Shown here: in pieces, positions 1-64,000 of the stretch
Layout: the number at the start of each line of letters is the position of its first letter
How positions within the stretch are numbered: the stretch's first letter is position 1
Virus record (IMG/VR): IMGVR_UViG_3300042542_005394
Location: 49,003 to 113,002 of that record
Source: a virus
Length of the DNA stretch: 64,000 nt
Reading direction: 5' to 3' (one strand)
Program-made: the position numbers and the translations under genes
The notes under the pieces: generated by a model
Databases searched by the model: none
The model's input: the letters and a program-made list of their open reading frames with translations, nothing else
What the model was told of the DNA's origin: nothing

Positions 1-1169
1 AAACAACCCGCCGCCGAGCCTCTGCCCGGTCCGGGAAGCCAACCATTTTTTCTTACATAATTAACAATATCTTGTACTATTAAAAAATAACTAGATAGAC
101 CAGCACCCTGTAATATATCTAATTCATATTTTACTCTGTCAACATACACTTGATGTTCTTCCTTGGGAATAACATTAGCTATTTTGGCTTTCCAACCTTT
201 GCGACATAATTCTCTTAAATACTCAGCATCATCCATCCCGTCTGGACAAGGAAATGGAGGTAATCTTGGTTTATGTAAAATATTATATTCTTCACACATA
301 TTAGCTAATATATTAGTATTAACTATTTCTTCTTCAGTATGAATCTCTTTAATTTCTTCCTGAGATAATATATGAAAATTATCAGATGTAAAAAAACAGC
401 CAAGAGCAACAGCCTCATCATTAGCTATTTTCCTACTAATGTCAGGAAATGTTGTCTTTAGATTATTGCACAATAAAATTCTTTGATCTGTTGCGTCTTC
501 TCTTCGTGCATAGTGAGCATCAGGAGTACATATGATCTTAGTATTGGTGATTTTAGATAATTGTCTCATAGCATCAGTTAATATGCTTTGTATTGGAGAA
601 TTATCTTTATCCATAAGCTGAGCCTCCAAAAAGAAATTCTCTGACCCAAAAATAGTTTTATAGGTAGAAATCTCCCGTTTTCCTATATCGACCCAATCTA
701 TTTTAAGTTGGTTGTTTTCAGTAATTTTATCTGCTATTACCGACCCAGGATGACCACAAAAGGCTATAATATTGTTGTTACAGAACTTGGATAACGTGGT
801 TAGGTCTAGTCTAGGTTTGTGATAATAAAAATCTGGCCTATTAGATTCTGATACTATTCTTATTAGACTTCTCCAACCCTCATAATTTTTGGCTAGAATA
901 ACTAGATGACTGAGTTTTTTATTTTCAGGGGTTTGTATAGACGGATCGGACTCACAGATATATAATTCACAACCTAATATTGGCTTTATACCATGTTTTT
1001 TCATTTCTGTATAAAACTTAACACACCCAGCTATATTACCATGGTCTGTTAATGCACAAGCTCTTACTCCTATCTCTAAACAACGTTCAGCAATAGTCGA
1101 TGGTTGAGAGAGTCCATCCAATAAAGAATAAGTAGAATGTAAATGTAGGGGGATATAGTTTACTGTCAT
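1..1169 (-). CDS. dnaE: DNA polymerase III alpha subunit, N-terminal part (PHP domain); runs off window start
   Basis: Not in ORF track. Manual translation from ATG 1169: MTVNYIPLHLHSTYSLLDG...ALTDHG; reads GPGRGSAAGC at the window edge, both DnaE motifs. Confidence 0.95.
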   Translation of the reverse strand, partial: MTVNYIPLHLHSTYSLLDGLSQPSTIAERCLEIGVRACALTDHGNIAGCVKFYTEMKKHGIKPILGCELYICESDPSIQTPENKKLSHLVILAKNYEGWRSLIRIVSESNRPDFYYHKPRLDLTTLSKFCNNNIIAFCGHPGSVIADKITENNQLKIDWVDIGKREISTYKTIFGSENFFLEAQLMDKDNSPIQSILTDAMRQLSKITNTKIICTPDAHYARREDATDQRILLCNNLKTTFPDISRKIANDEAVALGCFFTSDNFHILSQEEIKEIHTEEEIVNTNILANMCEEYNILHKPRLPPFPCPDGMDDAEYLRELCRKGWKAKIANVIPKEEHQVYVDRVKYELDILQGAGLSSYFLIVQDIVNYVRKNGWLPGPGRGSAAGC

Positions 1170-1173
1170 GTTT

Positions 1174-2214
1174 TTAAACGCTGCCTGGAGCTTTGTAGTA
1201 TCCTATACTATAACCCGGAACCTGATAGTGGTCAATCACCGCCTCTGGTCCTTTTATATCCATATCGTGCTTAACTTGTTCGCACTTGGTCATACATTGG
1301 TTTTTAGGTGTTATTTGATTATCTCTATATTCAACTATTGGTAACGCATGACTATTTTCGAATGTACTTTTTCCAAAATGACAAAACTTCGTACATTTCC
1401 AGCTTTTATTTAATTGGGGCTTATGTGTATTTTTAATAGTTTCAAATTTTTGTTTTAACATCATTTCTGTTTGATGTAAGTCTTTTTTATCAAAACAGAT
1501 ACTAAATGCTCCACCGTCATTTATAAAATAAATAGATACAATTACATGTTCAACTTCAGGGTATAAGTGCTGTATAGCATAATGATATATTCTTAGTTGA
1601 GCATCATTTTGTAATTTAGCTTGGGTTTTTTCTTCTCCGGTTGCCCAGTCAAGTCTCCGACCTGTTTTATAATCAACAATTTCTAATGTTTTGTCATTAA
1701 CTCTGGTTATTAAGTCTATCGTACCCTTTATAGCTAACTTACCTTCCAAAATCCCGTCTTTTGTTTCATATTTATAACCTGCCCAAGGCTTATCTATCTC
1801 TATATCAAAATGTTGTTCAGGTTGAACTATGTCTTGATTTCTTGGATCAAACATTCCATTATTGTATTCTAATGCCTTGTATACCCAGTTATGACAATCT
1901 TTGTAATCTTTGGGCGTCCACGTATGATGTTTTTCAGCAGATGAATAGTGTTTATATACTTTTTCAATAATAGTATTAAGATTATAGTCTGTCACATTGA
2001 TCGCGCCAATTATGTCATCCTCTATCGTGGTAGATTTATCCTGTGTGCCCTTTTTTATAACCGCAAGGATTTCCATCACCTTGTGTAAAACAGTGCCCTT
2101 AGCGGCTTTAAGACCGCTGGGACTTCTCATACCAAGTACGTACTCAAGCATGTACTGCATAGGACATAAACTGTGGGTTCCGTAACTAGAACTACGTATA
2201 TATGTAACTATCAT
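1174..2214 (-). CDS. Cas4-like/RecB-family PD-(D/E)XK exonuclease
   Basis: GTVLHKVME, GTIDL, EIVDYKTG, QLRIY motifs; N-terminal Cys plus C-terminal Cys cluster typical of Fe-S Cas4-like nucleases. Confidence 0.85.
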   Translation of the reverse strand: MIVTYIRSSSYGTHSLCPMQYMLEYVLGMRSPSGLKAAKGTVLHKVMEILAVIKKGTQDKSTTIEDDIIGAINVTDYNLNTIIEKVYKHYSSAEKHHTWTPKDYKDCHNWVYKALEYNNGMFDPRNQDIVQPEQHFDIEIDKPWAGYKYETKDGILEGKLAIKGTIDLITRVNDKTLEIVDYKTGRRLDWATGEEKTQAKLQNDAQLRIYHYAIQHLYPEVEHVIVSIYFINDGGAFSICFDKKDLHQTEMMLKQKFETIKNTHKPQLNKSWKCTKFCHFGKSTFENSHALPIVEYRDNQITPKNQCMTKCEQVKHDMDIKGPEAVIDHYQVPGYSIGYYKAPGSV

Positions 2215-2825
2215 TAGTTTAAAATTCCATTTTGATATAAGAATTGTTCTATAAATTGATTTTTATCAGCTATATTGATGTTTTGATTATTAATAACTGT
2301 GCTGAATTTTGACCAATCGTAATTATTTGGATCCAAAGCCATTTCAGCATCAGACTTTGATTCAAATGGATCTTTAGTGATTCTAATAACAAATCCATTA
2401 TTTTTTAATATGCTATTGACCTCATTGGGAAATCTACAATCAGCTATAATTGCGATATCTAAATTATCTCTTTGTATAGCTACTAAAGTAGCTTGGACCC
2501 AAACATCGTTTTTAATTTTACGAAAAATATTGGTACCAATAACCTCCATAACTTCTCTAGCGGTCATGGGACCAGTAATATTACCTAAATATCCTGGTAT
2601 ATTCTCCCATAAAATATCCGTTAAACTATTTTTATCGTCATCGCTACCGTAACACTGATCATATGTTAATCCTAGTATATTGATACATATGTCTTGTTTC
2701 AAAGGATCCGCAAAACTATAAACCTTATTTTTTAGACCCTTATTGTTTAATAGGTGCTGAACATACTCAGCACCAGTACTTTTACCAGATTGTTTTCTAC
2801 CAGAAAAAGCTATTATTTTGGTCAT
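2214..2825 (-). CDS. Deoxynucleoside monophosphate kinase
   Basis: P-loop SGRKQSGKS, SFADPLK, DCRFPNE as in phage dNMP kinases. Confidence 0.88.
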   Translation of the reverse strand: MTKIIAFSGRKQSGKSTGAEYVQHLLNNKGLKNKVYSFADPLKQDICINILGLTYDQCYGSDDDKNSLTDILWENIPGYLGNITGPMTAREVMEVIGTNIFRKIKNDVWVQATLVAIQRDNLDIAIIADCRFPNEVNSILKNNGFVIRITKDPFESKSDAEMALDPNNYDWSKFSTVINNQNINIADKNQFIEQFLYQNGILN

Positions 2826-3976
2826 TTAATACTTTCTATATAGTCGCTGATTTGTTCCTTGATCTCAACGGGTGTCATTTCTGCAACGTCAGCTTTGCTA
2901 ATTTGGGGAATAAAGATACGATAAGTATTTTTACACTTCAAGCTTATTTGCTCGGCAGCTTTACGTCCAGCGTCGTCTTGATCAGTTAGTATTATAAGAG
3001 TCATAGCTCCTGAAGAATCCAAAATAATTTTTTGTCTATCGCTTAATGACGATCCGAACATTGCTACGCTATTATGAATTCCATTTTCTTCTAATCTCCA
3101 TACATTACCTGGACTTTCAACAATAATCGCAATAGCCGATTGCTGTATAAAAGATTTGGCAAACCAAAAATTATATAGACAATTTTGGCTCTTAAAATTA
3201 GCGCTATGCTTCCATTTAGAGAATAACCACCTACTGTGTTCTGCTGGACAATCATGTTGATTGTTATGATAGGATGAACAAGTTTTACATTTTTCAAAAA
3301 TACTTCTACCAGAACAACCTATCATATATTGGTAGTCATTATTGTATATGGGGGTTACAACCCTATTATACATCTCTTTATCTGGTTTAGAACATAAACC
3401 TATATCATATTTATCTAGTATTTCTGATGAATAGTTTCTATCTATATAATAGGATGCTGGTATAGCTAATGATCTCCTAATTTGCTCTCTAGAAGGTCTT
3501 GGTCCAACACTAGCATTATTAGGATTATTTGTCAAATAAGTTATAGCATTAGAAAAGAATTGTTTATCTTTTGCTGTTTTTGATACTTTGATACTATTAA
3601 AATCTTTATTTAGAAACTTAAGAGCAAAGTCAAGAGCCTCATCAAATGAGCAGGCTTTGTCTCCATCTTTAGTCCATCCGTATTTATTATGAGACAATAT
3701 ACCTCTTATAAAGCCTATAATCGAAGACTTAAATATTTGTTCACAATTATGAGTCCTACATTTCCAATTACCTCTATATCTCTCTCCTTCTGGATAAAGA
3801 TTTACAGCAGATTTATTGTCACCTCCATGGATTGGGCAGGACATGCTGATCATTTTGGAATTATTTCGATAATCGATCTGAAAAGCATCTAATAAATCAT
3901 AGATACTATCACACAAATCGTCACAAATAATTTTAAGTTTAGCCTGATCTTTAGTTAAACTGGATTTCTGATTCAT
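2822..3976 (-). CDS. dnaG: DNA primase (Zn finger + TOPRIM)
   Basis: CPIHGGDN..WKCRTHNC zinc finger; IIVES and DQDDAG TOPRIM motifs; adjacent to helicase; start refined to MNQKSS. Confidence 0.88.
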   Translation of the reverse strand: MNQKSSLTKDQAKLKIICDDLCDSIYDLLDAFQIDYRNNSKMISMSCPIHGGDNKSAVNLYPEGERYRGNWKCRTHNCEQIFKSSIIGFIRGILSHNKYGWTKDGDKACSFDEALDFALKFLNKDFNSIKVSKTAKDKQFFSNAITYLTNNPNNASVGPRPSREQIRRSLAIPASYYIDRNYSSEILDKYDIGLCSKPDKEMYNRVVTPIYNNDYQYMIGCSGRSIFEKCKTCSSYHNNQHDCPAEHSRWLFSKWKHSANFKSQNCLYNFWFAKSFIQQSAIAIIVESPGNVWRLEENGIHNSVAMFGSSLSDRQKIILDSSGAMTLIILTDQDDAGRKAAEQISLKCKNTYRIFIPQISKADVAEMTPVEIKEQISDYIESIK

Positions 3977-5417
3977 TTTCACTTTGTTCATCAACAACGA
4001 AGCCATCTTGTTTACCACCCTTATTGTTAATAATTTCTAATCTAGTTCTGCCTTCTGTAATCTTAGCACACCAGCCCTTCATATAGCAATTGATATAATC
4101 ATTATCGTCCAAGCCTCCCCCGTGTCTACTAATCAATGGTACTAATTTTCTATTACCATTTTCAGGACCATCTTCTGCTATTTCTTCTGGGGTCTTTCTT
4201 TTGAATATACTAAAGTTGCTACATAACCAAATAATTCTATCAGAACCGCTAGCGGCATCTGTGCTTTCTTTAGTTATTCCATCCCTGTTGAGCTGTATAA
4301 ATGCTACGATTGGGACTTTGTATCTAACAGCAAAATTATGTAAACTAGTCATCATGAATCCTAGAACCTGATATTCTTTAAGGTCTTGACTCATACCAGC
4401 ACTATCCATAAGTTTTAGATAATCATAAAATATTACGCACTCCTTTGCTGTTCCGTCATCGTGTAATCCTACTTCCTTTACTAACCATCTTCTCATAATA
4501 GCTAGTTGATCTTCAAATGGTTTACCAGCAATACTTTTATGGAACATTCTTAATGTTTTAAGTTTATCAACAGATTGTAATATTTTATGCTTTTTATCCG
4601 GCGACTCTGAGAACTTTCCTGTTTCTATACTATTGATTTCGATCTCACTCATCATAGCTAATGTTCTATTAATATGATCTTCTTTGTTCATTTCAGTATC
4701 CATGTTCAAAGTTGGTATACCTAGTTGAGCAACATTAAAGCCAATATTATCCGATAAAAGTGTTTTTCCTGTCTTGGGACGGGCAGCTATAATATTTACA
4801 GTACCCTTTCTTAAACCTCCACCAATAGCTTGGTCATATACGGGAAATCCAGTAGGAATACCGACTTGATCAATTTTATTCTCTTCTAGATTCTTTACAT
4901 ACTCATCCAGATTTTGTCCAAAAGATGAAGGATTATTATCTCCATCATTAAGAAGAGTCGTGAAGTTGAAGATGGTGTCTTCTGCTATACTTAGAATTGA
5001 TCCTATTGGTTCGCTTCCGTTTACGTCTAAAATCTTGTCTTGAGCTAGTTCTAGTTGCTTTCTTAAAAGTCTGGCTATTTCCAATTTTCTTATTTTTGCA
5101 GCAAATTTTCTAACATTTTCCAGAACAACAGGAAAATCCATTACAGCTTTAAGATGCTGTACTTCTTCTTTTTTTGTAAGAATATGAGCTAAGCCTAGTT
5201 CTTCTGCTGTAGAAAAGATAGTAGCAATATCTATTGATGGCTTGTGTTCTCTTTCACATATAATTTTTAGGCATTTATATATAATATTATTACTATCAAT
5301 AGTGAAAGTAGTATCTTGTATAATATCTGCAATATCAAGATATGCGTCCTCACCATAATTACAAATACCAGCCAATACTGCTCTTTCAGCAGATGGATCG
5401 CATAGTACCATTGTCAT
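3951..5417 (-). CDS. dnaB: Replicative DNA helicase, DnaB family
   Basis: AERAVL, GIPTGF, Walker A AARPKTGKT, DYLKLM, QLNR. Confidence 0.95.
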   Translation of the reverse strand: MTMVLCDPSAERAVLAGICNYGEDAYLDIADIIQDTTFTIDSNNIIYKCLKIICEREHKPSIDIATIFSTAEELGLAHILTKKEEVQHLKAVMDFPVVLENVRKFAAKIRKLEIARLLRKQLELAQDKILDVNGSEPIGSILSIAEDTIFNFTTLLNDGDNNPSSFGQNLDEYVKNLEENKIDQVGIPTGFPVYDQAIGGGLRKGTVNIIAARPKTGKTLLSDNIGFNVAQLGIPTLNMDTEMNKEDHINRTLAMMSEIEINSIETGKFSESPDKKHKILQSVDKLKTLRMFHKSIAGKPFEDQLAIMRRWLVKEVGLHDDGTAKECVIFYDYLKLMDSAGMSQDLKEYQVLGFMMTSLHNFAVRYKVPIVAFIQLNRDGITKESTDAASGSDRIIWLCSNFSIFKRKTPEEIAEDGPENGNRKLVPLISRHGGGLDDNDYINCYMKGWCAKITEGRTRLEIINNKGGKQDGFVVDEQSENESEIQFN

Positions 5418-5818
5418 CAGCCTGCTCCCGTTGCGCACTTGTTACACTTGTATCTATCAATACTATCTGTTATTAGTACTGGATTAACTTTCTCTTTTTT
5501 ACCACAGACTCTGCATACGGCATTTATCCACTCAAATGGTCTGGCTCTTGGAACAGGAGGTAGTACAGATAGTTTTTTATCTATTGCGATATCTTCTTTA
5601 TGCATTCTAGCTTCCATCATAGCGTCAAATTTATTCTCTCGTGATGGCTTGGTCTTAGCTTTATGTTGTGTATTCTTTTTGGGTCTGGATCTGGATTGCT
5701 TTGCTTCGGATTTGGGTAGCTCCTCTTGTTTTATTTCATCATTAGACTGAGGCAACATAGACTGAAGCATAAGAATCATCTGTTGTATTTGTCTTGGGTC
5801 TAGATTTATATTATCCAT
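5417..5818 (-). CDS. Hypothetical protein with C-terminal zinc ribbon
   Basis: CRVC...CNKC; tightly coupled in the operon. Confidence 0.75.
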   Translation of the reverse strand: MDNINLDPRQIQQMILMLQSMLPQSNDEIKQEELPKSEAKQSRSRPKKNTQHKAKTKPSRENKFDAMMEARMHKEDIAIDKKLSVLPPVPRARPFEWINAVCRVCGKKEKVNPVLITDSIDRYKCNKCATGAG

Positions 5819-6302
5819 TTTTTGTCACCAGTTTAATCTTTTGAATAGAAATTAGTATGTCAGATAAATTTTTGATCGAGTTAGCCAAATAAGATAGTCT
5901 ATCTGTTCGTTGTTTTGCATAGATCTTAATCTTATTGATAGCTTGTGCTTTTTCATTATGTTTGATAGCTTGTAGAGATTTTTCTACGTATCCGTATCCC
6001 TTATAATTATTAATTTCGTCAGCTATAACCATTTTGATTGTTTCATCGGCCCAGTTATTACGAGCTATTTCTCTATTTATAGTACGTTGTATATAAAAAG
6101 AAAACTGAGCTAATCTATAAGATATTTGAGCACAATCTTCCGGTGTTATTTTTTCTAGCTCTGTTCTATCCATGGTTAAATAATTATTAAGCTCTTGCTC
6201 TGGCATACCATTACTATTATATTTTGGTAAGCCGAGTCCTTTCTCATATTCATCTAGGATATTATCCCAGTCTTGTAATTCTTCCTTAGCTGTTTTGTTC
6301 AT
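5811..6302 (-). CDS. Hypothetical helical protein (possible recombination mediator by position)
   Basis: Coupled ORF between recA and dnaB; function not recognisable from sequence. Confidence 0.7.
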   Translation of the reverse strand: MNKTAKEELQDWDNILDEYEKGLGLPKYNSNGMPEQELNNYLTMDRTELEKITPEDCAQISYRLAQFSFYIQRTINREIARNNWADETIKMVIADEINNYKGYGYVEKSLQAIKHNEKAQAINKIKIYAKQRTDRLSYLANSIKNLSDILISIQKIKLVTKNG

Positions 6303-6702
6303 TTGTTAACCTTCCAGTCCACTGGTTTTCATTTTCATGAAATGGTAATGCTATAAATTTTATCTGATTATTTTCACACCATTCTACTTTTTCACGATCT
6401 CTTTTTTGTGATCTTATAAAGCCCAAAGTATTATGATGGTAAAAGGGTACAAACTTATAATGCTGTTCTCCATGTACTTCTACGCACATCTGAATTAATG
6501 GTAGATAAAAATCTAGAAATAATGTTTCATTCTTCCTAATTACTACAGGCACCTCTTCCAATATTTGCAAAGTTGGAAAGCATAACATGAGTATTGAGCG
6601 AGCTTTGAGATGCAAATTAGATTTATTGGCAATTTTACCCTTAGCCATATTCCCGGTAAGTTGCCATTGAGATACGTTTCCTTCCAAATCTCTTACTATC
6701 AT
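6286..6702 (-). CDS. PD-(D/E)XK endonuclease, Vsr/DUF559-like
   Basis: LDFYLP..CVEVHGEQHY..RDREK. Confidence 0.8.
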   Translation of the reverse strand: MIVRDLEGNVSQWQLTGNMAKGKIANKSNLHLKARSILMLCFPTLQILEEVPVVIRKNETLFLDFYLPLIQMCVEVHGEQHYKFVPFYHHNTLGFIRSQKRDREKVEWCENNQIKFIALPFHENENQWTGRLTNEQNS

Positions 6703-7721
6703 CCTTTGATCCCCATTGTCTCCTTAACTTTTAGCCACAGACTTTCGTATACCTCAGGATTGTCTACAAGATACTGGCGAACCTTTTCTGTTCCCTGAAA
6801 TTTAGGTTTTGATTCGACCGTTGTTATAGTATACCAAGCTCCTGCTTTATGTATCAGTCCCAAGTCTGAGGCCAGTGTAACTATTTCTGTTTGTTTGTCA
6901 ATACCTTGACCATATCTAATATAGCTAGTTATAGTGCCTCCAGGCGGACCTAATGCTGAACACTGTACTTGCCACTGTATTTCTTGACCTATTTGTTGAC
7001 CGTCTTCTGCTGATCCAACTTTCCATGGTCTATGAAATTGAGCTTTTAACTTAATGTCTGTTTGATATGCAATAGCCTGACCGCTTTTCTCTTTCCATTC
7101 ACTATGACCCAAGCCAGGGTTACCCATAAGATGAGTAATACCGATAACAATATTTCTATTGACAGGAATAACATTGGCAACTTTTCTACAAAACTTAGCC
7201 AATAATTTAGCTCCGTCTGCTCTTTGCATCTTGTCCATATCGCTAGTAATTTCGGCCTCTGTACATAATGCGGAGTATGAGTCTATGATTAAAACAGATC
7301 CAGGTATTTCATTAATAATTCTTTCGCCTATTTGTAGATATTCTTCGGCATGTAATATTTTACCTTGCTTAGACCCTATAACATTAAACCGTGTCAAATC
7401 AAGGCCAGGTATACCCTCCAGATCTCGTTTTTTAAGCCGTCCCTCAATGTTAAGATAGTATACATTTCGACCTTCGGCAAAGGAACTGTGAGCGTATTCT
7501 TTTCTTTGTGCTGTGGCACAAAAATCTAATGAGGTTGTAGTTTTTCCACATTTTGGTTGACCAGTTAAAATCACAAAACTACCTTCGGGAATTCCACCAT
7601 TTAGAACAATATCCAAAGAGGGACTAACTGGTATTGTGATCAATTTCTTATCCACAATGGAATTACCATTAAGGATAATATCATCGCCAAATTTTTTGAC
7701 TACGTCTTCCTTTAAGCTCAT
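6699..7721 (-). CDS. recA: RecA/UvsX-like recombinase
   Basis: SLDIVLNGGIP, GQPKCGKTT, IIDS, GAWY, FQG. Confidence 0.93.
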   Translation of the reverse strand: MSLKEDVVKKFGDDIILNGNSIVDKKLITIPVSPSLDIVLNGGIPEGSFVILTGQPKCGKTTTSLDFCATAQRKEYAHSSFAEGRNVYYLNIEGRLKKRDLEGIPGLDLTRFNVIGSKQGKILHAEEYLQIGERIINEIPGSVLIIDSYSALCTEAEITSDMDKMQRADGAKLLAKFCRKVANVIPVNRNIVIGITHLMGNPGLGHSEWKEKSGQAIAYQTDIKLKAQFHRPWKVGSAEDGQQIGQEIQWQVQCSALGPPGGTITSYIRYGQGIDKQTEIVTLASDLGLIHKAGAWYTITTVESKPKFQGTEKVRQYLVDNPEVYESLWLKVKETMGIKG

Positions 7722-8140
7722 TATTCTAAATCCTTCAGTTTTGAAATAATATTATTTTTAGTATTTTGTTGTTTTCCGAATTTAACGTTTGAGCTTCTAT
7801 CTATCTCTAACGTAATTTGTTTATTTTCTGAAGCTATCAATGCTTCCTGTTGTTCTATGATAGCTGGCAGATGGGGCGCTCGCAACGAATATATTCTTTT
7901 TCCAACATCAGTAGCAAGCGCCTTTATAATTGCTTTTGAACTATATTTTTTTAGCAATTTATGAGCAGAGCCTATTTGATTCCTATAAAAAGTTGCCCAT
8001 TTTTTTTCTACCCAAAACCTATAGTGCAGATCTTCTTTTTGGGAGACTGCTTTTCTTTCACAGATGATTTCTGTTATAAATTGAGCTGCTGATACTGGCT
8101 TATTGTTGGAATAACGAGATAGATATGTATCATTTTTCAT
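7721..8140 (-). CDS. Hypothetical protein
   Basis: Coupled ORF; start refined to MKNDTY. Confidence 0.7.
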   Translation of the reverse strand: MKNDTYLSRYSNNKPVSAAQFITEIICERKAVSQKEDLHYRFWVEKKWATFYRNQIGSAHKLLKKYSSKAIIKALATDVGKRIYSLRAPHLPAIIEQQEALIASENKQITLEIDRSSNVKFGKQQNTKNNIISKLKDLE

Positions 8141-8552
8141 GTTTTTTATTAGAGTGGATAATCCTGCAAGTTTCTTCCAAAGTAGTATGGAACTTATCAA
8201 AAAACTTATCTATATGTGGTTTATAGTCATCGTCTGTTTGTATAGGTATGTGGTAAAATTTTTCTATTATATCAACAATTGACAATAGTTGTCCGTGTTC
8301 ACCTATCTGAGAAGCCTCTGCTTTGATTATAAAAACCAATTCATTAGGAGAGCCTGTAATATTTTTCTTTTTGATAATATCAGGATGCTCTGTGGATAAA
8401 TCTATATACGGATCAACTATGTCTTCTAGTTTTTGATTTTTTTGATTTTTTTGATCTTCTAAAGAGGATAATAACTTGTTTTGAATCTTGTCTAGTATTT
8501 GTTTTTCTTCATCGGATAGTTCGTTTACAATTTCTTGGAAAAAATCAGACAT
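8130..8552 (-). CDS. Hypothetical protein
   Basis: Operonic ORF. Confidence 0.7.
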   Translation of the reverse strand: MSDFFQEIVNELSDEEKQILDKIQNKLLSSLEDQKNQKNQKLEDIVDPYIDLSTEHPDIIKKKNITGSPNELVFIIKAEASQIGEHGQLLSIVDIIEKFYHIPIQTDDDYKPHIDKFFDKFHTTLEETCRIIHSNKKHEK

Positions 8553-8554
8553 AA

Positions 8555-8896
8555 TTATTTACTATATGGTCTATAGATACCTTTCTGGATTTTGGAAGAA
8601 GAATTAGTATTCTTTTTTAAATCATCATTCAATTGAGATGCTTCTTTGGTCATTATAGCTACGCTTCGAGTTTTATTAGAAGACTCTGTTATCATAAGGT
8701 TTTTGGATCGTGATCCATTAACCGGCGAAGTTTTGGTTTGCAAACCTTTTTCTGAAGTCTTATTAGCGTATTCTATTATAGTATTTGCAATTTGTGTTTT
8801 ACCAAGTTTTGTCTCTGCAACTATAGCTTCAGTGTCTAAACCCTGACTACTCAACCATAATATCGCATACTTTTGCATTTTATTTATTCTAGCCAT
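8555..8896 (-). CDS. Hypothetical protein (possible N-terminal HTH)
   Basis: Operonic ORF; GLDTEAIVAETKLGKTQI resembles an HTH. Confidence 0.65.
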   Translation of the reverse strand: MARINKMQKYAILWLSSQGLDTEAIVAETKLGKTQIANTIIEYANKTSEKGLQTKTSPVNGSRSKNLMITESSNKTRSVAIMTKEASQLNDDLKKNTNSSSKIQKGIYRPYSK

Positions 8897-9288
8897 TACT
8901 CGTGCTCCCTTTCTGCATTAATTAACCATGATACATTTTTTGTGTTCAAGAACTCTAAATACATATTAAAAACCTTTTGTCCTACTTCTTTGAATCTGTC
9001 GTTGGATCTACAAATCCTATTAAGAAATGTATGAGTTTTTTCTTGTCCATAGATTGATAAAGGATTATAGAACTTACCGTTGTTTCCTAGTCTAATGCTG
9101 TATTTTAGAGTACCGTTTTTTCTTGTGGTTTTTTTAGCAAATACCGAACTATTCTCTTCCTCAACCCTTGCTCTATTGGATTCATCTATAAAAGATTCGT
9201 GATCTCGCAGAGTATAGAACTCTACTGTTTCTTCAGTGTTGATTTTTTTTGTAAATAAACTACTGGGCTTAAAAATAAAATTATCCAT
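8896..9288 (-). CDS. Hypothetical protein
   Basis: Operonic ORF. Confidence 0.7.
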   Translation of the reverse strand: MDNFIFKPSSLFTKKINTEETVEFYTLRDHESFIDESNRARVEEENSSVFAKKTTRKNGTLKYSIRLGNNGKFYNPLSIYGQEKTHTFLNRICRSNDRFKEVGQKVFNMYLEFLNTKNVSWLINAEREHE

Positions 9289-9643
9289 CTTGTCTCCATT
9301 TAATTTTCTGCTTGGGCCTTTGTAATCTGCTCATACCTTTTGGAAGTTCTTTAGTAGAAGCGGGTTCTTTATATTCATTATGTTTTTTGCCCAAGTGAGC
9401 CTTGTGGTCTTCGCTCATCTTATCTCTATTCCTATTTGCCAGATCTCCAATAGTTTTTAACTCGCTGTCGCTTTTCTTTATTGATGTATTTAAAGTAAGT
9501 AGATCCTCAACATAAAGTCTTGATACTTTTTTATCTTTATTACAAGATGGACAAATCTTTTTAGATTTATCATATTGCTGTAAAGATAGATAAAGCTCGA
9601 ATTTTTCTTTACATCCGTCGCAAAAAAATGAATATGTTGGCAT
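9281..9643 (-). CDS. FmdB-family zinc-ribbon protein
   Basis: MPTYSFFCDGC...FE...CPSC. Confidence 0.85.
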   Translation of the reverse strand: MPTYSFFCDGCKEKFELYLSLQQYDKSKKICPSCNKDKKVSRLYVEDLLTLNTSIKKSDSELKTIGDLANRNRDKMSEDHKAHLGKKHNEYKEPASTKELPKGMSRLQRPKQKIKWRQDG

Positions 9644-9646
9644 GTT

Positions 9647-10222
9647 TTATATATAGGAATCAGGCAAATAAATTTTCCATTCGTTCGGTATGTCTGATCT
9701 TATTCTAAGAAGAAAGTGAGATATAGGCAAGTACTTGGGGCTTTTATTTGGTATCATCGGAAGATTTCTAATAGGCATATTAGCCTGTTTAGGTGTTCTA
9801 TTTCCTTTTTTACGATTACATTCTACGCAAGCTGTTACTATATTTGTCCAATTCGTTGGTGATCCATTCTTATTTTTCCATAATGATTTTGGAATAACAT
9901 GATCATAGGTTAATTTAGCTATTTCTTTAGTTTCTCCACAATACTGACAGCTATAATTATCTCTTATAAAAATATTTTTTCTAGAGAAATTAACTTTAGC
10001 ATTATTCACTCTAAAATATTTAGATGTTCTTATCACTGCTGGTATTGGAAATTTTTTGTTATTAGTACCATTAATATAATCATTTTTGTAGAAGTCTATA
10101 ACTTCTATATGAGAATGATTGCTATCTATTAATGACCATGTTATAGCTCTTTTCCAATCAACAATAGCTAATGGCGTAAAATCAGCATTTAACACCAAGC
10201 ATTTACTGTGTCTTATTTTCAT
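9647..10222 (-). CDS. HNH endonuclease (McrA-like)
   Basis: LVLNADF, RDNYSCQYCG, TYDHVIP, NIVTACVECNRKKG. Confidence 0.9.
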   Translation of the reverse strand: MKIRHSKCLVLNADFTPLAIVDWKRAITWSLIDSNHSHIEVIDFYKNDYINGTNNKKFPIPAVIRTSKYFRVNNAKVNFSRKNIFIRDNYSCQYCGETKEIAKLTYDHVIPKSLWKNKNGSPTNWTNIVTACVECNRKKGNRTPKQANMPIRNLPMIPNKSPKYLPISHFLLRIRSDIPNEWKIYLPDSYI

Positions 10223-10928
10223 TTTCGAAAGAATCTAAACGATGAATAATTTTGCCGATAATTGGATTTCTAACAATATCAGATGATGTTAATTTTGCAA
10301 TACCTATACCTTCAACACCTTCAAGAACGCTCATCATATTATAAAAGCCGCCCTGCATGTGTCTATGTAAATCTGATTGGCTGGTATCTCCTGTTACAAC
10401 CATCTTGCTATTCATGCCAATTCGAGTCAATAACATTTTAAGTTGATCATAGGAAGCATTTTGACATTCGTCAGCAACAATAAAGCAATTATGAAAGTTT
10501 CGCCCTCTCATTAAGCCCAATGGTACAATCTCTATTTTGTTATTGATTTTCAGATTAGCATATTGTGCTGCTGGAATAAAATAATTTATTTCATCTAGTA
10601 AGGGCAGTAGATATGGATGAAGTTTTTCTTCAGCACTTCCGGGTAAGTATCCTAATTTTTCTCCAGATTCTACTACTGGCCTTGTAATAATAATCTTTTT
10701 AACTTTTTCATCTAATAAATACTCTAGAGCTAAACCTACGGCTATATGACTTTTGCCGCTACCAGCTACTCCTTGACAGAAAGTTATAACGTTTTCTGCT
10801 ACGGTTCTGATGTATTCCTTTTGATTATCTGTTCTTGGTTTTAGTCTGTTTCTATAAGCATCTGGCATCCTGATTTCGTTTGTTGCGTCTATAACTTTAC
10901 TTTTCTTCTTATTGGGTTTTTTTCTCAA
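10203..10928 (-). CDS. phoH: PhoH-family ATPase
   Basis: GVAGSGKS, RPVVESGEKLGYLPG, MRGRNF, DECQN, GDTSQSD. Confidence 0.95.
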   Translation of the reverse strand: MRKKPNKKKSKVIDATNEIRMPDAYRNRLKPRTDNQKEYIRTVAENVITFCQGVAGSGKSHIAVGLALEYLLDEKVKKIIITRPVVESGEKLGYLPGSAEEKLHPYLLPLLDEINYFIPAAQYANLKINNKIEIVPLGLMRGRNFHNCFIVADECQNASYDQLKMLLTRIGMNSKMVVTGDTSQSDLHRHMQGGFYNMMSVLEGVEGIGIAKLTSSDIVRNPIIGKIIHRLDSFENENKTQ

Positions 10929-10974
10929 GTTAGGCCCTTTATTAATAGAATTAGTAAAACCAATGCATATTAAA

Positions 10975-10981
10975 ATACACC
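10975..10981 (-). promoter_or_regulatory. GGTGTAT motif (candidate phage-specific promoter) upstream of phoH
   Basis: Same motif recurs in many intergenic gaps at a similar distance from start codons. Confidence 0.55.
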
Positions 10982-11001
10982 GTTAATAAAGGCTATTTAT
11001 A

Positions 11002-11370
11002 TTATTTTAACACAAAATTCTCTAGATTTGGAGCTTTCCATCCCTCTGGTTTTAGCACCTTGCCGTCCTCTCTTTTCTTTACTTTTCCTGTTACAGAATC
11101 AATCTTGTCAAAATTGGTACGCATTACCTCATCCCAACCAGCTTCTCCATTTGCTCCCATACTATTGATAGCTCCCACAGTAACTACTATTATATCTATT
11201 AGAGCATCTAGAATTTCAACTCTGTCATTAGCGTCTATAGCCTCTTGTAATTCTTGAGTTTCTTCCTTGATCAAAGTATGATACATATTTAACTGCTTTT
11301 CATTAAACTCACATACTGTCTGATCACAAGCCACCATAAACTTAGTCTGGTCCTGAAATACGTTTCCCAT
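11002..11370 (-). CDS. MazG-like NTP pyrophosphohydrolase (dUTPase-like)
   Basis: EETQEL..EILDALID..EVMRTNFDK..DGKVLKP. Confidence 0.88.
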   Translation of the reverse strand: MGNVFQDQTKFMVACDQTVCEFNEKQLNMYHTLIKEETQELQEAIDANDRVEILDALIDIIVVTVGAINSMGANGEAGWDEVMRTNFDKIDSVTGKVKKREDGKVLKPEGWKAPNLENFVLK

Positions 11371-11397
11371 AATTTACTTTTGTCCTTTCATGATTGA

Positions 11398-13047
11398 TTA
11401 TGATTCACAACTACTACACGTTAAAATACTTCTAGCTAATTCCTGAGCAGGATTGCTCGATCTCTGATAATAAAATGTCTTAATTCCATTTTCCCATCCA
11501 AAAATCAATAACTCGCTCACTTCTTTAGCCGGACAGTTTGGAGGTATCATTAAGTTAAGAGATACTGCCTGATCTATATATTTCTGACGTTGTATATTTT
11601 GAATAACAATTTCTTTCTGACTTATTTCGCCAAAAGTCTTAAAGATATTTTTTTCTTCTTGTGTGAGAAAATCTAAATGCTGAACACTACCACCCCTAAC
11701 AAGAATATCTTTCCATACTTCTTCTGTGTCTTGATTTTTGTCCTTTAGGAGTTTTTTAAGGTATGGATTTTTGTATGTGAAACTACCTTTAGCCAGTTTC
11801 TTCACAAAGTAGTTACTATTTAAAGGTTCGATGGATGGACTCACTTGCCCTAAAATAAAACTACTGCTCGTAGTGGGCGCCACAGCGACTGTGGTGACGT
11901 TTCTACGTCCATAGCCCTTGAGCAATTCTGGCTCTCCATACCTATGAGCTAATTCTACAGAAGCCTTGTCTGCCTTAGATTTTATTGTTTTCCATACGTC
12001 TACATTTAAAGCTTTTGCTCCCATAGACTCAAAAGGAACCATCTTAGACTGTAATAATGAATGCCAGCCAAGAACCCCCATACCTAATGCTCTTTGGTTT
12101 TTAGCAAAATTATGAGAAGACTCCATAAATTGACTATTAGCAGTTTTTCTAATGAACTCCTCATTGACTGCATCAAGAAAATATACTAAAGTTTCTATTG
12201 CGTCTGTTTCCTTGATCTCGTCCCAATGCAATAAATTAAGACTAGACAATACACAAACAAAACTATTATCCTCATCAGAAAATAGTGTAATTTCTGAGCA
12301 TAGATTTGATGACTTAATTTTTAGTCTTTTGTCTTTATATGGCTGAGGAGCAACATTGTTAACATTATCGCTAAACATAATATATGGATAGCCTGTCTGA
12401 AATCTCTTTTGAATTATTTTTGCCCAAATTTTTCTTTTTTCTTTGTCTCCATTAACCATATCTTTCATCCACTCATCACCTATGGTAACACCAATACTCA
12501 TATTTTGAATGGGATGACCCTCACTGCGTATTTGTAGAAACTCTTCTATATCAGGATGTTCTACAGGAAGATATGCAGCAAACGAACCTCTACGAGCAGA
12601 GCCTTGGGACACAACCTCAGCAACCTTGTCAAATAACTCCATAAAATGCACAGGACCACTACTTTCTCCACCAACACTTATCTTAGCTCCTCTAGCTCTA
12701 AGATCTCCAAAATAACCACTGGTGCCTCCACCTAATTTGCTCATCATACCAACTTCTGCTACTTTATTCAATATGCCATCCATAGTATCTGGAATATAAG
12801 AATTAAAGCAGGAAACTGGAAGCCCTCTATCGTTGCCAAAATTAGTCCACACTGGGGTTGCTAGACTATAGAAACCTCTACTCATATAGTCTTCGAATTT
12901 GTCAGCAAATCCTTCTGTGTTTAGGATAGCTTGAGCCGTTTCGGCAATTTGTCTAACTCTAGTTTCCGGAGTTATTCCTTCTTTAAGATATCCTCTTTCC
13001 AAGAAAATGCGACTATGAGAGTTAAGCCAGTAATATTTTTTATTCAT
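11398..13047 (-). CDS. nrdA: Ribonucleotide reductase class I alpha subunit (no ATP cone)
   Basis: VSCF, SNLCSE, FVCVL, APTTSSS, TFYY, C-terminal CSSC. Confidence 0.95.
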   Translation of the reverse strand: MNKKYYWLNSHSRIFLERGYLKEGITPETRVRQIAETAQAILNTEGFADKFEDYMSRGFYSLATPVWTNFGNDRGLPVSCFNSYIPDTMDGILNKVAEVGMMSKLGGGTSGYFGDLRARGAKISVGGESSGPVHFMELFDKVAEVVSQGSARRGSFAAYLPVEHPDIEEFLQIRSEGHPIQNMSIGVTIGDEWMKDMVNGDKEKRKIWAKIIQKRFQTGYPYIMFSDNVNNVAPQPYKDKRLKIKSSNLCSEITLFSDEDNSFVCVLSSLNLLHWDEIKETDAIETLVYFLDAVNEEFIRKTANSQFMESSHNFAKNQRALGMGVLGWHSLLQSKMVPFESMGAKALNVDVWKTIKSKADKASVELAHRYGEPELLKGYGRRNVTTVAVAPTTSSSFILGQVSPSIEPLNSNYFVKKLAKGSFTYKNPYLKKLLKDKNQDTEEVWKDILVRGGSVQHLDFLTQEEKNIFKTFGEISQKEIVIQNIQRQKYIDQAVSLNLMIPPNCPAKEVSELLIFGWENGIKTFYYQRSSNPAQELARSILTCSSCES

Positions 13048-13072
13048 TGTTATTTCTATTATAATCCTTCAA

Positions 13073-14044
13073 CTAAAATAAATCATTAGCATCGAAACTT
13101 TGAGAATGTTTAGCATACTCCACAGGACGACTATGGAAAAAATCTGTCATGTTATTACCTAATATTTGTTCATCAAACCAAGATGTTTTTGAGATTATTT
13201 CCTTGTCAGCTTCAAAAATAGCATCGTACCCTATTTGTTTTAAAGACTCATTCATCCTATTCTTTATGAATTCTTTGAGGAGATCAGAGCTAAGTTTCTC
13301 ATGGTCGTATCCATTTACTATCCACTCTATAATTTGACACTCATACTTGATGGCATCTTTGGCTTCGTGTTCTATTTTAGCTTTCAGTTCCTCATCAAAC
13401 AGCTCAGGATGTTCGCTTTTGATCGTGTTTATAATTTTAATACCAATCATAGCATGAAGGTTTTCTTCTCTGCTGGTATATTCTACTTGTTTGTTAGTAT
13501 CTTTCAACAAGTTTTTATATCTGCCAAAAAAGCTAATAGTATAAAACTGAGAGAACAAAGCAATGTTTTCTACAAACAAAGTAAAAAGAATTAGTGAGTA
13601 AATAAATTGTTTTTTGTTGTTATCATGAAATTTATGTAGATGTTTGCGTAGATAATTTACTCTGCCCTTAATGATATCTAATTTGAGAATATCATCGAAA
13701 GCATCATCTATGCCTAAGACTTCTAGCAGTCTCTCATAGGCATCTCCATGAATGACTTCCACATTAGCCATTACATAACCCATATCATTAATACTTGGGT
13801 GAGGCAGATTATCTCCCAATTTGGCCCAAAACTTTTTGACACTAATTTCTAGTTGGCCTATTGTTGATAATGCTCTTATAACTATCTCTCGTTCTTGATC
13901 GGTCAAATTAACTTTAAAATCTTGAGTATCGCTACTAAAATTAAACTCTTTATCTGTCCAGAACCCGTTGTGCATGGCCGTTATGAATTCTTGTGTCCAA
14001 GGATAATTGTCTGGTTTGCGAGATATTTGTTCTTCAAAAATCAT
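13073..14044 (-). CDS. nrdB: Ribonucleotide reductase beta subunit (class Id-like)
   Basis: QLEISVKKFW, EVIHGDAY, VENIALF, EENLH, DFF. Confidence 0.93.
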   Translation of the reverse strand: MIFEEQISRKPDNYPWTQEFITAMHNGFWTDKEFNFSSDTQDFKVNLTDQEREIVIRALSTIGQLEISVKKFWAKLGDNLPHPSINDMGYVMANVEVIHGDAYERLLEVLGIDDAFDDILKLDIIKGRVNYLRKHLHKFHDNNKKQFIYSLILFTLFVENIALFSQFYTISFFGRYKNLLKDTNKQVEYTSREENLHAMIGIKIINTIKSEHPELFDEELKAKIEHEAKDAIKYECQIIEWIVNGYDHEKLSSDLLKEFIKNRMNESLKQIGYDAIFEADKEIISKTSWFDEQILGNNMTDFFHSRPVEYAKHSQSFDANDLF

Positions 14045-14085
14045 ATAAGCACCTTTTGTGGTCGGATTATGGGAATACGTTCCAT

Positions 14086-14092
14086 ATACACC
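14086..14092 (-). promoter_or_regulatory. GGTGTAT motif upstream of nrdB
   Basis: Recurrent intergenic motif. Confidence 0.55.
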
Positions 14093-14147
14093 GCGACCGT
14101 ATTCAGTATACTAGAGTTTCTGGTGTTCTGGGGAAGGTCGAAATTTT

Positions 14148-14960
14148 TTATTTGATTGTGTGTGGAGTTGGAACTCTTTTATCAAAGACCTGATTGTACC
14201 AAAAATGGTATTGATATTTATTACCGTCTCCAACATCAAATAAACATACCGATTGATCAATGCTAGAAACTAATCCTGGCCACATTTCTAAACTCAGTAG
14301 GTGATTGTGCGGCTTATACCAATCATCTTGGAATAGTATATCTGCATCGAACCAAAAAAAGGTACCAGAATAGTGAAAACAACTATTGAAATAGCAGTCT
14401 TTGTCTGTTCTTAAACAACCAATAAAATTATATAATTTAGATTCTATTTTGGGTTTGACAAGATCAAAAAATAAATCAATATTATATTTCCATAATGTAT
14501 TTACCCAACAAGTTACGGCATAATCTTTTTCTGGATGAGAACATCCTTTCCCATGACCAAAAAATACAAAATTCTGTTCTTCATCATTTTTTAATAGGCT
14601 TCGTAATAGCGGAGCAGATTTATCAAAAAAGTGTGACGATTCTTTGGTGGTTGATGAGTTAATACATGGTATGATTATGGTTCTCGGATCATATAATTCA
14701 TCTACAATCTTCTGAAACATAATATTATTATGGAACTCATTATTTGGGCTAGATACTGTTATTATTTTATAACCATTGAAAATATATAAATTTTGTTTTA
14801 ATTTGGCTATGGCATAATGTATTTTTTCATGATTCACACAATGAAGATGAAATATAAAATGATAATTTATATTATTTTGACTATTATCTAACGTTGCAAA
14901 ACTAGTATTTTCTTTTGTATTTTTGCATAAAAATTTAAACAACATGACTTCTACACTCAA
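14148..14960 (-). CDS. Putative glycosyltransferase-like protein
   Basis: FFGHGKG and HYSGTFFW motifs; lies in the glycosylation island. Confidence 0.55.
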   Translation of the reverse strand: MSVEVMLFKFLCKNTKENTSFATLDNSQNNINYHFIFHLHCVNHEKIHYAIAKLKQNLYIFNGYKIITVSSPNNEFHNNIMFQKIVDELYDPRTIIIPCINSSTTKESSHFFDKSAPLLRSLLKNDEEQNFVFFGHGKGCSHPEKDYAVTCWVNTLWKYNIDLFFDLVKPKIESKLYNFIGCLRTDKDCYFNSCFHYSGTFFWFDADILFQDDWYKPHNHLLSLEMWPGLVSSIDQSVCLFDVGDGNKYQYHFWYNQVFDKRVPTPHTIK

Positions 14961-16068
14961 TTAAATTTTTAACCATAATTGTGTAGATATCTAACTTAAA
15001 AGTTCCTGTTTGATTGTTATTTTTTATCATGGTTGGTAACCTAGCTAATAACCCAAAATTATTTTCATTAATTTTATTAGCGTCACATAGTATAAGCACG
15101 CTATCATTTGTTAAAATATTATCTATATTTTCAAAAAAATGTATTTTATTCCGTAAGTTAATTTTTGTATTTTTTTGTTCTTCTTTTAAGTAGTCAACAT
15201 ATAAATTAGACAAATTTTTATGTATATAAATATTATTACACCATGGTTCTATTAGCTCTAATATCTGATCATTACAATTATTTATTGCTATTGATGTCGA
15301 GTATTTAGGTCCTTTGAGTGTTGATCCCCATTTTCTAATAAAATTTCTATTTGACCGATATTCTATTTCTGAAGAAGTATTCATAAATTCATCAGAAAAT
15401 CTTGATGTTTTACTAACAAAATGGTAAGACAAAGCGTCTTTTGATGTAATAAGTTTTAAATTATTTGCTTCTAATCTCCATATTAAGTCAATATCTTCAG
15501 CAAACATTGGGTAAAAAAGAGTATCAAATCCTCCCACTTTTTCAAATGTCTCTTTACTTAAGGCCATAAAAAATGAACACCCTGCTTCTACTTGATCGAG
15601 ATATTCATGTTGATAACTTTCACAAAACTCATAGAACTTATTTGTGTCGATATTACCAACATTGTCACCGAAATTATTTAATACCTTACCAACTGAGGTA
15701 TTATTAAAAATTGGTGGCTCAACAACAGTATAAGAAACGACAGAATTATCATTAAGATGCTTATGTATATTTTCTAGAAATTTTGGACCTACAATCATAT
15801 CATTGTGTAAAAAAACAACGTACTTATTAGTAGATAATGATACTGCTTTATTATATGTTGTTGCTAAGCTGGCGTTTTCATGACTATAGTAAATTTTAAC
15901 ATTACTATCTTTGGTAGCTATTTGTTTTAACCATTTATGTGTATAGTCAGTACTACCATATGATACTAAACATATTTCTGTATCTGGATACAGCTTTCTG
16001 AAAGTTTGGTAAAAATATTTAGTATATTCTAGATTATTTTTAAGACCGACTATTGTTGAAATATTCAT
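14935..16068 (-). CDS. Glycosyltransferase family 2
   Basis: GSTD, YNKAV, FLHNDM, GGFD..F..EDIDL. Confidence 0.9.
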   Translation of the reverse strand: MNISTIVGLKNNLEYTKYFYQTFRKLYPDTEICLVSYGSTDYTHKWLKQIATKDSNVKIYYSHENASLATTYNKAVSLSTNKYVVFLHNDMIVGPKFLENIHKHLNDNSVVSYTVVEPPIFNNTSVGKVLNNFGDNVGNIDTNKFYEFCESYQHEYLDQVEAGCSFFMALSKETFEKVGGFDTLFYPMFAEDIDLIWRLEANNLKLITSKDALSYHFVSKTSRFSDEFMNTSSEIEYRSNRNFIRKWGSTLKGPKYSTSIAINNCNDQILELIEPWCNNIYIHKNLSNLYVDYLKEEQKNTKINLRNKIHFFENIDNILTNDSVLILCDANKINENNFGLLARLPTMIKNNNQTGTFKLDIYTIMVKNLIECRSHVV

Positions 16069-16153
16069 TTTATTATTAGGTTTTTAACTAGATAGTTCAT
16101 TGACTTTTTTTATTATAGAGAAGCATCCAAGTAAAACAAGAATAGGAATATTT

Positions 16154-16528
16154 ATGGATTTTATACAAAAAAAATGGGGATATGAAATTTGGATAGAGAA
16201 TAATAGCTTGTATTGCGGCAAGCATTTACATGTGGTTCCAAATCGCTGGTGTTCAGTACATTATCATAAGAATAAAAAAGAAACTTTTTATGTTATTAGT
16301 GGCACATTAAAGCTACAATACTCTACTTCACTAGATAAAGAAGAATGGAAAACAAATCCCGAAGAACACTTAGTAAAAAGCATCATTTTAGAAAAGGGTC
16401 AATCCTTTACTATTAATCCCATGACAGCGCACAGATTTACTGCTCAATCACATTATCCTTGTGATTTTATAGAGATATCAACATTTCATGAGGATTCTGA
16501 TTCTTATAGAATAATAGAAGCTATATGA
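16154..16528 (+). CDS. Cupin-fold sugar isomerase-like protein
   Basis: KKWGYEIW, SVHYHKNKKETFYV, HRF, EIST; start refined to MDFIQ. Confidence 0.8.
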   Translation: MDFIQKKWGYEIWIENNSLYCGKHLHVVPNRWCSVHYHKNKKETFYVISGTLKLQYSTSLDKEEWKTNPEEHLVKSIILEKGQSFTINPMTAHRFTAQSHYPCDFIEISTFHEDSDSYRIIEAI

Positions 16529-16821
16529 TATACTATGTAGATATTGATAATACAATCTGTTTGACAGAAAATAGTGACTATGACAACAGTAGTCCATTAT
16601 ATGATAGAATCAGAGCAATAAACAACCTATATGACCAAGGACATACAATAGTTTATTGGACAGCGAGAGGGTCTAAAAGTAATAGAGATTGGTCTGAATT
16701 AACTAAAAATCAGTTGGACTTTTGGGGATGCAGAAGACATAATATATTATTTAATAAACCTCATTATGATCTGTATATAGATGATAAATCAATAAATTCA
16801 GAAAGTTTTTTCAATGAATAA
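16525..16821 (+). CDS. Small HAD-superfamily phosphatase
   Basis: DIDNT, WTARG, KP..DLYIDDK. Confidence 0.8.
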   Translation: MIYYVDIDNTICLTENSDYDNSSPLYDRIRAINNLYDQGHTIVYWTARGSKSNRDWSELTKNQLDFWGCRRHNILFNKPHYDLYIDDKSINSESFFNE

Positions 16822-17572
16822 AATTGCTGTGATAGGAGAATCTTGTATAGATGAATATGTTTATGGGATATGCGATAGGGTTTGCCCGGAAGCTGCCGCT
16901 CTGTGTTTCAAAACCAGTGAGGAAAAAAGATCTAATATGGGCATGGCACATAATGTATATAACAATATATTAGCAATGAATACGGATTTGGATGTTACTC
17001 TAATAACAAATAATACTACTATCATTAAAAGAAGATTTATAGACTATAGATATAATACTATAGTATTTAGAGAAGATATCAATGATTCATGTGAGCCTAT
17101 CGATATTAAACAATATGATTTTGACTCATATGATGTTATAGTATTCTCTGACTATTGTAAAGGATTTTTATCTGAAACAAGTATTATTGACATATGTAAA
17201 AAAATTAAAAAATCCTGCTATGTGTTTATAGATACAAAAAAAAAGATTAAAGATTTTATTAGATATGTAAGTTTTTTGAAGATTAATAGCACAGAATTAA
17301 AGCAGAATATTGTTGACATCGAAGATATTAGTAAATATTGTCGGGTAATTGTAACCAAAGGAGAGAATGGAGCTACTCTTTATGAGGGTAGTGTCGTTAA
17401 AAACTATCCAACAAAAAAAATAGAAGTAAGAGATGTTTGTGGAGCAGGGGATACTTTTATGGCTGGTCTGGTGGTTAAGTTCTTGGAAAACAAAGATATT
17501 GATGAAAGTATCAATTATGCTAATTTGTGTTCTTCCGTAGTGGTAGAAAAATTTGGGGTAACCACACCATGA
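16814..17572 (+). CDS. rfaE1: Heptose-7-phosphate kinase (HldE/RfaE domain I, PfkB family)
   Basis: VIGESCIDEY, RVCPEA, SDYCKG, DVCGAGDTF. Confidence 0.88.
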   Translation: MNKIAVIGESCIDEYVYGICDRVCPEAAALCFKTSEEKRSNMGMAHNVYNNILAMNTDLDVTLITNNTTIIKRRFIDYRYNTIVFREDINDSCEPIDIKQYDFDSYDVIVFSDYCKGFLSETSIIDICKKIKKSCYVFIDTKKKIKDFIRYVSFLKINSTELKQNIVDIEDISKYCRVIVTKGENGATLYEGSVVKNYPTKKIEVRDVCGAGDTFMAGLVVKFLENKDIDESINYANLCSSVVVEKFGVTTP

Positions 17573-17970
17573 AAAATATATGGGTCAATGGATGTTTTGA
17601 TATTTTACATGTAGGGCATATTAGACTTTTAAAATATGCTAAGTCTTTAGGAGATAGATTGATAGTTGGTATCGACAGCGATGCTAGAGTCAGTGAGATG
17701 AAGGGTCTAAATAGACCCATTAATTCTCATATATATAGAAAAGAAATGCTTTTGAGTATTAAGTGGGTAGATAATGTTGTGGTTTTTGATTCTGAAATAT
17801 CTCTGATAAAAGCTATTAAAAATCATAGTATATCAGTTATGGTAGTTGGAGATGACTATGTAAATAAAAAAGTAATAGGGTCAGAATATGTAGAATCATT
17901 AATTTATTTTTCAAGGATACCTAATATTTCTACAACAATATTATTAAACAATAATATTACTTCTGATTGA
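17569..17970 (+). CDS. rfaE2: Heptose-1-phosphate adenylyltransferase (HldE/RfaE domain II)
   Basis: NGCFDILHVGH, LIVGIDSD..KG..RPIN, GDDY, ISTT. Confidence 0.9.
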   Translation: MKNIWVNGCFDILHVGHIRLLKYAKSLGDRLIVGIDSDARVSEMKGLNRPINSHIYRKEMLLSIKWVDNVVVFDSEISLIKAIKNHSISVMVVGDDYVNKKVIGSEYVESLIYFSRIPNISTTILLNNNITSD

Positions 17971-18804
17971 TGTTTTATTGACATATTCTAGAATATTATA
18001 TAAATCTGATAAATCTATGTCGTTTATAGTGTATGATTCTATAGATATCTGATTATGATTTTTAGGTTGCCAATTAATAGCAGTTGTAGCACCTGAATAG
18101 AAGGAATAACCATAAAACCCAATAACTGGATGGTTATATGCTGACGCAGCCCATATCATTCCAGTATCAGCCGATATTAAAAATCTACTAGATAACATTA
18201 CTTTAACTGATTCAAAATATGTACCATTAAATTTTGTAGCTCCTTCTATTGTAGAATCATTTGGTCCACCAAGCTGGACAATAGGAAGATTGAATTGCAA
18301 AGCAAATTTTTGAACTTTCTCTAGTATTTTATGCGTTAAATTTTTTGGACTTCCAAAACTAGTAAAAGGAGCTATTGTTATATAATCTTGTCTACATATT
18401 TGTCCAGGAATATTTAATGAGAAGTCCATTTGTTCTTCCGATGGTTCTGGAAGATTGTGCATTAAACAGTTTTCTGTTGTCTGGTGCCTATGTAAATACC
18501 AGTTTATTTCTTTGTGTTTAGCATTTGGATCGAATACATGCAAATTTTTCCCATAGATATCTATGAGATTTTGTATCATGAATACATCTTGCTCTCCTGG
18601 CCAATCATCATATTTATCCCATACGATTATATCGTCTATGTGATCACTATGTAAAAATATTTCTTTACAGTCTGAAAACTTTTTATTAATAGAGTATATG
18701 AGTCTAGACTCTGGATATTTTTGTTTTAAGACTGAGGCCGCTGTTAAACCTATGAACAAATCCCCGTACTGTCCATGATTAAATCCTATAAAAGTTTTTT
18801 TCAT
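17944..18804 (-). CDS. Glycosyltransferase family 9 (heptosyltransferase-like)
   Basis: YGDL, VQLGG, ISADTGMIWAASA. Confidence 0.8.
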   Translation of the reverse strand: MKKTFIGFNHGQYGDLFIGLTAASVLKQKYPESRLIYSINKKFSDCKEIFLHSDHIDDIIVWDKYDDWPGEQDVFMIQNLIDIYGKNLHVFDPNAKHKEINWYLHRHQTTENCLMHNLPEPSEEQMDFSLNIPGQICRQDYITIAPFTSFGSPKNLTHKILEKVQKFALQFNLPIVQLGGPNDSTIEGATKFNGTYFESVKVMLSSRFLISADTGMIWAASAYNHPVIGFYGYSFYSGATTAINWQPKNHNQISIESYTINDIDLSDLYNILEYVNKTSIRSNIIV

Positions 18805-18813
18805 AAAAACTCT

Positions 18814-19350
18814 TCAACTTGATACTTTATTGTATACTGCCATCTCAAATCTGCTTCCAGTAAGATAAAATAAATCAAAAATAGGATATTCTAATCTTAA
18901 TGCTGAACCCTTACTATTAAAATCATCACATAAAATCACTGCTTGTGTTCTATCTATTTTATTAAACTGCCTAAGCATCTCTTGTGGATCATCTGATCCA
19001 TCTAAATATATCAAATCATATGTACTATCAGAGATATGATTATATGCGTCATCATTTAAAAAATTTATTTTCGCATTAATTCCATAAACTAATTTTTTGC
19101 AATTTTCGAGCGCTTGATTATCTATATCTATTATATCTAGTCTACCGCCATATTGTTCTATATATCTAGCCCAAAAAATACTACTCCATCCGTCCCCAAA
19201 TCTGGCTTGATCAGATAAATCTCTAGCTGCTCCTATCTCTAATATATTGACTGGATTATGATTAAACATGTCTAAACAATGTTTAAATATATGATCTCTC
19301 CCAGCTTCTGTTTTTATTAGATGGTCTATGTATTTATTTGCAGTTGTCAT
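18814..19350 (-). CDS. Class I SAM-dependent methyltransferase
   Basis: ILEIG, IDID, DLIYLDG, ILCDD. Confidence 0.8.
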   Translation of the reverse strand: MTTANKYIDHLIKTEAGRDHIFKHCLDMFNHNPVNILEIGAARDLSDQARFGDGWSSIFWARYIEQYGGRLDIIDIDNQALENCKKLVYGINAKINFLNDDAYNHISDSTYDLIYLDGSDDPQEMLRQFNKIDRTQAVILCDDFNSKGSALRLEYPIFDLFYLTGSRFEMAVYNKVSS

Positions 19351-19365
19351 AAGATAGAATAACTT

Positions 19366-19956
19366 TTATTTTGGTGTGTAGACCCCATATATTTCATCAT
19401 CATAGAATATTTGTAAATTATGAGTATCAGATAGAATATCTTGTATAAAATTAGAATTATCAAATTCTTTATTTGGTTTTAGATCTGTTCTTTTATTTTT
19501 TGAACACCATTCGCCATTATTGAGATAGACTCTTAAATCATCAACGAGTATAACGTCTTGGTGATTTTTTCTAAGTTTTTGTATCATTAATAGTTCTTCT
19601 TCTAATGGTAATCTTATTCTGTTAGGTTCATCACTACTATAAGAAGATAAGCCAGCATCAGCACCAGGATAATGAGCATCTAACCAAAAAATAATATTTT
19701 CTTCAATTGTTGGTAATATATCTGACATCGCAGATAGGCTATTATCTAGTTTAATTATTATGTTATTGATATTGTTGAACTTTTTGCTAACATTAGTATA
19801 TAGTTCTTGATTAATTTCTACAGATATTAATTTTTTAAATCCATATCTTTGTGCTGATACTAAACCGTCTCCTTTGTACGTACCTGTTTCAAAAAAGATA
19901 GTCGTATTATATTGTTTGATATATTGTTGTAAATTAAAATAATTAAGAGTACCCAT
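19366..19956 (-). CDS. Methyltransferase-like protein
   Basis: FFETGTYKG, SVEI, FWLDAH, ILVDD. Confidence 0.75.
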   Translation of the reverse strand: MGTLNYFNLQQYIKQYNTTIFFETGTYKGDGLVSAQRYGFKKLISVEINQELYTNVSKKFNNINNIIIKLDNSLSAMSDILPTIEENIIFWLDAHYPGADAGLSSYSSDEPNRIRLPLEEELLMIQKLRKNHQDVILVDDLRVYLNNGEWCSKNKRTDLKPNKEFDNSNFIQDILSDTHNLQIFYDDEIYGVYTPK

Positions 19957-19971
19957 TTGACTATCCTTTAT

Positions 19972-20622
19972 CTAAATATTAACGAATATATGAGGAGGAA
20001 TATTTTTAAATTTTTCTTCTGATTTTGGCCAGAGCATTTTTGAACTATCCCATCCTAAATTACGCAGTGTGTATACTACTTGCACAAAAGCCGCTTGGTG
20101 TATTCTTCTGTCCATAATTTCAAAAGCCATTTGTCGTAGAAAGGTATCAAAATTTTCTGGTGGATAAATTAATCCTGGATAAATAGTATTATGAGTAATA
20201 CTACTATGTGGTATAGTAATATATAAAATTCTTCCAGGCTTTAGGATTTGTTTGATCTCAAACAATAAATTGTATGGGTTGGTTACATGCTCTATGGTTT
20301 CTAAACAAAAGGCAATATCAATTGGTGCATTTTTTTCTAGAAATATTTCTGCAAATTTTGAATCAAGATTGGTAACAAAATATTCGCAAACTTCTGATGC
20401 TGCTTTGTTGTCGTATCCGTCCCATCCATAGAAGGTATTATTTTGATTTTTGGGTAGTCTATTAAATAGCATTCCATACCCGCATCCAAAATCACCAATT
20501 CTTAGATTGTTAAGTTCTTTTAACTTAAAATCTTTAACAAAATAGTCAAGCCTAAGTTGATGACTATTTTCATATACTTCTATAGGCTGTCTATCAAAAA
20601 AATTATAGTAGTTATTATTCAT
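19972..20622 (-). CDS. Class I SAM-dependent methyltransferase
   Basis: DFGCGYG, ETIEHV, LKPG. Confidence 0.88.
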   Translation of the reverse strand: MNNNYYNFFDRQPIEVYENSHQLRLDYFVKDFKLKELNNLRIGDFGCGYGMLFNRLPKNQNNTFYGWDGYDNKAASEVCEYFVTNLDSKFAEIFLEKNAPIDIAFCLETIEHVTNPYNLLFEIKQILKPGRILYITIPHSSITHNTIYPGLIYPPENFDTFLRQMAFEIMDRRIHQAAFVQVVYTLRNLGWDSSKMLWPKSEEKFKNIPPHIFVNI

Positions 20623-21475
20623 GAGTGTAAAATTTATATAAGTTTAGAATATTTTTAGCAATTTGAAACTTAGAAAACCTGTGCTGGATTTGATTACTGC
20701 AATAGAGCATTATATGCTTGTTATATTCTTCAAAATTATTCAATATTTCTTGGTATTTATTTGATATTGATTCTTTGGTAGGATCACAAATGCAAAACTC
20801 TGGACATAATTCGGAATTGGGATTGTCTGAACAAACAATAGGCACCGCTCCGCAAACCATTGCTTCTAAAGCTGTTAATCCTAATCCTTCAAAACTAGAA
20901 GGTAATGGTACAATTTTGGCTCTATTATAGAGTTGATTTAAATTAATATCATTTACCATTCCAAGATTATGGCCAATGCCACCAAATGGGCCGACAGAAA
21001 TAATTTCTTCGAATAATGGCTCAAGCAAGTGTGTTCTTTTAACTGGGTCTGTGGCTCTTCCAACATACAAACAATTTATATCTTTGGTTATAGAAGAGTC
21101 ATAAAAAATATCTTTAATTGGATTATCAATAACATAAGCATCAATACCTATAATTTCATGTAGTTGTTTTTTGACTGGCTCACTAATGCAGGTGACTACC
21201 GACGCATGGGATAATTCATCCTTGAGCTGATCTATTGGGAAACTACTAATGTGCGTAGGAATATCTAACACATTAAATATTTTGAATACGTCATTATCTA
21301 ATGCGCAGTCTTGATAGTCTGGATCTCTCGATGAATAAGGAAAGTTATTGGCATATACAAAATCATACTTATCGGAGGGGCCGACATTGTGACCTAAGCC
21401 AGCAAACCCCTGCATTATACGAGGGACTTGACACCAATATTGTTTAGCTCCGTAAACCTTAATATTCATGAACAT
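20615..21475 (-). CDS. Glycosyltransferase family 4 (GT-B)
   Basis: YVGR..KR, PSSFEGLGLTALEAMVCG. Confidence 0.88.
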   Translation of the reverse strand: MFMNIKVYGAKQYWCQVPRIMQGFAGLGHNVGPSDKYDFVYANNFPYSSRDPDYQDCALDNDVFKIFNVLDIPTHISSFPIDQLKDELSHASVVTCISEPVKKQLHEIIGIDAYVIDNPIKDIFYDSSITKDINCLYVGRATDPVKRTHLLEPLFEEIISVGPFGGIGHNLGMVNDINLNQLYNRAKIVPLPSSFEGLGLTALEAMVCGAVPIVCSDNPNSELCPEFCICDPTKESISNKYQEILNNFEEYNKHIMLYCSNQIQHRFSKFQIAKNILNLYKFYTHE

Positions 21476-22109
21476 TATTTTTTGCCATATTTTTATAGAA
21501 TGAATTTTGACTTCTTTGTTTATTTATGTGTTTTCTATGCAAAATAGCTACTCTACCATCGTCTGAAATAGCGGCACTAGATTTAAATCCTTCTAGGTGC
21601 TCATGTACAAATCCACTCCAGTGTATTAAGTTATTATTTTTGTAAATCCTTGGCTGGTAGTCTGGCCAATTTATCCATCCTTTTTCATTTATTTTCCATG
21701 ACCATTTTTTAATATCCTCTTCAGTTAATCCATCAACAATATTAATACGTGGAAGATAATATAAATCTATATCATTGGAAGCTATCTCTTTTCTTAATGC
21801 TTGAATAGCATCAAAACGCATTTCCTCATCAGCATCAAAATTAAAAATATATGGCTGAGATGCTTGGCTAGTCATATAGTTTTTAAGTTCAGCAAAATTA
21901 TTTTTAAAATGGAAAGTGCTATATTTATTAGAGTATCTCTGGCAAATTTCTTCTATAAGCTTATAATTGTCTGTTTCTTTTTCGGATTCGTCTCTGTATG
22001 TTTGAATAATGACTAGTTCATCATTATCTTTTTTAGCACCATTAAGTAGCGTTATTAGCTTGATAATCTCTTTGGTTTCATTATATACTGTAACACAATA
22101 TGAGATCAT
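21459..22109 (-). CDS. Glycosyltransferase family 2
   Basis: VTVYNE, FDADE, WPDYQPRIY, VHE. Confidence 0.88.
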   Translation of the reverse strand: MISYCVTVYNETKEIIKLITLLNGAKKDNDELVIIQTYRDESEKETDNYKLIEEICQRYSNKYSTFHFKNNFAELKNYMTSQASQPYIFNFDADEEMRFDAIQALRKEIASNDIDLYYLPRINIVDGLTEEDIKKWSWKINEKGWINWPDYQPRIYKNNNLIHWSGFVHEHLEGFKSSAAISDDGRVAILHRKHINKQRSQNSFYKNMAKNNVHEY

Positions 22110-22597
22110 ATTTTAATATTCCTAATCCAGGATAGGTCGGGATCGATATACTCTATATTAATACCGCTCATTTGTATAAACAAGTTGAATCTTTTTTGGT
22201 GTTCATCATCAAACAGATGAGTTCCGTGGTTTTTCCTCATAAATACTTTGGTAATACCTTCTTGCCATAGGGCCATGATACAATCATTGCAGCATTGACC
22301 AGTAACATATGCTATTCCATTTTCTGGTCTTATGGTGCAGTTTGAGAGGGCGTTCCTTTCCGCATGAATCATCCAAGGATATTTATCTGGCCTAGTATTA
22401 GGCAGTTTGCTATCGTCTAATCCTTTTGGAAATCCATTATATCCAACTCCCAAAATTCTATTGTCCTTATCTGTGATGACACAACCGTGTTTGGTTTGAA
22501 TGTCATGACTGCGCATTGCTACTGCGTGAGCTAGTCCTATAAAATATTCGTTCCACGATGGGCGATTAGTGGCTTTTGATTGATCTGTCATGATCAA
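22106..22597 (-). CDS. dCMP deaminase
   Basis: RPSWNEYF, GYNGFP, HAERNA, CCNDC. Confidence 0.92.
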   Translation of the reverse strand: MIMTDQSKATNRPSWNEYFIGLAHAVAMRSHDIQTKHGCVITDKDNRILGVGYNGFPKGLDDSKLPNTRPDKYPWMIHAERNALSNCTIRPENGIAYVTGQCCNDCIMALWQEGITKVFMRKNHGTHLFDDEHQKRFNLFIQMSGINIEYIDPDLSWIRNIKI

Positions 22598-22643
22598 TTA
22601 TCATAGTTCTAGTGTTTGGGAAGTCAAGTTTTATTCTATTTGA

Positions 22644-25600
22644 CTATATTCTTCCTGAACAGGTGGTGAATCTAGGGACTTGGTTTGCGATACCTCCAAC
22701 ATCGCTCCAATTAAATATGCCATACGCATTGTATAATGGATATGGATATTCATTCCATTTATCAAGATCTATTTTACCCCAACGAGTATATAGAACTATA
22801 CCCGATGCTACGGGAGAGTCATTAAAATCAGGCCACTCTACTGTATAAGTACCACCACATCCGGTACTATTATTCATAGTCATAAAAGTACTTTGTATAT
22901 TTCCTCTATGTAAAGAATTAGTGAAGTCCACACTATAACTAACTCCTATATCTGCATCGTTTAAAGAATTATTTATTATAATATATCGATTACCAGTATT
23001 AGTAGATATATTGCCATAGTTAACAGAGCTATAAAACCAAGCGTCATTATTAATTCTATATATGGCTCTAAATCCAGTGCTGCTGGTCATCGTCATATCG
23101 TAAGCTTGAATATTACTATAATTTGTAGAAAGAGTAAAGTTAATAGTACGAGCACTTAAAAATCCTCTGTTTTCCGATTGATTAAAAATAATAGAACCAA
23201 CGCCGTTAGGATCATTTCCTGTATTAACAGATATGTTACCATAATTGATGGAGTTTGAAAATAAACAACTTAAATTACACAATCCAGAGTTAACAGAATT
23301 AGTAAAATATACTGATTCGAAAATATTATCTCCCGATGAAGCTGGTCCTTGTATTTTGCCATAGTTTATTGAGTTATAAAAATAAGGATATATAACATTT
23401 CCATAATTAATAGTATTGCTAAATGAGGATTTTCCTGCAATACTACCGCTGTTGATACATGACTGCGGTGAGGAACCACTGAAGATTGCTGTGGTATGTT
23501 CATTTGCTACCACTGGATAATTTGTAATATTTCCTTTGTTTGTGGAGTTATGCAAAAAATTATATTGATTGTAGCCATATAAATTTGCTAAATTTTGTGA
23601 ATAATCTAGAAAGCTTAATTTATTATTTAAAAATCCGGTATAGAAATCAGATAAAAACTGTAATTTATCACTATCTAAATCTCCGTTTGGTCCAGAGTAA
23701 TGGGTCAGGTCGTCATTGATTTTTAAAAAAATACCATCTGAATTAAAAATAAAATTATTACCAAAAATAAGATTACCAGAATTAACACTATTTTGACCAA
23801 AACTTACAATGCTATTATATATAGTAGATAGGTTTACTGAATATCCGCTAAAAATGATATTTGCTCTATTAATTCTATCAAATGATCCTGCATTTTTAGA
23901 GAAATTTAAAAATAATGCATTGGTTGCTGCTCCTGTTTTTCTGTTAGAGCTATTATCTTGAAATATTCCACTATTGACTAAGCCTTCATTATATGACTGA
24001 TTATAAAAAAACCAAATTAATCCCGAGCTGTTTTTAGAAGCAGATGATGAGTCGATATACGATCCGCTCCCCACAAATTTTTTATTTATCGCACTATTCT
24101 CAAAGTTGGCTTTTAAACAAAATCCTTCGTTCGAAGATTTATCATAAAAATCAAAACTGAAGTTTTCATTGCCACCAGAGCCATAATTAATACTATTGTC
24201 ATGGAATTGTGCTACTATTACATTTGGATTATATACTACATCCCCCATTTGATTCACATAATAATGACAATTTATAGATGAATCATTAAAAGTAGCACCA
24301 ACCAGAATAGGATTATCATTACCATATCCGCCAATTAATTGATTATTATTAAAGCTTAAATATATTCCATTTCTAGATTTATCATAAAAAGATGCATATT
24401 CTCCACGACCATAGTTTTGACTATTGTCATAGTAACTAGCATTTTCTGACCAACCATGATTATAGCTTTTATCGTTAAATCTACCATAAATCAAACCAGT
24501 AAGTCCAGAATTAGCAGAAGTATCGAAAAAAGAAGCCTGGTTAATTACTGCTTGAGCATAACTTAAGTTATAGCTTTGTTTATAAAAAGCTCCTGAATAT
24601 ACAGAACCTGCATTTATTGATGAATAAAAAAAAGCTTGACCAACTATTCTTCCTTCATTTGCGTTAACAGCATTGTTGAACGAAGCTTTGACAACCTGAT
24701 CACCAAAATTAGTTGAGTTAGTAAATTGACAATTAAAACTATCTAAATTTTCTCTTAACCATTTGTACCAATGAATATTTGGGATTGTTTCCTGGTCAAA
24801 AAAATTAGAAACATAATTCCCACTAGTATAGTCTTGCATAAATAAATGAGGAACATCATATTCTATTGCTTCTAGTAAGAAAGGCTGTTTTCTCGATGGA
24901 ACACCCTCAATATTATCTTTTTTTCTCCCTATCAAAAAGAAATCTTTGGATATCAATGCTCTTATCTTGCCATAATTCTTACTATCTTGTGTAAACGAGA
25001 CATTTTGAGAAGTTAAAGAACTGTTGTTGATACTTATTTGATTAAATGTTATATTTGGTGATTTTATCGGAAAGTAATTGTTAGAATTTTTGAATATTAT
25101 CTCTCCCTCGGTTCTGATAGTTCCATAGTTGCGCGAACCTATATACAATTGATCATCTGAATTAATTGGATTTACAGCAGACAAGAAAGAAACACTGCAT
25201 CCTTTTCCAACATACGGTCCATATTTTTGTTCTATATCTACAATAACAAAAGGATTACCTTCTTCTATTAGTTGTTGTGCTAGGCTCTGAGCACCTTCAA
25301 GGTTTGTGTGCTCGCGAAAAAAATCACCAGAACTTATAATCAATCCGGAATTAATTGAATTAATAAAAGTAATACTATTGTCACCAGAAATAGAACCATA
25401 ATTGATTGATTGACTATCATAAGAATTATATGGAGATGTAAATGTAGCATCAGATAATAATATGCCTCTATTAGTGGCATTTTTAAAAGTAGTTATACCA
25501 GATATACTACCGTAGTTTGTAGCTATAATACTTTGATTAGTGCTAAAATCATAACCTCCTCGCTGCCACGGTTGTCCTGTGGTTTCAAAAATTACATCAC

Positions 25601-26498
25601 CAATTATAGTTCCTCTATTAATAGAGTTTATGAAGTGTGCATTTCCTATTATGTTTCCCCAGTTTTCTGCTTGATCATAAAAAATACAATTACCAGTTAC
25701 TGTTCCGAAATTATAGGACTTACTGAAAGAGCTTCCTGTTGAAAAAATAGCACTGCCTACAACCGTTCCACGATTACTTGAGCCACGATCAAACAAAACA
25801 TTTCCATAAATAGTTCCATCAAAATAAGACCCATTATAAAAAGAAAAATCACCAACACCAGTAACTTTCTCACGAAAATTACCCAAAATAACATCACATT
25901 TATTTACTGTAAGGTTTGTGTTAGCTATCCAACTATTACAATTTATAGTTCCGGACAAAGCCGTTATATCACACCCAATAACTGCTGGTTGATCAAAAGC
26001 AAAACCACCACATATACAGAAGCTATTAGTATTTATTTTACAATTAATTATTGAGCCCTTGCCCCCGAAAGTCATTTCTGTGGGACTGCCACTACAATTA
26101 AAATTAAATTGATCAGTATCTATAACCAATGAAGCCATAAATACATTTCCGGTTGATAATATGGTTTCAGCTTCGTAATAGCAAAATTCTCCAGGCTCCC
26201 AGTGAGTAAGAGTAACCCCCGGACCAACCGTAAGTGTCGAAGTTTTTAAGTTTTCGCAAGTAAATTTTTTTTGCCCGAATGTATATGAATAATTATCATT
26301 TGTAGTAGAATCAATTTCTACATTAATATTAATGCTTTCTATAGATGGAATTTTTGTAAAACATGTAATATCGTCGATTTTTAAATTTATACTTTCTACT
26401 ACAATGTCATTAACTTCATTTATTGGTATAGTTTTATGTGGTTTGCTAAATTCAGCATTTTTGTACCACTTACTAGAATCACACCAGTTATTAGACAT
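22644..26498 (-). CDS. Large Asn/Gly/Ser/Phe-rich repeat protein (predicted beta-solenoid, probably virion/surface)
   Basis: Many F-x(2-3)-S-x-N-x-G repeats over 1284 aa. Confidence 0.7.
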   Translation of the reverse strand: MSNNWCDSSKWYKNAEFSKPHKTIPINEVNDIVVESINLKIDDITCFTKIPSIESININVEIDSTTNDNYSYTFGQKKFTCENLKTSTLTVGPGVTLTHWEPGEFCYYEAETILSTGNVFMASLVIDTDQFNFNCSGSPTEMTFGGKGSIINCKINTNSFCICGGFAFDQPAVIGCDITALSGTINCNSWIANTNLTVNKCDVILGNFREKVTGVGDFSFYNGSYFDGTIYGNVLFDRGSSNRGTVVGSAIFSTGSSFSKSYNFGTVTGNCIFYDQAENWGNIIGNAHFINSINRGTIIGDVIFETTGQPWQRGGYDFSTNQSIIATNYGSISGITTFKNATNRGILLSDATFTSPYNSYDSQSINYGSISGDNSITFINSINSGLIISSGDFFREHTNLEGAQSLAQQLIEEGNPFVIVDIEQKYGPYVGKGCSVSFLSAVNPINSDDQLYIGSRNYGTIRTEGEIIFKNSNNYFPIKSPNITFNQISINNSSLTSQNVSFTQDSKNYGKIRALISKDFFLIGRKKDNIEGVPSRKQPFLLEAIEYDVPHLFMQDYTSGNYVSNFFDQETIPNIHWYKWLRENLDSFNCQFTNSTNFGDQVVKASFNNAVNANEGRIVGQAFFYSSINAGSVYSGAFYKQSYNLSYAQAVINQASFFDTSANSGLTGLIYGRFNDKSYNHGWSENASYYDNSQNYGRGEYASFYDKSRNGIYLSFNNNQLIGGYGNDNPILVGATFNDSSINCHYYVNQMGDVVYNPNVIVAQFHDNSINYGSGGNENFSFDFYDKSSNEGFCLKANFENSAINKKFVGSGSYIDSSSASKNSSGLIWFFYNQSYNEGLVNSGIFQDNSSNRKTGAATNALFLNFSKNAGSFDRINRANIIFSGYSVNLSTIYNSIVSFGQNSVNSGNLIFGNNFIFNSDGIFLKINDDLTHYSGPNGDLDSDKLQFLSDFYTGFLNNKLSFLDYSQNLANLYGYNQYNFLHNSTNKGNITNYPVVANEHTTAIFSGSSPQSCINSGSIAGKSSFSNTINYGNVIYPYFYNSINYGKIQGPASSGDNIFESVYFTNSVNSGLCNLSCLFSNSINYGNISVNTGNDPNGVGSIIFNQSENRGFLSARTINFTLSTNYSNIQAYDMTMTSSTGFRAIYRINNDAWFYSSVNYGNISTNTGNRYIIINNSLNDADIGVSYSVDFTNSLHRGNIQSTFMTMNNSTGCGGTYTVEWPDFNDSPVASGIVLYTRWGKIDLDKWNEYPYPLYNAYGIFNWSDVGGIANQVPRFTTCSGRI

Positions 26499-26503
26499 TG
26501 TTT

Positions 26504-28324
26504 TTACTCATCTAAATATAAAGTTGCACTATCCAATAATTTACGATTGTTGATTGGATAAAATTGTTTATAACTTAGATTTCTTTTAGGAAAACCTTTA
26601 GTTGTAGATAACGCAAATAATAAACCAAATGCAGACTGATTTTTCCCGCAATAATAGGGAATACAATTACTACTACCAGAGCAACATTCTCCTGTTGGAG
26701 GATTAGCATTACAGCCCTCATATTGTTTTCTAATAAATTCATCTACACAAGGGCCAGTATTTGGTCCATTATTTAGAGCATTAATAAGTCTATACAACAG
26801 AGCATCAGAATTAGAAAGAAATCCACTAACAGCTAATAAAGAAGGTAAGTCAGGCGAAAGAATGATATTGTTCTCTTGCAAATCTAGTCCTATCCTAGCT
26901 CCAGCAGAAGCAACATTAGATGGACAAAATTTACTTCTACAACCCTTAAAGCTTGGACTGTGATTAAATTTAGTCATTCCTTTAAGATGACTTTCTGTAA
27001 CCAAAAAAGATCCTGGAGGAATAGGTCCCCAGCTAGGCTCTCCTCCACTATTCCAGTCCCCCCAACTATTTGCAATCAAATACACACACTCAGGATACTC
27101 TATTTTTGTATCATCATAGCCTATAATAGAAAAAGTATGATACCAAATTCTATCTGGATAAGCTACGCCGCTAGAATCTCGTGAATTAGGAAATCCTACA
27201 TTAGTCATCCAGACAACACCATATCCATTAAATAGTAAGTCTTTTATTCTATTCATTCTAGTATTATCGTCTCCGCCAATAAAAGATATTGTTTTAAATC
27301 TTTCTATGGCTGTATGATCGTTAACATAATCCGTGGTACCGGGCATTATTTCTGCAGCATTTTTATAGTTATAGTTATTTTTACTTTGAAAATATTTTAA
27401 AAATATATCATCAGTACACGCATAAAAATTAGGACCACTATTATTAATAAAATTACCATATCCTCCATAACTTTTCCTTTTTAGGATTCCAATATGTTTT
27501 AGAGTGGAAAAGTCTATATCCATCATCATTCGTAGTTCGATAATAGTATCTAGGTTAAGTTTGCTATTAGAATTTTTTTGTATGTATGAAAAATATAATC
27601 TATTAGTTTCTGGCGCCCCGCAGCACATTTCTTTATTTTCAACACAGGTTTTAGCCTGACAACATAAACTACCCGGCTCTTCTGGATTACAAGTTTCACA
27701 ACTTACACATTTAGGAGTAGTTTCAGGAGGAAAAACTTTGCAATAAAAGTCGGCTCCTGCCGCTCCTTTCTCTGGATTCTTTATACAGTTAAAGAAGTAC
27801 TCTGTGTCTCCTTCTCTATAAGAGCATCCTGGTGCCTGCTGATTTTGAGCTATTTCCTCCGTTACAATATCTGGTCCTAACATCATTAAACAGTCCGGTA
27901 ATGAGTTGTTACCAAAATGCTCAAGATACTCAGCAGACATGCGACTTTCCCATTTATGATATTCTCTAGTATTCTCAATATCGCATGCTCTGGTAATGTC
28001 GCAAGCATTTCTTACAGCATGAGATGTGCCGCTTCTTGTTGTTGGTTGAATTTCTGTAAAAGCTTCTGCATCTATACGGCTTAAAAATTTATATGGTATT
28101 CCTAACTTTCCTGCTCCCGTATCTTTTATCCCTAAAGGATTTTGCTCAGAAGGTACTATATCAACATAAGGAGCGCCTTCTATACATGGATACTTTAGAT
28201 GTCTCAGAAATCGTATTAAACGAGGTAAATCATACGGAGTACCATTAGCTTCATACATGATTATGGAGTCATAATAACACGGCTCCAGAGTGTACTGCAA
28301 ATATAATTCCTGGGGAGATAGCAT
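26504..28324 (-). CDS. Papain-family (C1) protease homologue lacking the catalytic Cys, with Cys-rich insertions
   Basis: Aligns to the 29594-31612 paralogue (SHAVRNACDITRA vs SHGTRNACDVTRA); WYHTFSIIGYD and ANSWG retained. Confidence 0.8.
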   Translation of the reverse strand: MLSPQELYLQYTLEPCYYDSIIMYEANGTPYDLPRLIRFLRHLKYPCIEGAPYVDIVPSEQNPLGIKDTGAGKLGIPYKFLSRIDAEAFTEIQPTTRSGTSHAVRNACDITRACDIENTREYHKWESRMSAEYLEHFGNNSLPDCLMMLGPDIVTEEIAQNQQAPGCSYREGDTEYFFNCIKNPEKGAAGADFYCKVFPPETTPKCVSCETCNPEEPGSLCCQAKTCVENKEMCCGAPETNRLYFSYIQKNSNSKLNLDTIIELRMMMDIDFSTLKHIGILKRKSYGGYGNFINNSGPNFYACTDDIFLKYFQSKNNYNYKNAAEIMPGTTDYVNDHTAIERFKTISFIGGDDNTRMNRIKDLLFNGYGVVWMTNVGFPNSRDSSGVAYPDRIWYHTFSIIGYDDTKIEYPECVYLIANSWGDWNSGGEPSWGPIPPGSFLVTESHLKGMTKFNHSPSFKGCRSKFCPSNVASAGARIGLDLQENNIILSPDLPSLLAVSGFLSNSDALLYRLINALNNGPNTGPCVDEFIRKQYEGCNANPPTGECCSGSSNCIPYYCGKNQSAFGLLFALSTTKGFPKRNLSYKQFYPINNRKLLDSATLYLDE

Positions 28325-28327
28325 AAT

Positions 28328-28576
28328 TTATTTGCTGGTTAATTTATTATATAAAACAAGAGTTAGCACACCACCAACTGTACCAGCAAATAGTCCAGCA
28401 GGAGATAGAGTTTCATATTTACCAATCATATATAAAATAGCCCCACCCATGTATGATCCTGCTACTCCAAGAGCGACCGTTTTAACAAAACCAAAATTTT
28501 CTTCGCCAGGAACTAAACTTTTAGCAATTGATCCCACGAATAAGCCATAAACACACCATACTAATAGACTAAACAT
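28328..28576 (-). CDS. GlsB/YeaQ/YmgE (transglycosylase-associated) membrane protein
   Basis: GLFVGSIAKSLVPG..LGVAGSYMGG; three hydrophobic segments. Confidence 0.85.
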   Translation of the reverse strand: MFSLLVWCVYGLFVGSIAKSLVPGEENFGFVKTVALGVAGSYMGGAILYMIGKYETLSPAGLFAGTVGGVLTLVLYNKLTSK

Positions 28577-28967
28577 TGGCAGCCTCCACTAAGGTTTGAA
28601 TATCATCATCCGTGAGAGTTTCTCCTGTATTCAGCAGGGCCGATAGTATGCTTAGCCCATATTTTTCATAATCTTCTCTGTTCATTTCTTTGCGTAAAAC
28701 TTTTTTGATTCTCATTTTGGTAAACCAACCACGATTTCTAGAAAATGTTTTTATTTGTTCTCCATATAATATATATTTATCTTCCGGAGAGCAACTAGAT
28801 GATAACTTATTTTTATTACATTCTTGTAGTATTCTGACGCAAGTGAGTATAATGCTAATTATCATCAAAATAGTAACAATAGCAAAGCCATATTCATCAT
28901 TTCTTTGCACTTGAGATTTTTCAAGAATTTTAATTGCTATATTTTTAAGTTTTTCATTACTATCCAT
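28569..28967 (-). CDS. Hypothetical membrane protein
   Basis: Hydrophobic segment FAIVTILMIISIIL; start refined to MDSNEK. Confidence 0.7.
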   Translation of the reverse strand: MDSNEKLKNIAIKILEKSQVQRNDEYGFAIVTILMIISIILTCVRILQECNKNKLSSSCSPEDKYILYGEQIKTFSRNRGWFTKMRIKKVLRKEMNREDYEKYGLSILSALLNTGETLTDDDIQTLVEAANV

Positions 28968-28971
28968 TAGT

Positions 28972-29322
28972 TTACCTTTTGTTGTTTTTAGGTAAGGGAC
29001 AAACACCATTTGGACAATCTTTACGAGGAGGAGTTGGCGCTGGTGTGACGGACTTAATTGGACCAATAGAAATAGTTCCTGAACCTTCATCCGGTTCGCA
29101 ATAATTACAATCTATTTTTTTAATACCATCACCACTCATATACCAACCCTTACCCTTGCATACAGGACAGTCTTTGCGCTTGTGTTTAATTGTGATCTCG
29201 TCTGAGTGCTTAGCTTTTATAATACCTCCAGCTATGACCACTGGGGCGGTTGTAGAGCCATAGTATGAGTCTTGAAATGAGAGAAAGCCTATAGCTAATA
29301 TTCCACACATTATTTTATTCAT
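28972..29322 (-). CDS. Secreted Cys-rich protein with DnaJ-like CxxCxGxG motif
   Basis: Signal-like N-terminus, CPVCKGKG..CNYC, Pro-rich linker, CPNGVCP. Confidence 0.7.
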   Translation of the reverse strand: MNKIMCGILAIGFLSFQDSYYGSTTAPVVIAGGIIKAKHSDEITIKHKRKDCPVCKGKGWYMSGDGIKKIDCNYCEPDEGSGTISIGPIKSVTPAPTPPRKDCPNGVCPLPKNNKR

Positions 29323-29323
29323 A

Positions 29324-29533
29324 TTACTTCCTCCATGGAAGAGGGATAACTTTATCTATACTATCTATTACTTTCTTAAGTGGTCTTGGTCTGTTAGGTT
29401 TGCTTGGAGAAGGAGTAACTTCTGGCTTTGGTTTGGACGGACCATATTTGTCAAAAAGAGCAGCTAATCTTTCGATTACGCTAATAATGAGATTGATTAA
29501 TGCTCTGATTTGCAATCTTTCTCTTAAATTCAT
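29324..29533 (-). CDS. Small Pro-rich hypothetical protein
   Basis: GAGGTGG RBS before MNLRER; GGTGTAT motif upstream. Confidence 0.7.
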   Translation of the reverse strand: MNLRERLQIRALINLIISVIERLAALFDKYGPSKPKPEVTPSPSKPNRPRPLKKVIDSIDKVIPLPWRK

Positions 29534-29569
29534 AAACCACCTCATAGAGTATTAATGCTACATATATTA

Positions 29570-29576
29570 ATACACC
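29570..29576 (-). promoter_or_regulatory. GGTGTAT motif
   Basis: Recurrent intergenic motif. Confidence 0.55.
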
Positions 29577-29593
29577 ACAAAATAGCCTATATT

Positions 29594-31612
29594 TTAGAGA
29601 TAGGTATCAAAGCCGTAATCTGGGAGTTTTTGTAGTGGAAACCCGTCGAATCCACTAAAAGCATACGATCCATTTTGAGAAAGCATACCTTCAGCAACAT
29701 CTGCGTGAATAAGAAACGATCCATCTGGAATTGGTCCCCATTCTGGATGACCACCATCGTTCCATTTGCCCCAGCTATTTTGAACTAGAAATGCTGGTTC
29801 TCCTTGGGTATCATCACATGCTATCCATGCCATGCAATTATGAGATGCTACTCCGTCTACTATATAACTGTGATTGTTTTTAACTTCTAAATTATATACT
29901 TTACCTATATATTTATTAGATTTAATGTTTCTAATAGGATTATATAAATAATTACTATCGTTTTTTAGTTTGGATACAGCATTCTTCAAATTCCAGGCTA
30001 GAGTATAAGAGCTATTATGAGAATTATAAGCAGTATCCCCATGTTTTTGCTCAAATATAGTTGGCTTATAGTCTAAATTAATTAATATATTTCTTAATTG
30101 ATAAATTAATGGTTTATTGCTCATACTGATATATTTGATTTCTTTTCTATAGAAACCATCACCACAAAAAATACCATCTATAATACTTTCTACATCCCAC
30201 CCTTCGGTTAATAAAAATTCTGGTATTTGTCGTTCTGTAGAATAATGACCAAACCAGCTATCAAATGAACGAGCTAATACGGAAGAATCACAGTACACTC
30301 GGATATAGGTTGTGTGTTCTTTAATTCTGATTTTAAGACCCAATATATCAAAAGCTTTTTTTAGTCTAGCTATATAATCTTTTTCTGTAATAGAAAAGGT
30401 AAAACAAATTTTATGATTTTTTACACTATTTCCATCGGCAATATATAGACCAAACATCCAAGCAACATCGTTATTAGGATGATTTAGTTGTTCCGGAATA
30501 TTTTTGGTTTTATTACTAATACCTATATATGGTAATCCTGCGAATGGTTTTGATTGAAATTTTGTTTTTGGAGTAACTAGCCAGTCCGTATCTATAATAT
30601 CTTTTGCTTCCACCCACATTAATTTTCTTTTTTCAACTTTTTGTTTTTGCTTTTTGATAACTAATACCCCGCCATCGGACTCTTCTATGTCTTCATATTC
30701 TTTAATATCTCTTATATTTCTAAAAATTAATATAGGATGCTCTGCTGTTACATTAAAAGAAGGTAATCCCCAAGCTCTAACAGATACCACTTCTCCATCA
30801 TAGTCTTTTTCAAAAACATGACTTACAGAATCGACTTCTCCGATATGATTAAATAGTTTATCTCCTACGTAAAAACTATTGATAGTTTTATTTCCATCGG
30901 GGGTAAAAACTAAAGAATTTGACATATAACAATGAGCCCAACTACCAGATACTTTTGCGAATCCCTTTTTATCTCTAGTATTACTAAATCCATAACTAGA
31001 GCATACGGCTAACCCATAACCATTAGCAAGAGCATCACGAGCTTCTTCTACTGTTCGTATTAGTGAAGCTGTCTTGATCTGGTGATCATTAGAAAGGTCT
31101 AATACCTTATCAGGAAGACCTCTGCCACCCCAACCCGCTCCTAAATTACCATTATATTTACTAAAGTCCACAAAACCATAATTCTTTCTTACCACAATAC
31201 CACCAACCTTACTAACAAATTCAGCTGCTCTGGCACAACTCATGCCCTGTCCACTAAATCCCCTATATCCATAGATAGCCTCTGTTGCACCCCTTGCTGT
31301 CCAATCCTCTCTCTCGTTATGTACATCTATTTCTACTGCTCTTGTAACATCACAAGCGTTTCGTGTTCCATGACTAACACAATCCCCAGTGGTTTGTCTT
31401 TCGTTATAAGGATTTTTATCAAATTTTAACACACTCTTATATGGTGTTGATAGTTTACCCTTACCACTACCACTAATTTTTTTACTAGCATCACCGAATA
31501 GTGGATATTTGGAAGTTTCCATCAAATGATCATATACGTGCTGTTCAAATAAACAACCACTAAAACCATTACGATAATTATCATATAATTCTTTTGGTGT
31601 CATTCTTGCCAT
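29594..31612 (-). CDS. Papain-family (C1) cysteine protease containing an intein
   Basis: QTTGDCVSH (Gln/Cys), WAH|CMAW (His), QNSWG (Asn). Confidence 0.88.
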   Translation of the reverse strand: MARMTPKELYDNYRNGFSGCLFEQHVYDHLMETSKYPLFGDASKKISGSGKGKLSTPYKSVLKFDKNPYNERQTTGDCVSHGTRNACDVTRAVEIDVHNEREDWTARGATEAIYGYRGFSGQGMSCARAAEFVSKVGGIVVRKNYGFVDFSKYNGNLGAGWGGRGLPDKVLDLSNDHQIKTASLIRTVEEARDALANGYGLAVCSSYGFSNTRDKKGFAKVSGSWAHCYMSNSLVFTPDGNKTINSFYVGDKLFNHIGEVDSVSHVFEKDYDGEVVSVRAWGLPSFNVTAEHPILIFRNIRDIKEYEDIEESDGGVLVIKKQKQKVEKRKLMWVEAKDIIDTDWLVTPKTKFQSKPFAGLPYIGISNKTKNIPEQLNHPNNDVAWMFGLYIADGNSVKNHKICFTFSITEKDYIARLKKAFDILGLKIRIKEHTTYIRVYCDSSVLARSFDSWFGHYSTERQIPEFLLTEGWDVESIIDGIFCGDGFYRKEIKYISMSNKPLIYQLRNILINLDYKPTIFEQKHGDTAYNSHNSSYTLAWNLKNAVSKLKNDSNYLYNPIRNIKSNKYIGKVYNLEVKNNHSYIVDGVASHNCMAWIACDDTQGEPAFLVQNSWGKWNDGGHPEWGPIPDGSFLIHADVAEGMLSQNGSYAFSGFDGFPLQKLPDYGFDTYL
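29837..30931 (-). mobile_element. Intein with LAGLIDADG homing endonuclease (365 aa)
   Basis: Starts CYMSNSLV; block B VTAEHP; GLYIADG and GIFCGDG; block F VYNLEV; ends SHN followed by Cys+1. Confidence 0.93.
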
Positions 31613-32100
31613 TATTTACTAGCCTCATTATAAGCCCAAGCTAATGCATTGAAACCATCTACAGCCTTAGCTCTTAGTTCTGTTGAAAGATTGATATTAT
31701 CGTCGCCAACTGCTGCGAACATGACCTCTTTAGCTTCTTTGGCTAAATTTGGATATTTGCCTTTCACATCCAACTTTAACATAGGACCAGCAATACTATT
31801 AGCTTGGCGAATCTCATCAGTATTTTTAATTACAACATCTTCGCCATCTAATTTAACCAATCGTCCTAGATCAAGACTCAAGTCTCGCAACCTCTTAAAA
31901 TCATTTTTTGAACCACCCGAACCTTTAAGCAAAGTTACTACATCATTTGCTTCTTTTTTAAGAGTTTCGTCTGTTGGAGCAGTTAGCTCCATCACATCTA
32001 CATTAGCTGGGGAAACTGGCACAAATCTAGATGGGTCTAACTTAGTTAACCCTACCAATATTAGTAATCCAGCAACAACTAGAATTATATTCTTATTCAT
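31612..32100 (-). CDS. Secreted/membrane-anchored hypothetical protein
   Basis: N-terminal MNKNIILVVAGLLILVGL. Confidence 0.75.
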   Translation of the reverse strand: MNKNIILVVAGLLILVGLTKLDPSRFVPVSPANVDVMELTAPTDETLKKEANDVVTLLKGSGGSKNDFKRLRDLSLDLGRLVKLDGEDVVIKNTDEIRQANSIAGPMLKLDVKGKYPNLAKEAKEVMFAAVGDDNINLSTELRAKAVDGFNALAWAYNEASK

Positions 32101-32474
32101 TTGACAGCATCCTTGTTACAAACATTAGGACTTAAGAAAGGAAACATTTGATCAGCCACCTTAACTGCTTCAGAACATCCGCTCTGAACAGCAAGATCGC
32201 GAGTTTGTTTCCAGCTTACTACCAGCTTAAAAAAAGTGTCTTCTGTATCATTCTTTTTAGACGGCAAAACTACTGGATCAATAGTTGGAACATTAACAAC
32301 CGGTAAGGCTGATCCACTCTTAATCTTCTCGGTTAGTGATAAAAGAAACTTTTGAACCGGACTAAGTTTATCCTTAAACAATACCCATAATACTAATCCC
32401 ACACCAGCATAAAGAGCCAGATCCGTTGGGCCTAACTTGCTGCTAAATTCTTGAAAACTTTCTGTAAAATTCAT
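32097..32474 (-). CDS. Single-pass membrane protein
   Basis: LALYAGVGLVLWVLF. Confidence 0.75.
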   Translation of the reverse strand: MNFTESFQEFSSKLGPTDLALYAGVGLVLWVLFKDKLSPVQKFLLSLTEKIKSGSALPVVNVPTIDPVVLPSKKNDTEDTFFKLVVSWKQTRDLAVQSGCSEAVKVADQMFPFLSPNVCNKDAVK

Positions 32475-32485
32475 CTTAGCCTCTC

Positions 32486-32923
32486 TTATTTATCTGAAAC
32501 TCTGGGTTTAACATCAACAAAAGTATTTACCCTTACACTAGGATCAACAAATACGCCCGTTTGTCTAAATGTTGTGACCATAGCATCAATGGTAGAACTT
32601 ACTAGTATCATCAAAAACGATTTGAGATACTTATGTATAATAGGTTCAACCAGAGATGGAACAAAGGGAATATCTATCACAATGAAAACACTATCATAAA
32701 ACTTAGATAATAGATCCATAGCAATAACTTTTTTATCTTTACCAGTTAGGTCTGTCGCACTATTCTCTATGATCTGAACTGTGCTAGCTACTGCTAGTTG
32801 CAATATTTTCCACGCTTGAGATATAGCAACAGCTTTTACTTCTTTAAGTGATTGTTTGGCTTGATCTATTAGCTTATCAACTTCTGATAGTATAAGAGAT
32901 TGTATTTCTACAGAAACCGACAT
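32486..32923 (-). CDS. Hypothetical helical protein
   Basis: ORF with AAAGGA RBS; GGTGTAC motif upstream (32958-32964). Confidence 0.72.
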   Translation of the reverse strand: MSVSVEIQSLILSEVDKLIDQAKQSLKEVKAVAISQAWKILQLAVASTVQIIENSATDLTGKDKKVIAMDLLSKFYDSVFIVIDIPFVPSLVEPIIHKYLKSFLMILVSSTIDAMVTTFRQTGVFVDPSVRVNTFVDVKPRVSDK

Positions 32924-32972
32924 AGTTTTATCCTTTATATAAGAGCTACTATAAGTAGTACACCAAAAACGG

Positions 32973-33311
32973 CTATTTTTTAATCTGTGGTTTTTTCTTG
33001 GTTTTTCTGGTTACTGGCTTCTTTTTCTGTTTGGGAACCGTTATCGTTTCGGTTTTTGGAGATTCTGGGTGATTGTCTTTTTCTGAACTCCACCAAATTT
33101 TTTTAATTTCTGTTCGTCCTTTAATATAGCGAAATAGTACCGCTAATTGACCTATAATCAAAATAAAGGCCTCAACTCCTCTACTAGTTTCTGCTATTAG
33201 ATCTTCTTTTTGACCATGATCATCCAATAATCCCACTAGGTATAGACCACTAAAAATAAAACTTACTACGGTTAACCAGAATTCACTAGTTCTATAGCCG
33301 GGTTTTACCAT
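32973..33311 (-). CDS. Putative holin-like membrane protein
   Basis: KPGYRTSEFW, two TM segments, highly basic C-terminus. Confidence 0.55.
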   Translation of the reverse strand: MVKPGYRTSEFWLTVVSFIFSGLYLVGLLDDHGQKEDLIAETSRGVEAFILIIGQLAVLFRYIKGRTEIKKIWWSSEKDNHPESPKTETITVPKQKKKPVTRKTKKKPQIKK

Positions 33312-33354
33312 ATTAAACTCCAAATAAAGATAGGATTTATATATTTAGAATAAT

Positions 33355-33361
33355 ATACACC
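33355..33361 (-). promoter_or_regulatory. GGTGTAT motif
   Basis: Recurrent intergenic motif. Confidence 0.55.
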
Positions 33362-33369
33362 GATTAGCA

Positions 33370-34008
33370 CTATACGTTTTGGTCAACAAATCCGAAGCAA
33401 ACTGTGCAGTAATATTCGGCAGCTCCGTAATTAAACGTCACACTACTCATTGTTCCGTCGATTCGTATAATGTTAAAACCTTCTTCTCCAACAAATTGAG
33501 TATATTGTGTAGAATTTACTTGGTTTAGGTATATTGTTTGTGTGTTGGGAACAATACCGTTTGACGACCAAATAGGAGTAAAAGGTTTTGGATCACCATT
33601 CCCATCAAGCACTTGTACGGGAACTGCTCCGCCCGCTTGACCAACACTTGCAAATGCAACCAAAGCATCCGTGATTGGTTGGCTAAATACAGCAGTAAAT
33701 ACTCCCTGCTCTGTGTTTGCAATTTGATTACCGCTAGTTGGTACTCCATATTCTGCGGGAAAGAGTTCGGACGCAACCATTCCAGTATGCAAAAACATGC
33801 CACCACCGTTCTGGGTAATATTGACTGTTATATTATTTTGACCAATTCCTGATGCTGTAGATTCCGTAATAGAATTCATTGTCATCCATTGAAAACCAGA
33901 ACTTCCAAAAACAGGAAACACTTGTTCTGTTCCCAAAAATATTTTAGAAACATTATTATTACCTAATTTAATAGCAGATGTTACAGAATTATTTAATAAT
34001 ATAGACAT
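33370..34008 (-). CDS. Putative virion/tail-associated protein
   Basis: IKLGNNNVSKIFLGTEQVFP N-terminus resembles tail-fibre-associated proteins. Confidence 0.6.
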   Translation of the reverse strand: MSILLNNSVTSAIKLGNNNVSKIFLGTEQVFPVFGSSGFQWMTMNSITESTASGIGQNNITVNITQNGGGMFLHTGMVASELFPAEYGVPTSGNQIANTEQGVFTAVFSQPITDALVAFASVGQAGGAVPVQVLDGNGDPKPFTPIWSSNGIVPNTQTIYLNQVNSTQYTQFVGEEGFNIIRIDGTMSSVTFNYGAAEYYCTVCFGFVDQNV

Positions 34009-35052
34009 TTATGAGATAACATACAAAGTAGTAGAATTTTTAGTAACAAGAGCGTCGTAATTTGCTTGAGATATACTAACTATATTAGTAATATTAATTG
34101 AATTTGGAACTAGTCCAGTATTACTTGGTACTCCAGCAGAAGTTTGAGTGGTGTTATCTGAGAATGTGATACTACCACTAGCTGGTAATGTTAATGCCCC
34201 ATCTGTGCCAAAAGTCCAGAGATTGGTATTTGAATCGGTGCCGATCACAACATCTCCACCATCTTTTTCAATCTTAACATATTGATCATCATCACCCAAA
34301 TAAATATCAACCGTCGAAGGATCTCCTGCCACAAGATGTACATGACTATGTTCTGAACTAGATATTCCATTATTAGTTACAGTAATAAACTGACCAATGG
34401 GCATAGCATTTTCTTCAAAATCATAATATAAAGCTGGATCATTTTGAGTCTGTTCATTAGTGGATCTTGTGCCATCAACACTTGTTAGTGTAAGAGTAAA
34501 TTCAGAAATAGTACTATTAGCTGGTATTGTCCAAGTAATACTTTCTGCCTCTGGACCGGTTGTACTTACGAAAGTTAGTTTACCAGTTAGTGCTCGACCC
34601 AATGATTGTGGGGTAACTCCAGTACCAGAGATTGTATAGTTTACTGTTCCAAAATAAGACCAGGTTTGTAAAGTAACTATAATAGTAATAGGATTACCAT
34701 ATTCAATATAATTACTAGAACTAATTGCCCAAATAGCTGCGGTTGGACGAATTACTAAACTCTGTCCAGAAGCTGCTGTTGGAGGCATTAAAGATACTGT
34801 ATTATTTGTTTCACTGAATATGCTGCCGCTGGGTAATGTTAAAGAACCATTTCCAGTAAGTATAACTTCTTTATCGTCTTTAATTAATCTGTCTGATGAA
34901 GAACCTACGACTCCTATAGCACTAGTGAGTTCGCTTAAAGTTATTTTTTTAGTAACTCCGCTAACTAATGGACTGTCCATGAATAAAAATATATCATCGC
35001 TACTTAGTGATCCACTACCTGTTGGAAATTCGTTTATTCTTTTTATACTCAT
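34009..35052 (-). CDS. Putative tail fibre/structural protein
   Basis: KRINEFP N-terminus, WTFGTDGALTLP, ISQANYDAL..TLYVI C-terminus. Confidence 0.65.
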   Translation of the reverse strand: MSIKRINEFPTGSGSLSSDDIFLFMDSPLVSGVTKKITLSELTSAIGVVGSSSDRLIKDDKEVILTGNGSLTLPSGSIFSETNNTVSLMPPTAASGQSLVIRPTAAIWAISSSNYIEYGNPITIIVTLQTWSYFGTVNYTISGTGVTPQSLGRALTGKLTFVSTTGPEAESITWTIPANSTISEFTLTLTSVDGTRSTNEQTQNDPALYYDFEENAMPIGQFITVTNNGISSSEHSHVHLVAGDPSTVDIYLGDDDQYVKIEKDGGDVVIGTDSNTNLWTFGTDGALTLPASGSITFSDNTTQTSAGVPSNTGLVPNSINITNIVSISQANYDALVTKNSTTLYVIS

Positions 35053-35053
35053 A

Positions 35054-35275
35054 TTAGCCACCAACCAATGTTTGATCATCAACTAATTGTACAAAAATAC
35101 CGTTATAGAATCTATTACCATATTTACTCTGAATAGAACTTATAGCTGGAGTATTTTTAACATTGGTATTATTAGTATTATGTGTTCCGGTAAAAGTTGT
35201 TGATGTAATCGTTGTACCATTTTTAATAGGTTGACTGTTTTTACTTTTAGCAATATCTGTGAATGGTCTGCTCAT
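35054..35275 (-). CDS. Hypothetical protein
   Basis: GGAGA RBS; operonic. Confidence 0.65.
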   Translation of the reverse strand: MSRPFTDIAKSKNSQPIKNGTTITSTTFTGTHNTNNTNVKNTPAISSIQSKYGNRFYNGIFVQLVDDQTLVGG

Positions 35276-35293
35276 TTTTTATCTCCATTAATA

Positions 35294-35764
35294 TTATGAT
35301 ATTTTTTCATAGCTAGCAAAGCCGGAAAGACGATTACTCACATTAGAGATTAACTTAATACTTTGACCCTCTGTAAGATATATCGAAGAAGTTTGTCCTA
35401 TAACAAGATCAACTGTTTGACCAGCACTAACAGGAGTATATTTAGCAATATAACTAAGTATGTCGCTTCCATCATCAATATAAGCTGTAATTGTGGCACT
35501 ATTAAGACCATCTATATTTGTAACATACAGGTTATTAATTTTTAATACTTTATTATTCTCACAAGAAACAATAACCTGAGCCTGGGCGTCAAGAACACTG
35601 TCGAATAACTTTGTTGTACCTCGATATACTTTTTTAATCAGATTTGTTCCATTGTATATCGCTATTCCATTATTTGATCCATACTTAATATTACTATCCG
35701 GAATATTAGAAATATGGGCATTTTCGCCATATACATTAAGTAAGTTTTTTAAATTAATATTCAT
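35294..35764 (-). CDS. Putative structural protein
   Basis: KINNLYVTNIDG..IYLTEGQSI..SYEKIS, a beta-rich phage-type domain. Confidence 0.6.
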   Translation of the reverse strand: MNINLKNLLNVYGENAHISNIPDSNIKYGSNNGIAIYNGTNLIKKVYRGTTKLFDSVLDAQAQVIVSCENNKVLKINNLYVTNIDGLNSATITAYIDDGSDILSYIAKYTPVSAGQTVDLVIGQTSSIYLTEGQSIKLISNVSNRLSGFASYEKIS

Positions 35765-35765
35765 A

Positions 35766-36176
35766 TTAGGTTACAAAATAAATAGTGTTGGAATCTTTAA
35801 CAGAAAGGGCGGTATAGCTTGCTTCACTAATTACAACAATATTATTAACAGTTGAGGCACCGTTGATAGTTGTAACATCGCTTTTAACTAATCCAGTAGA
35901 ACTTACAGTGAATGTCTTATTGGAAGAAGCAACATTAATATTTGCGCTTCCAACAACATTTACAACTGAGAGTAAACCGCTAACAGAACTATTGAAATCG
36001 GTTATACTACTAGTTTGATGAGTATGACTTGTTAAGCTTACTCCAGTACTGTTAACATATAAGCCTTGAGTAAAATTACCACTGCCAATAACATCAATAG
36101 AACCAGTACCAGCTATATTAAAGTTATTTAAATCTAGATTAGCTCCTAGTTTCGGATTTGTTTCATCTATAAGCAT
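35766..36176 (-). CDS. Putative tail-fibre-related protein
   Basis: PKLGANLDLNNFNI, HTHQTSSITDF, C-terminus similar to 34009 protein (SYTALSVKDSNTIYFV). Confidence 0.62.
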   Translation of the reverse strand: MLIDETNPKLGANLDLNNFNIAGTGSIDVIGSGNFTQGLYVNSTGVSLTSHTHQTSSITDFNSSVSGLLSVVNVVGSANINVASSNKTFTVSSTGLVKSDVTTINGASTVNNIVVISEASYTALSVKDSNTIYFVT

Positions 36177-36217
36177 ACTATCTTCCTTTATATAAAGTTA
36201 ATTATTGATTCTATTTA

Positions 36218-36224
36218 ATACACC
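36218..36224 (-). promoter_or_regulatory. GGTGTAT motif
   Basis: Recurrent intergenic motif. Confidence 0.55.
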
Positions 36225-36234
36225 AAATGACCTT

Positions 36235-36558
36235 TTAGCTTTTTTCAATACGATTTTCTATTGCTTCTAGTGTTTTACTCAACATTGCTATCTGTACTTT
36301 TAATTCATTCATCACTTCTGTGTTGCGTTGCAAAGCATTAGCAAAAGCTGCTTGATTTTCTTTATTATTATTTAAACGCTCCATAATAAATTGTCTATCT
36401 TGAACATATGGAGAATGAGTTTCTATTAGAGACAATACTTCTGCTTTGGTAATCATATGTCTTACTATAGTAGCCCAAAAAGTAATTAGTGTTACAATAA
36501 CGCCAACGCTAGTGGTTGCTATAATTTGCCATAAATGAGCCAAGTTTGAATCTGTCAT
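36235..36558 (-). CDS. Membrane-anchored coiled-coil protein
   Basis: N-terminal TM then heptad pattern; AGGAGA RBS before MTDSN. Confidence 0.7.
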   Translation of the reverse strand: MTDSNLAHLWQIIATTSVGVIVTLITFWATIVRHMITKAEVLSLIETHSPYVQDRQFIMERLNNNKENQAAFANALQRNTEVMNELKVQIAMLSKTLEAIENRIEKS

Positions 36559-36571
36559 ATTAGTCTCTCCT

Positions 36572-36611
36572 AAAAAAATGAGCCAACGACACATAAGCAT
36601 CATTGGCTCAT
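36572..36611 (-). terminator. Rho-independent terminator
   Basis: ATGAGCCAATGATGC-TTAT-GTGTCGTTGGCTCAT stem followed by a T-run. Confidence 0.8.
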
Positions 36612-36649
36612 CGTATTATGGTATTTACCTCGTATGAGTAATATACGAA

Positions 36650-37201
36650 TCAACCGGTTTTTGCTTTATAGTTAACCTCTACAGGAACGGGCTGACCAAG
36701 TTTGTAGGTTATAGTACCAGGAACAGATCGAGTAGGTGTAGCAGCATTATCTGTTGCTAATGTGTCAACGGTAACTGCTGGGAAACCTGAATCAAACTGA
36801 CCGGTATAACGATTATACTTGTTGGCTCTGATTGCTGTTGTAAACTTACGAGTTCTTAAAACTTCTAGCTTATGAATACCTCTATTCAGAGAAGGTACAT
36901 TAGCTCCACTTCTTAAAGAGGTGTTGCTAACACCACCTATTGTGGATGTGTATCTCATGCCGACACCATCTTTGTCTCCGTAAGCAAAAGCACCACCACT
37001 AACAGCCTTATCTGCCCAGCTATTATCAAGAACTGTAGAAGCAAAAACTGTTGTATTATAACGAGAAACACCTACGTTAGTTAGTTTGCCAGAAGCAACA
37101 GAACCGCCTCTAGCCACAACACCACGATTATTGCGTGATCCACTAGCTATTACATTTGGTGGAACGCTATATGCTGAACCATTTACTTTTTGTGTGGCCA
37201 T
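36650..37201 (-). CDS. Hypothetical protein, possibly abundant structural protein
   Basis: GGAGA RBS, own terminator, G/S/T/V-rich. Confidence 0.7.
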   Translation of the reverse strand: MATQKVNGSAYSVPPNVIASGSRNNRGVVARGGSVASGKLTNVGVSRYNTTVFASTVLDNSWADKAVSGGAFAYGDKDGVGMRYTSTIGGVSNTSLRSGANVPSLNRGIHKLEVLRTRKFTTAIRANKYNRYTGQFDSGFPAVTVDTLATDNAATPTRSVPGTITYKLGQPVPVEVNYKAKTG

Positions 37202-37263
37202 TTTAATCTCCATGTGTTAGTAGAAATACTAATATAGTATACCCTAAATCTGAAAAAACTTGG

Positions 37264-37905
37264 TTATTTTTTAGATACCAACTCTAGAGCATTAAGAGAA
37301 TTGACCATTATTCCAAACATACTACTTTTTTTGATAATATTAATTTGATTAATATTCCATAAATTACCATTACATATAATGTTAACAGATACTTTTTTAT
37401 TAATTAGGCCAGCGGCTAGTATATTATCATTAATATCGTCTAATAAATATCCGGTTGATGGATAAATAGTACCAACTCCTAAATCCAATAAAATTTGAGA
37501 TACCTTATATAGTAGCTCGTAGGTAAACACCCGATATTCCAATATATACCTTAATTCTGCCCCATATTTTGAGCAAATTTCGCTATTTGTGCGAATATCC
37601 TCTCTAAACTTATCATACTTTCTATTGCAAAAATTATAAGGTTGTGCTACAACACTTACTATTTGAGCACCATTTTTTAAACATGTTTCAACAGCCGAGC
37701 TTCTATTTTTAGTGTCTAATAGACCTAAAGGATAATCGACTATTGTTGCTAATCCTATTGAAGCCGGTAGAATATTTTTTGCTAATTTAACAGATGTTGG
37801 TAATACGGATATGGTATCCGGCTGAAAAGTAATTGCTTGTTGCAAATTAGTTCTTAGTTCATCATCAGAGAGAGATATATCATATGCTGAGTATTCGATG
37901 ATCAT
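37264..37905 (-). CDS. DeoC (deoxyribose-phosphate aldolase)-like TIM barrel, catalytic residues absent
   Basis: TIVDYPLG, LRYILE, IYPSTG correspond to DeoC VxGFPLG, LKVILE, VKTSTG. Confidence 0.75.
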   Translation of the reverse strand: MIIEYSAYDISLSDDELRTNLQQAITFQPDTISVLPTSVKLAKNILPASIGLATIVDYPLGLLDTKNRSSAVETCLKNGAQIVSVVAQPYNFCNRKYDKFREDIRTNSEICSKYGAELRYILEYRVFTYELLYKVSQILLDLGVGTIYPSTGYLLDDINDNILAAGLINKKVSVNIICNGNLWNINQINIIKKSSMFGIMVNSLNALELVSKK

Positions 37906-38582
37906 TTTTTAAACTTATAGGATTTTAGAAAGTCAATATTAGGATATTTCTTACTACCTAATACACCGTCAGCAAATCCGTATTCAACAGCATCGTCAGC
38001 CTTTAGTAACCAGTCACACTTACTAGCTAACTGAGAAACTATATGTTTCTTAGCCATCATTTTTTTCCAATTTTTTTGTTTGGACATTTCACTTTCCATA
38101 CATCTGTCAGAAAATATATCAACCATTTTATCACATTCTTCTTCATTCCATTTAACGCTGCTAGCTGCCGCTTTACTGTGTTCATCATTTAGGCTAAATG
38201 AACCATAATGAATAAGCATCGTCACGTTGGGCATTAAAATTCTTAGTGGAGCAGCTTGCAGCACAACACTGCTAGATGATTCTACCTTTGCATATGCCAG
38301 TAAGATAATTTTGGATTTAGAAAATTTAATAGTGTCATAAATACCTAAACAATCTTGCCATTCACCTCCAGGCAAGTGCATATGAACAAGAATGGGTTCG
38401 TGTGATAATGTATTGAGATATCTGACATTCTTCTCGAATACTACGGCAGATCTATAGTCTACTCCCGGCTCTCCTGATTCTGATGAATCAAAATATGAAT
38501 GCAAATAGATCTCTCTGTTTTTAGTATCTATATTAAAATTTTGAATATCAGTTATGTCATTATCATTTAGATTTACCATCAT
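37902..38582 (-). CDS. clpP: ClpP-family serine protease
   Basis: REIYL, PGG, VESSSSVVLQA (Ser), MLIH (His), DWLLKADDAVEYGFAD (Asp). Confidence 0.85.
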   Translation of the reverse strand: MMVNLNDNDITDIQNFNIDTKNREIYLHSYFDSSESGEPGVDYRSAVVFEKNVRYLNTLSHEPILVHMHLPGGEWQDCLGIYDTIKFSKSKIILLAYAKVESSSSVVLQAAPLRILMPNVTMLIHYGSFSLNDEHSKAAASSVKWNEEECDKMVDIFSDRCMESEMSKQKNWKKMMAKKHIVSQLASKCDWLLKADDAVEYGFADGVLGSKKYPNIDFLKSYKFKK

Positions 38583-39007
38583 ATTTCTTGATCCAGGTAT
38601 TCGTAAACTTTGTCGTTAATATTTGTCATTACTTTTGCATCATCAAATACTTTCCCTATAGCTATCCTAAAACGATATCTTGTAAAAACATCTAGAGTTT
38701 CTACTCCGTCTGAAGTTTCAATTATATCGACTACTTTTCGAGACAGATTAAAGTTAGTATGACCAACCCAAAAATTAAAAATTTTACTACTAGCAGTATT
38801 TTCGGTATATGGTATTAATCCCATAGGAGTGATGATAGCCTTTAGAGGTCCCTCTTTTAGAGAAGCGGTATCTTCTTTTGAAGAATAATCTTTTAGATCA
38901 TCATTATCTTCTTCGTCTATAGGATTTTCTAAAGGTAGATCATCATGACCAAAAGGATCAAACCATTTTTGCCAAACTATTAAATTAGAAGATTTATACG
39001 TGCTCAT
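38579..39007 (-). CDS. Hypothetical protein
   Basis: Operonic ORF. Confidence 0.72.
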   Translation of the reverse strand: MSTYKSSNLIVWQKWFDPFGHDDLPLENPIDEEDNDDLKDYSSKEDTASLKEGPLKAIITPMGLIPYTENTASSKIFNFWVGHTNFNLSRKVVDIIETSDGVETLDVFTRYRFRIAIGKVFDDAKVMTNINDKVYEYLDQEI

Positions 39008-39444
39008 TTATACTGTTTGAAAACATTAGATGGTTTAATTAAGGGTTTGAAGCTTTTGCTCTGTACCTTATCATAATACTCAACCCATTTATCGAGAACC
39101 TCTTGAACAAAGAATATATCGTATGCGTTATTTGCTTTATGAACATCATATAAAGTATCTATGATATCTTTTTTAGCTAATCCATTATCTATTAAATATA
39201 TCATCTGAGCATATTGCTCTGCTATAAGTTTTATTGCTGGCTCATTAAGATTTTCTAATTCTGGCCAATAACACGTAATATTTATTAATCCATCAAAACC
39301 CAGCTCAAAGTTTAAACTACATAAAAATTTCTTATCAGGAATAATCGGAGATGGTTGTTCTTTTTCTATAGTATTTTCCTTAGATTTTTCTATGGTAGAT
39401 GTTTGAAATCTAGATAATAGCCAAACTAAAATTTTTTTAAACAT
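39004..39444 (-). CDS. Hypothetical protein
   Basis: Operonic ORF. Confidence 0.7.
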   Translation of the reverse strand: MFKKILVWLLSRFQTSTIEKSKENTIEKEQPSPIIPDKKFLCSLNFELGFDGLINITCYWPELENLNEPAIKLIAEQYAQMIYLIDNGLAKKDIIDTLYDVHKANNAYDIFFVQEVLDKWVEYYDKVQSKSFKPLIKPSNVFKQYK

Positions 39445-39784
39445 AGTATAATGCTTTACGAGCTAACCTATCTATGATTGATATATTTTTACTTATATAG
39501 TATGTGTTTTTTAAGGGGGTGTTAGGAGGTATTGTGCAAGCGTATGATATAAGAATGTTATCTTCTTCTTTGGTTACATCTATTAATTTTGTATTTATCC
39601 AACCAAATCCAAGACTAACGTGTTCTTCAAATAGTTTTTGCAGTAATGATTCTATTGACCCTTTGTCTTCTTTTATTTCTGTCTCTAGAGGAGTATATTT
39701 ATTATCTTTTAAGGATACAAAACATTGCTCTGAGGAGAGTAGATTATAACTAACTATATAAAGACGTAACTTAATATCACACAT
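39437..39784 (-). CDS. Hypothetical protein
   Basis: Operonic ORF; start refined to MCDIK. Confidence 0.65.
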   Translation of the reverse strand: MCDIKLRLYIVSYNLLSSEQCFVSLKDNKYTPLETEIKEDKGSIESLLQKLFEEHVSLGFGWINTKLIDVTKEEDNILISYACTIPPNTPLKNTYYISKNISIIDRLARKALYYV

Positions 39785-40361
39785 ACTGTTTGATTCTCGA
39801 CAATCCCTTTTGTATATTTTGGCGAATGGCTTCTCTAGTGACTCCAAACTCTTCACCTATCTCAGATAAAGTCTTATCTTCAAAATAATATTGCTTAATC
39901 TGCTCGGCCTGTTTTTCTGTAATCAAACCACTATACATTATATCGTCAATATTCTGTCTTAGGTTTTCATGATACTCTTTCTCTTCTGCCAAAATAGCTG
40001 GATCATACTCCTGTTTGTCTGCCAAATGATCAGCAAAAGAAGTATCAAATTCTGGATTCTTATTTTCTAGAGACAGATGATTATTCTGCTTCTTATACTT
40101 ATTGGTTATATAGGTTTTAATAGCCCATATGCCGCATTGATTTCTATAAGAATAGCGAGTTTTCTTTTTGCCCTCGAAACCTGTACGATCTTTGTCCCAT
40201 TTCCAGTCTCCTACCATAATTGCAGAAGCTATATCTGCTATAGCATCTTCATTAGATAGTAATTCTTGTCTTAATGAAGAGTAGAATGATGGGGCAAACT
40301 TAGATATGATCTTTTTAGCCAGAGTAATATACGTAGACAAGCTTTCAAATTCTTTTTCCAT
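39777..40361 (-). CDS. Phage RNA polymerase sigma factor (sigma70 family)
   Basis: Region-4 HTH TLSEIGEEFGVTREAIRQ; divergent region 2 (WDKDR..YSY..IWAI). Confidence 0.85.
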   Translation of the reverse strand: MEKEFESLSTYITLAKKIISKFAPSFYSSLRQELLSNEDAIADIASAIMVGDWKWDKDRTGFEGKKKTRYSYRNQCGIWAIKTYITNKYKKQNNHLSLENKNPEFDTSFADHLADKQEYDPAILAEEKEYHENLRQNIDDIMYSGLITEKQAEQIKQYYFEDKTLSEIGEEFGVTREAIRQNIQKGLSRIKQYV

Positions 40362-40397
40362 TTATTTTTCCTTTTAAAGAGTCCTTAAAACCAAATC

Positions 40398-40826
40398 TTA
40401 CTTACTGAGCCTTTTCCATGCATCTGGGTCGGGTCTATCTTTATCTCCAGGTTTAGCTGGTCGATATTTCTTTCCTTCCCTTTCTCTTTTCTTGCGAATA
40501 TTTTCCCAGAGTCCGGGTTTTGATCCGCTTAGAGCATTATCGTCATGATCCGAGACGTACATGACAAAATCGTGTATAGTGCGCATATAATCCTCAGTTA
40601 TGGCGATTTTACCTTGTAGCCAGCTTTCTGTCAAGTTTTCTTTAATTTTTGGATCGCTAACAGCATCTAGTATAGACTGAGCGTTAGCAACTATAGCTCT
40701 CAGAGAACCAATATTCATCTCATAAAAATCTTCTTTATAATCTTCTAGATTATCATTAGACGAATGTGTTTTGTTATGAGTTAATACTGTTTGTATAGAG
40801 TTCAATATTTGGTAAAATCTATTCAT
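40398..40826 (-). CDS. Hypothetical phage protein
   Basis: ESWLQGKI and KPGLWENIRKKR modules recalled from large-phage proteins. Confidence 0.7.
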   Translation of the reverse strand: MNRFYQILNSIQTVLTHNKTHSSNDNLEDYKEDFYEMNIGSLRAIVANAQSILDAVSDPKIKENLTESWLQGKIAITEDYMRTIHDFVMYVSDHDDNALSGSKPGLWENIRKKREREGKKYRPAKPGDKDRPDPDAWKRLSK

Positions 40827-41467
40827 AATATTTTATCTTTAAGCTTATTAAATAATAATTTTGTTAATTTTATTGAAGCATTATTGTCTGATGGATAATG
40901 AACACCTTGTAATACCCTAGCCTTTGCAGTATTTTTAACCAATACATCCAATTTTTTTTCATCCACTTCCGGATAATGATGCTTAATAATTTGAGACACC
41001 AAACTACTATACACCGTATGTCCAGATGGATATGCTGCCGTATGATGAGTATCAGTTACTATAACATCAATATCCAGATTGTAATATTTGGCCAATTGAG
41101 CAGGTCTGGGCCTGTTCCATAAAGACTTAATATTAAATATAATAGGTTTGATAATATTGTAAAATTCTAATATTTTAGGATATGGATATTCCAGACCATA
41201 TTGTTTAAGTAATTCAATAAAAAAACTATCAGGATCTTGGTCCATTCTTTTTACTAATTCAATATCTTTATCATTTCTATTTATAGTTGATCGTGATACT
41301 AGCTGTAATTCTAAAAAAGTCTCTTTACTAATGTTAGACGGAGGAGCTTCTAAAATTTTCTTCCAATCAAAATCTACTATATCAGCAACGGGCTGCTCTA
41401 CATATACAGTATCATAGCCTAATGATTCGATTTCTTTGTATTTTATCAACGAGTTTAGATTGATCAT
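40823..41467 (-). CDS. PAP2-superfamily phosphatase/haloperoxidase-like protein
   Basis: K..WNRPRP, YPSGH, ARVLQGVHYPSD. Confidence 0.88.
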   Translation of the reverse strand: MINLNSLIKYKEIESLGYDTVYVEQPVADIVDFDWKKILEAPPSNISKETFLELQLVSRSTINRNDKDIELVKRMDQDPDSFFIELLKQYGLEYPYPKILEFYNIIKPIIFNIKSLWNRPRPAQLAKYYNLDIDVIVTDTHHTAAYPSGHTVYSSLVSQIIKHHYPEVDEKKLDVLVKNTAKARVLQGVHYPSDNNASIKLTKLLFNKLKDKIL

Positions 41468-42018
41468 GTTTGTATACTAAGAAAATTATCAAGACCCATT
41501 TGCTCAATTAACTTGAGATAACCTTCATATAATACTATACCATCTTCACTTCCTTTTAGTAGTGGTATCATTACATTGGCTGTCATCTCATCACCGATTG
41601 ATCTAGCTGCAACTATAGTTGCTCTTTCAGCAGCGGACGCTTCTTGAACTGAAGCTAGATTATATTTGATCATAGCAAGCATATCATGCCTACTCCAAAC
41701 TGGAGGTTGAACTACCAGTGGTTGATAGTCAGCATCAAAGAATTCTAGTCTTGATAGATTAATCATAGCGTGTTCATGCTCTTCTTTTGCATCAGCTTTT
41801 ATAACTTCAGCAAGTTTTTTATATCCCCATCTATCTAGATGAACAGCTTGAGCAGACAATACTGTGGTTTGCTGCCAGTGTATATTTAGAGACTTTTTAA
41901 GTAGTTCAATCACAGTGTCAGTTGAATAATTAGATACTTCTTGTGCTTGTATTGGAGATGTTTCTACTTCTTGCATTGTTAGTCCTTGTTCTTCTAGTAG
42001 TTGAGAAATTGTTTTCAT
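41464..42018 (-). CDS. bfr: Bacterioferritin/ferritin-like protein
   Basis: WGYKKLA, EEHEHA..RLEF, IEQMGLDNFL; some ferroxidase ligands appear substituted. Confidence 0.8.
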   Translation of the reverse strand: MKTISQLLEEQGLTMQEVETSPIQAQEVSNYSTDTVIELLKKSLNIHWQQTTVLSAQAVHLDRWGYKKLAEVIKADAKEEHEHAMINLSRLEFFDADYQPLVVQPPVWSRHDMLAMIKYNLASVQEASAAERATIVAARSIGDEMTANVMIPLLKGSEDGIVLYEGYLKLIEQMGLDNFLSIQT

Positions 42019-42022
42019 GATT

Positions 42023-42607
42023 TTATCCTATTTGAGTAGCATGTAATACACCACTATTAGACTCTAATTGTTTCATATATTTATATACTAATTCTAGCTC
42101 TCTAAAATTAGCATTACTTTTGATAGTATTAGCTTTAAAACTTATAATTTGTACATTTCCTTTAATATATCCTTTATTATTATCTATTCTATCTATAGAA
42201 TAGGAATTATCTTCAGCTTTTCCTTTGTTAAATTGTAGCTCTATTCCGAGTATAGGACATTCTCTAGGTAATATTATGTCATTCAGATCTAAATTAAATT
42301 CTAGATTATAGTCTTTAGATCTTTTTTTGGCAGCATTAAGCAAAACTTTTCTTCTGTCTCTGGTATAGACTCTTTGCTTGTCACAGCATTTACAAAAATA
42401 AGAATATCCAAAGGCAGAATTTTTATTTTTCCTAAATTCTTCAAATTTTTTAATAATACGACATCTACCACATTTTTTACAGTTGGCGGGAACATCTTTA
42501 TGTAGAACTAATAATCTATTATAGCTAGTTGAGCAAGAAAGCGAGCAGAATCTGACATTTTTTCTTTTGTGAGATATATCTTTATTACAGGCTATACATT
42601 TTTTCAT
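42023..42607 (-). CDS. Putative homing endonuclease (Zn fingers + HNH-like)
   Basis: CIAC..FCSLSC, CGRC..CKCC, CPILG, SIDRIDNNKGY..GNV..AN. Confidence 0.8.
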   Translation of the reverse strand: MKKCIACNKDISHKRKNVRFCSLSCSTSYNRLLVLHKDVPANCKKCGRCRIIKKFEEFRKNKNSAFGYSYFCKCCDKQRVYTRDRRKVLLNAAKKRSKDYNLEFNLDLNDIILPRECPILGIELQFNKGKAEDNSYSIDRIDNNKGYIKGNVQIISFKANTIKSNANFRELELVYKYMKQLESNSGVLHATQIG

Positions 42608-42630
42608 ATCTTTTTCTCCGTTGTGATTCT

Positions 42631-42637
42631 ATACACC
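42631..42637 (-). promoter_or_regulatory. GGTGTAT motif
   Basis: Recurrent motif; further copies at 42046-42052 and 43251-43257. Confidence 0.55.
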
Positions 42638-42663
42638 ACAATGGAAGAGAATATATAAAAATA

Positions 42664-43230
42664 TTAGTCTTTAACTGGACTATTTGATCGCCACTGATAA
42701 CAACTCCACCATTTTGGTTTCCACTTTGGTCCTGGATTTTTATCACATCCATGTCTAGCCCTAAAGCTTTTACGACGTTCTGGATCATCTCTCTTTATGG
42801 ATAAATTGGGATCCCCAAATCTGACTATAACAACCTTACCCTTGTCGTTTTTTGTATAAACAGCAAACTTTTTAGAACCTCCGGGAGTTCTAAATGGTTT
42901 GTTTAGAGTAACTTTACGTCCTTGATATTCAGCAGCTAATGTATAAAGATCCCATACTTCTTCTGGTTCGTTAAAATCTATATAATCTTCATCATTTGGG
43001 ATAATGAGATTAGATGGGGTAACCTCTTCACCATCTTCATCCAACTCTTCGTCATAATTATACTCCAGAATTTGTCTAACCTGTTCTACTAATGAAGATT
43101 TAGTTTGACCTAAACAAACAGCTATTCTCTGCTTATTGTCAGGATAGTCTTTTTTCATAACTTCGTCGCCCATGCAACGAGCTACAAACTTTTGTTGATC
43201 TTCGTCTTTATCTGGTTTTGGTATAGGCAT
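42664..43230 (-). CDS. Hypothetical phage protein (two small modules with acidic linker)
   Basis: MPIPKP..FVARCM..QRIAVC and AEYQGRKVTLNKP..VRFGDPN. Confidence 0.75.
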   Translation of the reverse strand: MPIPKPDKDEDQQKFVARCMGDEVMKKDYPDNKQRIAVCLGQTKSSLVEQVRQILEYNYDEELDEDGEEVTPSNLIIPNDEDYIDFNEPEEVWDLYTLAAEYQGRKVTLNKPFRTPGGSKKFAVYTKNDKGKVVIVRFGDPNLSIKRDDPERRKSFRARHGCDKNPGPKWKPKWWSCYQWRSNSPVKD

Positions 43231-43240
43231 AGTATTTCTC

Positions 43241-44305
43241 CTATTCTTGTATACACCTAACTAATGTATTGGCCGAATTTTCCCAACTATATTGTTCGGC
43301 CGTTGCTAATCCTGCTGGATTTTCTTTTGTTCTATTTTGATACATTTGTCTCATATACCATATAATAAAATCTTTTTCGTTATCTCCAATTTTAGCCCAA
43401 TTTCCTGTGCCATGAAACCATCTATTATCAATAGCAGACTCTGAATCAGATATTTCTATTAAAGAGCAATTATCTTTATTGCAATATTCTGTGTGTGCGG
43501 AATAATTCGTAGCTATTATCGGTTTGTTCATAGACATAGTCTCTAGTAGTTCAAGATTCCAACCCTCCGCTTTAGATATGTAAATACCGCAATCACAATA
43601 ACTCATTATATGAGCTAAATCATTTTGAGTAGGTAATCTAGGAAAAACTCTTATTTTAGATTTTAATTTAGAATTTTGCACCAAATTTAGCCATTGTTTT
43701 TCTTCTTCTTGTTTAAGAAATATATTGTGTGTAACTAACCATAACTCAACCTCATCATTCTGTTCAAAAGCTTTATTAAAGCATTCTATTAAAACATCAT
43801 GAGATTTTCTAATTTCCCATTTTCCAGCTGTCATAAATATATAATTATTTATTTTTCCTTTGTCTTCTGGAGTTCTAGGATAGAATATTGATCTATCTAC
43901 CCCTAAAGGCACCACCTTAACGGGCTTATTAATATTATTTTTTTCTACGATAGATTTTGCCCAATTACTACTAACTATAATAGTATCTGGAAAATTTAAA
44001 TGATGTTTTTCTAGTTCATTAAAAGTGTCAATTTCAAAAAATGGATAAGCAAAGTATTTTCCCCTACCAGGCTTATTTAGCAGATCAAACTGGTGCCAAA
44101 TTTTAACCGCTGGAGCGTCGTATGCTACTGATGCTTGTTTCATTGTGGCGTTATTTATTACTTCTGCATCTTCTCTATTTTCAGGCGTAGCATTTCCAAT
44201 AATAGATAAGCACACATTATTATTTTTAGCTAGTGCTTTTAGTATATGTAAAGAAGCGTGTCCATAACCTGTGCCTCCCATTGGGGCTTGTAGATGTATA
44301 TTCAT
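43241..44305 (-). CDS. Glycosyltransferase family 4
   Basis: TGYG, VPLGVD, GKWEIRK, EGWNLELLETMS. Confidence 0.88.
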   Translation of the reverse strand: MNIHLQAPMGGTGYGHASLHILKALAKNNNVCLSIIGNATPENREDAEVINNATMKQASVAYDAPAVKIWHQFDLLNKPGRGKYFAYPFFEIDTFNELEKHHLNFPDTIIVSSNWAKSIVEKNNINKPVKVVPLGVDRSIFYPRTPEDKGKINNYIFMTAGKWEIRKSHDVLIECFNKAFEQNDEVELWLVTHNIFLKQEEEKQWLNLVQNSKLKSKIRVFPRLPTQNDLAHIMSYCDCGIYISKAEGWNLELLETMSMNKPIIATNYSAHTEYCNKDNCSLIEISDSESAIDNRWFHGTGNWAKIGDNEKDFIIWYMRQMYQNRTKENPAGLATAEQYSWENSANTLVRCIQE

Positions 44306-44309
44306 ATAT

Positions 44310-45410
44310 TTATATTCCTAGTATTGGATTGTGATTATTGTGTATTTTATTAACTCTACAAAATTGTCCACATTTGGACATATATTTTATATTATTGGCT
44401 CCTATATAACAACAACAAGATCTTATTCCTCCAAGAAGTTCTTGTGTTACTTGATCAAGAGTTCCTTTATATGGAACCGTTATTTTAGTACCTTCGCTGG
44501 CTCTATAATTTTTCTTACCGTCCTCGAATAGGTCTTGAGAATGATGAGTACTCATGCCATAGTAGGTGAATCGACCTTTAGATTTTTTCTCAGACCCTAA
44601 TATTTTAGAATAATCTCCTCCAAATTCCCACTCTCCTTCGCACGGTTCACTACCAGAAAAGTACCCGCCTAACATTAAAAAGTCTGCCCCTGCGCATAGT
44701 GCTTTACATACATCTCCAACAGTTTTATGTCCACCATCTGAGCATATTAGTCCTAGTTTTTTAGGTCCGTTTTGGAGTCCATGAGCGACGTAAGAATTTT
44801 CTAAACAAGTTGACAATTGAGGAATTCCACATCCTGTTTGAAAGCGAGTGGTACACGCACTACCTCCTCCCACTCCAACCTTTACAATATCAACTCCACC
44901 ATATATAATTAATTCTTGTGTTGAAGAAGTATTGGTAACATTACCAGCCAGTATAATAGATTCTGGAAACTCGTCCCTTACTTTTTTGCAATATTTAACA
45001 AAAACATCCATATGACCATTGGGTACATCAATGCATATGTTAGGTTGTTTATTAAGTTTATTTTTAAGTTCAAGTAAATGATTTAGGTCGCTTTTTTTAT
45101 AGCCTATAGACACAAAAGTATAATCTATATTTTCTGGGTGTTCTGTAAAATAATTATATAAATCATCCACAGAATGATACTTATGTAAGCACGCTATCAT
45201 TTTGTGTTTAGCTAGAGCCTTTGCCATATCAAAACTACAAAAACTCATATTTGCACACATTACTGGAACACCTGTCCATTTGCGTGAAGAATGATAAAAA
45301 CTAAACGTTCTCTCAAGTTGTATTTCTGATCTACTAGTAAGAGTAGATCGCTGAGGAACTATTAGTACATCATCAAAATCAAGCTTGGTTTCATTGAGAA
45401 TTTTTTGCAT
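44310..45410 (-). CDS. guaC: GMP reductase
   Basis: KLDFDDVLIVP..SRS, KVGVGGGSACTTR, YYGMS, ASEG. Confidence 0.92.
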   Translation of the reverse strand: MQKILNETKLDFDDVLIVPQRSTLTSRSEIQLERTFSFYHSSRKWTGVPVMCANMSFCSFDMAKALAKHKMIACLHKYHSVDDLYNYFTEHPENIDYTFVSIGYKKSDLNHLLELKNKLNKQPNICIDVPNGHMDVFVKYCKKVRDEFPESIILAGNVTNTSSTQELIIYGGVDIVKVGVGGGSACTTRFQTGCGIPQLSTCLENSYVAHGLQNGPKKLGLICSDGGHKTVGDVCKALCAGADFLMLGGYFSGSEPCEGEWEFGGDYSKILGSEKKSKGRFTYYGMSTHHSQDLFEDGKKNYRASEGTKITVPYKGTLDQVTQELLGGIRSCCCYIGANNIKYMSKCGQFCRVNKIHNNHNPILGI

Positions 45411-45858
45411 TATTCAGCTCTATTTTTTCTTTATCTTTAAAATAATTGGGCCCATAATTTACATATATTTCTTCTCCTGCTAATATGTCTTTATTGGCTA
45501 TTACATCAGCATAACTGTGTTCCCAATTAAATTTCCATACAGCATTAGGTTCATCTTGATGATTATAAATCATGCCATATCCTAATGCCATATGTAATAC
45601 AAATCCATGTCTTTTACATTCTTGGCATGGGCATAATGGCTGTGTATATAAATATCTGTATATTTGAGGGTCTGTATGATATCTTGACCTAAAAGCCAAA
45701 GGGACCAATGGACATCTTTCAATTAGTTCGTCTGTTTTAATATTCTTTGTTGAAAAAATACCCAATCCTTGAATAAGAGATTTTTTAATAGTAACCTTAG
45801 AAGGATATACATAATCTATATCTGGAATTATTTTAGGATTATTATCATTATTGTCCAT
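45391..45858 (-). CDS. SET-domain lysine methyltransferase
   Basis: GLGIFS, YNHQDEPN, GEEIYVNYG..YF. Confidence 0.9.
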   Translation of the reverse strand: MDNNDNNPKIIPDIDYVYPSKVTIKKSLIQGLGIFSTKNIKTDELIERCPLVPLAFRSRYHTDPQIYRYLYTQPLCPCQECKRHGFVLHMALGYGMIYNHQDEPNAVWKFNWEHSYADVIANKDILAGEEIYVNYGPNYFKDKEKIELNNAKNSQ

Positions 45859-46300
45859 TGTATTTTACCTGTTCTATGCCAGTATAGGCATCTTTACTAT
45901 TAAAGTAGCAATTACCATAGTTAATAAAAATTTCCATATCTTTTGGTATATCTTTTATTGCAACAATGTCCCCTAGTAATTGAGGATAATTGAACTTCCA
46001 CAAAGCATTGGGTTCGTCCTGATGATTATAAAGCATACCATACCCAGCAGCAACATACATTATAAATCCATGTTTTTGTGCTTCTTCATCATTTTGATAC
46101 CTAGCGTACATGTATCCAAATATTGTCGGGTCTAATTGATACTTAGAACGATATTCCATTTGTATTAATGGACATCTTTCTATAACCTCTCCTTTTTTAA
46201 TATTGGTAGTAGCAAAAACTCCTCGACCTTGTATTGTGGAATCACCAACAATAATTTTGGTGGGAGCAATATATGCCGGTTGTTGTAAATTAATATTCAT
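45848..46300 (-). CDS. SET-domain lysine methyltransferase (tandem paralogue)
   Basis: GRGVFA, YNHQDEPN, EIFINYG..YF. Confidence 0.9.
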   Translation of the reverse strand: MNINLQQPAYIAPTKIIVGDSTIQGRGVFATTNIKKGEVIERCPLIQMEYRSKYQLDPTIFGYMYARYQNDEEAQKHGFIMYVAAGYGMLYNHQDEPNALWKFNYPQLLGDIVAIKDIPKDMEIFINYGNCYFNSKDAYTGIEQVKYNGQ

Positions 46301-46497
46301 ATAGTTTCCTTTAAAAAATCATCAGTATCGTAGCAGGTAAGGTTGGTTGACCATCCCGTTTCGCTAACGCAAATTTTTGCTACAGTTAAAAATCCTTTAC
46401 CTTTATATTTTTGAATGACGCACAATATTGCTGCTCTGTGAGATTTTCTATCTATAATTTCTTTGATTTGACCTGAGATAACATAGTATTTTGGCAT
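46297..46497 (-). CDS. Hypothetical protein
   Basis: Fills the operon gap exactly. Confidence 0.6.
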   Translation of the reverse strand: MPKYYVISGQIKEIIDRKSHRAAILCVIQKYKGKGFLTVAKICVSETGWSTNLTCYDTDDFLKETI

Positions 46498-46499
46498 TA

Positions 46500-47030
46500 T
46501 TAAATATCAAAAAAGCGCCATCTATTATAGTGTTCTATATTTTCATCACTATTGATATGACTTATGTAATTCTTTAATTCTTCCCAGTCTGAAAAAAACC
46601 ATTCATGAGGCAATGTTCCAAACAACCAATCTGGAACGTGTGTTTTACCTTGTTCTATATGAATCAATATGGGTTTTTTAGAACGATTACATAAGAATAA
46701 TTCTTCCCATGTTCCGCAGGCATAGTGGTCGAGATCTAGATTGACTACCAAAAAATCACTTATATCTACTAATCTCAAGTCAACTGATCTTATAGTTTTC
46801 ATCATTGATGAAAGCTCATCGTATCTTTTTTGATTTTTGAGTTTAGTTTTTATAATATGAGAATCATTATCTTCCATGCCGGTCGTAGTAGGTTTTGTTA
46901 TAGGATTAAATACTACAACACCCATACTTTCAAGAAAGGGAGTTATATTATCTCTCCATGTTGCTCCTCTATCCGCAACTCTGTCCATAGCACCGGCCAA
47001 ATAAACTCTTTGATTTTTTAATCTATTCAT
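46500..47030 (-). CDS. Nucleoside 2-deoxyribosyltransferase-like protein
   Basis: VYLAGAM, FNP, DLRLVDISD, GTWEE. Confidence 0.85.
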   Translation of the reverse strand: MNRLKNQRVYLAGAMDRVADRGATWRDNITPFLESMGVVVFNPITKPTTTGMEDNDSHIIKTKLKNQKRYDELSSMMKTIRSVDLRLVDISDFLVVNLDLDHYACGTWEELFLCNRSKKPILIHIEQGKTHVPDWLFGTLPHEWFFSDWEELKNYISHINSDENIEHYNRWRFFDI

Positions 47031-47032
47031 AT

Positions 47033-47152
47033 TCAGTTCGGAAATAGAAAGTCCCACAAATTTTTAGAATGTTGGATATTGTTACTATTTTGTACTTTTA
47101 ATAGTCCGTCAATAAATCCCATAATACAGAAAATTACCAATAAAATATACAT
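47033..47152 (-). CDS. 39-aa membrane peptide (not in ORF track)
   Basis: GGAGGAG RBS; MYILLVIFCIMGFIDGLLKV...; fills the gap. Confidence 0.6.
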   Translation of the reverse strand: MYILLVIFCIMGFIDGLLKVQNSNNIQHSKNLWDFLFPN

Positions 47153-47167
47153 AAGAACTCCTCCAAA

Positions 47168-47713
47168 TTATAGAGTATATACAAAAACATCCATATCATA
47201 CCAAATATCTGTAATTAGTTCACTAATAAAATTCCAGTTTCCTCCTGCTAGTCCGCTACCAAACTTAGGAGCATGTATTTCTACTCTGTTAATATCAGAG
47301 GCTGATTGAAGATGCTTAGTATAAGATCTGACCTGATTCATACAGTAAACCAAAGCGGCATAGTTAAGAGGTCTTTTATTTTTATCGCTAATTAATTTAT
47401 TTTGAGCAATCATATTAGCGAATATGATGCTATGGCCATACTTTTTATCTGATCTAACATTAATGAACTGTACATGGCCTAACTTTGCTTGAGAACCTAA
47501 CATATGAAAGTTAGCTTTAACTTCTGGATATAGTTGTGCTACTTGAGCAGCAAATCCAGCACCAAAAGCATTGACATTATTACAAACATGAGGAACTATA
47601 ACACTAGCTCCGTTTTGTTCTGATGTAATCCTATTCGATACTATATCAAATAGGTTTGCATTTTTTACAAAAGAAAATGTTTCTTTAAATTTAGGATATG
47701 TTTTTTGTGCCAT
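47168..47713 (-). CDS. Macrodomain protein (ADP-ribose processing)
   Basis: HVCNNVNAFGAGFA, PKFGSGLAGGNW. Confidence 0.88.
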   Translation of the reverse strand: MAQKTYPKFKETFSFVKNANLFDIVSNRITSEQNGASVIVPHVCNNVNAFGAGFAAQVAQLYPEVKANFHMLGSQAKLGHVQFINVRSDKKYGHSIIFANMIAQNKLISDKNKRPLNYAALVYCMNQVRSYTKHLQSASDINRVEIHAPKFGSGLAGGNWNFISELITDIWYDMDVFVYTL

Positions 47714-47972
47714 GATTCTTCCTGTCAATTTTATTCCATTTGTTTTGAGGACAGTGCTGATCGGCCCACGCTAGTTTGTTTAAGAAAACCTTTTTAGTAT
47801 TAACATTGCAGCCACATACCAGACACTGACTCTTTTTATTATCGAAGAACTCGCAGCTTTGGCAAATCTCGAAACGCTTTAAAATTTCTTGTTTAGTACT
47901 CTTTGGGAAACCCGCCCAAACATGAAATAGTAAAGACTTAAAAAAGATCGGTAGTTTTTTCAGAATACTCAT
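47691..47972 (-). CDS. Small Cys-rich zinc-binding protein
   Basis: RFEICQSC..CLVCGC..K..CPQNKW. Confidence 0.75.
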   Translation of the reverse strand: MSILKKLPIFFKSLLFHVWAGFPKSTKQEILKRFEICQSCEFFDNKKSQCLVCGCNVNTKKVFLNKLAWADQHCPQNKWNKIDRKNHGTKNIS

Positions 47973-48201
47973 TTTTAATTTCCTTCAGGGCTATAATATT
48001 CCCCTCTTTATCTCTAAAATATAGATCTAGACTTTCAACAATTTTATCGTCTTCGACCCATTGTAAAAATCCATTACTAATATTAACCGACAATCTTTTA
48101 TATTTGTCTTGTTTAGATAGTCTAAAATCACTAGTTAATATAAATCTCTCATTATTAACTAAGAATAGGTCGCCGGGTTTTAATTCATCAATGTATTTCA
48201 T
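47938..48201 (-). CDS. Hypothetical protein
   Basis: Operonic ORF. Confidence 0.65.
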   Translation of the reverse strand: MKYIDELKPGDLFLVNNERFILTSDFRLSKQDKYKRLSVNISNGFLQWVEDDKIVESLDLYFRDKEGNIIALKEIKNEYSEKTTDLF

Positions 48202-48376
48202 CTTCCCAGTCTTCCCACAATTCTTCCTGTCTTATTTCTTCCTTGTGTTTTTTAAACTGTTTTTTTAGTTTATTAGTATCTCTATAATCTATATCATTAG
48301 ATCTGCGATTTAGATTCTTTTTTTGTATATTTTGTCTACGATTATTTTTACGATTTTCGAAATCAGATTCTGTCAT
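48188..48376 (-). CDS. Small charged hypothetical protein
   Basis: ORF downstream of a TTGACA promoter-like site. Confidence 0.6.
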   Translation of the reverse strand: MTESDFENRKNNRRQNIQKKNLNRRSNDIDYRDTNKLKKQFKKHKEEIRQEELWEDWEDEIH

Positions 48377-48401
48377 TTGACTATTACCCTTAACATAACA
48401 T

Positions 48402-48429
48402 ATAGTATTCTGGAAAATAACAATGTCAA
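48402..48429 (-). promoter_or_regulatory. Possible sigma70-type promoter TTGACA-16-TACTAT
   Basis: Perfect -35, imperfect -10, intergenic. Confidence 0.45.
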
Positions 48430-48499
48430 GCTCCAGAATAATAAAAAATTAGGCTTGACGGAAACATGGTATCTCATTATGAATTATGCAGTTGAGCGG

Positions 48500-49426
48500 T
48501 TATATAATAGGTTTGATGATTCCGTTTCCTTCGTAATTCCTCTTCCCTTTGTATTTTTCCTGTTTTAGTTTCAGACTATTGCGCGCAAACGCCGCTACAT
48601 AATCTTCGCGTGTCCTTAGCATATTGTCAATCGCAGAGTTTGGATTTTTTCTAAAGTATGACAATAGTAAAGCAGCACAACCGACCGCAAATGGAGTAGC
48701 CATGCTAGTGCCGCTCATTGAGGCATAACTATTACCGGGAACCGAGCTTACAATATTAGCCCCAGGAGCCAAAAAGTCTAATTCTGGACCACTGCAACTA
48801 AATTCACAAATTTCTAACTGTTCATTAATAGCTCCTATGCTAACTGTATCTTTATACTTGGCAGGATACTGTATACCTGACTCTATGCCACTATTACCAG
48901 CAGCACAAAATACTACAACACCTTTACTTCTTGCGTAAGATATTGCCTGTTCCATAGGGGAATGGGGATATTCAGACCCCAGAGACATGGTGATGATGTC
49001 TGCTCCGTTGTCTACAGCCCACAGTATCGCGTCTGTGACACTTTTATTATCTCCTCGACCCGAACCGTCAAGAGCTTTAATTGGCATAATCTTGGCTCTC
49101 GGAGCGATTCCTACCATACCTATCTCGTTATTTGAAGCTGATATTGTTCCAGCTACATGAGTTCCGTGAGAATTATCATCTATTGGATCTTTGTTTTTAT
49201 CTACAAAATTAAATCCTTGAATTAAATTATCTTTTATATCATCATGATTGAGATCACAACCAGTATCTATAACTGCTATCTTAACTCCTTCACCCTGAGA
49301 ACTTCTCCAACTTTTTTCCACATTAAATGTTTTAATGGGCCATGGATAAAATTGAATAGAGTTTCTGTCTAAACCAAATAGATCTGTTCTAACGTGAGGT
49401 AGTAGTTCGCACTGTTTTCTTCTCAT
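48500..49426 (-). CDS. Subtilisin-family (S8) serine protease
   Basis: AVIDTG, HGTHVAG, AAGN, SGTSMATP. Confidence 0.95.
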   Translation of the reverse strand: MRRKQCELLPHVRTDLFGLDRNSIQFYPWPIKTFNVEKSWRSSQGEGVKIAVIDTGCDLNHDDIKDNLIQGFNFVDKNKDPIDDNSHGTHVAGTISASNNEIGMVGIAPRAKIMPIKALDGSGRGDNKSVTDAILWAVDNGADIITMSLGSEYPHSPMEQAISYARSKGVVVFCAAGNSGIESGIQYPAKYKDTVSIGAINEQLEICEFSCSGPELDFLAPGANIVSSVPGNSYASMSGTSMATPFAVGCAALLLSYFRKNPNSAIDNMLRTREDYVAAFARNSLKLKQEKYKGKRNYEGNGIIKPII

Positions 49427-50163
49427 GGTTTTATAGTTTCTTTTATCCAATCGTGATGTAGACTTACTCTTGTATGGCAACTTTCATCTCCGTAAGTAGA
49501 ATCAGACTTACCATCATATCCTATTACAGAAGAATTTATACCTGCTAATTTATTTTTTATAAATAATCCACCACCACTATCTCCGCTGCAAATAAGATAT
49601 TCTAATTCTGTTATTTTTTCATATTTTTTGGATGGAGAACATATCAAAACTCCTCTTTCTGCTTTGTCTATAAAATTAGATCCTGCTCTTTTGTGACCAT
49701 CATGTTTTTTTATACCTGTATTAAAATTACCAGTAAATCCTAATCCAGCAATAGAACAGATCATACCTATTTCATCATTATCTTTATATAATTCTGGGTA
49801 ATATTCTAGATCAATAGGTTTCTCTAGGTGACCCAACGCTATATCATTGTATCCAAAAATATCTGATTTATAGTTTTGATGAATAATCATTTTATCAATA
49901 TTATATTTTTTTTCACCTATTGTGACTGTCCAACTATGACAACCCTCAACCACATGTGCTGCGGTTATTATCCAATTAGGATCAACTACTACAGCAGATC
50001 CACAGGACAACCCCTGACCATCAAAACAACATAATTTAACTACGCTATGAAATTTGGATCCATACTCAATATATTTTTCATCTGGAGTATTAGGGTCTAT
50101 AGTGCCTGCATAGCATACAGCATTTAAGCATACTAATATAATAAATAAAAATAATCTTGTCAT
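49423..50163 (-). CDS. Secreted trypsin-like (S1) serine protease
   Basis: Signal peptide, ITAAHV, DIAL, GDSGG. Confidence 0.93.
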   Translation of the reverse strand: MTRLFLFIILVCLNAVCYAGTIDPNTPDEKYIEYGSKFHSVVKLCCFDGQGLSCGSAVVVDPNWIITAAHVVEGCHSWTVTIGEKKYNIDKMIIHQNYKSDIFGYNDIALGHLEKPIDLEYYPELYKDNDEIGMICSIAGLGFTGNFNTGIKKHDGHKRAGSNFIDKAERGVLICSPSKKYEKITELEYLICSGDSGGGLFIKNKLAGINSSVIGYDGKSDSTYGDESCHTRVSLHHDWIKETIKP

Positions 50164-50185
50164 CCTACACCTCTTCATGAGATGA

Positions 50186-50494
50186 CTATGGTCTATTTCT
50201 AATCTTATTATTATACACCGAGCAATCCTGGACCACTTCTCTATTCCAGCTTTTAAAGTTCATTAAATGGCCGAATAAAATATGGCAAGGGTCTGAGCAT
50301 AAAGTTAATAAATTTGACGGATCAAGTTCTAGATCTGGAAACAAATGAACAGGTTTGATGTGATGAACTTCTTGTTTTTTATCTGACCCACAAGCAGCAC
50401 AATTGGGATTATTATTTATATGATTTTTTCTTACTTGGGTCCATTTCGGAGATCTTTTAGCAAACCGTATTTGTTTTAAAAAATTAAACATCAC
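50186..50494 (-). CDS. Small HNH endonuclease
   Basis: CAACG..EVHHIKP..NLLTLC..CH..H. Confidence 0.85.
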   Translation of the reverse strand: MMFNFLKQIRFAKRSPKWTQVRKNHINNNPNCAACGSDKKQEVHHIKPVHLFPDLELDPSNLLTLCSDPCHILFGHLMNFKSWNREVVQDCSVYNNKIRNRP

Positions 50495-51489
50495 AGAACT
50501 TTAGATGCTATCAAACACCCTTTTGCTACAGAATGTAGCGGGTCTGATGCGTGGACTACTTCTTTTATTGGTAGAGGAAAATTATTCTCCAAAAGTTTCT
50601 TGTGAAAAGTCTCTACATAACCTTTAGCTAAGGAGGTGCCACCAGCAATAACAATTTTAATAGGTTCTTTAAATTTTGGTAAAGACTTATGATCAGTCAG
50701 AGCAGACGATAAATGCTTTGTTGTATAATCAATTAGTCTCTCGTAATAAGAAGAAACAGCGGCTAATATAGCATTACCGTTTGGTTGCCCTATAACAAAA
50801 TCCCCGCTCTCTTTTTCTGCTTGAACAACAGTATCTTTTTCTCCAGTAGCAACTGCACTCATTCTGTCGATCCAATCCCCACTATGAGTTGTGCTAAATT
50901 TAACTGTTGGTTCACCATTTAACATTACACATATATTTTGCATACCAGAACCTGCTGATACAGAAATACCTGTGTAGTCATCATTCTCAAGTTCTGCATA
51001 GCAAATCGCCTCTGCTTCATTGATTGCTCTAGCATCATATCCACATTCTAACAGAATACTCTTTAATACGTCTTCATGATAACCAACATCAAAATCTTCA
51101 TCTTGTTGGTCTACTGGTTGTGCAGGAACGCAGAAAACCAATTTTTCGCCGGGTTCTTTTGCTTGTCCGACTACTTCCTTTAGAATAAAAGCCAATACTC
51201 TTTTTGCATCTTTTTCTTTGGCCGAAACAACTCCTTTATGCATTGGTCTTTTTGCATTATCATTTCTTTCAATGGCTTTTTCAATAGCGTCTTTACCAAG
51301 TATAATAAAAGACCCGTCTGTATCTCTGATAAAAGTCTTACCAGCTAAACCCTTTTCAATCATTTTAGTAGCTACTGGAGTGGTGGGTTTGATAACATAA
51401 AAAGCATCTCTAAAATCTTTATACTTAACACCCTTGGAGCCGTCTGTTGCTAAAACTATAAAGCTTGTGCCTATATCTAAACCGGCCAT
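50491..51489 (-). CDS. Actin-like ATPase (MreB/MamK/ParM superfamily)
   Basis: Phosphate-1 GLDIGTS, INEAEA, SAGSG, GDWID, AEKE, IAGGTS, DPLHSVAKG. Confidence 0.85.
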   Translation of the reverse strand: MAGLDIGTSFIVLATDGSKGVKYKDFRDAFYVIKPTTPVATKMIEKGLAGKTFIRDTDGSFIILGKDAIEKAIERNDNAKRPMHKGVVSAKEKDAKRVLAFILKEVVGQAKEPGEKLVFCVPAQPVDQQDEDFDVGYHEDVLKSILLECGYDARAINEAEAICYAELENDDYTGISVSAGSGMQNICVMLNGEPTVKFSTTHSGDWIDRMSAVATGEKDTVVQAEKESGDFVIGQPNGNAILAAVSSYYERLIDYTTKHLSSALTDHKSLPKFKEPIKIVIAGGTSLAKGYVETFHKKLLENNFPLPIKEVVHASDPLHSVAKGCLIASKVL

Positions 51490-51493
51490 AAAA

Positions 51494-51823
51494 TTACCTC
51501 TTTAAGTTTTTAAGTTTATTTATTGATCCTGATATATTCTCTTGAGACTCTTTAACGTCGCCCAAAGACTCGTATTTCTTTTCTAATCCTTCAGTTTTTA
51601 TATCAACAACATATTTTCTTTCATCCATTACGATAGGTTTTGGGGCTTCGTTCTGTTGTTTAAAAAAACTAACTGGTCTTTGTTCTTGAATATTATATAC
51701 ACCGACAGCTCCTTTCCTACCAAATAAATAGCCGATTAAAAACAAACACACCCCTATTGCTAGGAGTGTGATTGAGAAAAAAATTATTGTTGGAATATTT
51801 ATTGTTAGTGATATTTCATTCAT
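51494..51823 (-). CDS. Single-pass membrane protein upstream of the actin-like gene
   Basis: Long N-terminal hydrophobic helix, charged soluble tail. Confidence 0.72.
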   Translation of the reverse strand: MNEISLTINIPTIIFFSITLLAIGVCLFLIGYLFGRKGAVGVYNIQEQRPVSFFKQQNEAPKPIVMDERKYVVDIKTEGLEKKYESLGDVKESQENISGSINKLKNLKR

Positions 51824-52739
51824 TTTTATATGAGCCTATCACCCTGCCTTTCTGAGTTCTAACAACATATCCTTTCCTGACTAAGTATGGCTCGATACTA
51901 TTTTCTATAGTTTCAATAGCAATACCAGTTAAAGAAGATATACTTTTTAGTCCTAGAGCAGAGCCTTTGTGTTTAATAAGAACAGTTAAGTACATCTTAT
52001 CATACACATCCAAGCCATTCTTATCAATTCCCTGATTATTAAATATATCGTCAATAGTCATATGCTTATCTGTATAATAGGCAACACAGTTTTTATACCA
52101 TTGCAATCTACCATTAAGAATACGAGGTGTTCCTTTGCTTCTTTTAGCGATTTCAAATAAGTCAGTATCATTAATCATTAGTCCGAGCTTTTCGGCGTTT
52201 AACCTTGCCAGTTTAGCTAAATCATCATCACTATAGAAGCACAAATGCTCTTTAATTTGAAATCTATCATAAAAAGGTTGACTCAAACTACCACCACTAG
52301 TTGTAGCTCCAACAATAGTAAACATTGGAAGTTCAATAGTTTCAGGCTTTTCCTTATCTTCATTATCTTTGTCCTTAACAGTAATATTAAGAACAAAATC
52401 TTCCATTACAGGATAGAGAAATTCTTCTACAATTTTAGGAAGCCTGTGAATCTCATCAATAAATAAAACTGATCTTGGCTCTATACCCACAATGTATGGT
52501 AAAATATTTTTAATACTACGAATAACGGCCCCATTGATAGTATATAGATTCACCCCCATCTCCGTAGCTATAGCACTGGCAATAGTTGTCTTACCAAGGC
52601 CGGGAGGACCGTCTATTAAAACGTGAGGCATCACACCGCCAGAATTTTTACAACCCGAAACTATGATGCTTAGACGATTAGTAACTTGTGACTGACCGAT
52701 GATTTCACTAAAACATGTGGGCCTAATTGTATTAGCCAT
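51816..52739 (-). CDS. ruvB: Holliday junction branch migration helicase RuvB
   Basis: RP..F.EIIGQ, GPPGLGKTT, FIDEIHRL, VGATT, GTPR, EPYL, RTQKGR. Confidence 0.95.
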   Translation of the reverse strand: MANTIRPTCFSEIIGQSQVTNRLSIIVSGCKNSGGVMPHVLIDGPPGLGKTTIASAIATEMGVNLYTINGAVIRSIKNILPYIVGIEPRSVLFIDEIHRLPKIVEEFLYPVMEDFVLNITVKDKDNEDKEKPETIELPMFTIVGATTSGGSLSQPFYDRFQIKEHLCFYSDDDLAKLARLNAEKLGLMINDTDLFEIAKRSKGTPRILNGRLQWYKNCVAYYTDKHMTIDDIFNNQGIDKNGLDVYDKMYLTVLIKHKGSALGLKSISSLTGIAIETIENSIEPYLVRKGYVVRTQKGRVIGSYKNE

Positions 52740-52791
52740 ATTATCTCCAAAGTAAATGTTATTTAAACCAATTTATTACTACCAACTAATT

Positions 52792-53208
52792 TCAATTCTC
52801 TTCAGGTTTCTCTTCTTTTACCCAAAAAATAAAATCATTTTGCTCATCATCATAAGCACTATCAAGCAGACCTTTATTAACCAAAGAGTTTAGTATGTTG
52901 CTAATCATTCTATTATTCAGATCTTCTATGATGGACTGAAGAAGCTTGTCAGTCAGACAATATCTGACTTCTTTTGTTTTCTTGTTTATTTGTTTTCTTG
53001 CGTGATTTTTTATTATAATAGCAGATTCATCGTGTGTTAATGTTTCATTCATCTCTTCTGTATCTTGTTTGCTCATCTCAATGAGAGATGCTGTCATTGA
53101 GTCATCTGCTACCTTATTTACTTCACCAAAAAACTTAAAAACTAAAGACCTTGAATGGTCAACAAAATCATCAAAATCATTAATAAAAAACCATTGATCG
53201 TTATTCAT
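52792..53208 (-). CDS. Hypothetical protein
   Basis: ORF on coding strand. Confidence 0.7.
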   Translation of the reverse strand: MNNDQWFFINDFDDFVDHSRSLVFKFFGEVNKVADDSMTASLIEMSKQDTEEMNETLTHDESAIIIKNHARKQINKKTKEVRYCLTDKLLQSIIEDLNNRMISNILNSLVNKGLLDSAYDDEQNDFIFWVKEEKPEEN

Positions 53209-53370
53209 GATATTAAGGTAATCCTATCCTCGTATTTTTGCATCTCAGCCCATGTTAGTTTAGCAGAGAAGCGGTGGTTTGCAAATGGTTGGTACTCTGT
53301 CAATTTTTTATTTTTTCTACTACAGTTTTCGCTATAGTCCTACCCTCATTCAAAACTTTTACTATCAACT

Positions 53371-53619
53371 TTATTTTTTTATTTTTGACTGACATTTGTT
53401 GTGTTTGTCTACAAAAGTTCTTTCAAAGCCTAGTTCAGCTAAAATTGGCATTTTATAAAACGTAATAGTAAATCTTACATTATTGTCATCATCTGTCATT
53501 TTTGTCCACTCTACTCTTTGCGACCTACTCATATGAGTGGCAAGATCATAGGCTACAAAGGGGGTTTCCGTTAATGAGCCAAGAGCCATTGCTAAATATA
53601 AAAGTGCTGCTGGTAACAT
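53371..53619 (-). CDS. Hypothetical protein
   Basis: AAGGAG RBS. Confidence 0.65.
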   Translation of the reverse strand: MLPAALLYLAMALGSLTETPFVAYDLATHMSRSQRVEWTKMTDDDNNVRFTITFYKMPILAELGFERTFVDKHNKCQSKIKK

Positions 53620-53628
53620 CCTTGCTCC

Positions 53629-54036
53629 TTAGTTCAAAATATCAAACAGTCCTTTATAGTAATTGGGCTGTTGTAAAAAATGAACCGCGTTTGATCTTAG
53701 ATGATTCTTATAGTAGCTTTGTAATTTATCATGAACAAAGTATTGCGTCTTATAGATTGGTTCTTTGTAATGATTGTTCCCCAAATACAGGGAGTTTTTA
53801 AAGTTCCCTGATTTGGAGAAGTAATCATTCACAGGTAACGAACCTTTCTGAAAGCTCGGGCCAATATACCATACGTTTGAAGGATATTCAACTATTTCAT
53901 TTAGAGTATCATATAGCATTTTGCCCCAAGCATCCCAAGCATCGGGATCAAACTTGAAGTATTTTTTATACTGACTCTCTAAATTGTCCTGACTATCATC
54001 GTCATCGTAGTTGTCATCTTCATAATCTTCATGCAT
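53629..54036 (-). CDS. Hypothetical protein with acidic N-terminus
   Basis: Operonic ORF; start refined to MHEDY. Confidence 0.65.
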   Translation of the reverse strand: MHEDYEDDNYDDDDSQDNLESQYKKYFKFDPDAWDAWGKMLYDTLNEIVEYPSNVWYIGPSFQKGSLPVNDYFSKSGNFKNSLYLGNNHYKEPIYKTQYFVHDKLQSYYKNHLRSNAVHFLQQPNYYKGLFDILN

Positions 54037-54041
54037 AATAA

Positions 54042-55181
54042 TCACCCGATGCAAAATTTGTCGCTGATCTTAGACGCTAGTTCTTTAGCAGCATTAGAGA
54101 GGAACCTGTTGTTGCTAAAATAGAGTGGTGTTGAGACTTGATTAAGGAACTCCACGACCGTCTTTAAAAGTTTGGTCTGAGAACCGTCAAGATCTAAATC
54201 ATCACCCCCAGCGTCAACAGGGAGCGGCTCAATAGCATCTGTATCGTCCTCAGTAACAGGAGATACTGGAGTAGGATCACCATAAGCCTTGTTGAACATA
54301 CCATGACCAGAATAGATATACTTTGTCTTGATATCTTCTGTGCTGTTGGTATATGTGTTAAGGTTTAAAGACTTCATCTGATTTGCAATAGTTGCAGCAA
54401 CATTAACTGACACCGGAACTCCAGCGATGTCAGACTTTTTATAAGCCTTGGCATATTCTTTAAACCATTCGTCGCTAGTCTTATTAGCAACAACATTAAC
54501 AACAGCAGAAACTCCATCAAGAGCCTCTTTAAGTTGTTCAATATTTATCGGATTACCAGTTGATCCAGACAAAATACTGGTAAAATAAGGTTGCTTTCCT
54601 TCCCAACCCTTTCTCCACCAAGTATAAGGGATTCTATAAATCTGATTGATTTTTATAGCTCGGGCATCACCACCAAAGTGATTTACAAGCTTCTTTTGAA
54701 TACCATTCCAATAAGTCTTGTGAGGATTAATATTGTTTTGGTTTAGAATCCAATAGCACTGATAACCATTACGAGTATCAACAACCCAGCTTGGCTTTAC
54801 TGGAAAGTTATTAATCTGGTTCAAGAATTCCTTTTTCTTCTGCATGACGATACTAGGCTTAAAATAACGACCCTGATCATCTCGCCCAGCATCCATATCA
54901 ACAAAACAAGCACGAATTCTACTAATAGCGTACTGCTTACGTCCACCATTAACATAGAAGTAAGCATCAGCACCTTGACTATCATTGGCAATAGCAACGG
55001 TGGTAAGATGATCCGTATGACTCATACTACTGATCTTCTTACGAGGATCACCGTTGTAACAGAAAATCTGCTGACCACCAAAAGAATCAAAAAACTTATT
55101 TCTTAAAGCAATCTGATCTCTTGTTCCAATAGCACTATGGGTCTTATCGAACGGATTAAAAGCCAAAGTATCGCTAAACAT
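54042..55181 (-). CDS. RepB'-like (archaeo-eukaryotic primase superfamily) protein
   Basis: YFYVN, FVDMD, PSWVVDTRNGYQCYW, GGD, RIP. Confidence 0.75.
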   Translation of the reverse strand: MFSDTLAFNPFDKTHSAIGTRDQIALRNKFFDSFGGQQIFCYNGDPRKKISSMSHTDHLTTVAIANDSQGADAYFYVNGGRKQYAISRIRACFVDMDAGRDDQGRYFKPSIVMQKKKEFLNQINNFPVKPSWVVDTRNGYQCYWILNQNNINPHKTYWNGIQKKLVNHFGGDARAIKINQIYRIPYTWWRKGWEGKQPYFTSILSGSTGNPINIEQLKEALDGVSAVVNVVANKTSDEWFKEYAKAYKKSDIAGVPVSVNVAATIANQMKSLNLNTYTNSTEDIKTKYIYSGHGMFNKAYGDPTPVSPVTEDDTDAIEPLPVDAGGDDLDLDGSQTKLLKTVVEFLNQVSTPLYFSNNRFLSNAAKELASKISDKFCIG

Positions 55182-55260
55182 TTGTTTTCCTTTTTCCAAC
55201 TTCCTACCTACATTTTTGATATTGGGACAGTAAACACTACTATCAAAAGCAATATCCTAA

Positions 55261-55342
55261 AAGATGGTAACGGAATCGAACCGTTATTGCACGATAGCAG
55301 AAACTATATAGGTGCTACCTTACAAGTTACCAAACACCACCT
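55261..55342 (-). ncRNA. tRNA-like RNA (acceptor stem and T-arm; non-canonical D and anticodon arms)
   Basis: AGGTGGT/ACCATCT 7-bp stem; AACGG-TTCGATT-CCGTT T-arm; GGTAGCA/TGCTATC stem with 13-nt loop. Confidence 0.55.
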
Positions 55343-55355
55343 TGACTATCAAGAA

Positions 55356-56225
55356 TCAATACTGATCATCCTCATCGTCATAATCTTCATCCTCATCCTC
55401 GTCATCATCTTCCTCATCAAACTGATCCCAATAACTCTCGTCATAATCATTCAGATAATCGTCCTCATCATCCTCGTAATCGTCCTGACTAAAATCAGCC
55501 TTATAAAGAGGCTTGAGCAATTCGCCCTCATACTCACCAACCACTTCGTAGCGACAAGTGCGGAGCTTTTCATAGTTGCAATCACTAGGAACACTCACAA
55601 CATCCTTGGGATTAATCTTGACGATCACAATGCGGTCGCCAGCCTCAAGACTACCATAGCCAGCAACATAATTCAATGCTCCAGCATGAAGTCCATTAGA
55701 ACAACCACGACCACGATCATCGTCTACCTTTGCTCGTTGCATTTCACAGACCTTACCAACTCTGTTGTCAAAAACTCCCCTATACTTATCCTTAAAGTCT
55801 GAACGAACAGCCTTATAGGCGAGGAAATAACCATCCTCAGTAATAGGCAGATGCTCATGCTCCAAGAAATCATACAGTTCCTTCTGACTCTGCATACTTG
55901 GATTTTCCATGAGATTATTCAGGAAATTAACAAGGGGCTGGAAGGGCAGTCCTTTGCTCATAAACTCCAGAATTCTCTTACTAATACTACCATGAACTTC
56001 CTCACCCTCGTAGAGAACTTGCCCATTCTTGATCTCCACAAGACCGTCGCTAAAAGAAGCAACAGCCTTTTGAACATCAACAACTTCCAACAGTTCCTCT
56101 GCCGTAGCAGTAGGAAGTCTTTCCAGAATCAACTTATAGTTGATATGATCCGGCAACACCTGATAACTCTGATTATTAAGAACCAGCGTCAAATTACCAT
56201 CCACAAACATAAACGGAACAGCCAT
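55356..56225 (-). CDS. rIIB: rIIB-like protein
   Basis: FLAYKAV, CSNGLH, VKINPKDVVSVP, KLRTCRYEV; follows rIIA. Confidence 0.88.
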   Translation of the reverse strand: MAVPFMFVDGNLTLVLNNQSYQVLPDHINYKLILERLPTATAEELLEVVDVQKAVASFSDGLVEIKNGQVLYEGEEVHGSISKRILEFMSKGLPFQPLVNFLNNLMENPSMQSQKELYDFLEHEHLPITEDGYFLAYKAVRSDFKDKYRGVFDNRVGKVCEMQRAKVDDDRGRGCSNGLHAGALNYVAGYGSLEAGDRIVIVKINPKDVVSVPSDCNYEKLRTCRYEVVGEYEGELLKPLYKADFSQDDYEDDEDDYLNDYDESYWDQFDEEDDDEDEDEDYDDEDDQY

Positions 56226-56268
56226 AATCCAATCTCCTAGTTTTAGTTACGATACCTGTGATACTGTC

Positions 56269-56296
56269 ATTCTACACTAATCGGCAAGCTTGTCAA
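56269..56296 (-). promoter_or_regulatory. Sigma70-like promoter TTGACA-16-TAGAAT upstream of rIIB
   Basis: Near-consensus hexamers; AGGAGA RBS downstream. Confidence 0.65.
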
Positions 56297-56317
56297 GGGG
56301 TCTTGAGAAATTTCTGA

Positions 56318-58993
56318 CTACTTGATCAAACTACTCAACTGAATCTTAAATAGGTCAATATTTTCCTGACTCATCTGCTCAACCCAATCCCTACTCTGCT
56401 TTCCATAGTATGAGCGATCTTCAATGATGGGATTCTGATTAGATTTAAGGTCTACCAGATTACCAGAGACTTGATGATTTCCCATAATAAACTTGAGCAT
56501 AGGATTCTTGTCTACCTCAGTTTTAATCTTTTCCCTAATCTCAGAGATTCTCCATCTCTTCAAATCTTCCGTAGAAGTTCCACGGATAATCTTGAGATAA
56601 ACATCTGACTTACTATCACCAGCATACAAGTAATTAACAATCATTTTTGTCAAGGTGTTGTAGGCCAAATTAGCATTACGAATCTCCTTGCCATCAACAT
56701 TATCAATACCAACCTCTTTCATAAGCTTAGAGATATGGGAAAGATATTCTGTTTGATTGAACCTTGGAATATTAAAAGGACTCACATGAACAGTATTAGC
56801 AAAGAACTCTGTGAGCATGGTCTTATTCAAGCAATCCACAAGAGTCTTGTTGCCAATAAACTTATCATAATCCAGACCAAAGATATTCAGAATATGAAAC
56901 ATAAACTGCTTATCTGTTGTTCCGTGTTGATAATATCTGTATCCTCCGGTACTCCTCTCCTCTTCTGCGTAATCCTTCTTGCAATATTCAACAAGCTTGT
57001 TAATAGAAGCAAGATTCTTAAAGTGTTTTTGTGCTACAACTTTGAGTTGACGCTTCAGAAAATCATTGAAGTTAATAAGATTGTAGTTATCCTTCTCAAG
57101 CTTTTTAAGGAAAGCTGTTTTGATAGCATAAATCTTACTATTACTAATCAAGTCTTTTGTTATGCTCTTTAGAGTATCCTCTTGGAGGGTTCTAGCAATA
57201 TCAGCAATCTCTGGACAACCAGACTCAGGTTCAGTTCCATACCTCAACATGGGAACATAAATAATCTCATCTTGTTCCAGAAAGTTTTCTAGTTGTTCTT
57301 CTGAAAGAATTCTTAGATGTGTAGCATCATTATAAGGGTTTGTAATTTGCTTACTATCCTTATCATAACCGTGAATAAAGAATACGTCTTGGTCACTGAC
57401 ACTACCATGAGAATTTCTATTGTAAGACTTTCTTGGGCCAGAACTTTGTGTCAGATGCTTATAATCTGAAACCTTCAGTAGATTTTCAGCACCAACATCT
57501 TCGATCAGTTGATCAAAACCTTCATTGCTTTTTGTATGATCCTTAGTGTCGATCATCAGATAAGCAAAGCAATCGTTAGCATTACAATATCTTGTGAGAA
57601 TTTTCTTGGCACTTTCTTCACTGGCAACGTCACACACAAAGAAAGCCATTGTACCCTTCTTCTTCTGATTATTCCAATAATAGGAACCTTTACCAGTAAG
57701 AGTTTCGTGATGGATTCTGTCTGTTAGAGCAACTTGGCGACGAGAACGATAGCCAGCCGTCTTATAATTAAAAACGTACAGACTCTTACCGGCAGGAATT
57801 TTATATTCCAAGTCATTACCAGAGTTGATAGGATGATCTTTACCCTTGGGATCAGTCCAAGTAGCACCAACACCCCAGCCGCCAGCCAATTCATTCATAG
57901 TATAATATGAAGTAATTGCTTCTACCTTGTTTTGGGCAGCTTGAATTTTCTTGGAGAATTCTTCCTTCATCTCCATGTAAATTTCTTGAGTCTTTTTACG
58001 CAGGGTCTTGATTACGTCCTTAGTATACTGCAAACCTTCACGGGAAACATCCATTTCCAGTTCACCGATACCAAAATCAAGCTCAAGATATAGGCCAGAA
58101 TTAAGAATCTCTCCCACAAAGCTCTTCCAAGAATCAATATCTGCTTTCTGGAAAGCTCTATTCCACTTCTGAATATGATCGGGCATTTCTTCCTTTTCTT
58201 GACCAACAATCTGTGCGGTCTGAACAGGATAGGCAATATTACCCATGATAGCTACGATACCACTATCAATTCGATGATAATTGCTGGGGAAATAACTGTT
58301 GTCATTATTAAGACGGCAAACTCTCCAACCTTCACCACTGATAATGATATTGGTGTTGCTGTACTTATGATCTTGCAGATTATTCCCGATACCACCTTCA
58401 AGGATGGGTTTCATGCGAAAATAATGGAAGATTCTCTTAGCCTTATCAGTAAACTCTTGAAAGTCATGCTGCTTAACAGCAAAACTAATCTCAAGACCAT
58501 TAGGCTCAGATGTAGTAGAAGTATTAAAAAGATTCAGAGTAGGAACACCACTCTCGTCAATCGCTGCAATGTAAGTATACTTCTTTCCGTTGAAGTATGA
58601 TGCAGTAGTAAAACTCTTGGTATATGCGAAGGGACTCTTAGACCCTAGACCAAGACAACCAACAAAATCATTGCTATCATTCTTGTTGGATGCTCCGTAG
58701 GTTGTATACAAGTCCTCCATATCTTCCTGACTAAGACCAGTACCATAATCTCTCACAACAAAAGTGGGATTAGCAGCAGTGGGCAAAGTAACCTTGAAGG
58801 GATTCTTATTCCCGGCAGAGATATGACTATCATAAGCATTAGTAGAAAGCTCACGAATCGCAGCCATAACCTTATCAGAATAAAGAGAGTCTGAAAGGAT
58901 TTTAAACATTTTGCTCGTCTGAGCAATATTAAACTGATTCCTGCTTGCAACACCAACGCTATGAGTCTCAATCGTCCTATCTGCCAACTTCAT
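56318..58993 (-). CDS. rIIA: rIIA-like protein (N-terminal GHKL ATPase)
   Basis: LYSDK..IRELSTNAYDSH, RDYGTG, GCLGLGSKSPFAY, SREGL. Confidence 0.9.
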   Translation of the reverse strand: MKLADRTIETHSVGVASRNQFNIAQTSKMFKILSDSLYSDKVMAAIRELSTNAYDSHISAGNKNPFKVTLPTAANPTFVVRDYGTGLSQEDMEDLYTTYGASNKNDSNDFVGCLGLGSKSPFAYTKSFTTASYFNGKKYTYIAAIDESGVPTLNLFNTSTTSEPNGLEISFAVKQHDFQEFTDKAKRIFHYFRMKPILEGGIGNNLQDHKYSNTNIIISGEGWRVCRLNNDNSYFPSNYHRIDSGIVAIMGNIAYPVQTAQIVGQEKEEMPDHIQKWNRAFQKADIDSWKSFVGEILNSGLYLELDFGIGELEMDVSREGLQYTKDVIKTLRKKTQEIYMEMKEEFSKKIQAAQNKVEAITSYYTMNELAGGWGVGATWTDPKGKDHPINSGNDLEYKIPAGKSLYVFNYKTAGYRSRRQVALTDRIHHETLTGKGSYYWNNQKKKGTMAFFVCDVASEESAKKILTRYCNANDCFAYLMIDTKDHTKSNEGFDQLIEDVGAENLLKVSDYKHLTQSSGPRKSYNRNSHGSVSDQDVFFIHGYDKDSKQITNPYNDATHLRILSEEQLENFLEQDEIIYVPMLRYGTEPESGCPEIADIARTLQEDTLKSITKDLISNSKIYAIKTAFLKKLEKDNYNLINFNDFLKRQLKVVAQKHFKNLASINKLVEYCKKDYAEEERSTGGYRYYQHGTTDKQFMFHILNIFGLDYDKFIGNKTLVDCLNKTMLTEFFANTVHVSPFNIPRFNQTEYLSHISKLMKEVGIDNVDGKEIRNANLAYNTLTKMIVNYLYAGDSKSDVYLKIIRGTSTEDLKRWRISEIREKIKTEVDKNPMLKFIMGNHQVSGNLVDLKSNQNPIIEDRSYYGKQSRDWVEQMSQENIDLFKIQLSSLIK

Positions 58994-59035
58994 CTGTATT
59001 CTCCAAAAAGTGTTATCGTTCCCTGTGATGGCTCA

Positions 59036-59064
59036 AGTATATCATCGGCAAACCGTCTTGTCAA
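59036..59064 (-). promoter_or_regulatory. Sigma70-like promoter TTGACA-17-TATACT upstream of rIIA
   Basis: Near-consensus hexamers with 17-nt spacer. Confidence 0.75.
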
Positions 59065-59312
59065 GCTCCAGTTTTCTTTTCTCGTCTGTCGGCTATTATT
59101 TTAAAACCTATGGCTATGTCTATCAGACCCAAAACTTTTAAAAAGACCACTGGCAACGTGAATGTCATTCCCCCAACCAGTATGCAGAGAAGTCCCATTA
59201 TCCAGACAACAACCTTTGGCATCCAATCAAATAATGATAATAAATAACTTAATGGCCCAATAATTAGCACAGATAAAAAAATTATTGTTACTAGTAGAGC
59301 TAAACTAGCCAT
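59061..59312 (-). CDS. Small membrane protein
   Basis: About three hydrophobic helices. Confidence 0.7.
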   Translation of the reverse strand: MASLALLVTIIFLSVLIIGPLSYLLSLFDWMPKVVVWIMGLLCILVGGMTFTLPVVFLKVLGLIDIAIGFKIIADRREKKTGA

Positions 59313-59629
59313 TAGTTATCTTCATCTTCATTTTCATCGAAGGTAAAATTACGATCCTCATATGGAGTCCAATCTTCATTTTCTTCATTTTCGTCCATTT
59401 CTGCAATCATATCTTCATCCAACTCAGCTTCATGCAATACAATAGTAATAGCTTCCAGAATATCATAGACTTTCTGTAAAACCCCATCCATTCTTTGGAT
59501 TTTAGTCTCAAGGCTTTTAATATTTCTTTTAAGTTCGCTAATGTCTTTAGATATATGAGTATCCATGTTATGTATTTCTTTATTGCTTTTCATAACTTCT
59601 TTTACTATATCATCTATATTTTTTGACAT
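59312..59629 (-). CDS. Coiled-coil protein with acidic tail
   Basis: Operonic ORF. Confidence 0.7.
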   Translation of the reverse strand: MSKNIDDIVKEVMKSNKEIHNMDTHISKDISELKRNIKSLETKIQRMDGVLQKVYDILEAITIVLHEAELDEDMIAEMDENEENEDWTPYEDRNFTFDENEDEDN

Positions 59630-59642
59630 CTTGATCTCTTTA

Positions 59643-59972
59643 CTATTTTAGTCGTTTATACTCTTTAATATCGCCGTTTTCAATAATTTTTTGGTTTTCA
59701 TAAGTTTCTGCAACTCGACGATAAAATTCTTGCTTAATATTCTCTAATACACCAGTAATCATAGCGATTTTAGAGTATGAAACATCCCCCATTACTCCGC
59801 TTAATATTCTGGAAAAACAGTAGTTAATTTTACCCAAAAGCATCATGGTTTGTTTGTCAGATAAACTATCTCCATTACAAATTTCTCCCTCTAAAGAACA
59901 CTTCATAATAAAAATAATATCGTCAATATGAGTATCAAATACTCTTCTATCTTCTTCTTTAATATATGGCAT
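59643..59972 (-). CDS. Conserved-type phage hypothetical protein
   Basis: MPYIK..GKINY..GVLENIKQEFYRR..YE..KI.ENGD. Confidence 0.75.
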   Translation of the reverse strand: MPYIKEEDRRVFDTHIDDIIFIMKCSLEGEICNGDSLSDKQTMMLLGKINYCFSRILSGVMGDVSYSKIAMITGVLENIKQEFYRRVAETYENQKIIENGDIKEYKRLK

Positions 59973-60497
59973 TTATTCTCCAGTACATTTACATTCATAT
60001 TTTAAACAATAGCTGCATTTGGGACCAGGATCAACATTCCCAAAATAATTTGCATCACCAAGCCAAGTTTCTTTACCAGTATCAATACAAACCAACTTTC
60101 TCTTTCCTTCTCTTATGATATATCCAAGATTATCCCAATGACAATCCCAAAATTTAAGCTTAGTTTTTGATTGAATTTTATCAACTAGCTTCTGTATTTT
60201 ATTTAGAGATACTGCGTTTTTATTGATTGTTTTAGCTACTTCAGTAAGATATCCCCACCCACTTTTTTGCCTAGGAAAAAGTACCTCATATTTTATTTTA
60301 CATAACTTAGAAAGTACCTTTGGTGCAAGATCATGCTTGCTTAATTTAAGTTGAATTTTTCTAGCATATTCAGCCCTAGCTTTTGATATGAATTCTTTAA
60401 ATGCTAATTGCTTATTATTACTAATACAATAAAATGTACAGTATCCACCATTCTCACTATATGAAAATAAATCAATAGTATATTTATTGTTAATCAT
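59973..60497 (-). CDS. Minimal protein-kinase-like protein
   Basis: Gly loop ENGGYC, AFK, DCHWDN catalytic loop, IDTG. Confidence 0.65.
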   Translation of the reverse strand: MINNKYTIDLFSYSENGGYCTFYCISNNKQLAFKEFISKARAEYARKIQLKLSKHDLAPKVLSKLCKIKYEVLFPRQKSGWGYLTEVAKTINKNAVSLNKIQKLVDKIQSKTKLKFWDCHWDNLGYIIREGKRKLVCIDTGKETWLGDANYFGNVDPGPKCSYCLKYECKCTGE

Positions 60498-60498
60498 A

Positions 60499-60822
60499 TT
60501 AATAAGAGATTACTTTTGGTTCTTCTCCGGTTAAATCTAGTAAAAAATTCAAAGCTTGATCAAGATCAAAAAATTCAGCAAGAAATCTGCCGGGACGAGT
60601 GTCATGTTTATGAAACCTAGCATAGATATGATAGAATGGCTCATCATAAGCATTGTTGTTTTTTTCTAGGAATTCGGCGGCGGTTTTTACTTCTTCTATA
60701 TAAGTACCACCATTGTAGTCATTATACTCTCGTACTGTAACAAGTTCTAGCTCCAATATTCTAGACTTTGGATGATTAAATGGAACTATAGATTTACAAA
60801 GAGTATTTGTATTGTGTTTCAT
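60499..60822 (-). CDS. Hypothetical protein
   Basis: Operonic ORF. Confidence 0.65.
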   Translation of the reverse strand: MKHNTNTLCKSIVPFNHPKSRILELELVTVREYNDYNGGTYIEEVKTAAEFLEKNNNAYDEPFYHIYARFHKHDTRPGRFLAEFFDLDQALNFLLDLTGEEPKVISY

Positions 60823-61226
60823 GTCTTTAATCTATAAAGAGGCACTACTGTATTCTGATCTATATATGGATTATTTTGGAGTCTCAGATCAAACAAATCC
60901 CCATACTTATTTAATCTGGCCCAAGCAACAGGTTTATCAAGAGAGTCTTTTAGATCTTGTATCTGTTGTGATGCTTCTAGATATTCATTAGTTTGTTCAA
61001 CAGCAAACTTATTAGCTCTATAAACTTCTGCTACCCACTCTTTGTTTTTCTCTCTTAATTTTTTAAGCTCATCTTTCGCATTATTTACCCAAAACATATC
61101 AGCACCAGAGGCCCAAGCAAAATCAATAATACTTTCAAGAGGATCAGAATGTTTTTCCATATAAGTTGCTAATTCTATAAAGGTTCTTCTTATACCATCT
61201 TCCCAGTTTTCATATTCTTCGATCAT
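60819..61226 (-). CDS. Hypothetical protein
   Basis: Operonic ORF. Confidence 0.65.
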   Translation of the reverse strand: MIEEYENWEDGIRRTFIELATYMEKHSDPLESIIDFAWASGADMFWVNNAKDELKKLREKNKEWVAEVYRANKFAVEQTNEYLEASQQIQDLKDSLDKPVAWARLNKYGDLFDLRLQNNPYIDQNTVVPLYRLKT

Positions 61227-61443
61227 TCTTTAGCTGTTCTATTTCTCTTTCCAATTTAGCTACTCTTTCATATATATCATGGTTAGCTAAATGAGGCAGG
61301 TCTTTTGCTGGTGTTTTGCCATCTCCAATTCTTGTATCCCACAACTCAGCAATGCTATCATACTGGTATAAGAATAGTTCGCCAAGTCTTGGGATAATAT
61401 CACAACCATTCTTGGCTTTTGGTAGACTAAAAGATCCATTCAT
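61210..61443 (-). CDS. Hypothetical protein
   Basis: Operonic ORF. Confidence 0.6.
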   Translation of the reverse strand: MNGSFSLPKAKNGCDIIPRLGELFLYQYDSIAELWDTRIGDGKTPAKDLPHLANHDIYERVAKLEREIEQLKNDRRI

Positions 61444-61658
61444 TCTAACACAGTAATTTCTGCTCCCTTCAATTCAGGCTTATAATATCCTGTCAAACTG
61501 TCCTTCTGATAAGTATCTTCAACAATGAATCTAATATCATACTTATTCTCCATTATGGAAACTTCTGAACGAGTAGAAATTTTCTTATTCTCAACAATAT
61601 ATTGAATGATTGCTGTTTTAATTTCTTCAGTAGTTAGGCTATATAGATTGTATGGCAT
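61440..61658 (-). CDS. Hypothetical protein
   Basis: Operonic ORF. Confidence 0.6.
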   Translation of the reverse strand: MPYNLYSLTTEEIKTAIIQYIVENKKISTRSEVSIMENKYDIRFIVEDTYQKDSLTGYYKPELKGAEITVLE

Positions 61659-61660
61659 AA

Positions 61661-61891
61661 TTAAAAATCATCTCCCATTCGATATTCATCAAACTTTTCT
61701 TGACATTCTTCATTAGCGTCATAATATCCAGTATCATAACCTTGTTCATGACCCATAGCATAAGCAGCCATCAGCCACTTAATTATATCGTCAGTTTTTC
61801 CTTTTGCAACACAATTTCTTATGTCACTTATAGCTCTTTCGTGTCTGACACTATATCCTTCGATTTCATTGAGCCAGTGGTCAAATGTCAT
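61661..61891 (-). CDS. Hypothetical protein
   Basis: Start refined to MTFDHW (AAAGGAA RBS) so it does not overlap the tRNA. Confidence 0.65.
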   Translation of the reverse strand: MTFDHWLNEIEGYSVRHERAISDIRNCVAKGKTDDIIKWLMAAYAMGHEQGYDTGYYDANEECQEKFDEYRMGDDF

Positions 61892-61910
61892 AAAAGTTCC
61901 TTTATTTAAG

Positions 61911-62202
61911 TACCCCCGGTCGGACTTGAACCGACAAGCCATTACTGGCAACGGATTTTCTTACTACTATAACTTTCGTTACCATTTCTGTTTGTAGTCT
62001 GGACTTTACCTTAACCGTAGTTATACAACATTAGGTTCCTGCCGTCAAGTCTCTACACCTTCTTAATATTTCTATTAAGCTTGGCTCGGTATTGCCATTT
62101 TACAGGTTTCACCGAATTTGACAGGTTCTACTTTAAAGATTTCTCTCTAAGCACTCCAATTTACTAAAAGTCCGTTGTGTTTGCCAATTTCACCACGGGG
62201 GC
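61911..62202 (-). tRNA. trnL: tRNA-Leu(UAA), exons 62202-62168 and 61959-61911, interrupted by a group I intron; CCA not encoded
   Basis: GCCCCCG/CGGGGGT acceptor, D-loop AAATTGGCAAA, ACGGA-CTT^AAAA-TCCGT anticodon arm, long variable arm, GTCGG-TTCAAGT-CCGAC T-arm. Confidence 0.92.
61960..62167 (-). mobile_element. Group I intron (208 nt, IC3-like, no ORF) in the tRNA-Leu anticodon
   Basis: Follows U, ends in G; core elements AAATTCGGTGAAACC, AATACCGAG, GTGTAGAGACT, AAAGTCCA resemble the cyanobacterial/plastid trnL intron core. Confidence 0.88.
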
Positions 62203-62206
62203 ATGA

Positions 62207-62292
62207 TGCCTCCAAGCTACATATCATAACGATTGGTTAGATGTTTGTCTATGTGTCTCTACCAATATTTATGAGGGATGTAGTTGGAAGCA
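62207..62292 (-). ncRNA. Long imperfect hairpin immediately 5' of tRNA-Leu
   Basis: TGCTTCCAA/TTGGAGGCA, CTACAT/ATGTAG, TCATAA/TTATGA, ATTGGTAGA/TCTAACCAAT nested stems. Confidence 0.45.
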
Positions 62293-62308
62293 TTTGGTTT
62301 AACTAAAC

Positions 62309-62593
62309 TCAGCCGTTAGAATGAGCAGCCTTTAGACGGCGAACTGTCTCAGCCATAGCCTCGACATTATCCACTGTCTTTGTGGGCTTTGCTCGCTCCA
62401 TCGCGGGCAGTTCAATACCCTTCTTAACCAAAGCTGCCTTTGTACGAGCATAACGAGCCATCGTACTAGCAACCTTCTGACCAGTCTTACCAGCAATCTC
62501 AGCATACGTCTTGCTGGAAAAAACTGCTTCAAGAAACTGGTCATCACTGCAACGAACACGACTTTGCTTTTCAACAGTAGTAACTTCAGCCAT
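62309..62593 (-). CDS. Small basic protein, possible HTH DNA-binding
   Basis: GGAGG RBS, strong promoter upstream, TYAEIAGKTG helix pattern. Confidence 0.72.
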   Translation of the reverse strand: MAEVTTVEKQSRVRCSDDQFLEAVFSSKTYAEIAGKTGQKVASTMARYARTKAALVKKGIELPAMERAKPTKTVDNVEAMAETVRRLKAAHSNG

Positions 62594-62651
62594 AATCAAC
62601 CTCCAAATTCTTAACCAATCTTACAAGTGAGGCTCAGTCGCATGACTGATC

Positions 62652-63269
62652 TTACCTCGCGTTGTTCCTTCGATTATACAGTATGGTATCGTCAATGTCA
62701 ATGGGCGACCTTGATTTTTTTTTCGTTCTCGCCAGAAATTGTTGTTGAATGTCTTTAAAACTCCAAGGAGTACCAAACTGTACCCCATCTCTTTTATTAT
62801 CCACGCCTACATCAAGCGTGAGCGTTCCAGAAGCAACGTCCTCACGATGCAGTCTGCCATGAACATGACCATACAGCATCCAACTTTTTCTATAACTACC
62901 AGACCAACTTCTCATTGGATAATGACACATAAATATTTTTTGATTGGTATACAGAATCATTTTTTGATATTCTATACTGGCAAATTCATTTCCAAACTTA
63001 TTTGCATTATCATGATTACCAAGAATTATATGAACGTACTGACTATTAATTCTTTCTCTGTATTCTTTAACATCTCCGCCTTTATGGCAGAAATCTCCTA
63101 TAATATAAAGAATATCATTTTTTGAGACTGTTTCATTTATAGACGAAATTATAGCGTCATCCATTTCTATTTTATGTGAGAAAGGACGATTGCAATATCC
63201 TCGTATCTTATCATGCCCCAGATGCAAATCAGCAGTAAAAAATACCTTCTGACCAACTATCCTATCCAT
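62652..63269 (-). CDS. Calcineurin-like metallophosphoesterase
   Basis: ADLHLGH, IGDF, GNHD, CHYP, GHVH, DVGVD. Confidence 0.92.
   Translation of the reverse strand: MDRIVGQKVFFTADLHLGHDKIRGYCNRPFSHKIEMDDAIISSINETVSKNDILYIIGDFCHKGGDVKEYRERINSQYVHIILGNHDNANKFGNEFASIEYQKMILYTNQKIFMCHYPMRSWSGSYRKSWMLYGHVHGRLHREDVASGTLTLDVGVDNKRDGVQFGTPWSFKDIQQQFLARTKKKSRSPIDIDDTILYNRRNNAR
62673..62701 (-). promoter_or_regulatory. Consensus sigma70 promoter TTGACA-17-TATAAT
   Basis: Perfect consensus within the 3' end of the phosphoesterase gene. Confidence 0.8.
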
Positions 63270-63273
63270 TAGA

Positions 63274-63459
63274 TTAATCCTCTGTTGGAAGAACCAGAGC
63301 CATTAGTAAATATGCCCAGAAAAGAATACTTCCGGTAAAAATTGCACCAGCAACAAAGCCCAGCCTAACTACAGAGACATCTAACCCTAGACTTTCTGCT
63401 AGTCCTCCACAAACACCAAAGAAAACTCTCTTCTTATTACTTTTGTGAAATTGATTCAT
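63274..63459 (-). CDS. pspC: PspC-domain membrane protein
   Basis: FGVCGGLAESLGLDVSVVRL..AYLLMALVLP. Confidence 0.88.
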   Translation of the reverse strand: MNQFHKSNKKRVFFGVCGGLAESLGLDVSVVRLGFVAGAIFTGSILFWAYLLMALVLPTED

Positions 63460-63559
63460 AAGATGATCCTTTAATAATTTGTTGAATCTCATAATCTGAA
63501 TAGCCAGAGATCAACATGGCTTGATAGTATCCTATAGAGGGAATTAGTTCTGAGATCAT
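63437..63559 (-). CDS. Possible 40-aa protein (not in ORF track)
   Basis: MISELIPSIGYYQAML... starts overlapping the upstream stop codon (ATGA). Confidence 0.4.
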   Translation of the reverse strand: MISELIPSIGYYQAMLISGYSDYEIQQIIKGSSYESISQK

Positions 63560-63840
63560 GATTTTTCCTGCGGTGAGTATAGAGTAATTTTAATTATTAT
63601 ATACCCATCCCTGCCACTGTCAATATTTTGTATTGCTGATATTCTTCCTTTACCCAAGAAAGAATCACCAACCAATAGGAATGGCCCACCATCTAGGTTA
63701 GCAGAAGTTATTACTGAGATATCCGATTGACAACCAAATTTTGCCCAATCACTTTCTCCCTCAATCAAATATTCGTATTCGCCAATTTGTGTTATTATTC
63801 TTTTGTTCTTGTTATCCTTAGACTGTAAGCATTGACTCAT
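63556..63840 (-). CDS. Hypothetical protein
   Basis: ORF on coding strand. Confidence 0.6.
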   Translation of the reverse strand: MSQCLQSKDNKNKRIITQIGEYEYLIEGESDWAKFGCQSDISVITSANLDGGPFLLVGDSFLGKGRISAIQNIDSGRDGYIIIKITLYSPQEKS

Positions 63841-64000
63841 TAAATGACTCGCTATCGAGAATGTAACCTTCGTTATTTTCTGACGCTAGGTTAGCAAGAA
63901 CGTCTTTTAGTCTTTGATTTTCTTGTTCAAGAGAGTTCATGATCTTCTCAGCTTGGTTTAGTGCTTTTTGTAAAGAAGCTACTCTGTCAGTTAATTTATC
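63818..64000 (-). CDS. C-terminal part of a coiled-coil protein entering from the window end
   Basis: Open frame DKLTDRVASLQKALNQAEKIMNSLEQENQRLK...MLTV*. Confidence 0.6.
   Translation of the reverse strand, partial: DKLTDRVASLQKALNQAEKIMNSLEQENQRLKDVLANLASENNEGYILDSESFNESMLTV

Follow-up and report, generated by a model that had tools for sequence, protein, structure and literature searches.

Gene content and conservation of the block

The window analysed here is a 64,000-nt stretch of the 113-kb record (G000) of a large uncultured aquatic phage, whose host is hinted at only by a single 2.6-kb contig that was binned with an Alphaproteobacteria MAG. The record was compared with relatives, including G001, and the block described below with 80 related IMG/VR loci. 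The block consists of nine co-oriented genes, designated A to I (33311-28328, minus strand), and is followed by J and K:

32973..33311, minus strand: A, 112-aa holin-like protein (from topology)
32486..32923, minus strand: B, 145 aa, helical, with a single hydrophobic stretch; in 76/80 loci
32097..32474, minus strand: C, 125-aa single-pass membrane protein; in 78/80 loci
31612..32100, minus strand: D, 162 aa, with a signal anchor at the N-terminus and a helical domain
31612-29594, minus strand: E, protease, 672 aa including an intein
29324..29545, minus strand: F, 73-aa peptide; detected by tblastn in 24/80 loci
28972..29322, minus strand: G, 116-aa predicted exported protein; in 75/80 loci
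28569..28967, minus strand: H, 132 aa, one membrane span, C-terminal domain conserved; in 73/80 loci
28328..28576, minus strand: I, 82-aa three-TM protein of the GlsB/YeaQ/YmgE family (Transgly_assoc, Pfam)
26504..28324, minus strand: J, 606-aa paralogue of E with Cys-rich inserts
22644..26498, minus strand: K, 1284-aa Asn-rich repeat protein, fibre-like, outside the coordinates first given for the block

A re-check of the sequence found every gene listed in the initial annotation in its place on the minus strand. About 75 of the 80 related loci retain the gene order A-B-C-D-E-(F)-G-H-I, and the synteny check that had been proposed thus came out in favour of a real, conserved and co-oriented module centred on a genuine papain-fold enzyme. 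The membership first given was partly revised, as A to I form the conserved core whereas J, which always occurs together with K, is found in only 9/80 loci; J and K are an accessory insert. The earlier description of J as an inactive C1 paralogue agrees with its similarity to E (BLASTP, 2e-15) and with the replacement of the nucleophile Cys by Gly in ten out of ten J sequences, which retain the His and the NSWG motif and are thus predicted to be inactive. In the distant phage groups L095-L100, the neighbours of E are again small TM proteins along with genes like D, G, and H, in shuffled order; an H-like gene lies near E in L100, and a small two-TM protein adjoins E in the distant groups as well.

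A contains two hydrophobic helices, a Lys-rich C-terminal tail and a conserved N-terminus (KPGYRTSEFW), and was found in 74/80 loci. Its 726 homologues are all named 'hypothetical', and searches of Pfam, PHROG, and NCBIfam gave no match to A, to a holin family or otherwise; its topology suggests that A may be a holin. B gave a match to Phage_holin_6_1 (Holin_LLH; E 0.04, 14.8 bits) under the Pfam cut-off of 24.9, and the C-terminal domain of C has two conserved Cys. The stop codon of D overlaps the start codon of E (TAATG), which amounts to translational coupling of the two genes, while stops in the E frame just upstream exclude a D-E frameshift fusion. Based on the positive-inside rule, D proteins are predicted to be N-in/C-out in 53 of 58 sequences. 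F consists of an amphipathic or hydrophobic helix followed by a Pro/Lys-rich tail, and G of a signal-like hydrophobic N-terminus, an Ala/Val/Ile-rich segment, a CxxCxGxG zinc ribbon, further Cys and a Pro-rich tail. The family assignment of I holds, with 26.5 bits against PF04226 (cut-off 25.3) and three TM segments, and the same search placed I at the corresponding position in four complete relatives. No lipobox was found in A to I, and hence no lipobox spanin in the block of this phage lineage.

The initial annotation had also pointed to three GGTGTA sites among these genes:

33355..33361, minus strand: GGTGTAT, 44-50 nt upstream of the A start; the heptamer precedes A in 39/74 loci
32959..32964, minus strand: GGTGTA, followed by C, in the A-B intergenic region; the heptamer occurs between A and B in 15 loci
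29570..29576, minus strand: GGTGTAT, between the E stop and the F start; occurs between E and G in 36/75 loci

All three are present, two of them as the heptamer GGTGTAT, but the hexamer itself is not enriched (19 found vs 17.9 expected). The heptamer was found 14 times vs 6.3 expected, 13 of the 14 on the coding strand, and its strand counts in the 80 related loci are 274 vs 14. Since GGTGTAT also precedes phoH- and nrdB-type genes, it is no marker of late timing.

Fold, conservation and intein of protease E

E is encoded in two exteins separated by an intein:

30932..31612, minus strand: N-extein, 227 aa, with Gln, the catalytic Cys (TGDC) and, as its final residue, the catalytic His
29837..30931, minus strand: intein with LAGLIDADG homing endonuclease, 365 aa (Pfam)
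29594..29836, minus strand: C-extein, 80 aa, with the NSWG motif (Asn, Trp)

The AlphaFold model of E (pLDDT 94.1, pTM 0.93) retrieved xylellain, cathepsins, and papain in Foldseek searches (E 4e-8, probability 1.0). In VIA alignments, E and xylellain gave a Z of 20.9 and an rmsd of 3.0 with 232 residues aligned, and cathepsins and papain a Z of 17-19. Among 55 diverse sequences C78, H228, and W250 are invariant and Q73, N248, and S249 are present in at least 90%; all residues of the catalytic set are found in the exteins of E itself. The modelled structure and these residues confirm E as a C1-fold (papain) peptidase of a divergent branch, with predicted proteolytic activity. The original C1 assignment is hence upheld by structure but not by Pfam, as PF00112 did not match E at an E-value of 0.1, nor in six-frame scans, and the best E relatives reach 17-19.5 bits with a cut-off of 20.7. 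The VIA alignment pairs model residues 5-291 with proenzymes and 49-291 with mature papains, and the first ~45 residues coincide in space with the last part of the pro-segment of procathepsins and xylellain. Based on these ranges, the N-terminus of E appears to be zymogen-like.

With the intein removed, E is 307 aa and matched 1513 homologues; almost all of the 120 listed are 307-308 aa and intein-free. E is present in seven of eight records picked by their clamp loader, including all four of those that are at least 90% complete, and its identity between G000 and G001 is 88% (clamp loader, 88.6%). By these sequence comparisons E is a core gene, with identities of 75-90% and conserved about like the clamp loader.

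The earlier statement that E is split by an intein is well borne out. Intein_splicing (50.3 bits, cut-off 35.8), LAGLIDADG_3 (29.1, cut-off 22.5), and Hom_end (21.2, cut-off 21.1) all matched; Hint splicing blocks and an endonuclease domain are present, and the element begins with Cys and ends in His-Asn, with Cys as the +1 residue. Its boundaries in the sequence are ...SWAH|C... and ...SHN|C..., and as the intein thus sits directly after the catalytic His, unspliced E is expected to be inactive. This intein is missing in all 80 related loci. Its insertion site is used elsewhere in the E family, where 42 of 150 representatives carry inteins exactly at the catalytic Cys or His.

Fused homologues and the location of the protease

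A hydrophobic N-terminus and a signal are absent from E of this phage, as is a signal peptide from 125 of the 150 family representatives. The lack of a signal would suit a cytoplasmic protease acting in host takeover or anti-defence, with functionally unrelated membrane neighbours, and the GGTGTAT motif, being common to metabolic genes, would fit as well. We consider this quite improbable, since distant homologues unite D and G with E in one protein and the association of E with TM proteins survives the shuffling of gene order in distant groups.

In at least 14 E-family representatives an N-terminal TM segment, a D-like domain and the protease are joined in one protein. The D-family HMM matches the N-terminal parts of these homologues (E 1e-9 to 2e-3), and in the structure model of a fusion the D-like domain is a four-helix bundle. 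Several fusions also end in a G-like CxxCxGxG ribbon, and some have a CxxC thioredoxin-like tail; distant homologues carry both the segment and the ribbon of G at the C-terminal end of the protease. These fusions of anchor, D-like domain, protease and G-like part are described here for the first time, and they mean that D and G are not unrelated neighbours of E. By the positive-inside rule, 13 of the 14 fusions are predicted to be N-in/C-out. In addition, three E-family representatives have RR Tat-like leaders, one representative giving a weak TAT_signal match. In L098, L099, and L100, E is followed by a gene whose product combines a lipobox and the Ala/Val/Ile-rich segment and zinc ribbon seen in G with a thioredoxin domain (WCGPC), with scores above the Pfam cut-offs. 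This lipoprotein form of the G-like protein was seen only in these distant loci, and G of this phage is without the thioredoxin domain. The fusions, the Tat-like signals and the lipoprotein/thioredoxin partner suggest that D, E, and G form one unit outside the cytoplasm, and place the probable site of action of the protease outside the cytoplasmic membrane.

The same evidence bears on a role of E in virion or polyprotein maturation, with head proteins or the giant tail protein of 5082 aa as possible substrates and the membrane genes unrelated; the initial annotation had named action in maturation only as what would speak against its proposal. Such a role would agree with the high conservation of E as a core gene, with the giant repeat-linked proteins encoded in the genome, and with the negative result for S77 and S78 prohead proteases in six records, obtained by the same kind of scan as used for lysins below; most structural proteins of the genome were also unmatched by PHROG. 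The natural fusions, however, put the protease behind a membrane anchor in an export-type topology, other homologues have Tat-like leaders, the fused or adjacent partners are exported lipoprotein thioredoxins, and E is never beside head genes in the loci examined. Because these features put the enzyme outside the cytoplasmic membrane, we regard a role restricted to maturation as highly improbable.

A candidate lysis module and its counterparts

No muramidase or amidase had been recognised near the block, and Pfam profile scans extended this to the whole 113-kb record. The proposed whole-genome check for canonical endolysins and spanins was carried out by HMM on G000 and five complete relatives, which contain none of fourteen Pfam families of lysins or peptidoglycan-binding domains, and neither Phage_holin_T nor the Rz-type spanin (PF03245); PF05257 and PF00877 (CHAP and NlpC/P60) gave no match in G000 and the complete relatives. 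The positive control of the same scans, PF04226, was detected, but the absence of lysin HMM matches is weak evidence in so divergent a lineage, because the same six-frame scan misses the C1 protease E with PF00112 and likewise yields no S77 or S78 prohead protease.

The best reading of A to I, to which we give an even chance, is a protease-centred lysis module of this phage group, and the block is the best candidate for its cell-bursting system. We infer that A to I would act late as one conserved envelope module, with a working core of D (anchored four-helix), E (C1 endopeptidase), and G (exported zinc ribbon) on the periplasmic side of the inner membrane. E would splice out its intein before any activity, and spliced E, signal-less and probably zymogen-like, would then build up in the cytoplasm. 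A would permeabilise the inner membrane when infection ends, possibly together with B, C, H, and I, whereupon E would reach D and G and cut envelope peptide bonds, and the cell would lyse. Candidate targets are the stem peptides or cross-links of peptidoglycan, or proteins tying the outer membrane to the wall. Signal-less phage enzymes that act in the periplasm are released by holins, as established for canonical endolysins, and the signal-less E of this phage fits such holin-gated release. Against lysis count the lack of a holin-family match for A and of a lipobox spanin in the block, the conservation of E, which equals that of replication proteins, and the fact that no C1-family enzyme is known to cut peptidoglycan. 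Endolysins are usually variable, and inteins are not known from them.

The usual substrates of C1 enzymes are proteins rather than wall peptides, which favours a non-lytic remodelling of the envelope, where a host envelope protein is degraded or trimmed during infection by a periplasmic protease that has an anchor and a redox partner. The target might be the phage's own receptor, whose cleavage would exclude superinfecting phages or keep progeny from being lost on debris, or else a defence component in the periplasm or the membrane. What places the protease outside the cytoplasm serves this explanation equally, and dead J with its Cys-rich inserts and fibre-like K would fit a binding module for the surface ligand cut by E; J and K are, however, confined to the few loci noted above. 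Exclusion genes are usually accessory and fast-evolving, unlike the core gene E, and the lack of an export signal in E is hard to square with action in an intact cell. We therefore judge remodelling unlikely.

That a latent C1 endopeptidase with D- and G-type partners replaces a muralytic endolysin, making the block an undescribed type of lysis system, is put forward tentatively, and the protein-rich host envelope considered in the initial annotation is speculative. If true, this type would occur widely across a large lineage of uncultured aquatic phages, the thioredoxin domain of the G-like partner would in some lineages control the catalytic thiol, and the conservation of E would have been high enough to make it an intein hot spot with two sites (catalytic Cys and His).

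Endolysins have three known modes of export, being signal-less with a holin, membrane-anchored or signal-bearing, and the SAR or signal-anchored endolysins include P1 Lyz and R21 of phage 21. As in holin-endolysin and SAR cassettes, the E family has a signal-less form next to a two-TM protein, an anchored form and a signal-bearing form. In P1 Lyz the catalytic Cys is under thiol/disulfide control, which is matched by the thioredoxin and zinc-ribbon partners of the E family. The block differs from lysis cassettes in that E has a C1 fold, rather than that of a muramidase, an amidase or a known wall peptidase, and in having no recognisable spanin pair. It differs from SAR endolysins in that the anchor is a separate gene (D) in this phage, an anchor of its own being found only in the fused distant homologues.

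In baculoviruses, the C1 enzyme V-cath is a proenzyme that is latent until the end of infection and then dissolves host structures for release. V-cath resembles E as a virus-encoded C1 proenzyme, but it belongs to a eukaryotic virus and acts on host tissue, not on a bacterial envelope, and the weak BFVD matches (E ~2e-3) indicate no close relationship. Xylellain (Xylella fastidiosa C1 cysteine protease, PDB 3OIS) is the best structural match of E and shares with it, as do papain and cathepsin proenzymes, the Gln, Cys, His, and Asn(SW) set and the N-terminal segment superposing on the pro-region. Unlike these enzymes E is phage-encoded, is only 12-17% identical to them and is without the classical I29 prodomain, and it is paired with a membrane-anchored protein encoded separately (D) and a zinc-ribbon protein (G) and carries inteins at catalytic residues. 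The TlpA, ResA, and CcmG type comprises membrane-anchored periplasmic thioredoxins, and the partner in L098-L100 resembles it in having an N-terminal lipoprotein/anchor signal and a WCGPC thioredoxin domain, but also contains a CxxCxGxG ribbon and belongs with a protease. The known papain-fold wall peptidases of phages are NlpC/P60 and CHAP, not C1 (PMC10318531). Like these endolysin domains, which cut the peptide links of peptidoglycan, E belongs to the Cys-His papain superfamily; they are assigned to families C51 (CHAP) and C40 (NlpC/P60), whereas the fold matches of E are C1 proteinases.

The protease-centred gene block and the phages that carry it

The window encodes a conserved, co-oriented gene block around a papain-fold cysteine protease. 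All ten genes named in the initial annotation were found on the minus strand. The features considered are the following:

33311-28328, minus strand, genes A-I: A, two-TM holin-like protein; B, C and H, small helical or membrane proteins; D, anchored four-helix protein; E, papain-fold (C1) protease; F, Pro-rich peptide; G, exported CxxCxGxG zinc-ribbon protein; I, GlsB/YeaQ/YmgE protein
30931-29837, minus strand, intein of E (Pfam Intein_splicing, LAGLIDADG_3 and Hom_end)
22644-28324, accessory genes J and K, inserted after I
22106-22597, a 163-aa gene, a homologue of which usually comes next after the block in related loci
10975, 14086, 36218, 42631 and 50213, five of the 14 GGTGTAT sites in the window

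Synteny was analyzed in 80 IMG/VR loci, retrieved with an intein-free homologue of E and then searched by tblastn. E was present in all 80 loci, A in 74, B in 76, C in 78, D in 79, G in 75, H in 73, and I in 73, while the short gene F was detected in 24; the order and orientation of the block genes were always the same. The module proposed initially is thus retained as a conserved block, but J does not belong to its core, as J and K were found in only nine of the 80 loci. Apart from the intein, Pfam supported only I (PF04226) among the block genes, and no meaningful match to A-D or F-H was obtained in Pfam, PHROGs, or NCBIfam; a search of the ESM Atlas with A was equally unproductive. A local match of H (28569-28967) to the SecDF variant NF037998 of NCBIfam (E-value 1.3e-6) was rejected, since its 26.5 bits fall far below the cut-off of 400, and probably reflects the composition of its TM segments. 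Literature searches brought up no account of such a module (PMC7824862, PMC10318531, and 10.1101/655167 among the sources).

The hexamer GGTGTA, pointed out in the initial annotation, was not enriched on its own, whereas the heptamer GGTGTAT was both enriched and strand-specific (13 of the 14 sites in the window; 274 vs. 14 in the 80 loci). Most sites precede start codons by 20-60 nt, in metabolic and fibre-like genes alike, and the heptamer is a candidate phage-specific promoter element. About half of the loci have it upstream of A and about half have it between E and F/G, so that the block may comprise two transcription units. Sigma-70-like promoters and intrinsic terminators were no more frequent than expected by chance.

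The parent record (G000), of which the window covers bases 49003-113002, is a 113-kb IMG/VR virus with 33% GC, estimated by CheckV to be 82% complete. The window contains rIIA/rIIB, a UvsX-like recombinase, a DnaB-like helicase, a primase, a clamp loader, and ribonucleotide reductase, and the remaining 49 kb encode giant tail-type proteins, one of 5082 aa. Complete relatives measure 151-238 kb, and one of them, the 238-kb G003, has terminal repeats. No member of the E protease family was found in 50,697 GenBank phage records, and most structural proteins of the complete relative G001 had no PHROG match, which points to a deep, uncultured lineage. In cultured-phage records, E was matched through its intein only, and J and an intein-free homologue of E gave no match at all. 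The family itself comprises 1456 clusters at 50% identity, on contigs of up to 238 kb. Between G000 and G001, E is 88% identical, as compared with 88.6% for the clamp loader, 81% for UvsX, and 56-75% for A-D. Among records chosen by the clamp loader, independently of E, the protease was present in seven of eight, including all four that were at least 90% complete.

A single-protein scan of 185,579 species genomes matched E on two contigs only. One (L094, RFNS01000261.1) is a 2.6-kb contig in a Lake Lanier Alphaproteobacteria MAG bin, which gives only a weak hint of the host; the other (L093, RFTN01000003.1), 141 kb long, is itself a phage genome despite its label "bacterium". No description of this phage group or its host was found in the literature.

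The papain-fold protease, its inteins and its paralogue

The assignment of E as a C1 protease was borne out by its predicted structure and catalytic residues. The AlphaFold model (pLDDT 94.1, pTM 0.93) matched xylellain, cathepsins B, K, and L, and papain (Foldseek E-value 4e-8, probability 1.0; VIA Z 20.9), and an alignment of 55 sequences showed C78, H228, and W250 to be invariant and Q73, N248, and S249 nearly so. The Pfam C1 model (PF00112) did not detect E, either in the protein search or in a six-frame scan. Because proenzymes align with the model from residue 5 and mature papains over residues 49-291, the N-terminus of E would be the counterpart of the part of the pro-segment that covers the cleft. 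A match between the E homologue P0002 and phi92 gp138 in a search of solved structures (E-value 0.04) was judged meaningless.

Without the intein, E is a product of 307 aa. Its N-extein has 1513 homologues; among the 120 listed, almost all are 307-308 aa long, 79-90% identical, and intein-free, and the intein of the window was found in none of the 80 related loci. In 150 representatives of the family (P0121-P0270), large insertions are located directly before the catalytic Cys in 25 cases, directly after the catalytic His in 11, and at both positions in six. In the former position, the catalytic Cys doubles as the +1 residue, and insertions in the representatives tested with Pfam were confirmed as inteins. 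The protease family is thus a two-site intein hot spot.

J, described initially as an inactive C1 paralogue, has Gly in place of the nucleophilic Cys in all ten J proteins, while the His and the NSWG motif are retained and Cys-rich inserts are present. K is a 1284-aa Asn-rich fibre-like gene, and J always accompanies K. J may have arisen from the enzyme E as a binding module associated with a fibre.

Fusions of D, E and G and their location

At least 14 representatives combine a hydrophobic anchor, a helical domain of ~130 aa, a linker with a conserved RGPP motif, and the protease in a single polypeptide. The N-terminal domain of these fusions is matched by an HMM of the D proteins of the window lineage (E-values 1e-9 to 2e-3). 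C-terminal to the protease, several carry an Ala/Ile-rich segment and a G-like CxxCxGxG...C..C ribbon, and some a terminal CxxC motif in a thioredoxin-like context. In a model built for one fusion, a TM helix and a spacer precede a four-helix bundle (pLDDT 85-94), which a low-confidence linker of 60 residues joins to the protease; the model does not reveal packing of the D domain against the protease. Complex prediction for E and the soluble portion of D scored 0.00 without controls, which speaks neither for nor against binding. The RGPP motif, conserved in the fused homologues P0147, P0162, P0176, P0183, P0190, P0205, and P0209, could be a processing site.

The charge distribution indicates an N-in/C-out topology for 13 of the 14 fusions and 53 of 58 D proteins, and RR-type leaders were observed in three representatives. 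In six loci of more distant phage groups, E lies among small TM proteins without meaningful database matches; a two-TM protein of 58-74 aa adjoins it, and D-, G-, and H-like genes are present in changed order. In three of these loci, the gene following E encodes a lipobox signal, a zinc ribbon, and a thioredoxin domain (WCGPC), with scores above the Pfam cut-offs. Taken together, the fusions, topology, leaders, and lipobox/thioredoxin partners point to one functional unit facing the periplasm, and D-E-G very probably constitutes an extracytoplasmic protease system. A role of E in capsid maturation is hard to reconcile with such a unit.

In the distant phage groups, the two-TM gene and the protease are directly preceded by the gene of a conserved protein of ~190 aa with an N-terminal TM segment (L095:2107-2703, L098:432-1016, L099:7131-7706, and L100:7124-7702). 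The C-terminal domain of this protein shows a weak match to PAS_9 (E-value 0.0034), and the protein could regulate the module.

A possible role in lysis

Canonical endolysins are phage enzymes that lack a signal, act in the periplasm, and are released by holins, and the occurrence of soluble, anchored, and signal-bearing forms within one enzyme family is typical of them. E of this phage carries no signal, and a D-E frameshift fusion was ruled out by stops in the frame of E just upstream of its ATG. The protease would then be released by a holin, as canonical endolysins are. A is holin-like in size and topology and matches no holin family.

The initial annotation had proposed that a papain-fold enzyme stands in for the endolysin. 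Searches for canonical endolysins and spanins found none: 14 Pfam families of lysins or wall-binding proteins, the T4 holin, and the Rz spanin were found neither in G000 nor in the four or five complete relatives scanned, while the positive control of the scan was found. Six-frame Pfam scans of the whole records G000-G005 showed no S77 or S78 prohead protease either. As the same scan misses the C1 protease E and finds no prohead protease, negative HMM results say little in this lineage, and the absence of lysins is weighted lightly. The initial interpretation is supported in part. We consider the chances that the block is a lysis system to be about even, and an outright replacement of the endolysin by the protease to be somewhat doubtful.

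Even without a role in lysis, the D-E-G(-thioredoxin) fusions are new and represent an unannotated extracytoplasmic protease system. Equally new, whether or not the protease serves lysis, are inteins that interrupt the enzyme precisely at its two catalytic residues, which is unusual for genes other than those of replication. Should the block be lysis machinery, it would account for the lack of an annotatable lysin in these genomes and provide a new type of envelope-active enzyme for study. Phage lysis would also gain a new enzyme class and a new control logic, which combines an anchor encoded separately, a redox partner, latency resembling that of a zymogen, and gating by an intein, and big aquatic phages of a large and abundant group would burst their hosts with no known endolysin, by means of a papain-type protease system.

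Follow-up and report, generated by a model that had tools for sequence, protein, structure and literature searches.

A papain-like peptidase gene of an uncultured phage very likely carries, directly after its catalytic His codon, a genuine, splicing-competent, mobile class 1 intein with a nested two-motif LAGLIDADG nuclease. The gene (29594..31612, minus strand; 672 aa plus stop) holds N-extein, intein and C-extein in a single open frame. It lies in the window, the whole 64-kb stretch of DNA analysed here, which forms the last part of a 113-kb IMG/VR virus record with an estimated completeness of 82%. The window has a G+C content of about 34%, and nearly all of its genes are on the minus strand. 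The same sequence occurs in many lake-water metagenome runs from 2020–2024, and no RNA run is among the sequencing runs listed for it. Searches against GenBank phages returned no DNA match to the window and no protein match to the peptidase.

A clean insertion at a conserved site

The intein spans 365 aa (aa 228–592; 29837..30931), as defined by its junction strings and Pfam matches, and is flanked by the N-extein (aa 1–227; 30932..31612) and the C-extein (aa 593–672; 29597..29836), all on the minus strand. The N-extein contains Gln73 and Cys78 and ends with the catalytic His227 (codon 30932..30934, minus strand; His228 in the numbering of the intein-less homologue P0001), while the C-extein starts with the +1 Cys (29834..29836, minus strand) and includes the Asn-Ser-Trp-Gly motif (29768..29779, minus strand). 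The junctions read SWAH↓CYMSN and VASHN↓CMAW, so that the placement in the first-pass annotation, at 29837..30931 after SWAH, is confirmed to the base. That annotation had also proposed looking for intein-less alleles and for inteins at the same site elsewhere, and both were found.

Deletion of the 365 residues gives a 307-aa product, ...GSWAHCMAWIACDD...QNSWG, which is the sequence of natural intein-less alleles at up to 90% identity. Searching shorter proteins with the N-extein yielded 1,467 matches, the best 120 of which are almost all 307 or 308 aa long and up to 90% identical. The sequences examined read H↓CMAW at the site, within the pattern ...GSW(A/G)H-CMAW(I/T)ACDD...QNSWGKWNDGG.... 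With 175 long relatives against the 1,467 short ones, about nine-tenths of the 90%-identity clusters of the family are intein-free. At the DNA level, we retrieved 68 intein-less loci, which lie on viral contigs as long as 244 kb. Syntenic loci among them (L034, L015, L011, L013 and others) match the window region to either side of a query gap of 1,091–1,095 nt opposite a contiguous subject, as expected of a clean 1,095-nt insertion; in L034, L015, L011 and others the alignment stops at 6683 and restarts at 7775, counted on the reverse-complemented region. An ambiguity of 2–3 nt in the boundary arises because both flanks start with a Cys codon. Across 42 loci, the 48 nt at the empty site show strong conservation, with 34–42 of the 48 matching the window flanks, and their sequence fits the target expected for homing.

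A protein identical to the 672-aa precursor (P0121) is on record from nine contigs, the longest of 174,903 bp. Contigs derived from the reads of four lake-water runs are short and of low depth; some cross each intein junction, with zero mismatches. One diverged contig in run X16 bridges the intein region with a skip of 1,140 nt (side 31, likeness below 95). Its probable source is a related phage that lacks the intein, and the signal is too weak to be taken for polymorphism within the same population. Assembly chimerism and a chance open frame were both considered as readings of the intein-bearing gene and rejected.

The host protein is a distant papain-like peptidase by fold

The exteins and intein-less alleles gave no Pfam, PHROG or NCBIfam match, and a Pfam search of five intein-less members at E ≤ 10 was equally empty, including for Peptidase_C1 (PF00112). 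Because this curated model recognizes neither the exteins nor the intein-less members, we do not file the host as a member of Peptidase_C1. When aligned, 42 intein-less homologues (identities as low as 32%) nevertheless show the Gln, Cys, His, Asn order of C1 enzymes together with their His and Asn-Ser-Trp-Gly motifs: C78 and H228 are invariant, and Q73, N248, S249 and W250 are present in at least 90%. A profile built from this alignment and searched against PDB sequences matched papain-family enzymes only (caricain, 3.4e-6), placing the peptidase His on caricain His159 and superposing the NSWG motifs. The oxyanion Gln73 (codon 31394..31396, minus strand) is thus conserved, as is Cys78 (codon 31379..31381, minus strand). 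We predict Cys78 to be the nucleophile, equivalent to papain Cys25, because it is invariant, follows the Gln by five residues and stands at the N-terminus of a helix; in the HMM alignment, the stretch around Cys78 is shifted by about six residues.

In structural comparisons, the AF2 model of P0001 (pLDDT 93.6) matches the papain fold, which consists of an L helical domain and an R β-barrel domain, and in the model a long helix begins exactly at C78. Foldseek placed xylellain and cathepsins first (4.9e-9), with a probability of 1.0 to many C1A enzymes. A Foldseek-independent comparison (VIA) gave Z-scores of 20.6 for xylellain, 19.3 for procathepsin B1 and 18.8 for pro-Der p 1; by group, Z was 20.6–15 for C1A, 11 for C1B and at most 10.7 for other clan-CA families. 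Xylellain (Xylella fastidiosa, PDB 3ois) and the C1A zymogens procathepsin B, pro-Der p 1 and procaricain (Z 20.6–17.6) overlay over about 230–250 aligned residues with an rmsd of about 3.1–3.6, and share the Gln...Cys...His...Asn-Ser-Trp-Gly order and motifs. The N-terminal ~70 residues of the phage peptidase overlay part of the zymogen pro-region (ranges start at residues 5–15). The phage peptidase differs from these enzymes in its low identity to them (12–16%), the lack of a PF00112 match and the lack of an evident signal peptide. Taken together, modelled fold and conserved residues identify the host as a distant papain (C1A)-like cysteine peptidase. The claims that the host is a papain-like protease and that the intein directly follows its conserved catalytic His, both made from the window sequence, are borne out.

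The peptidase family is essentially viral. Its ESM Atlas neighbours are clusters of 85–100% viral composition, one of them automatically named 'Peptidase C1A...', and a search of GTDB genomes with P0001 gave a single match, on a MAG contig. As searches of the 113-kb record found no Phage_lysozyme, Amidase_2, SLT, Peptidase_M15_4 or Peptidase_M23, a role of the peptidase in envelope breakdown is possible; their absence is no proof that it is the lysin, because the record is 82% complete and five families were tried. A role in the processing of virion proteins is equally possible.

Splicing and endonuclease domains

Within the intein, Pfam identified Intein_splicing (2.9e-13), LAGLIDADG_3 (1.2e-6, in two stretches) and Hom_end, with no match in the flanks. 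Conservation was scored across 23–33 relatives. Cys1 (30929..30931, minus strand) is invariant in 33 related inteins. In block B (T-A-E-H, T62...H65; 30737..30748, minus strand), H65 is invariant and T62 is present in at least 90% of the 33. At the terminal His-Asn (29837..29842, minus strand), N365 is invariant and H364 is found in at least 90% of relatives, as is the Cys at +1 that follows the intein end (...HSYIVDGVASHN↓C). These residues are those of a class 1 intein, inserted in frame at a conserved site, absent from orthologues and removable with restoration of the host sequence. Block F (29852..29899, minus strand) carries the motif VYNLEV. Many class 1 inteins have Asp in place of its Asn; here the Asn is invariant throughout the intein lineage and is therefore probably tolerated. 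The G+C content of the intein is 29%, compared with 38–44% in the exteins.

The nested homing-endonuclease domain (29987..30481, minus strand; limits approximate) is supported by Pfam, by conservation and by similarity to the monomeric LAGLIDADG enzyme I-DmoI, which the central domain matches in Foldseek (TM 0.62–0.67 on target). LAGLIDADG motif 1, WMFGLYIADGNS (GLYIADG; 30425..30460, minus strand), includes Asp166, and its G161, Y163, A165 and G167 are conserved among intein relatives; motif 2, IIDGIFCGDGFY (FCGDG; 30149..30184, minus strand), includes Asp258, and D258 and G259 are invariant. Both motifs thus retain their acidic residues, as in a two-motif monomeric LAGLIDADG endonuclease.

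An AF2 model of the intein (pLDDT 92.8, built on 33 related sequences) shows a HINT fold. Its full-length Foldseek matches are VMA1-type inteins (E 1.6e-18 to 1e-12, TM up to 0.72), led by TliVMA (7qsu/7qss; 1.6e-18, TM 0.72) and PI-SceI (1vde/1lws; 2e-17) and followed by PhoVMA (7qst) and PI-PfuI (1dq3). All of these have the same HINT domain with a nested two-motif LAGLIDADG domain, and share Cys1, the block-B TxxH, the C-terminal His-Asn and the +1 Cys; the window intein differs in its compactness (365 aa), its block-F Asn and its host, a phage cysteine peptidase rather than an ATPase or polymerase. A phmmer search with the intein against PDB sequences gave no match. The description of a full LAGLIDADG intein in the first-pass annotation accordingly holds for domains, conserved residues and fold, and its statement that the DnaB, RecA and NrdA genes are intein-free is also correct: DnaB (3951..5438) and NrdA (11398..13047) contain no intein domain, RecA (ORF 6699..7721) has normal length, and the peptidase intein was the only one recovered in a PF14890 search of the 113-kb record.

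Bacterial intein-like (BIL) and pretoxin HINT domains are nuclease-less, occupy variable, non-conserved positions in secreted or toxin proteins and usually lack a +1 nucleophile. A BIL or toxin-HINT assignment was rejected, given the nuclease, the invariant active-site position and the +1 Cys; the PT-HINT Pfam match to the intein is just 0.0055, below its cut-off.

We infer splicing and nuclease activity from these sequence features, as follows. The gene would be translated as a 672-aa precursor in which 365 residues part the catalytic His from the His-initiated β-strand and the Asn-Ser-Trp-Gly motif. Because of this separation, the active site should be unable to form, and on structural grounds the precursor is very probably inactive until splicing, as the first-pass annotation also proposed. 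The intein would excise itself by an N–S acyl shift at Cys1, trans-thioesterification to Cys+1, cyclization of Asn365 and an S–N shift, releasing the 365-aa endonuclease and leaving the 307-aa peptidase in native form. During co-infection, the endonuclease would cut phage genomes without the intein at the highly conserved empty site ...GGTAGTTGGGGTCAT↓TGTATGGCTTGGATAGCATGTGAT..., and the intein would be copied in as the cut allele is repaired. The intein would persist because its target DNA encodes an active site that cannot mutate away, and not for any benefit to the phage.

The gene might instead be broken by an insertion that does not splice, leaving the peptidase inactive in this phage and its function lost or covered otherwise. 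This is highly improbable, as the splicing residues are all intact, the frame is open across 672 codons, the exteins are 85–90% identical to intein-less alleles and keep the catalytic residues, and the identical protein recurs on the nine contigs and in runs from several years.

Multiple intein insertion sites in the peptidase family

Junction mapping of the longer relatives and of 50%-identity representatives showed that the peptidase family is an intein hotspot with at least five insertion sites, in which each catalytic motif has been struck. Site a (GD↓C...N↓CVSH; 87 examples) uses the catalytic Cys as its +1 nucleophile, and is occupied by several intein lineages, including nine mini-inteins. 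Site b, that of the window intein (W-x-H↓C...HN↓CM), has 23 examples, mini-inteins of 162 and 230 aa among them, and site b2 (H-x-M↓C...N↓C(W/F); P0189, P0207, P0323) lies two residues past it. At the Asn motif, site c1 (NSWG↓C...GN↓SW) has eight examples, and site c2 (QN↓C...GQ↓SWG), directly past the catalytic Asn, consists of three proteins checked by eye (P0191, P0193, P0197), since a QN↓...↓SWG pattern search gave false positives. Although their sites are three residues apart, c1 and c2 inteins share homology throughout their length; inteins at sites a and b are only 24% identical. Eight proteins carry two inteins each (P0164, P0193, P0196, P0231, P0250, P0257, P0281 and P0320). Some members of the family carry the automatic JGI label 'intein/homing endonuclease'. 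The first-pass annotation did not notice that the window site is one of at least five in the family.

Among close relatives that lack an intein, the His is followed by Cys in 71 cases, by Ala in 45 and by Ser in three. This polymorphism indicates that the +1 Cys is dispensable for the peptidase itself.

Closer relatives of the window intein (32–93% identical) were found in the peptidase family only, at site b wherever the junction could be defined; beyond the family, similarity does not exceed 28% and the hosts are unrelated. An intein search of viral contigs gave no related locus, and a degenerate junction pattern run against IMG/VR recovered only L075, a site-b allele that is 45% identical, and L074. 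In L074, a HINT segment 21% identical to the window intein stands in a different context.

Evidence for homing and weighing of a regulatory role

At the protein level, inteins and exteins have diverged to different degrees: P0121 and P0133 are 93% identical in the intein and 85% in the extein, and P0121 and P0128 are 70% and 88% identical, respectively. Conservation within the intein is highest in the nuclease domain and exceeds that of the splicing domain. This incongruence and the conserved nuclease fit ongoing homing. The excess of intein-free clusters (~10:1), the mini-inteins, the unrelated inteins at other motifs and the low G+C content likewise fit a homing cycle, and the near-invariant site DNA and multiple intein sites fit the earlier suggestion that the protease is conserved enough to sustain it.

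The same data bear on whether the intein is a decaying passenger that still splices, with a dead endonuclease, and is inherited only vertically on its way to a mini-intein or to loss. Some members of the family have followed this path, as their mini-inteins at the same site show, and the two site-b-like loci found in IMG/VR by junction pattern suggest that the lineage is rare. We nevertheless judge this improbable for the window intein: the acidic residues of both LAGLIDADG motifs are kept, the nuclease domain is conserved more than the splicing domain, and the 93% versus 85% identity in some pairs argues for recent transfer.

Conditional splicing is documented for the Mycobacterium smegmatis DnaB intein, an oxidative-stress sensor (PMC6195587), and for the Pyrococcus horikoshii RadA intein (PMC5790916). 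The window intein could similarly have been co-opted as a switch, with a Cys1–Cys+1 disulfide, another oxidized thiol or metals controlling splicing and so gating a potentially harmful protease; the phage would delay activation, and the precursor would act as a zymogen without a propeptide. Besides these precedents, the presence of Cys at both 1 and +1, an insertion that must inactivate the enzyme and the age of the site-b lineage (inteins 32–49% identical still occupy the same site) speak for such a function. We consider it unlikely. The pairing of Cys1 with a +1 Cys is the most common chemistry among inteins and hence generic, and empty alleles vary at the +1 position (71 Cys, 45 Ala and 3 Ser). 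Most alleles in the same phage lineage are intein-free and hence need no switch, and unrelated inteins at other catalytic motifs, some of them mini or paired, point to selfish invasion of conserved DNA. A timing or redox switch, as put forward in the first-pass annotation, is unsupported, given the generic chemistry, the roughly nine in ten clusters that are intein-free, the mini- and double inteins and the incongruence. The intein looks like an optional selfish passenger rather than a built-in switch.

A broader version holds that the family as a whole recruited splicing to activate a propeptide-less zymogen, in a thiol-dependent and hence redox- or time-dependent manner, at the Cys, His and Asn motifs; a dangerous protease would be kept inactive until the reaction is complete. 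We give it little credence; if true, intein-bearing phages would differ from intein-free ones in their lysis or maturation schedule. Regulatory use of splicing has its precedents elsewhere (PMC6195587, PMC5790916) and no support in the phage peptidase, and the intein case does not by itself show a new regulatory principle.

Relation to other intein hosts

In two large surveys of inteins, the protease hosts named are ClpP and LonB, with no papain-type enzyme among them (PMC4760082, PMC5050341), in agreement with the earlier remark that a C1 peptidase host is unusual, and we found no paper describing inteins in papain-like peptidases in the full-text literature. The Chlamydomonas eugametos chloroplast ClpP and archaeal LonB are thus also proteases that host inteins; they differ in being a serine protease and an ATP-dependent protease, respectively, of cellular or organellar origin, whereas the phage peptidase is papain-type. 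The papain-type cysteine peptidase of uncultured freshwater phages is therefore an addition to a list of intein hosts in which ATPases and proteins of replication and packaging predominate.

Inteins occur at seven sites in Prp8 (PMC6805012), and mycobacterial DnaB has two (PMC6195587). The peptidase family resembles both in the independent invasion of several critical positions and in alleles with two inteins. It differs in that the host is a small hydrolase known from uncultured phages only, with sites that match the Cys, the His and the Asn-Ser-Trp-Gly motif.

The unusual density of sites makes the family a compact natural system for asking why inteins settle on active sites, and the homologous c1 and c2 inteins at the Asn motif offer a system for site shifts of a few residues. 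It also lends itself to asking whether the polymorphism after the catalytic His, Cys or Ala, marks alleles that are receptive or were formerly occupied. For practical use, the family would offer proteases naturally caged by inteins and several new LAGLIDADG nucleases whose target is defined.

Genomic neighbourhood

On one side of the peptidase gene are tail-fibre-like genes, with Phage_tail_C at 34009..35082. On the other side is a series of small ORFs, and several of these seem by eye to contain hydrophobic stretches. An intein-free peptidase paralogue of 606 aa (26504..28324, minus strand), homologous to both extein halves (E 4e-15 and 6e-11), sits 1.3 kb downstream of the peptidase gene, and the pair is in conserved synteny, as seen in L034. 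Comparison of the translations by eye shows Gly at the nucleophile Cys position of the paralogue, with the His and NSWG motif retained; as possible cover for a broken peptidase, it would thus be without the nucleophile Cys. A 1,284-aa ORF likewise lies downstream of the peptidase gene.

Inteins at other active-site positions

Among the sampled longer relatives of the peptidase (P0122-P0240), about 87, including P0122, P0126 and P0140, carry an intein immediately N-terminal to the catalytic Cys (GD/C...N/CVSH; slashes mark intein boundaries), so that the protease nucleophile is also the +1 nucleophile of the intein. At least four intein N-terminal types occupy this single site in the sampled relatives, as do mini-inteins of 133-173 aa.

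Inteins are also found at the NSWG motif. Those at site c1 (P0132 and like, NSWG/C...GN/SW) align end to end with, and are homologous to, those at site c2 (P0191, P0193 and P0197, QN/C...GQ/SWG), which terminate in Gln, not Asn. The two sites lie 3 residues apart and Ser-Trp directly follows the intein in both; by sequence, this looks like a small shift of site within one intein lineage.

In intein-less alleles (P0001-P0120, the best 120 of 1,467 shorter family matches), the position following the catalytic His varies, being Cys in 71, Ala in 45, and Ser in 3, and Ala is the most frequent residue here in more distant relatives. Cys may mark alleles that are able to accept an intein after the His, or that formerly held one. 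A HINT-like segment in another IMG/VR locus (IMGVR_UViG_3300025030_001126, 6748..8064, minus strand), just 21% identical to the peptidase precursor, terminates in an identical ...HN/CMAW DNA pattern, in a seemingly different context.

A paralogue and a possible role in lysis

Homology to both extein halves identified a 606-aa paralogue of the peptidase (window 26504..28324, minus strand), whose synteny is preserved in an intein-less phage locus (L034). It keeps the His and NSWG and has large Cys-rich insertions; comparison of the translations by eye places Gly at the nucleophile Cys position (TTRSGTSHAVRNACD vs. QTTGDCVSHGTRNACD in the peptidase). The paralogue is probably a pseudo-peptidase.

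Structural alignments of the P0001 model superpose the first ~70 amino acids of the peptidase (model residues 5-70; window N-extein, about 31403..31600) on part of the C1A zymogen pro-region of procathepsin B1, pro-Der p 1, and procaricain, which hints at a built-in pro-segment-like element. Phage_lysozyme, Amidase_2, SLT, Peptidase_M15_4, and Peptidase_M23 gave no match in the 113-kb record (82% complete). A protease-based lysis module is conceivable: the peptidase gene has small ORFs as neighbours, and several of these contain hydrophobic stretches as judged by eye.

Elsewhere in the window (43241..45410 and 14148..22109), the phage has an IMPDH/GMP-reductase-like gene and also encodes several glycosyltransferases of the GT2 and GT4 types as well as a dCMP deaminase. 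Such auxiliary genes for metabolism and glycosylation are typical for large aquatic phages.
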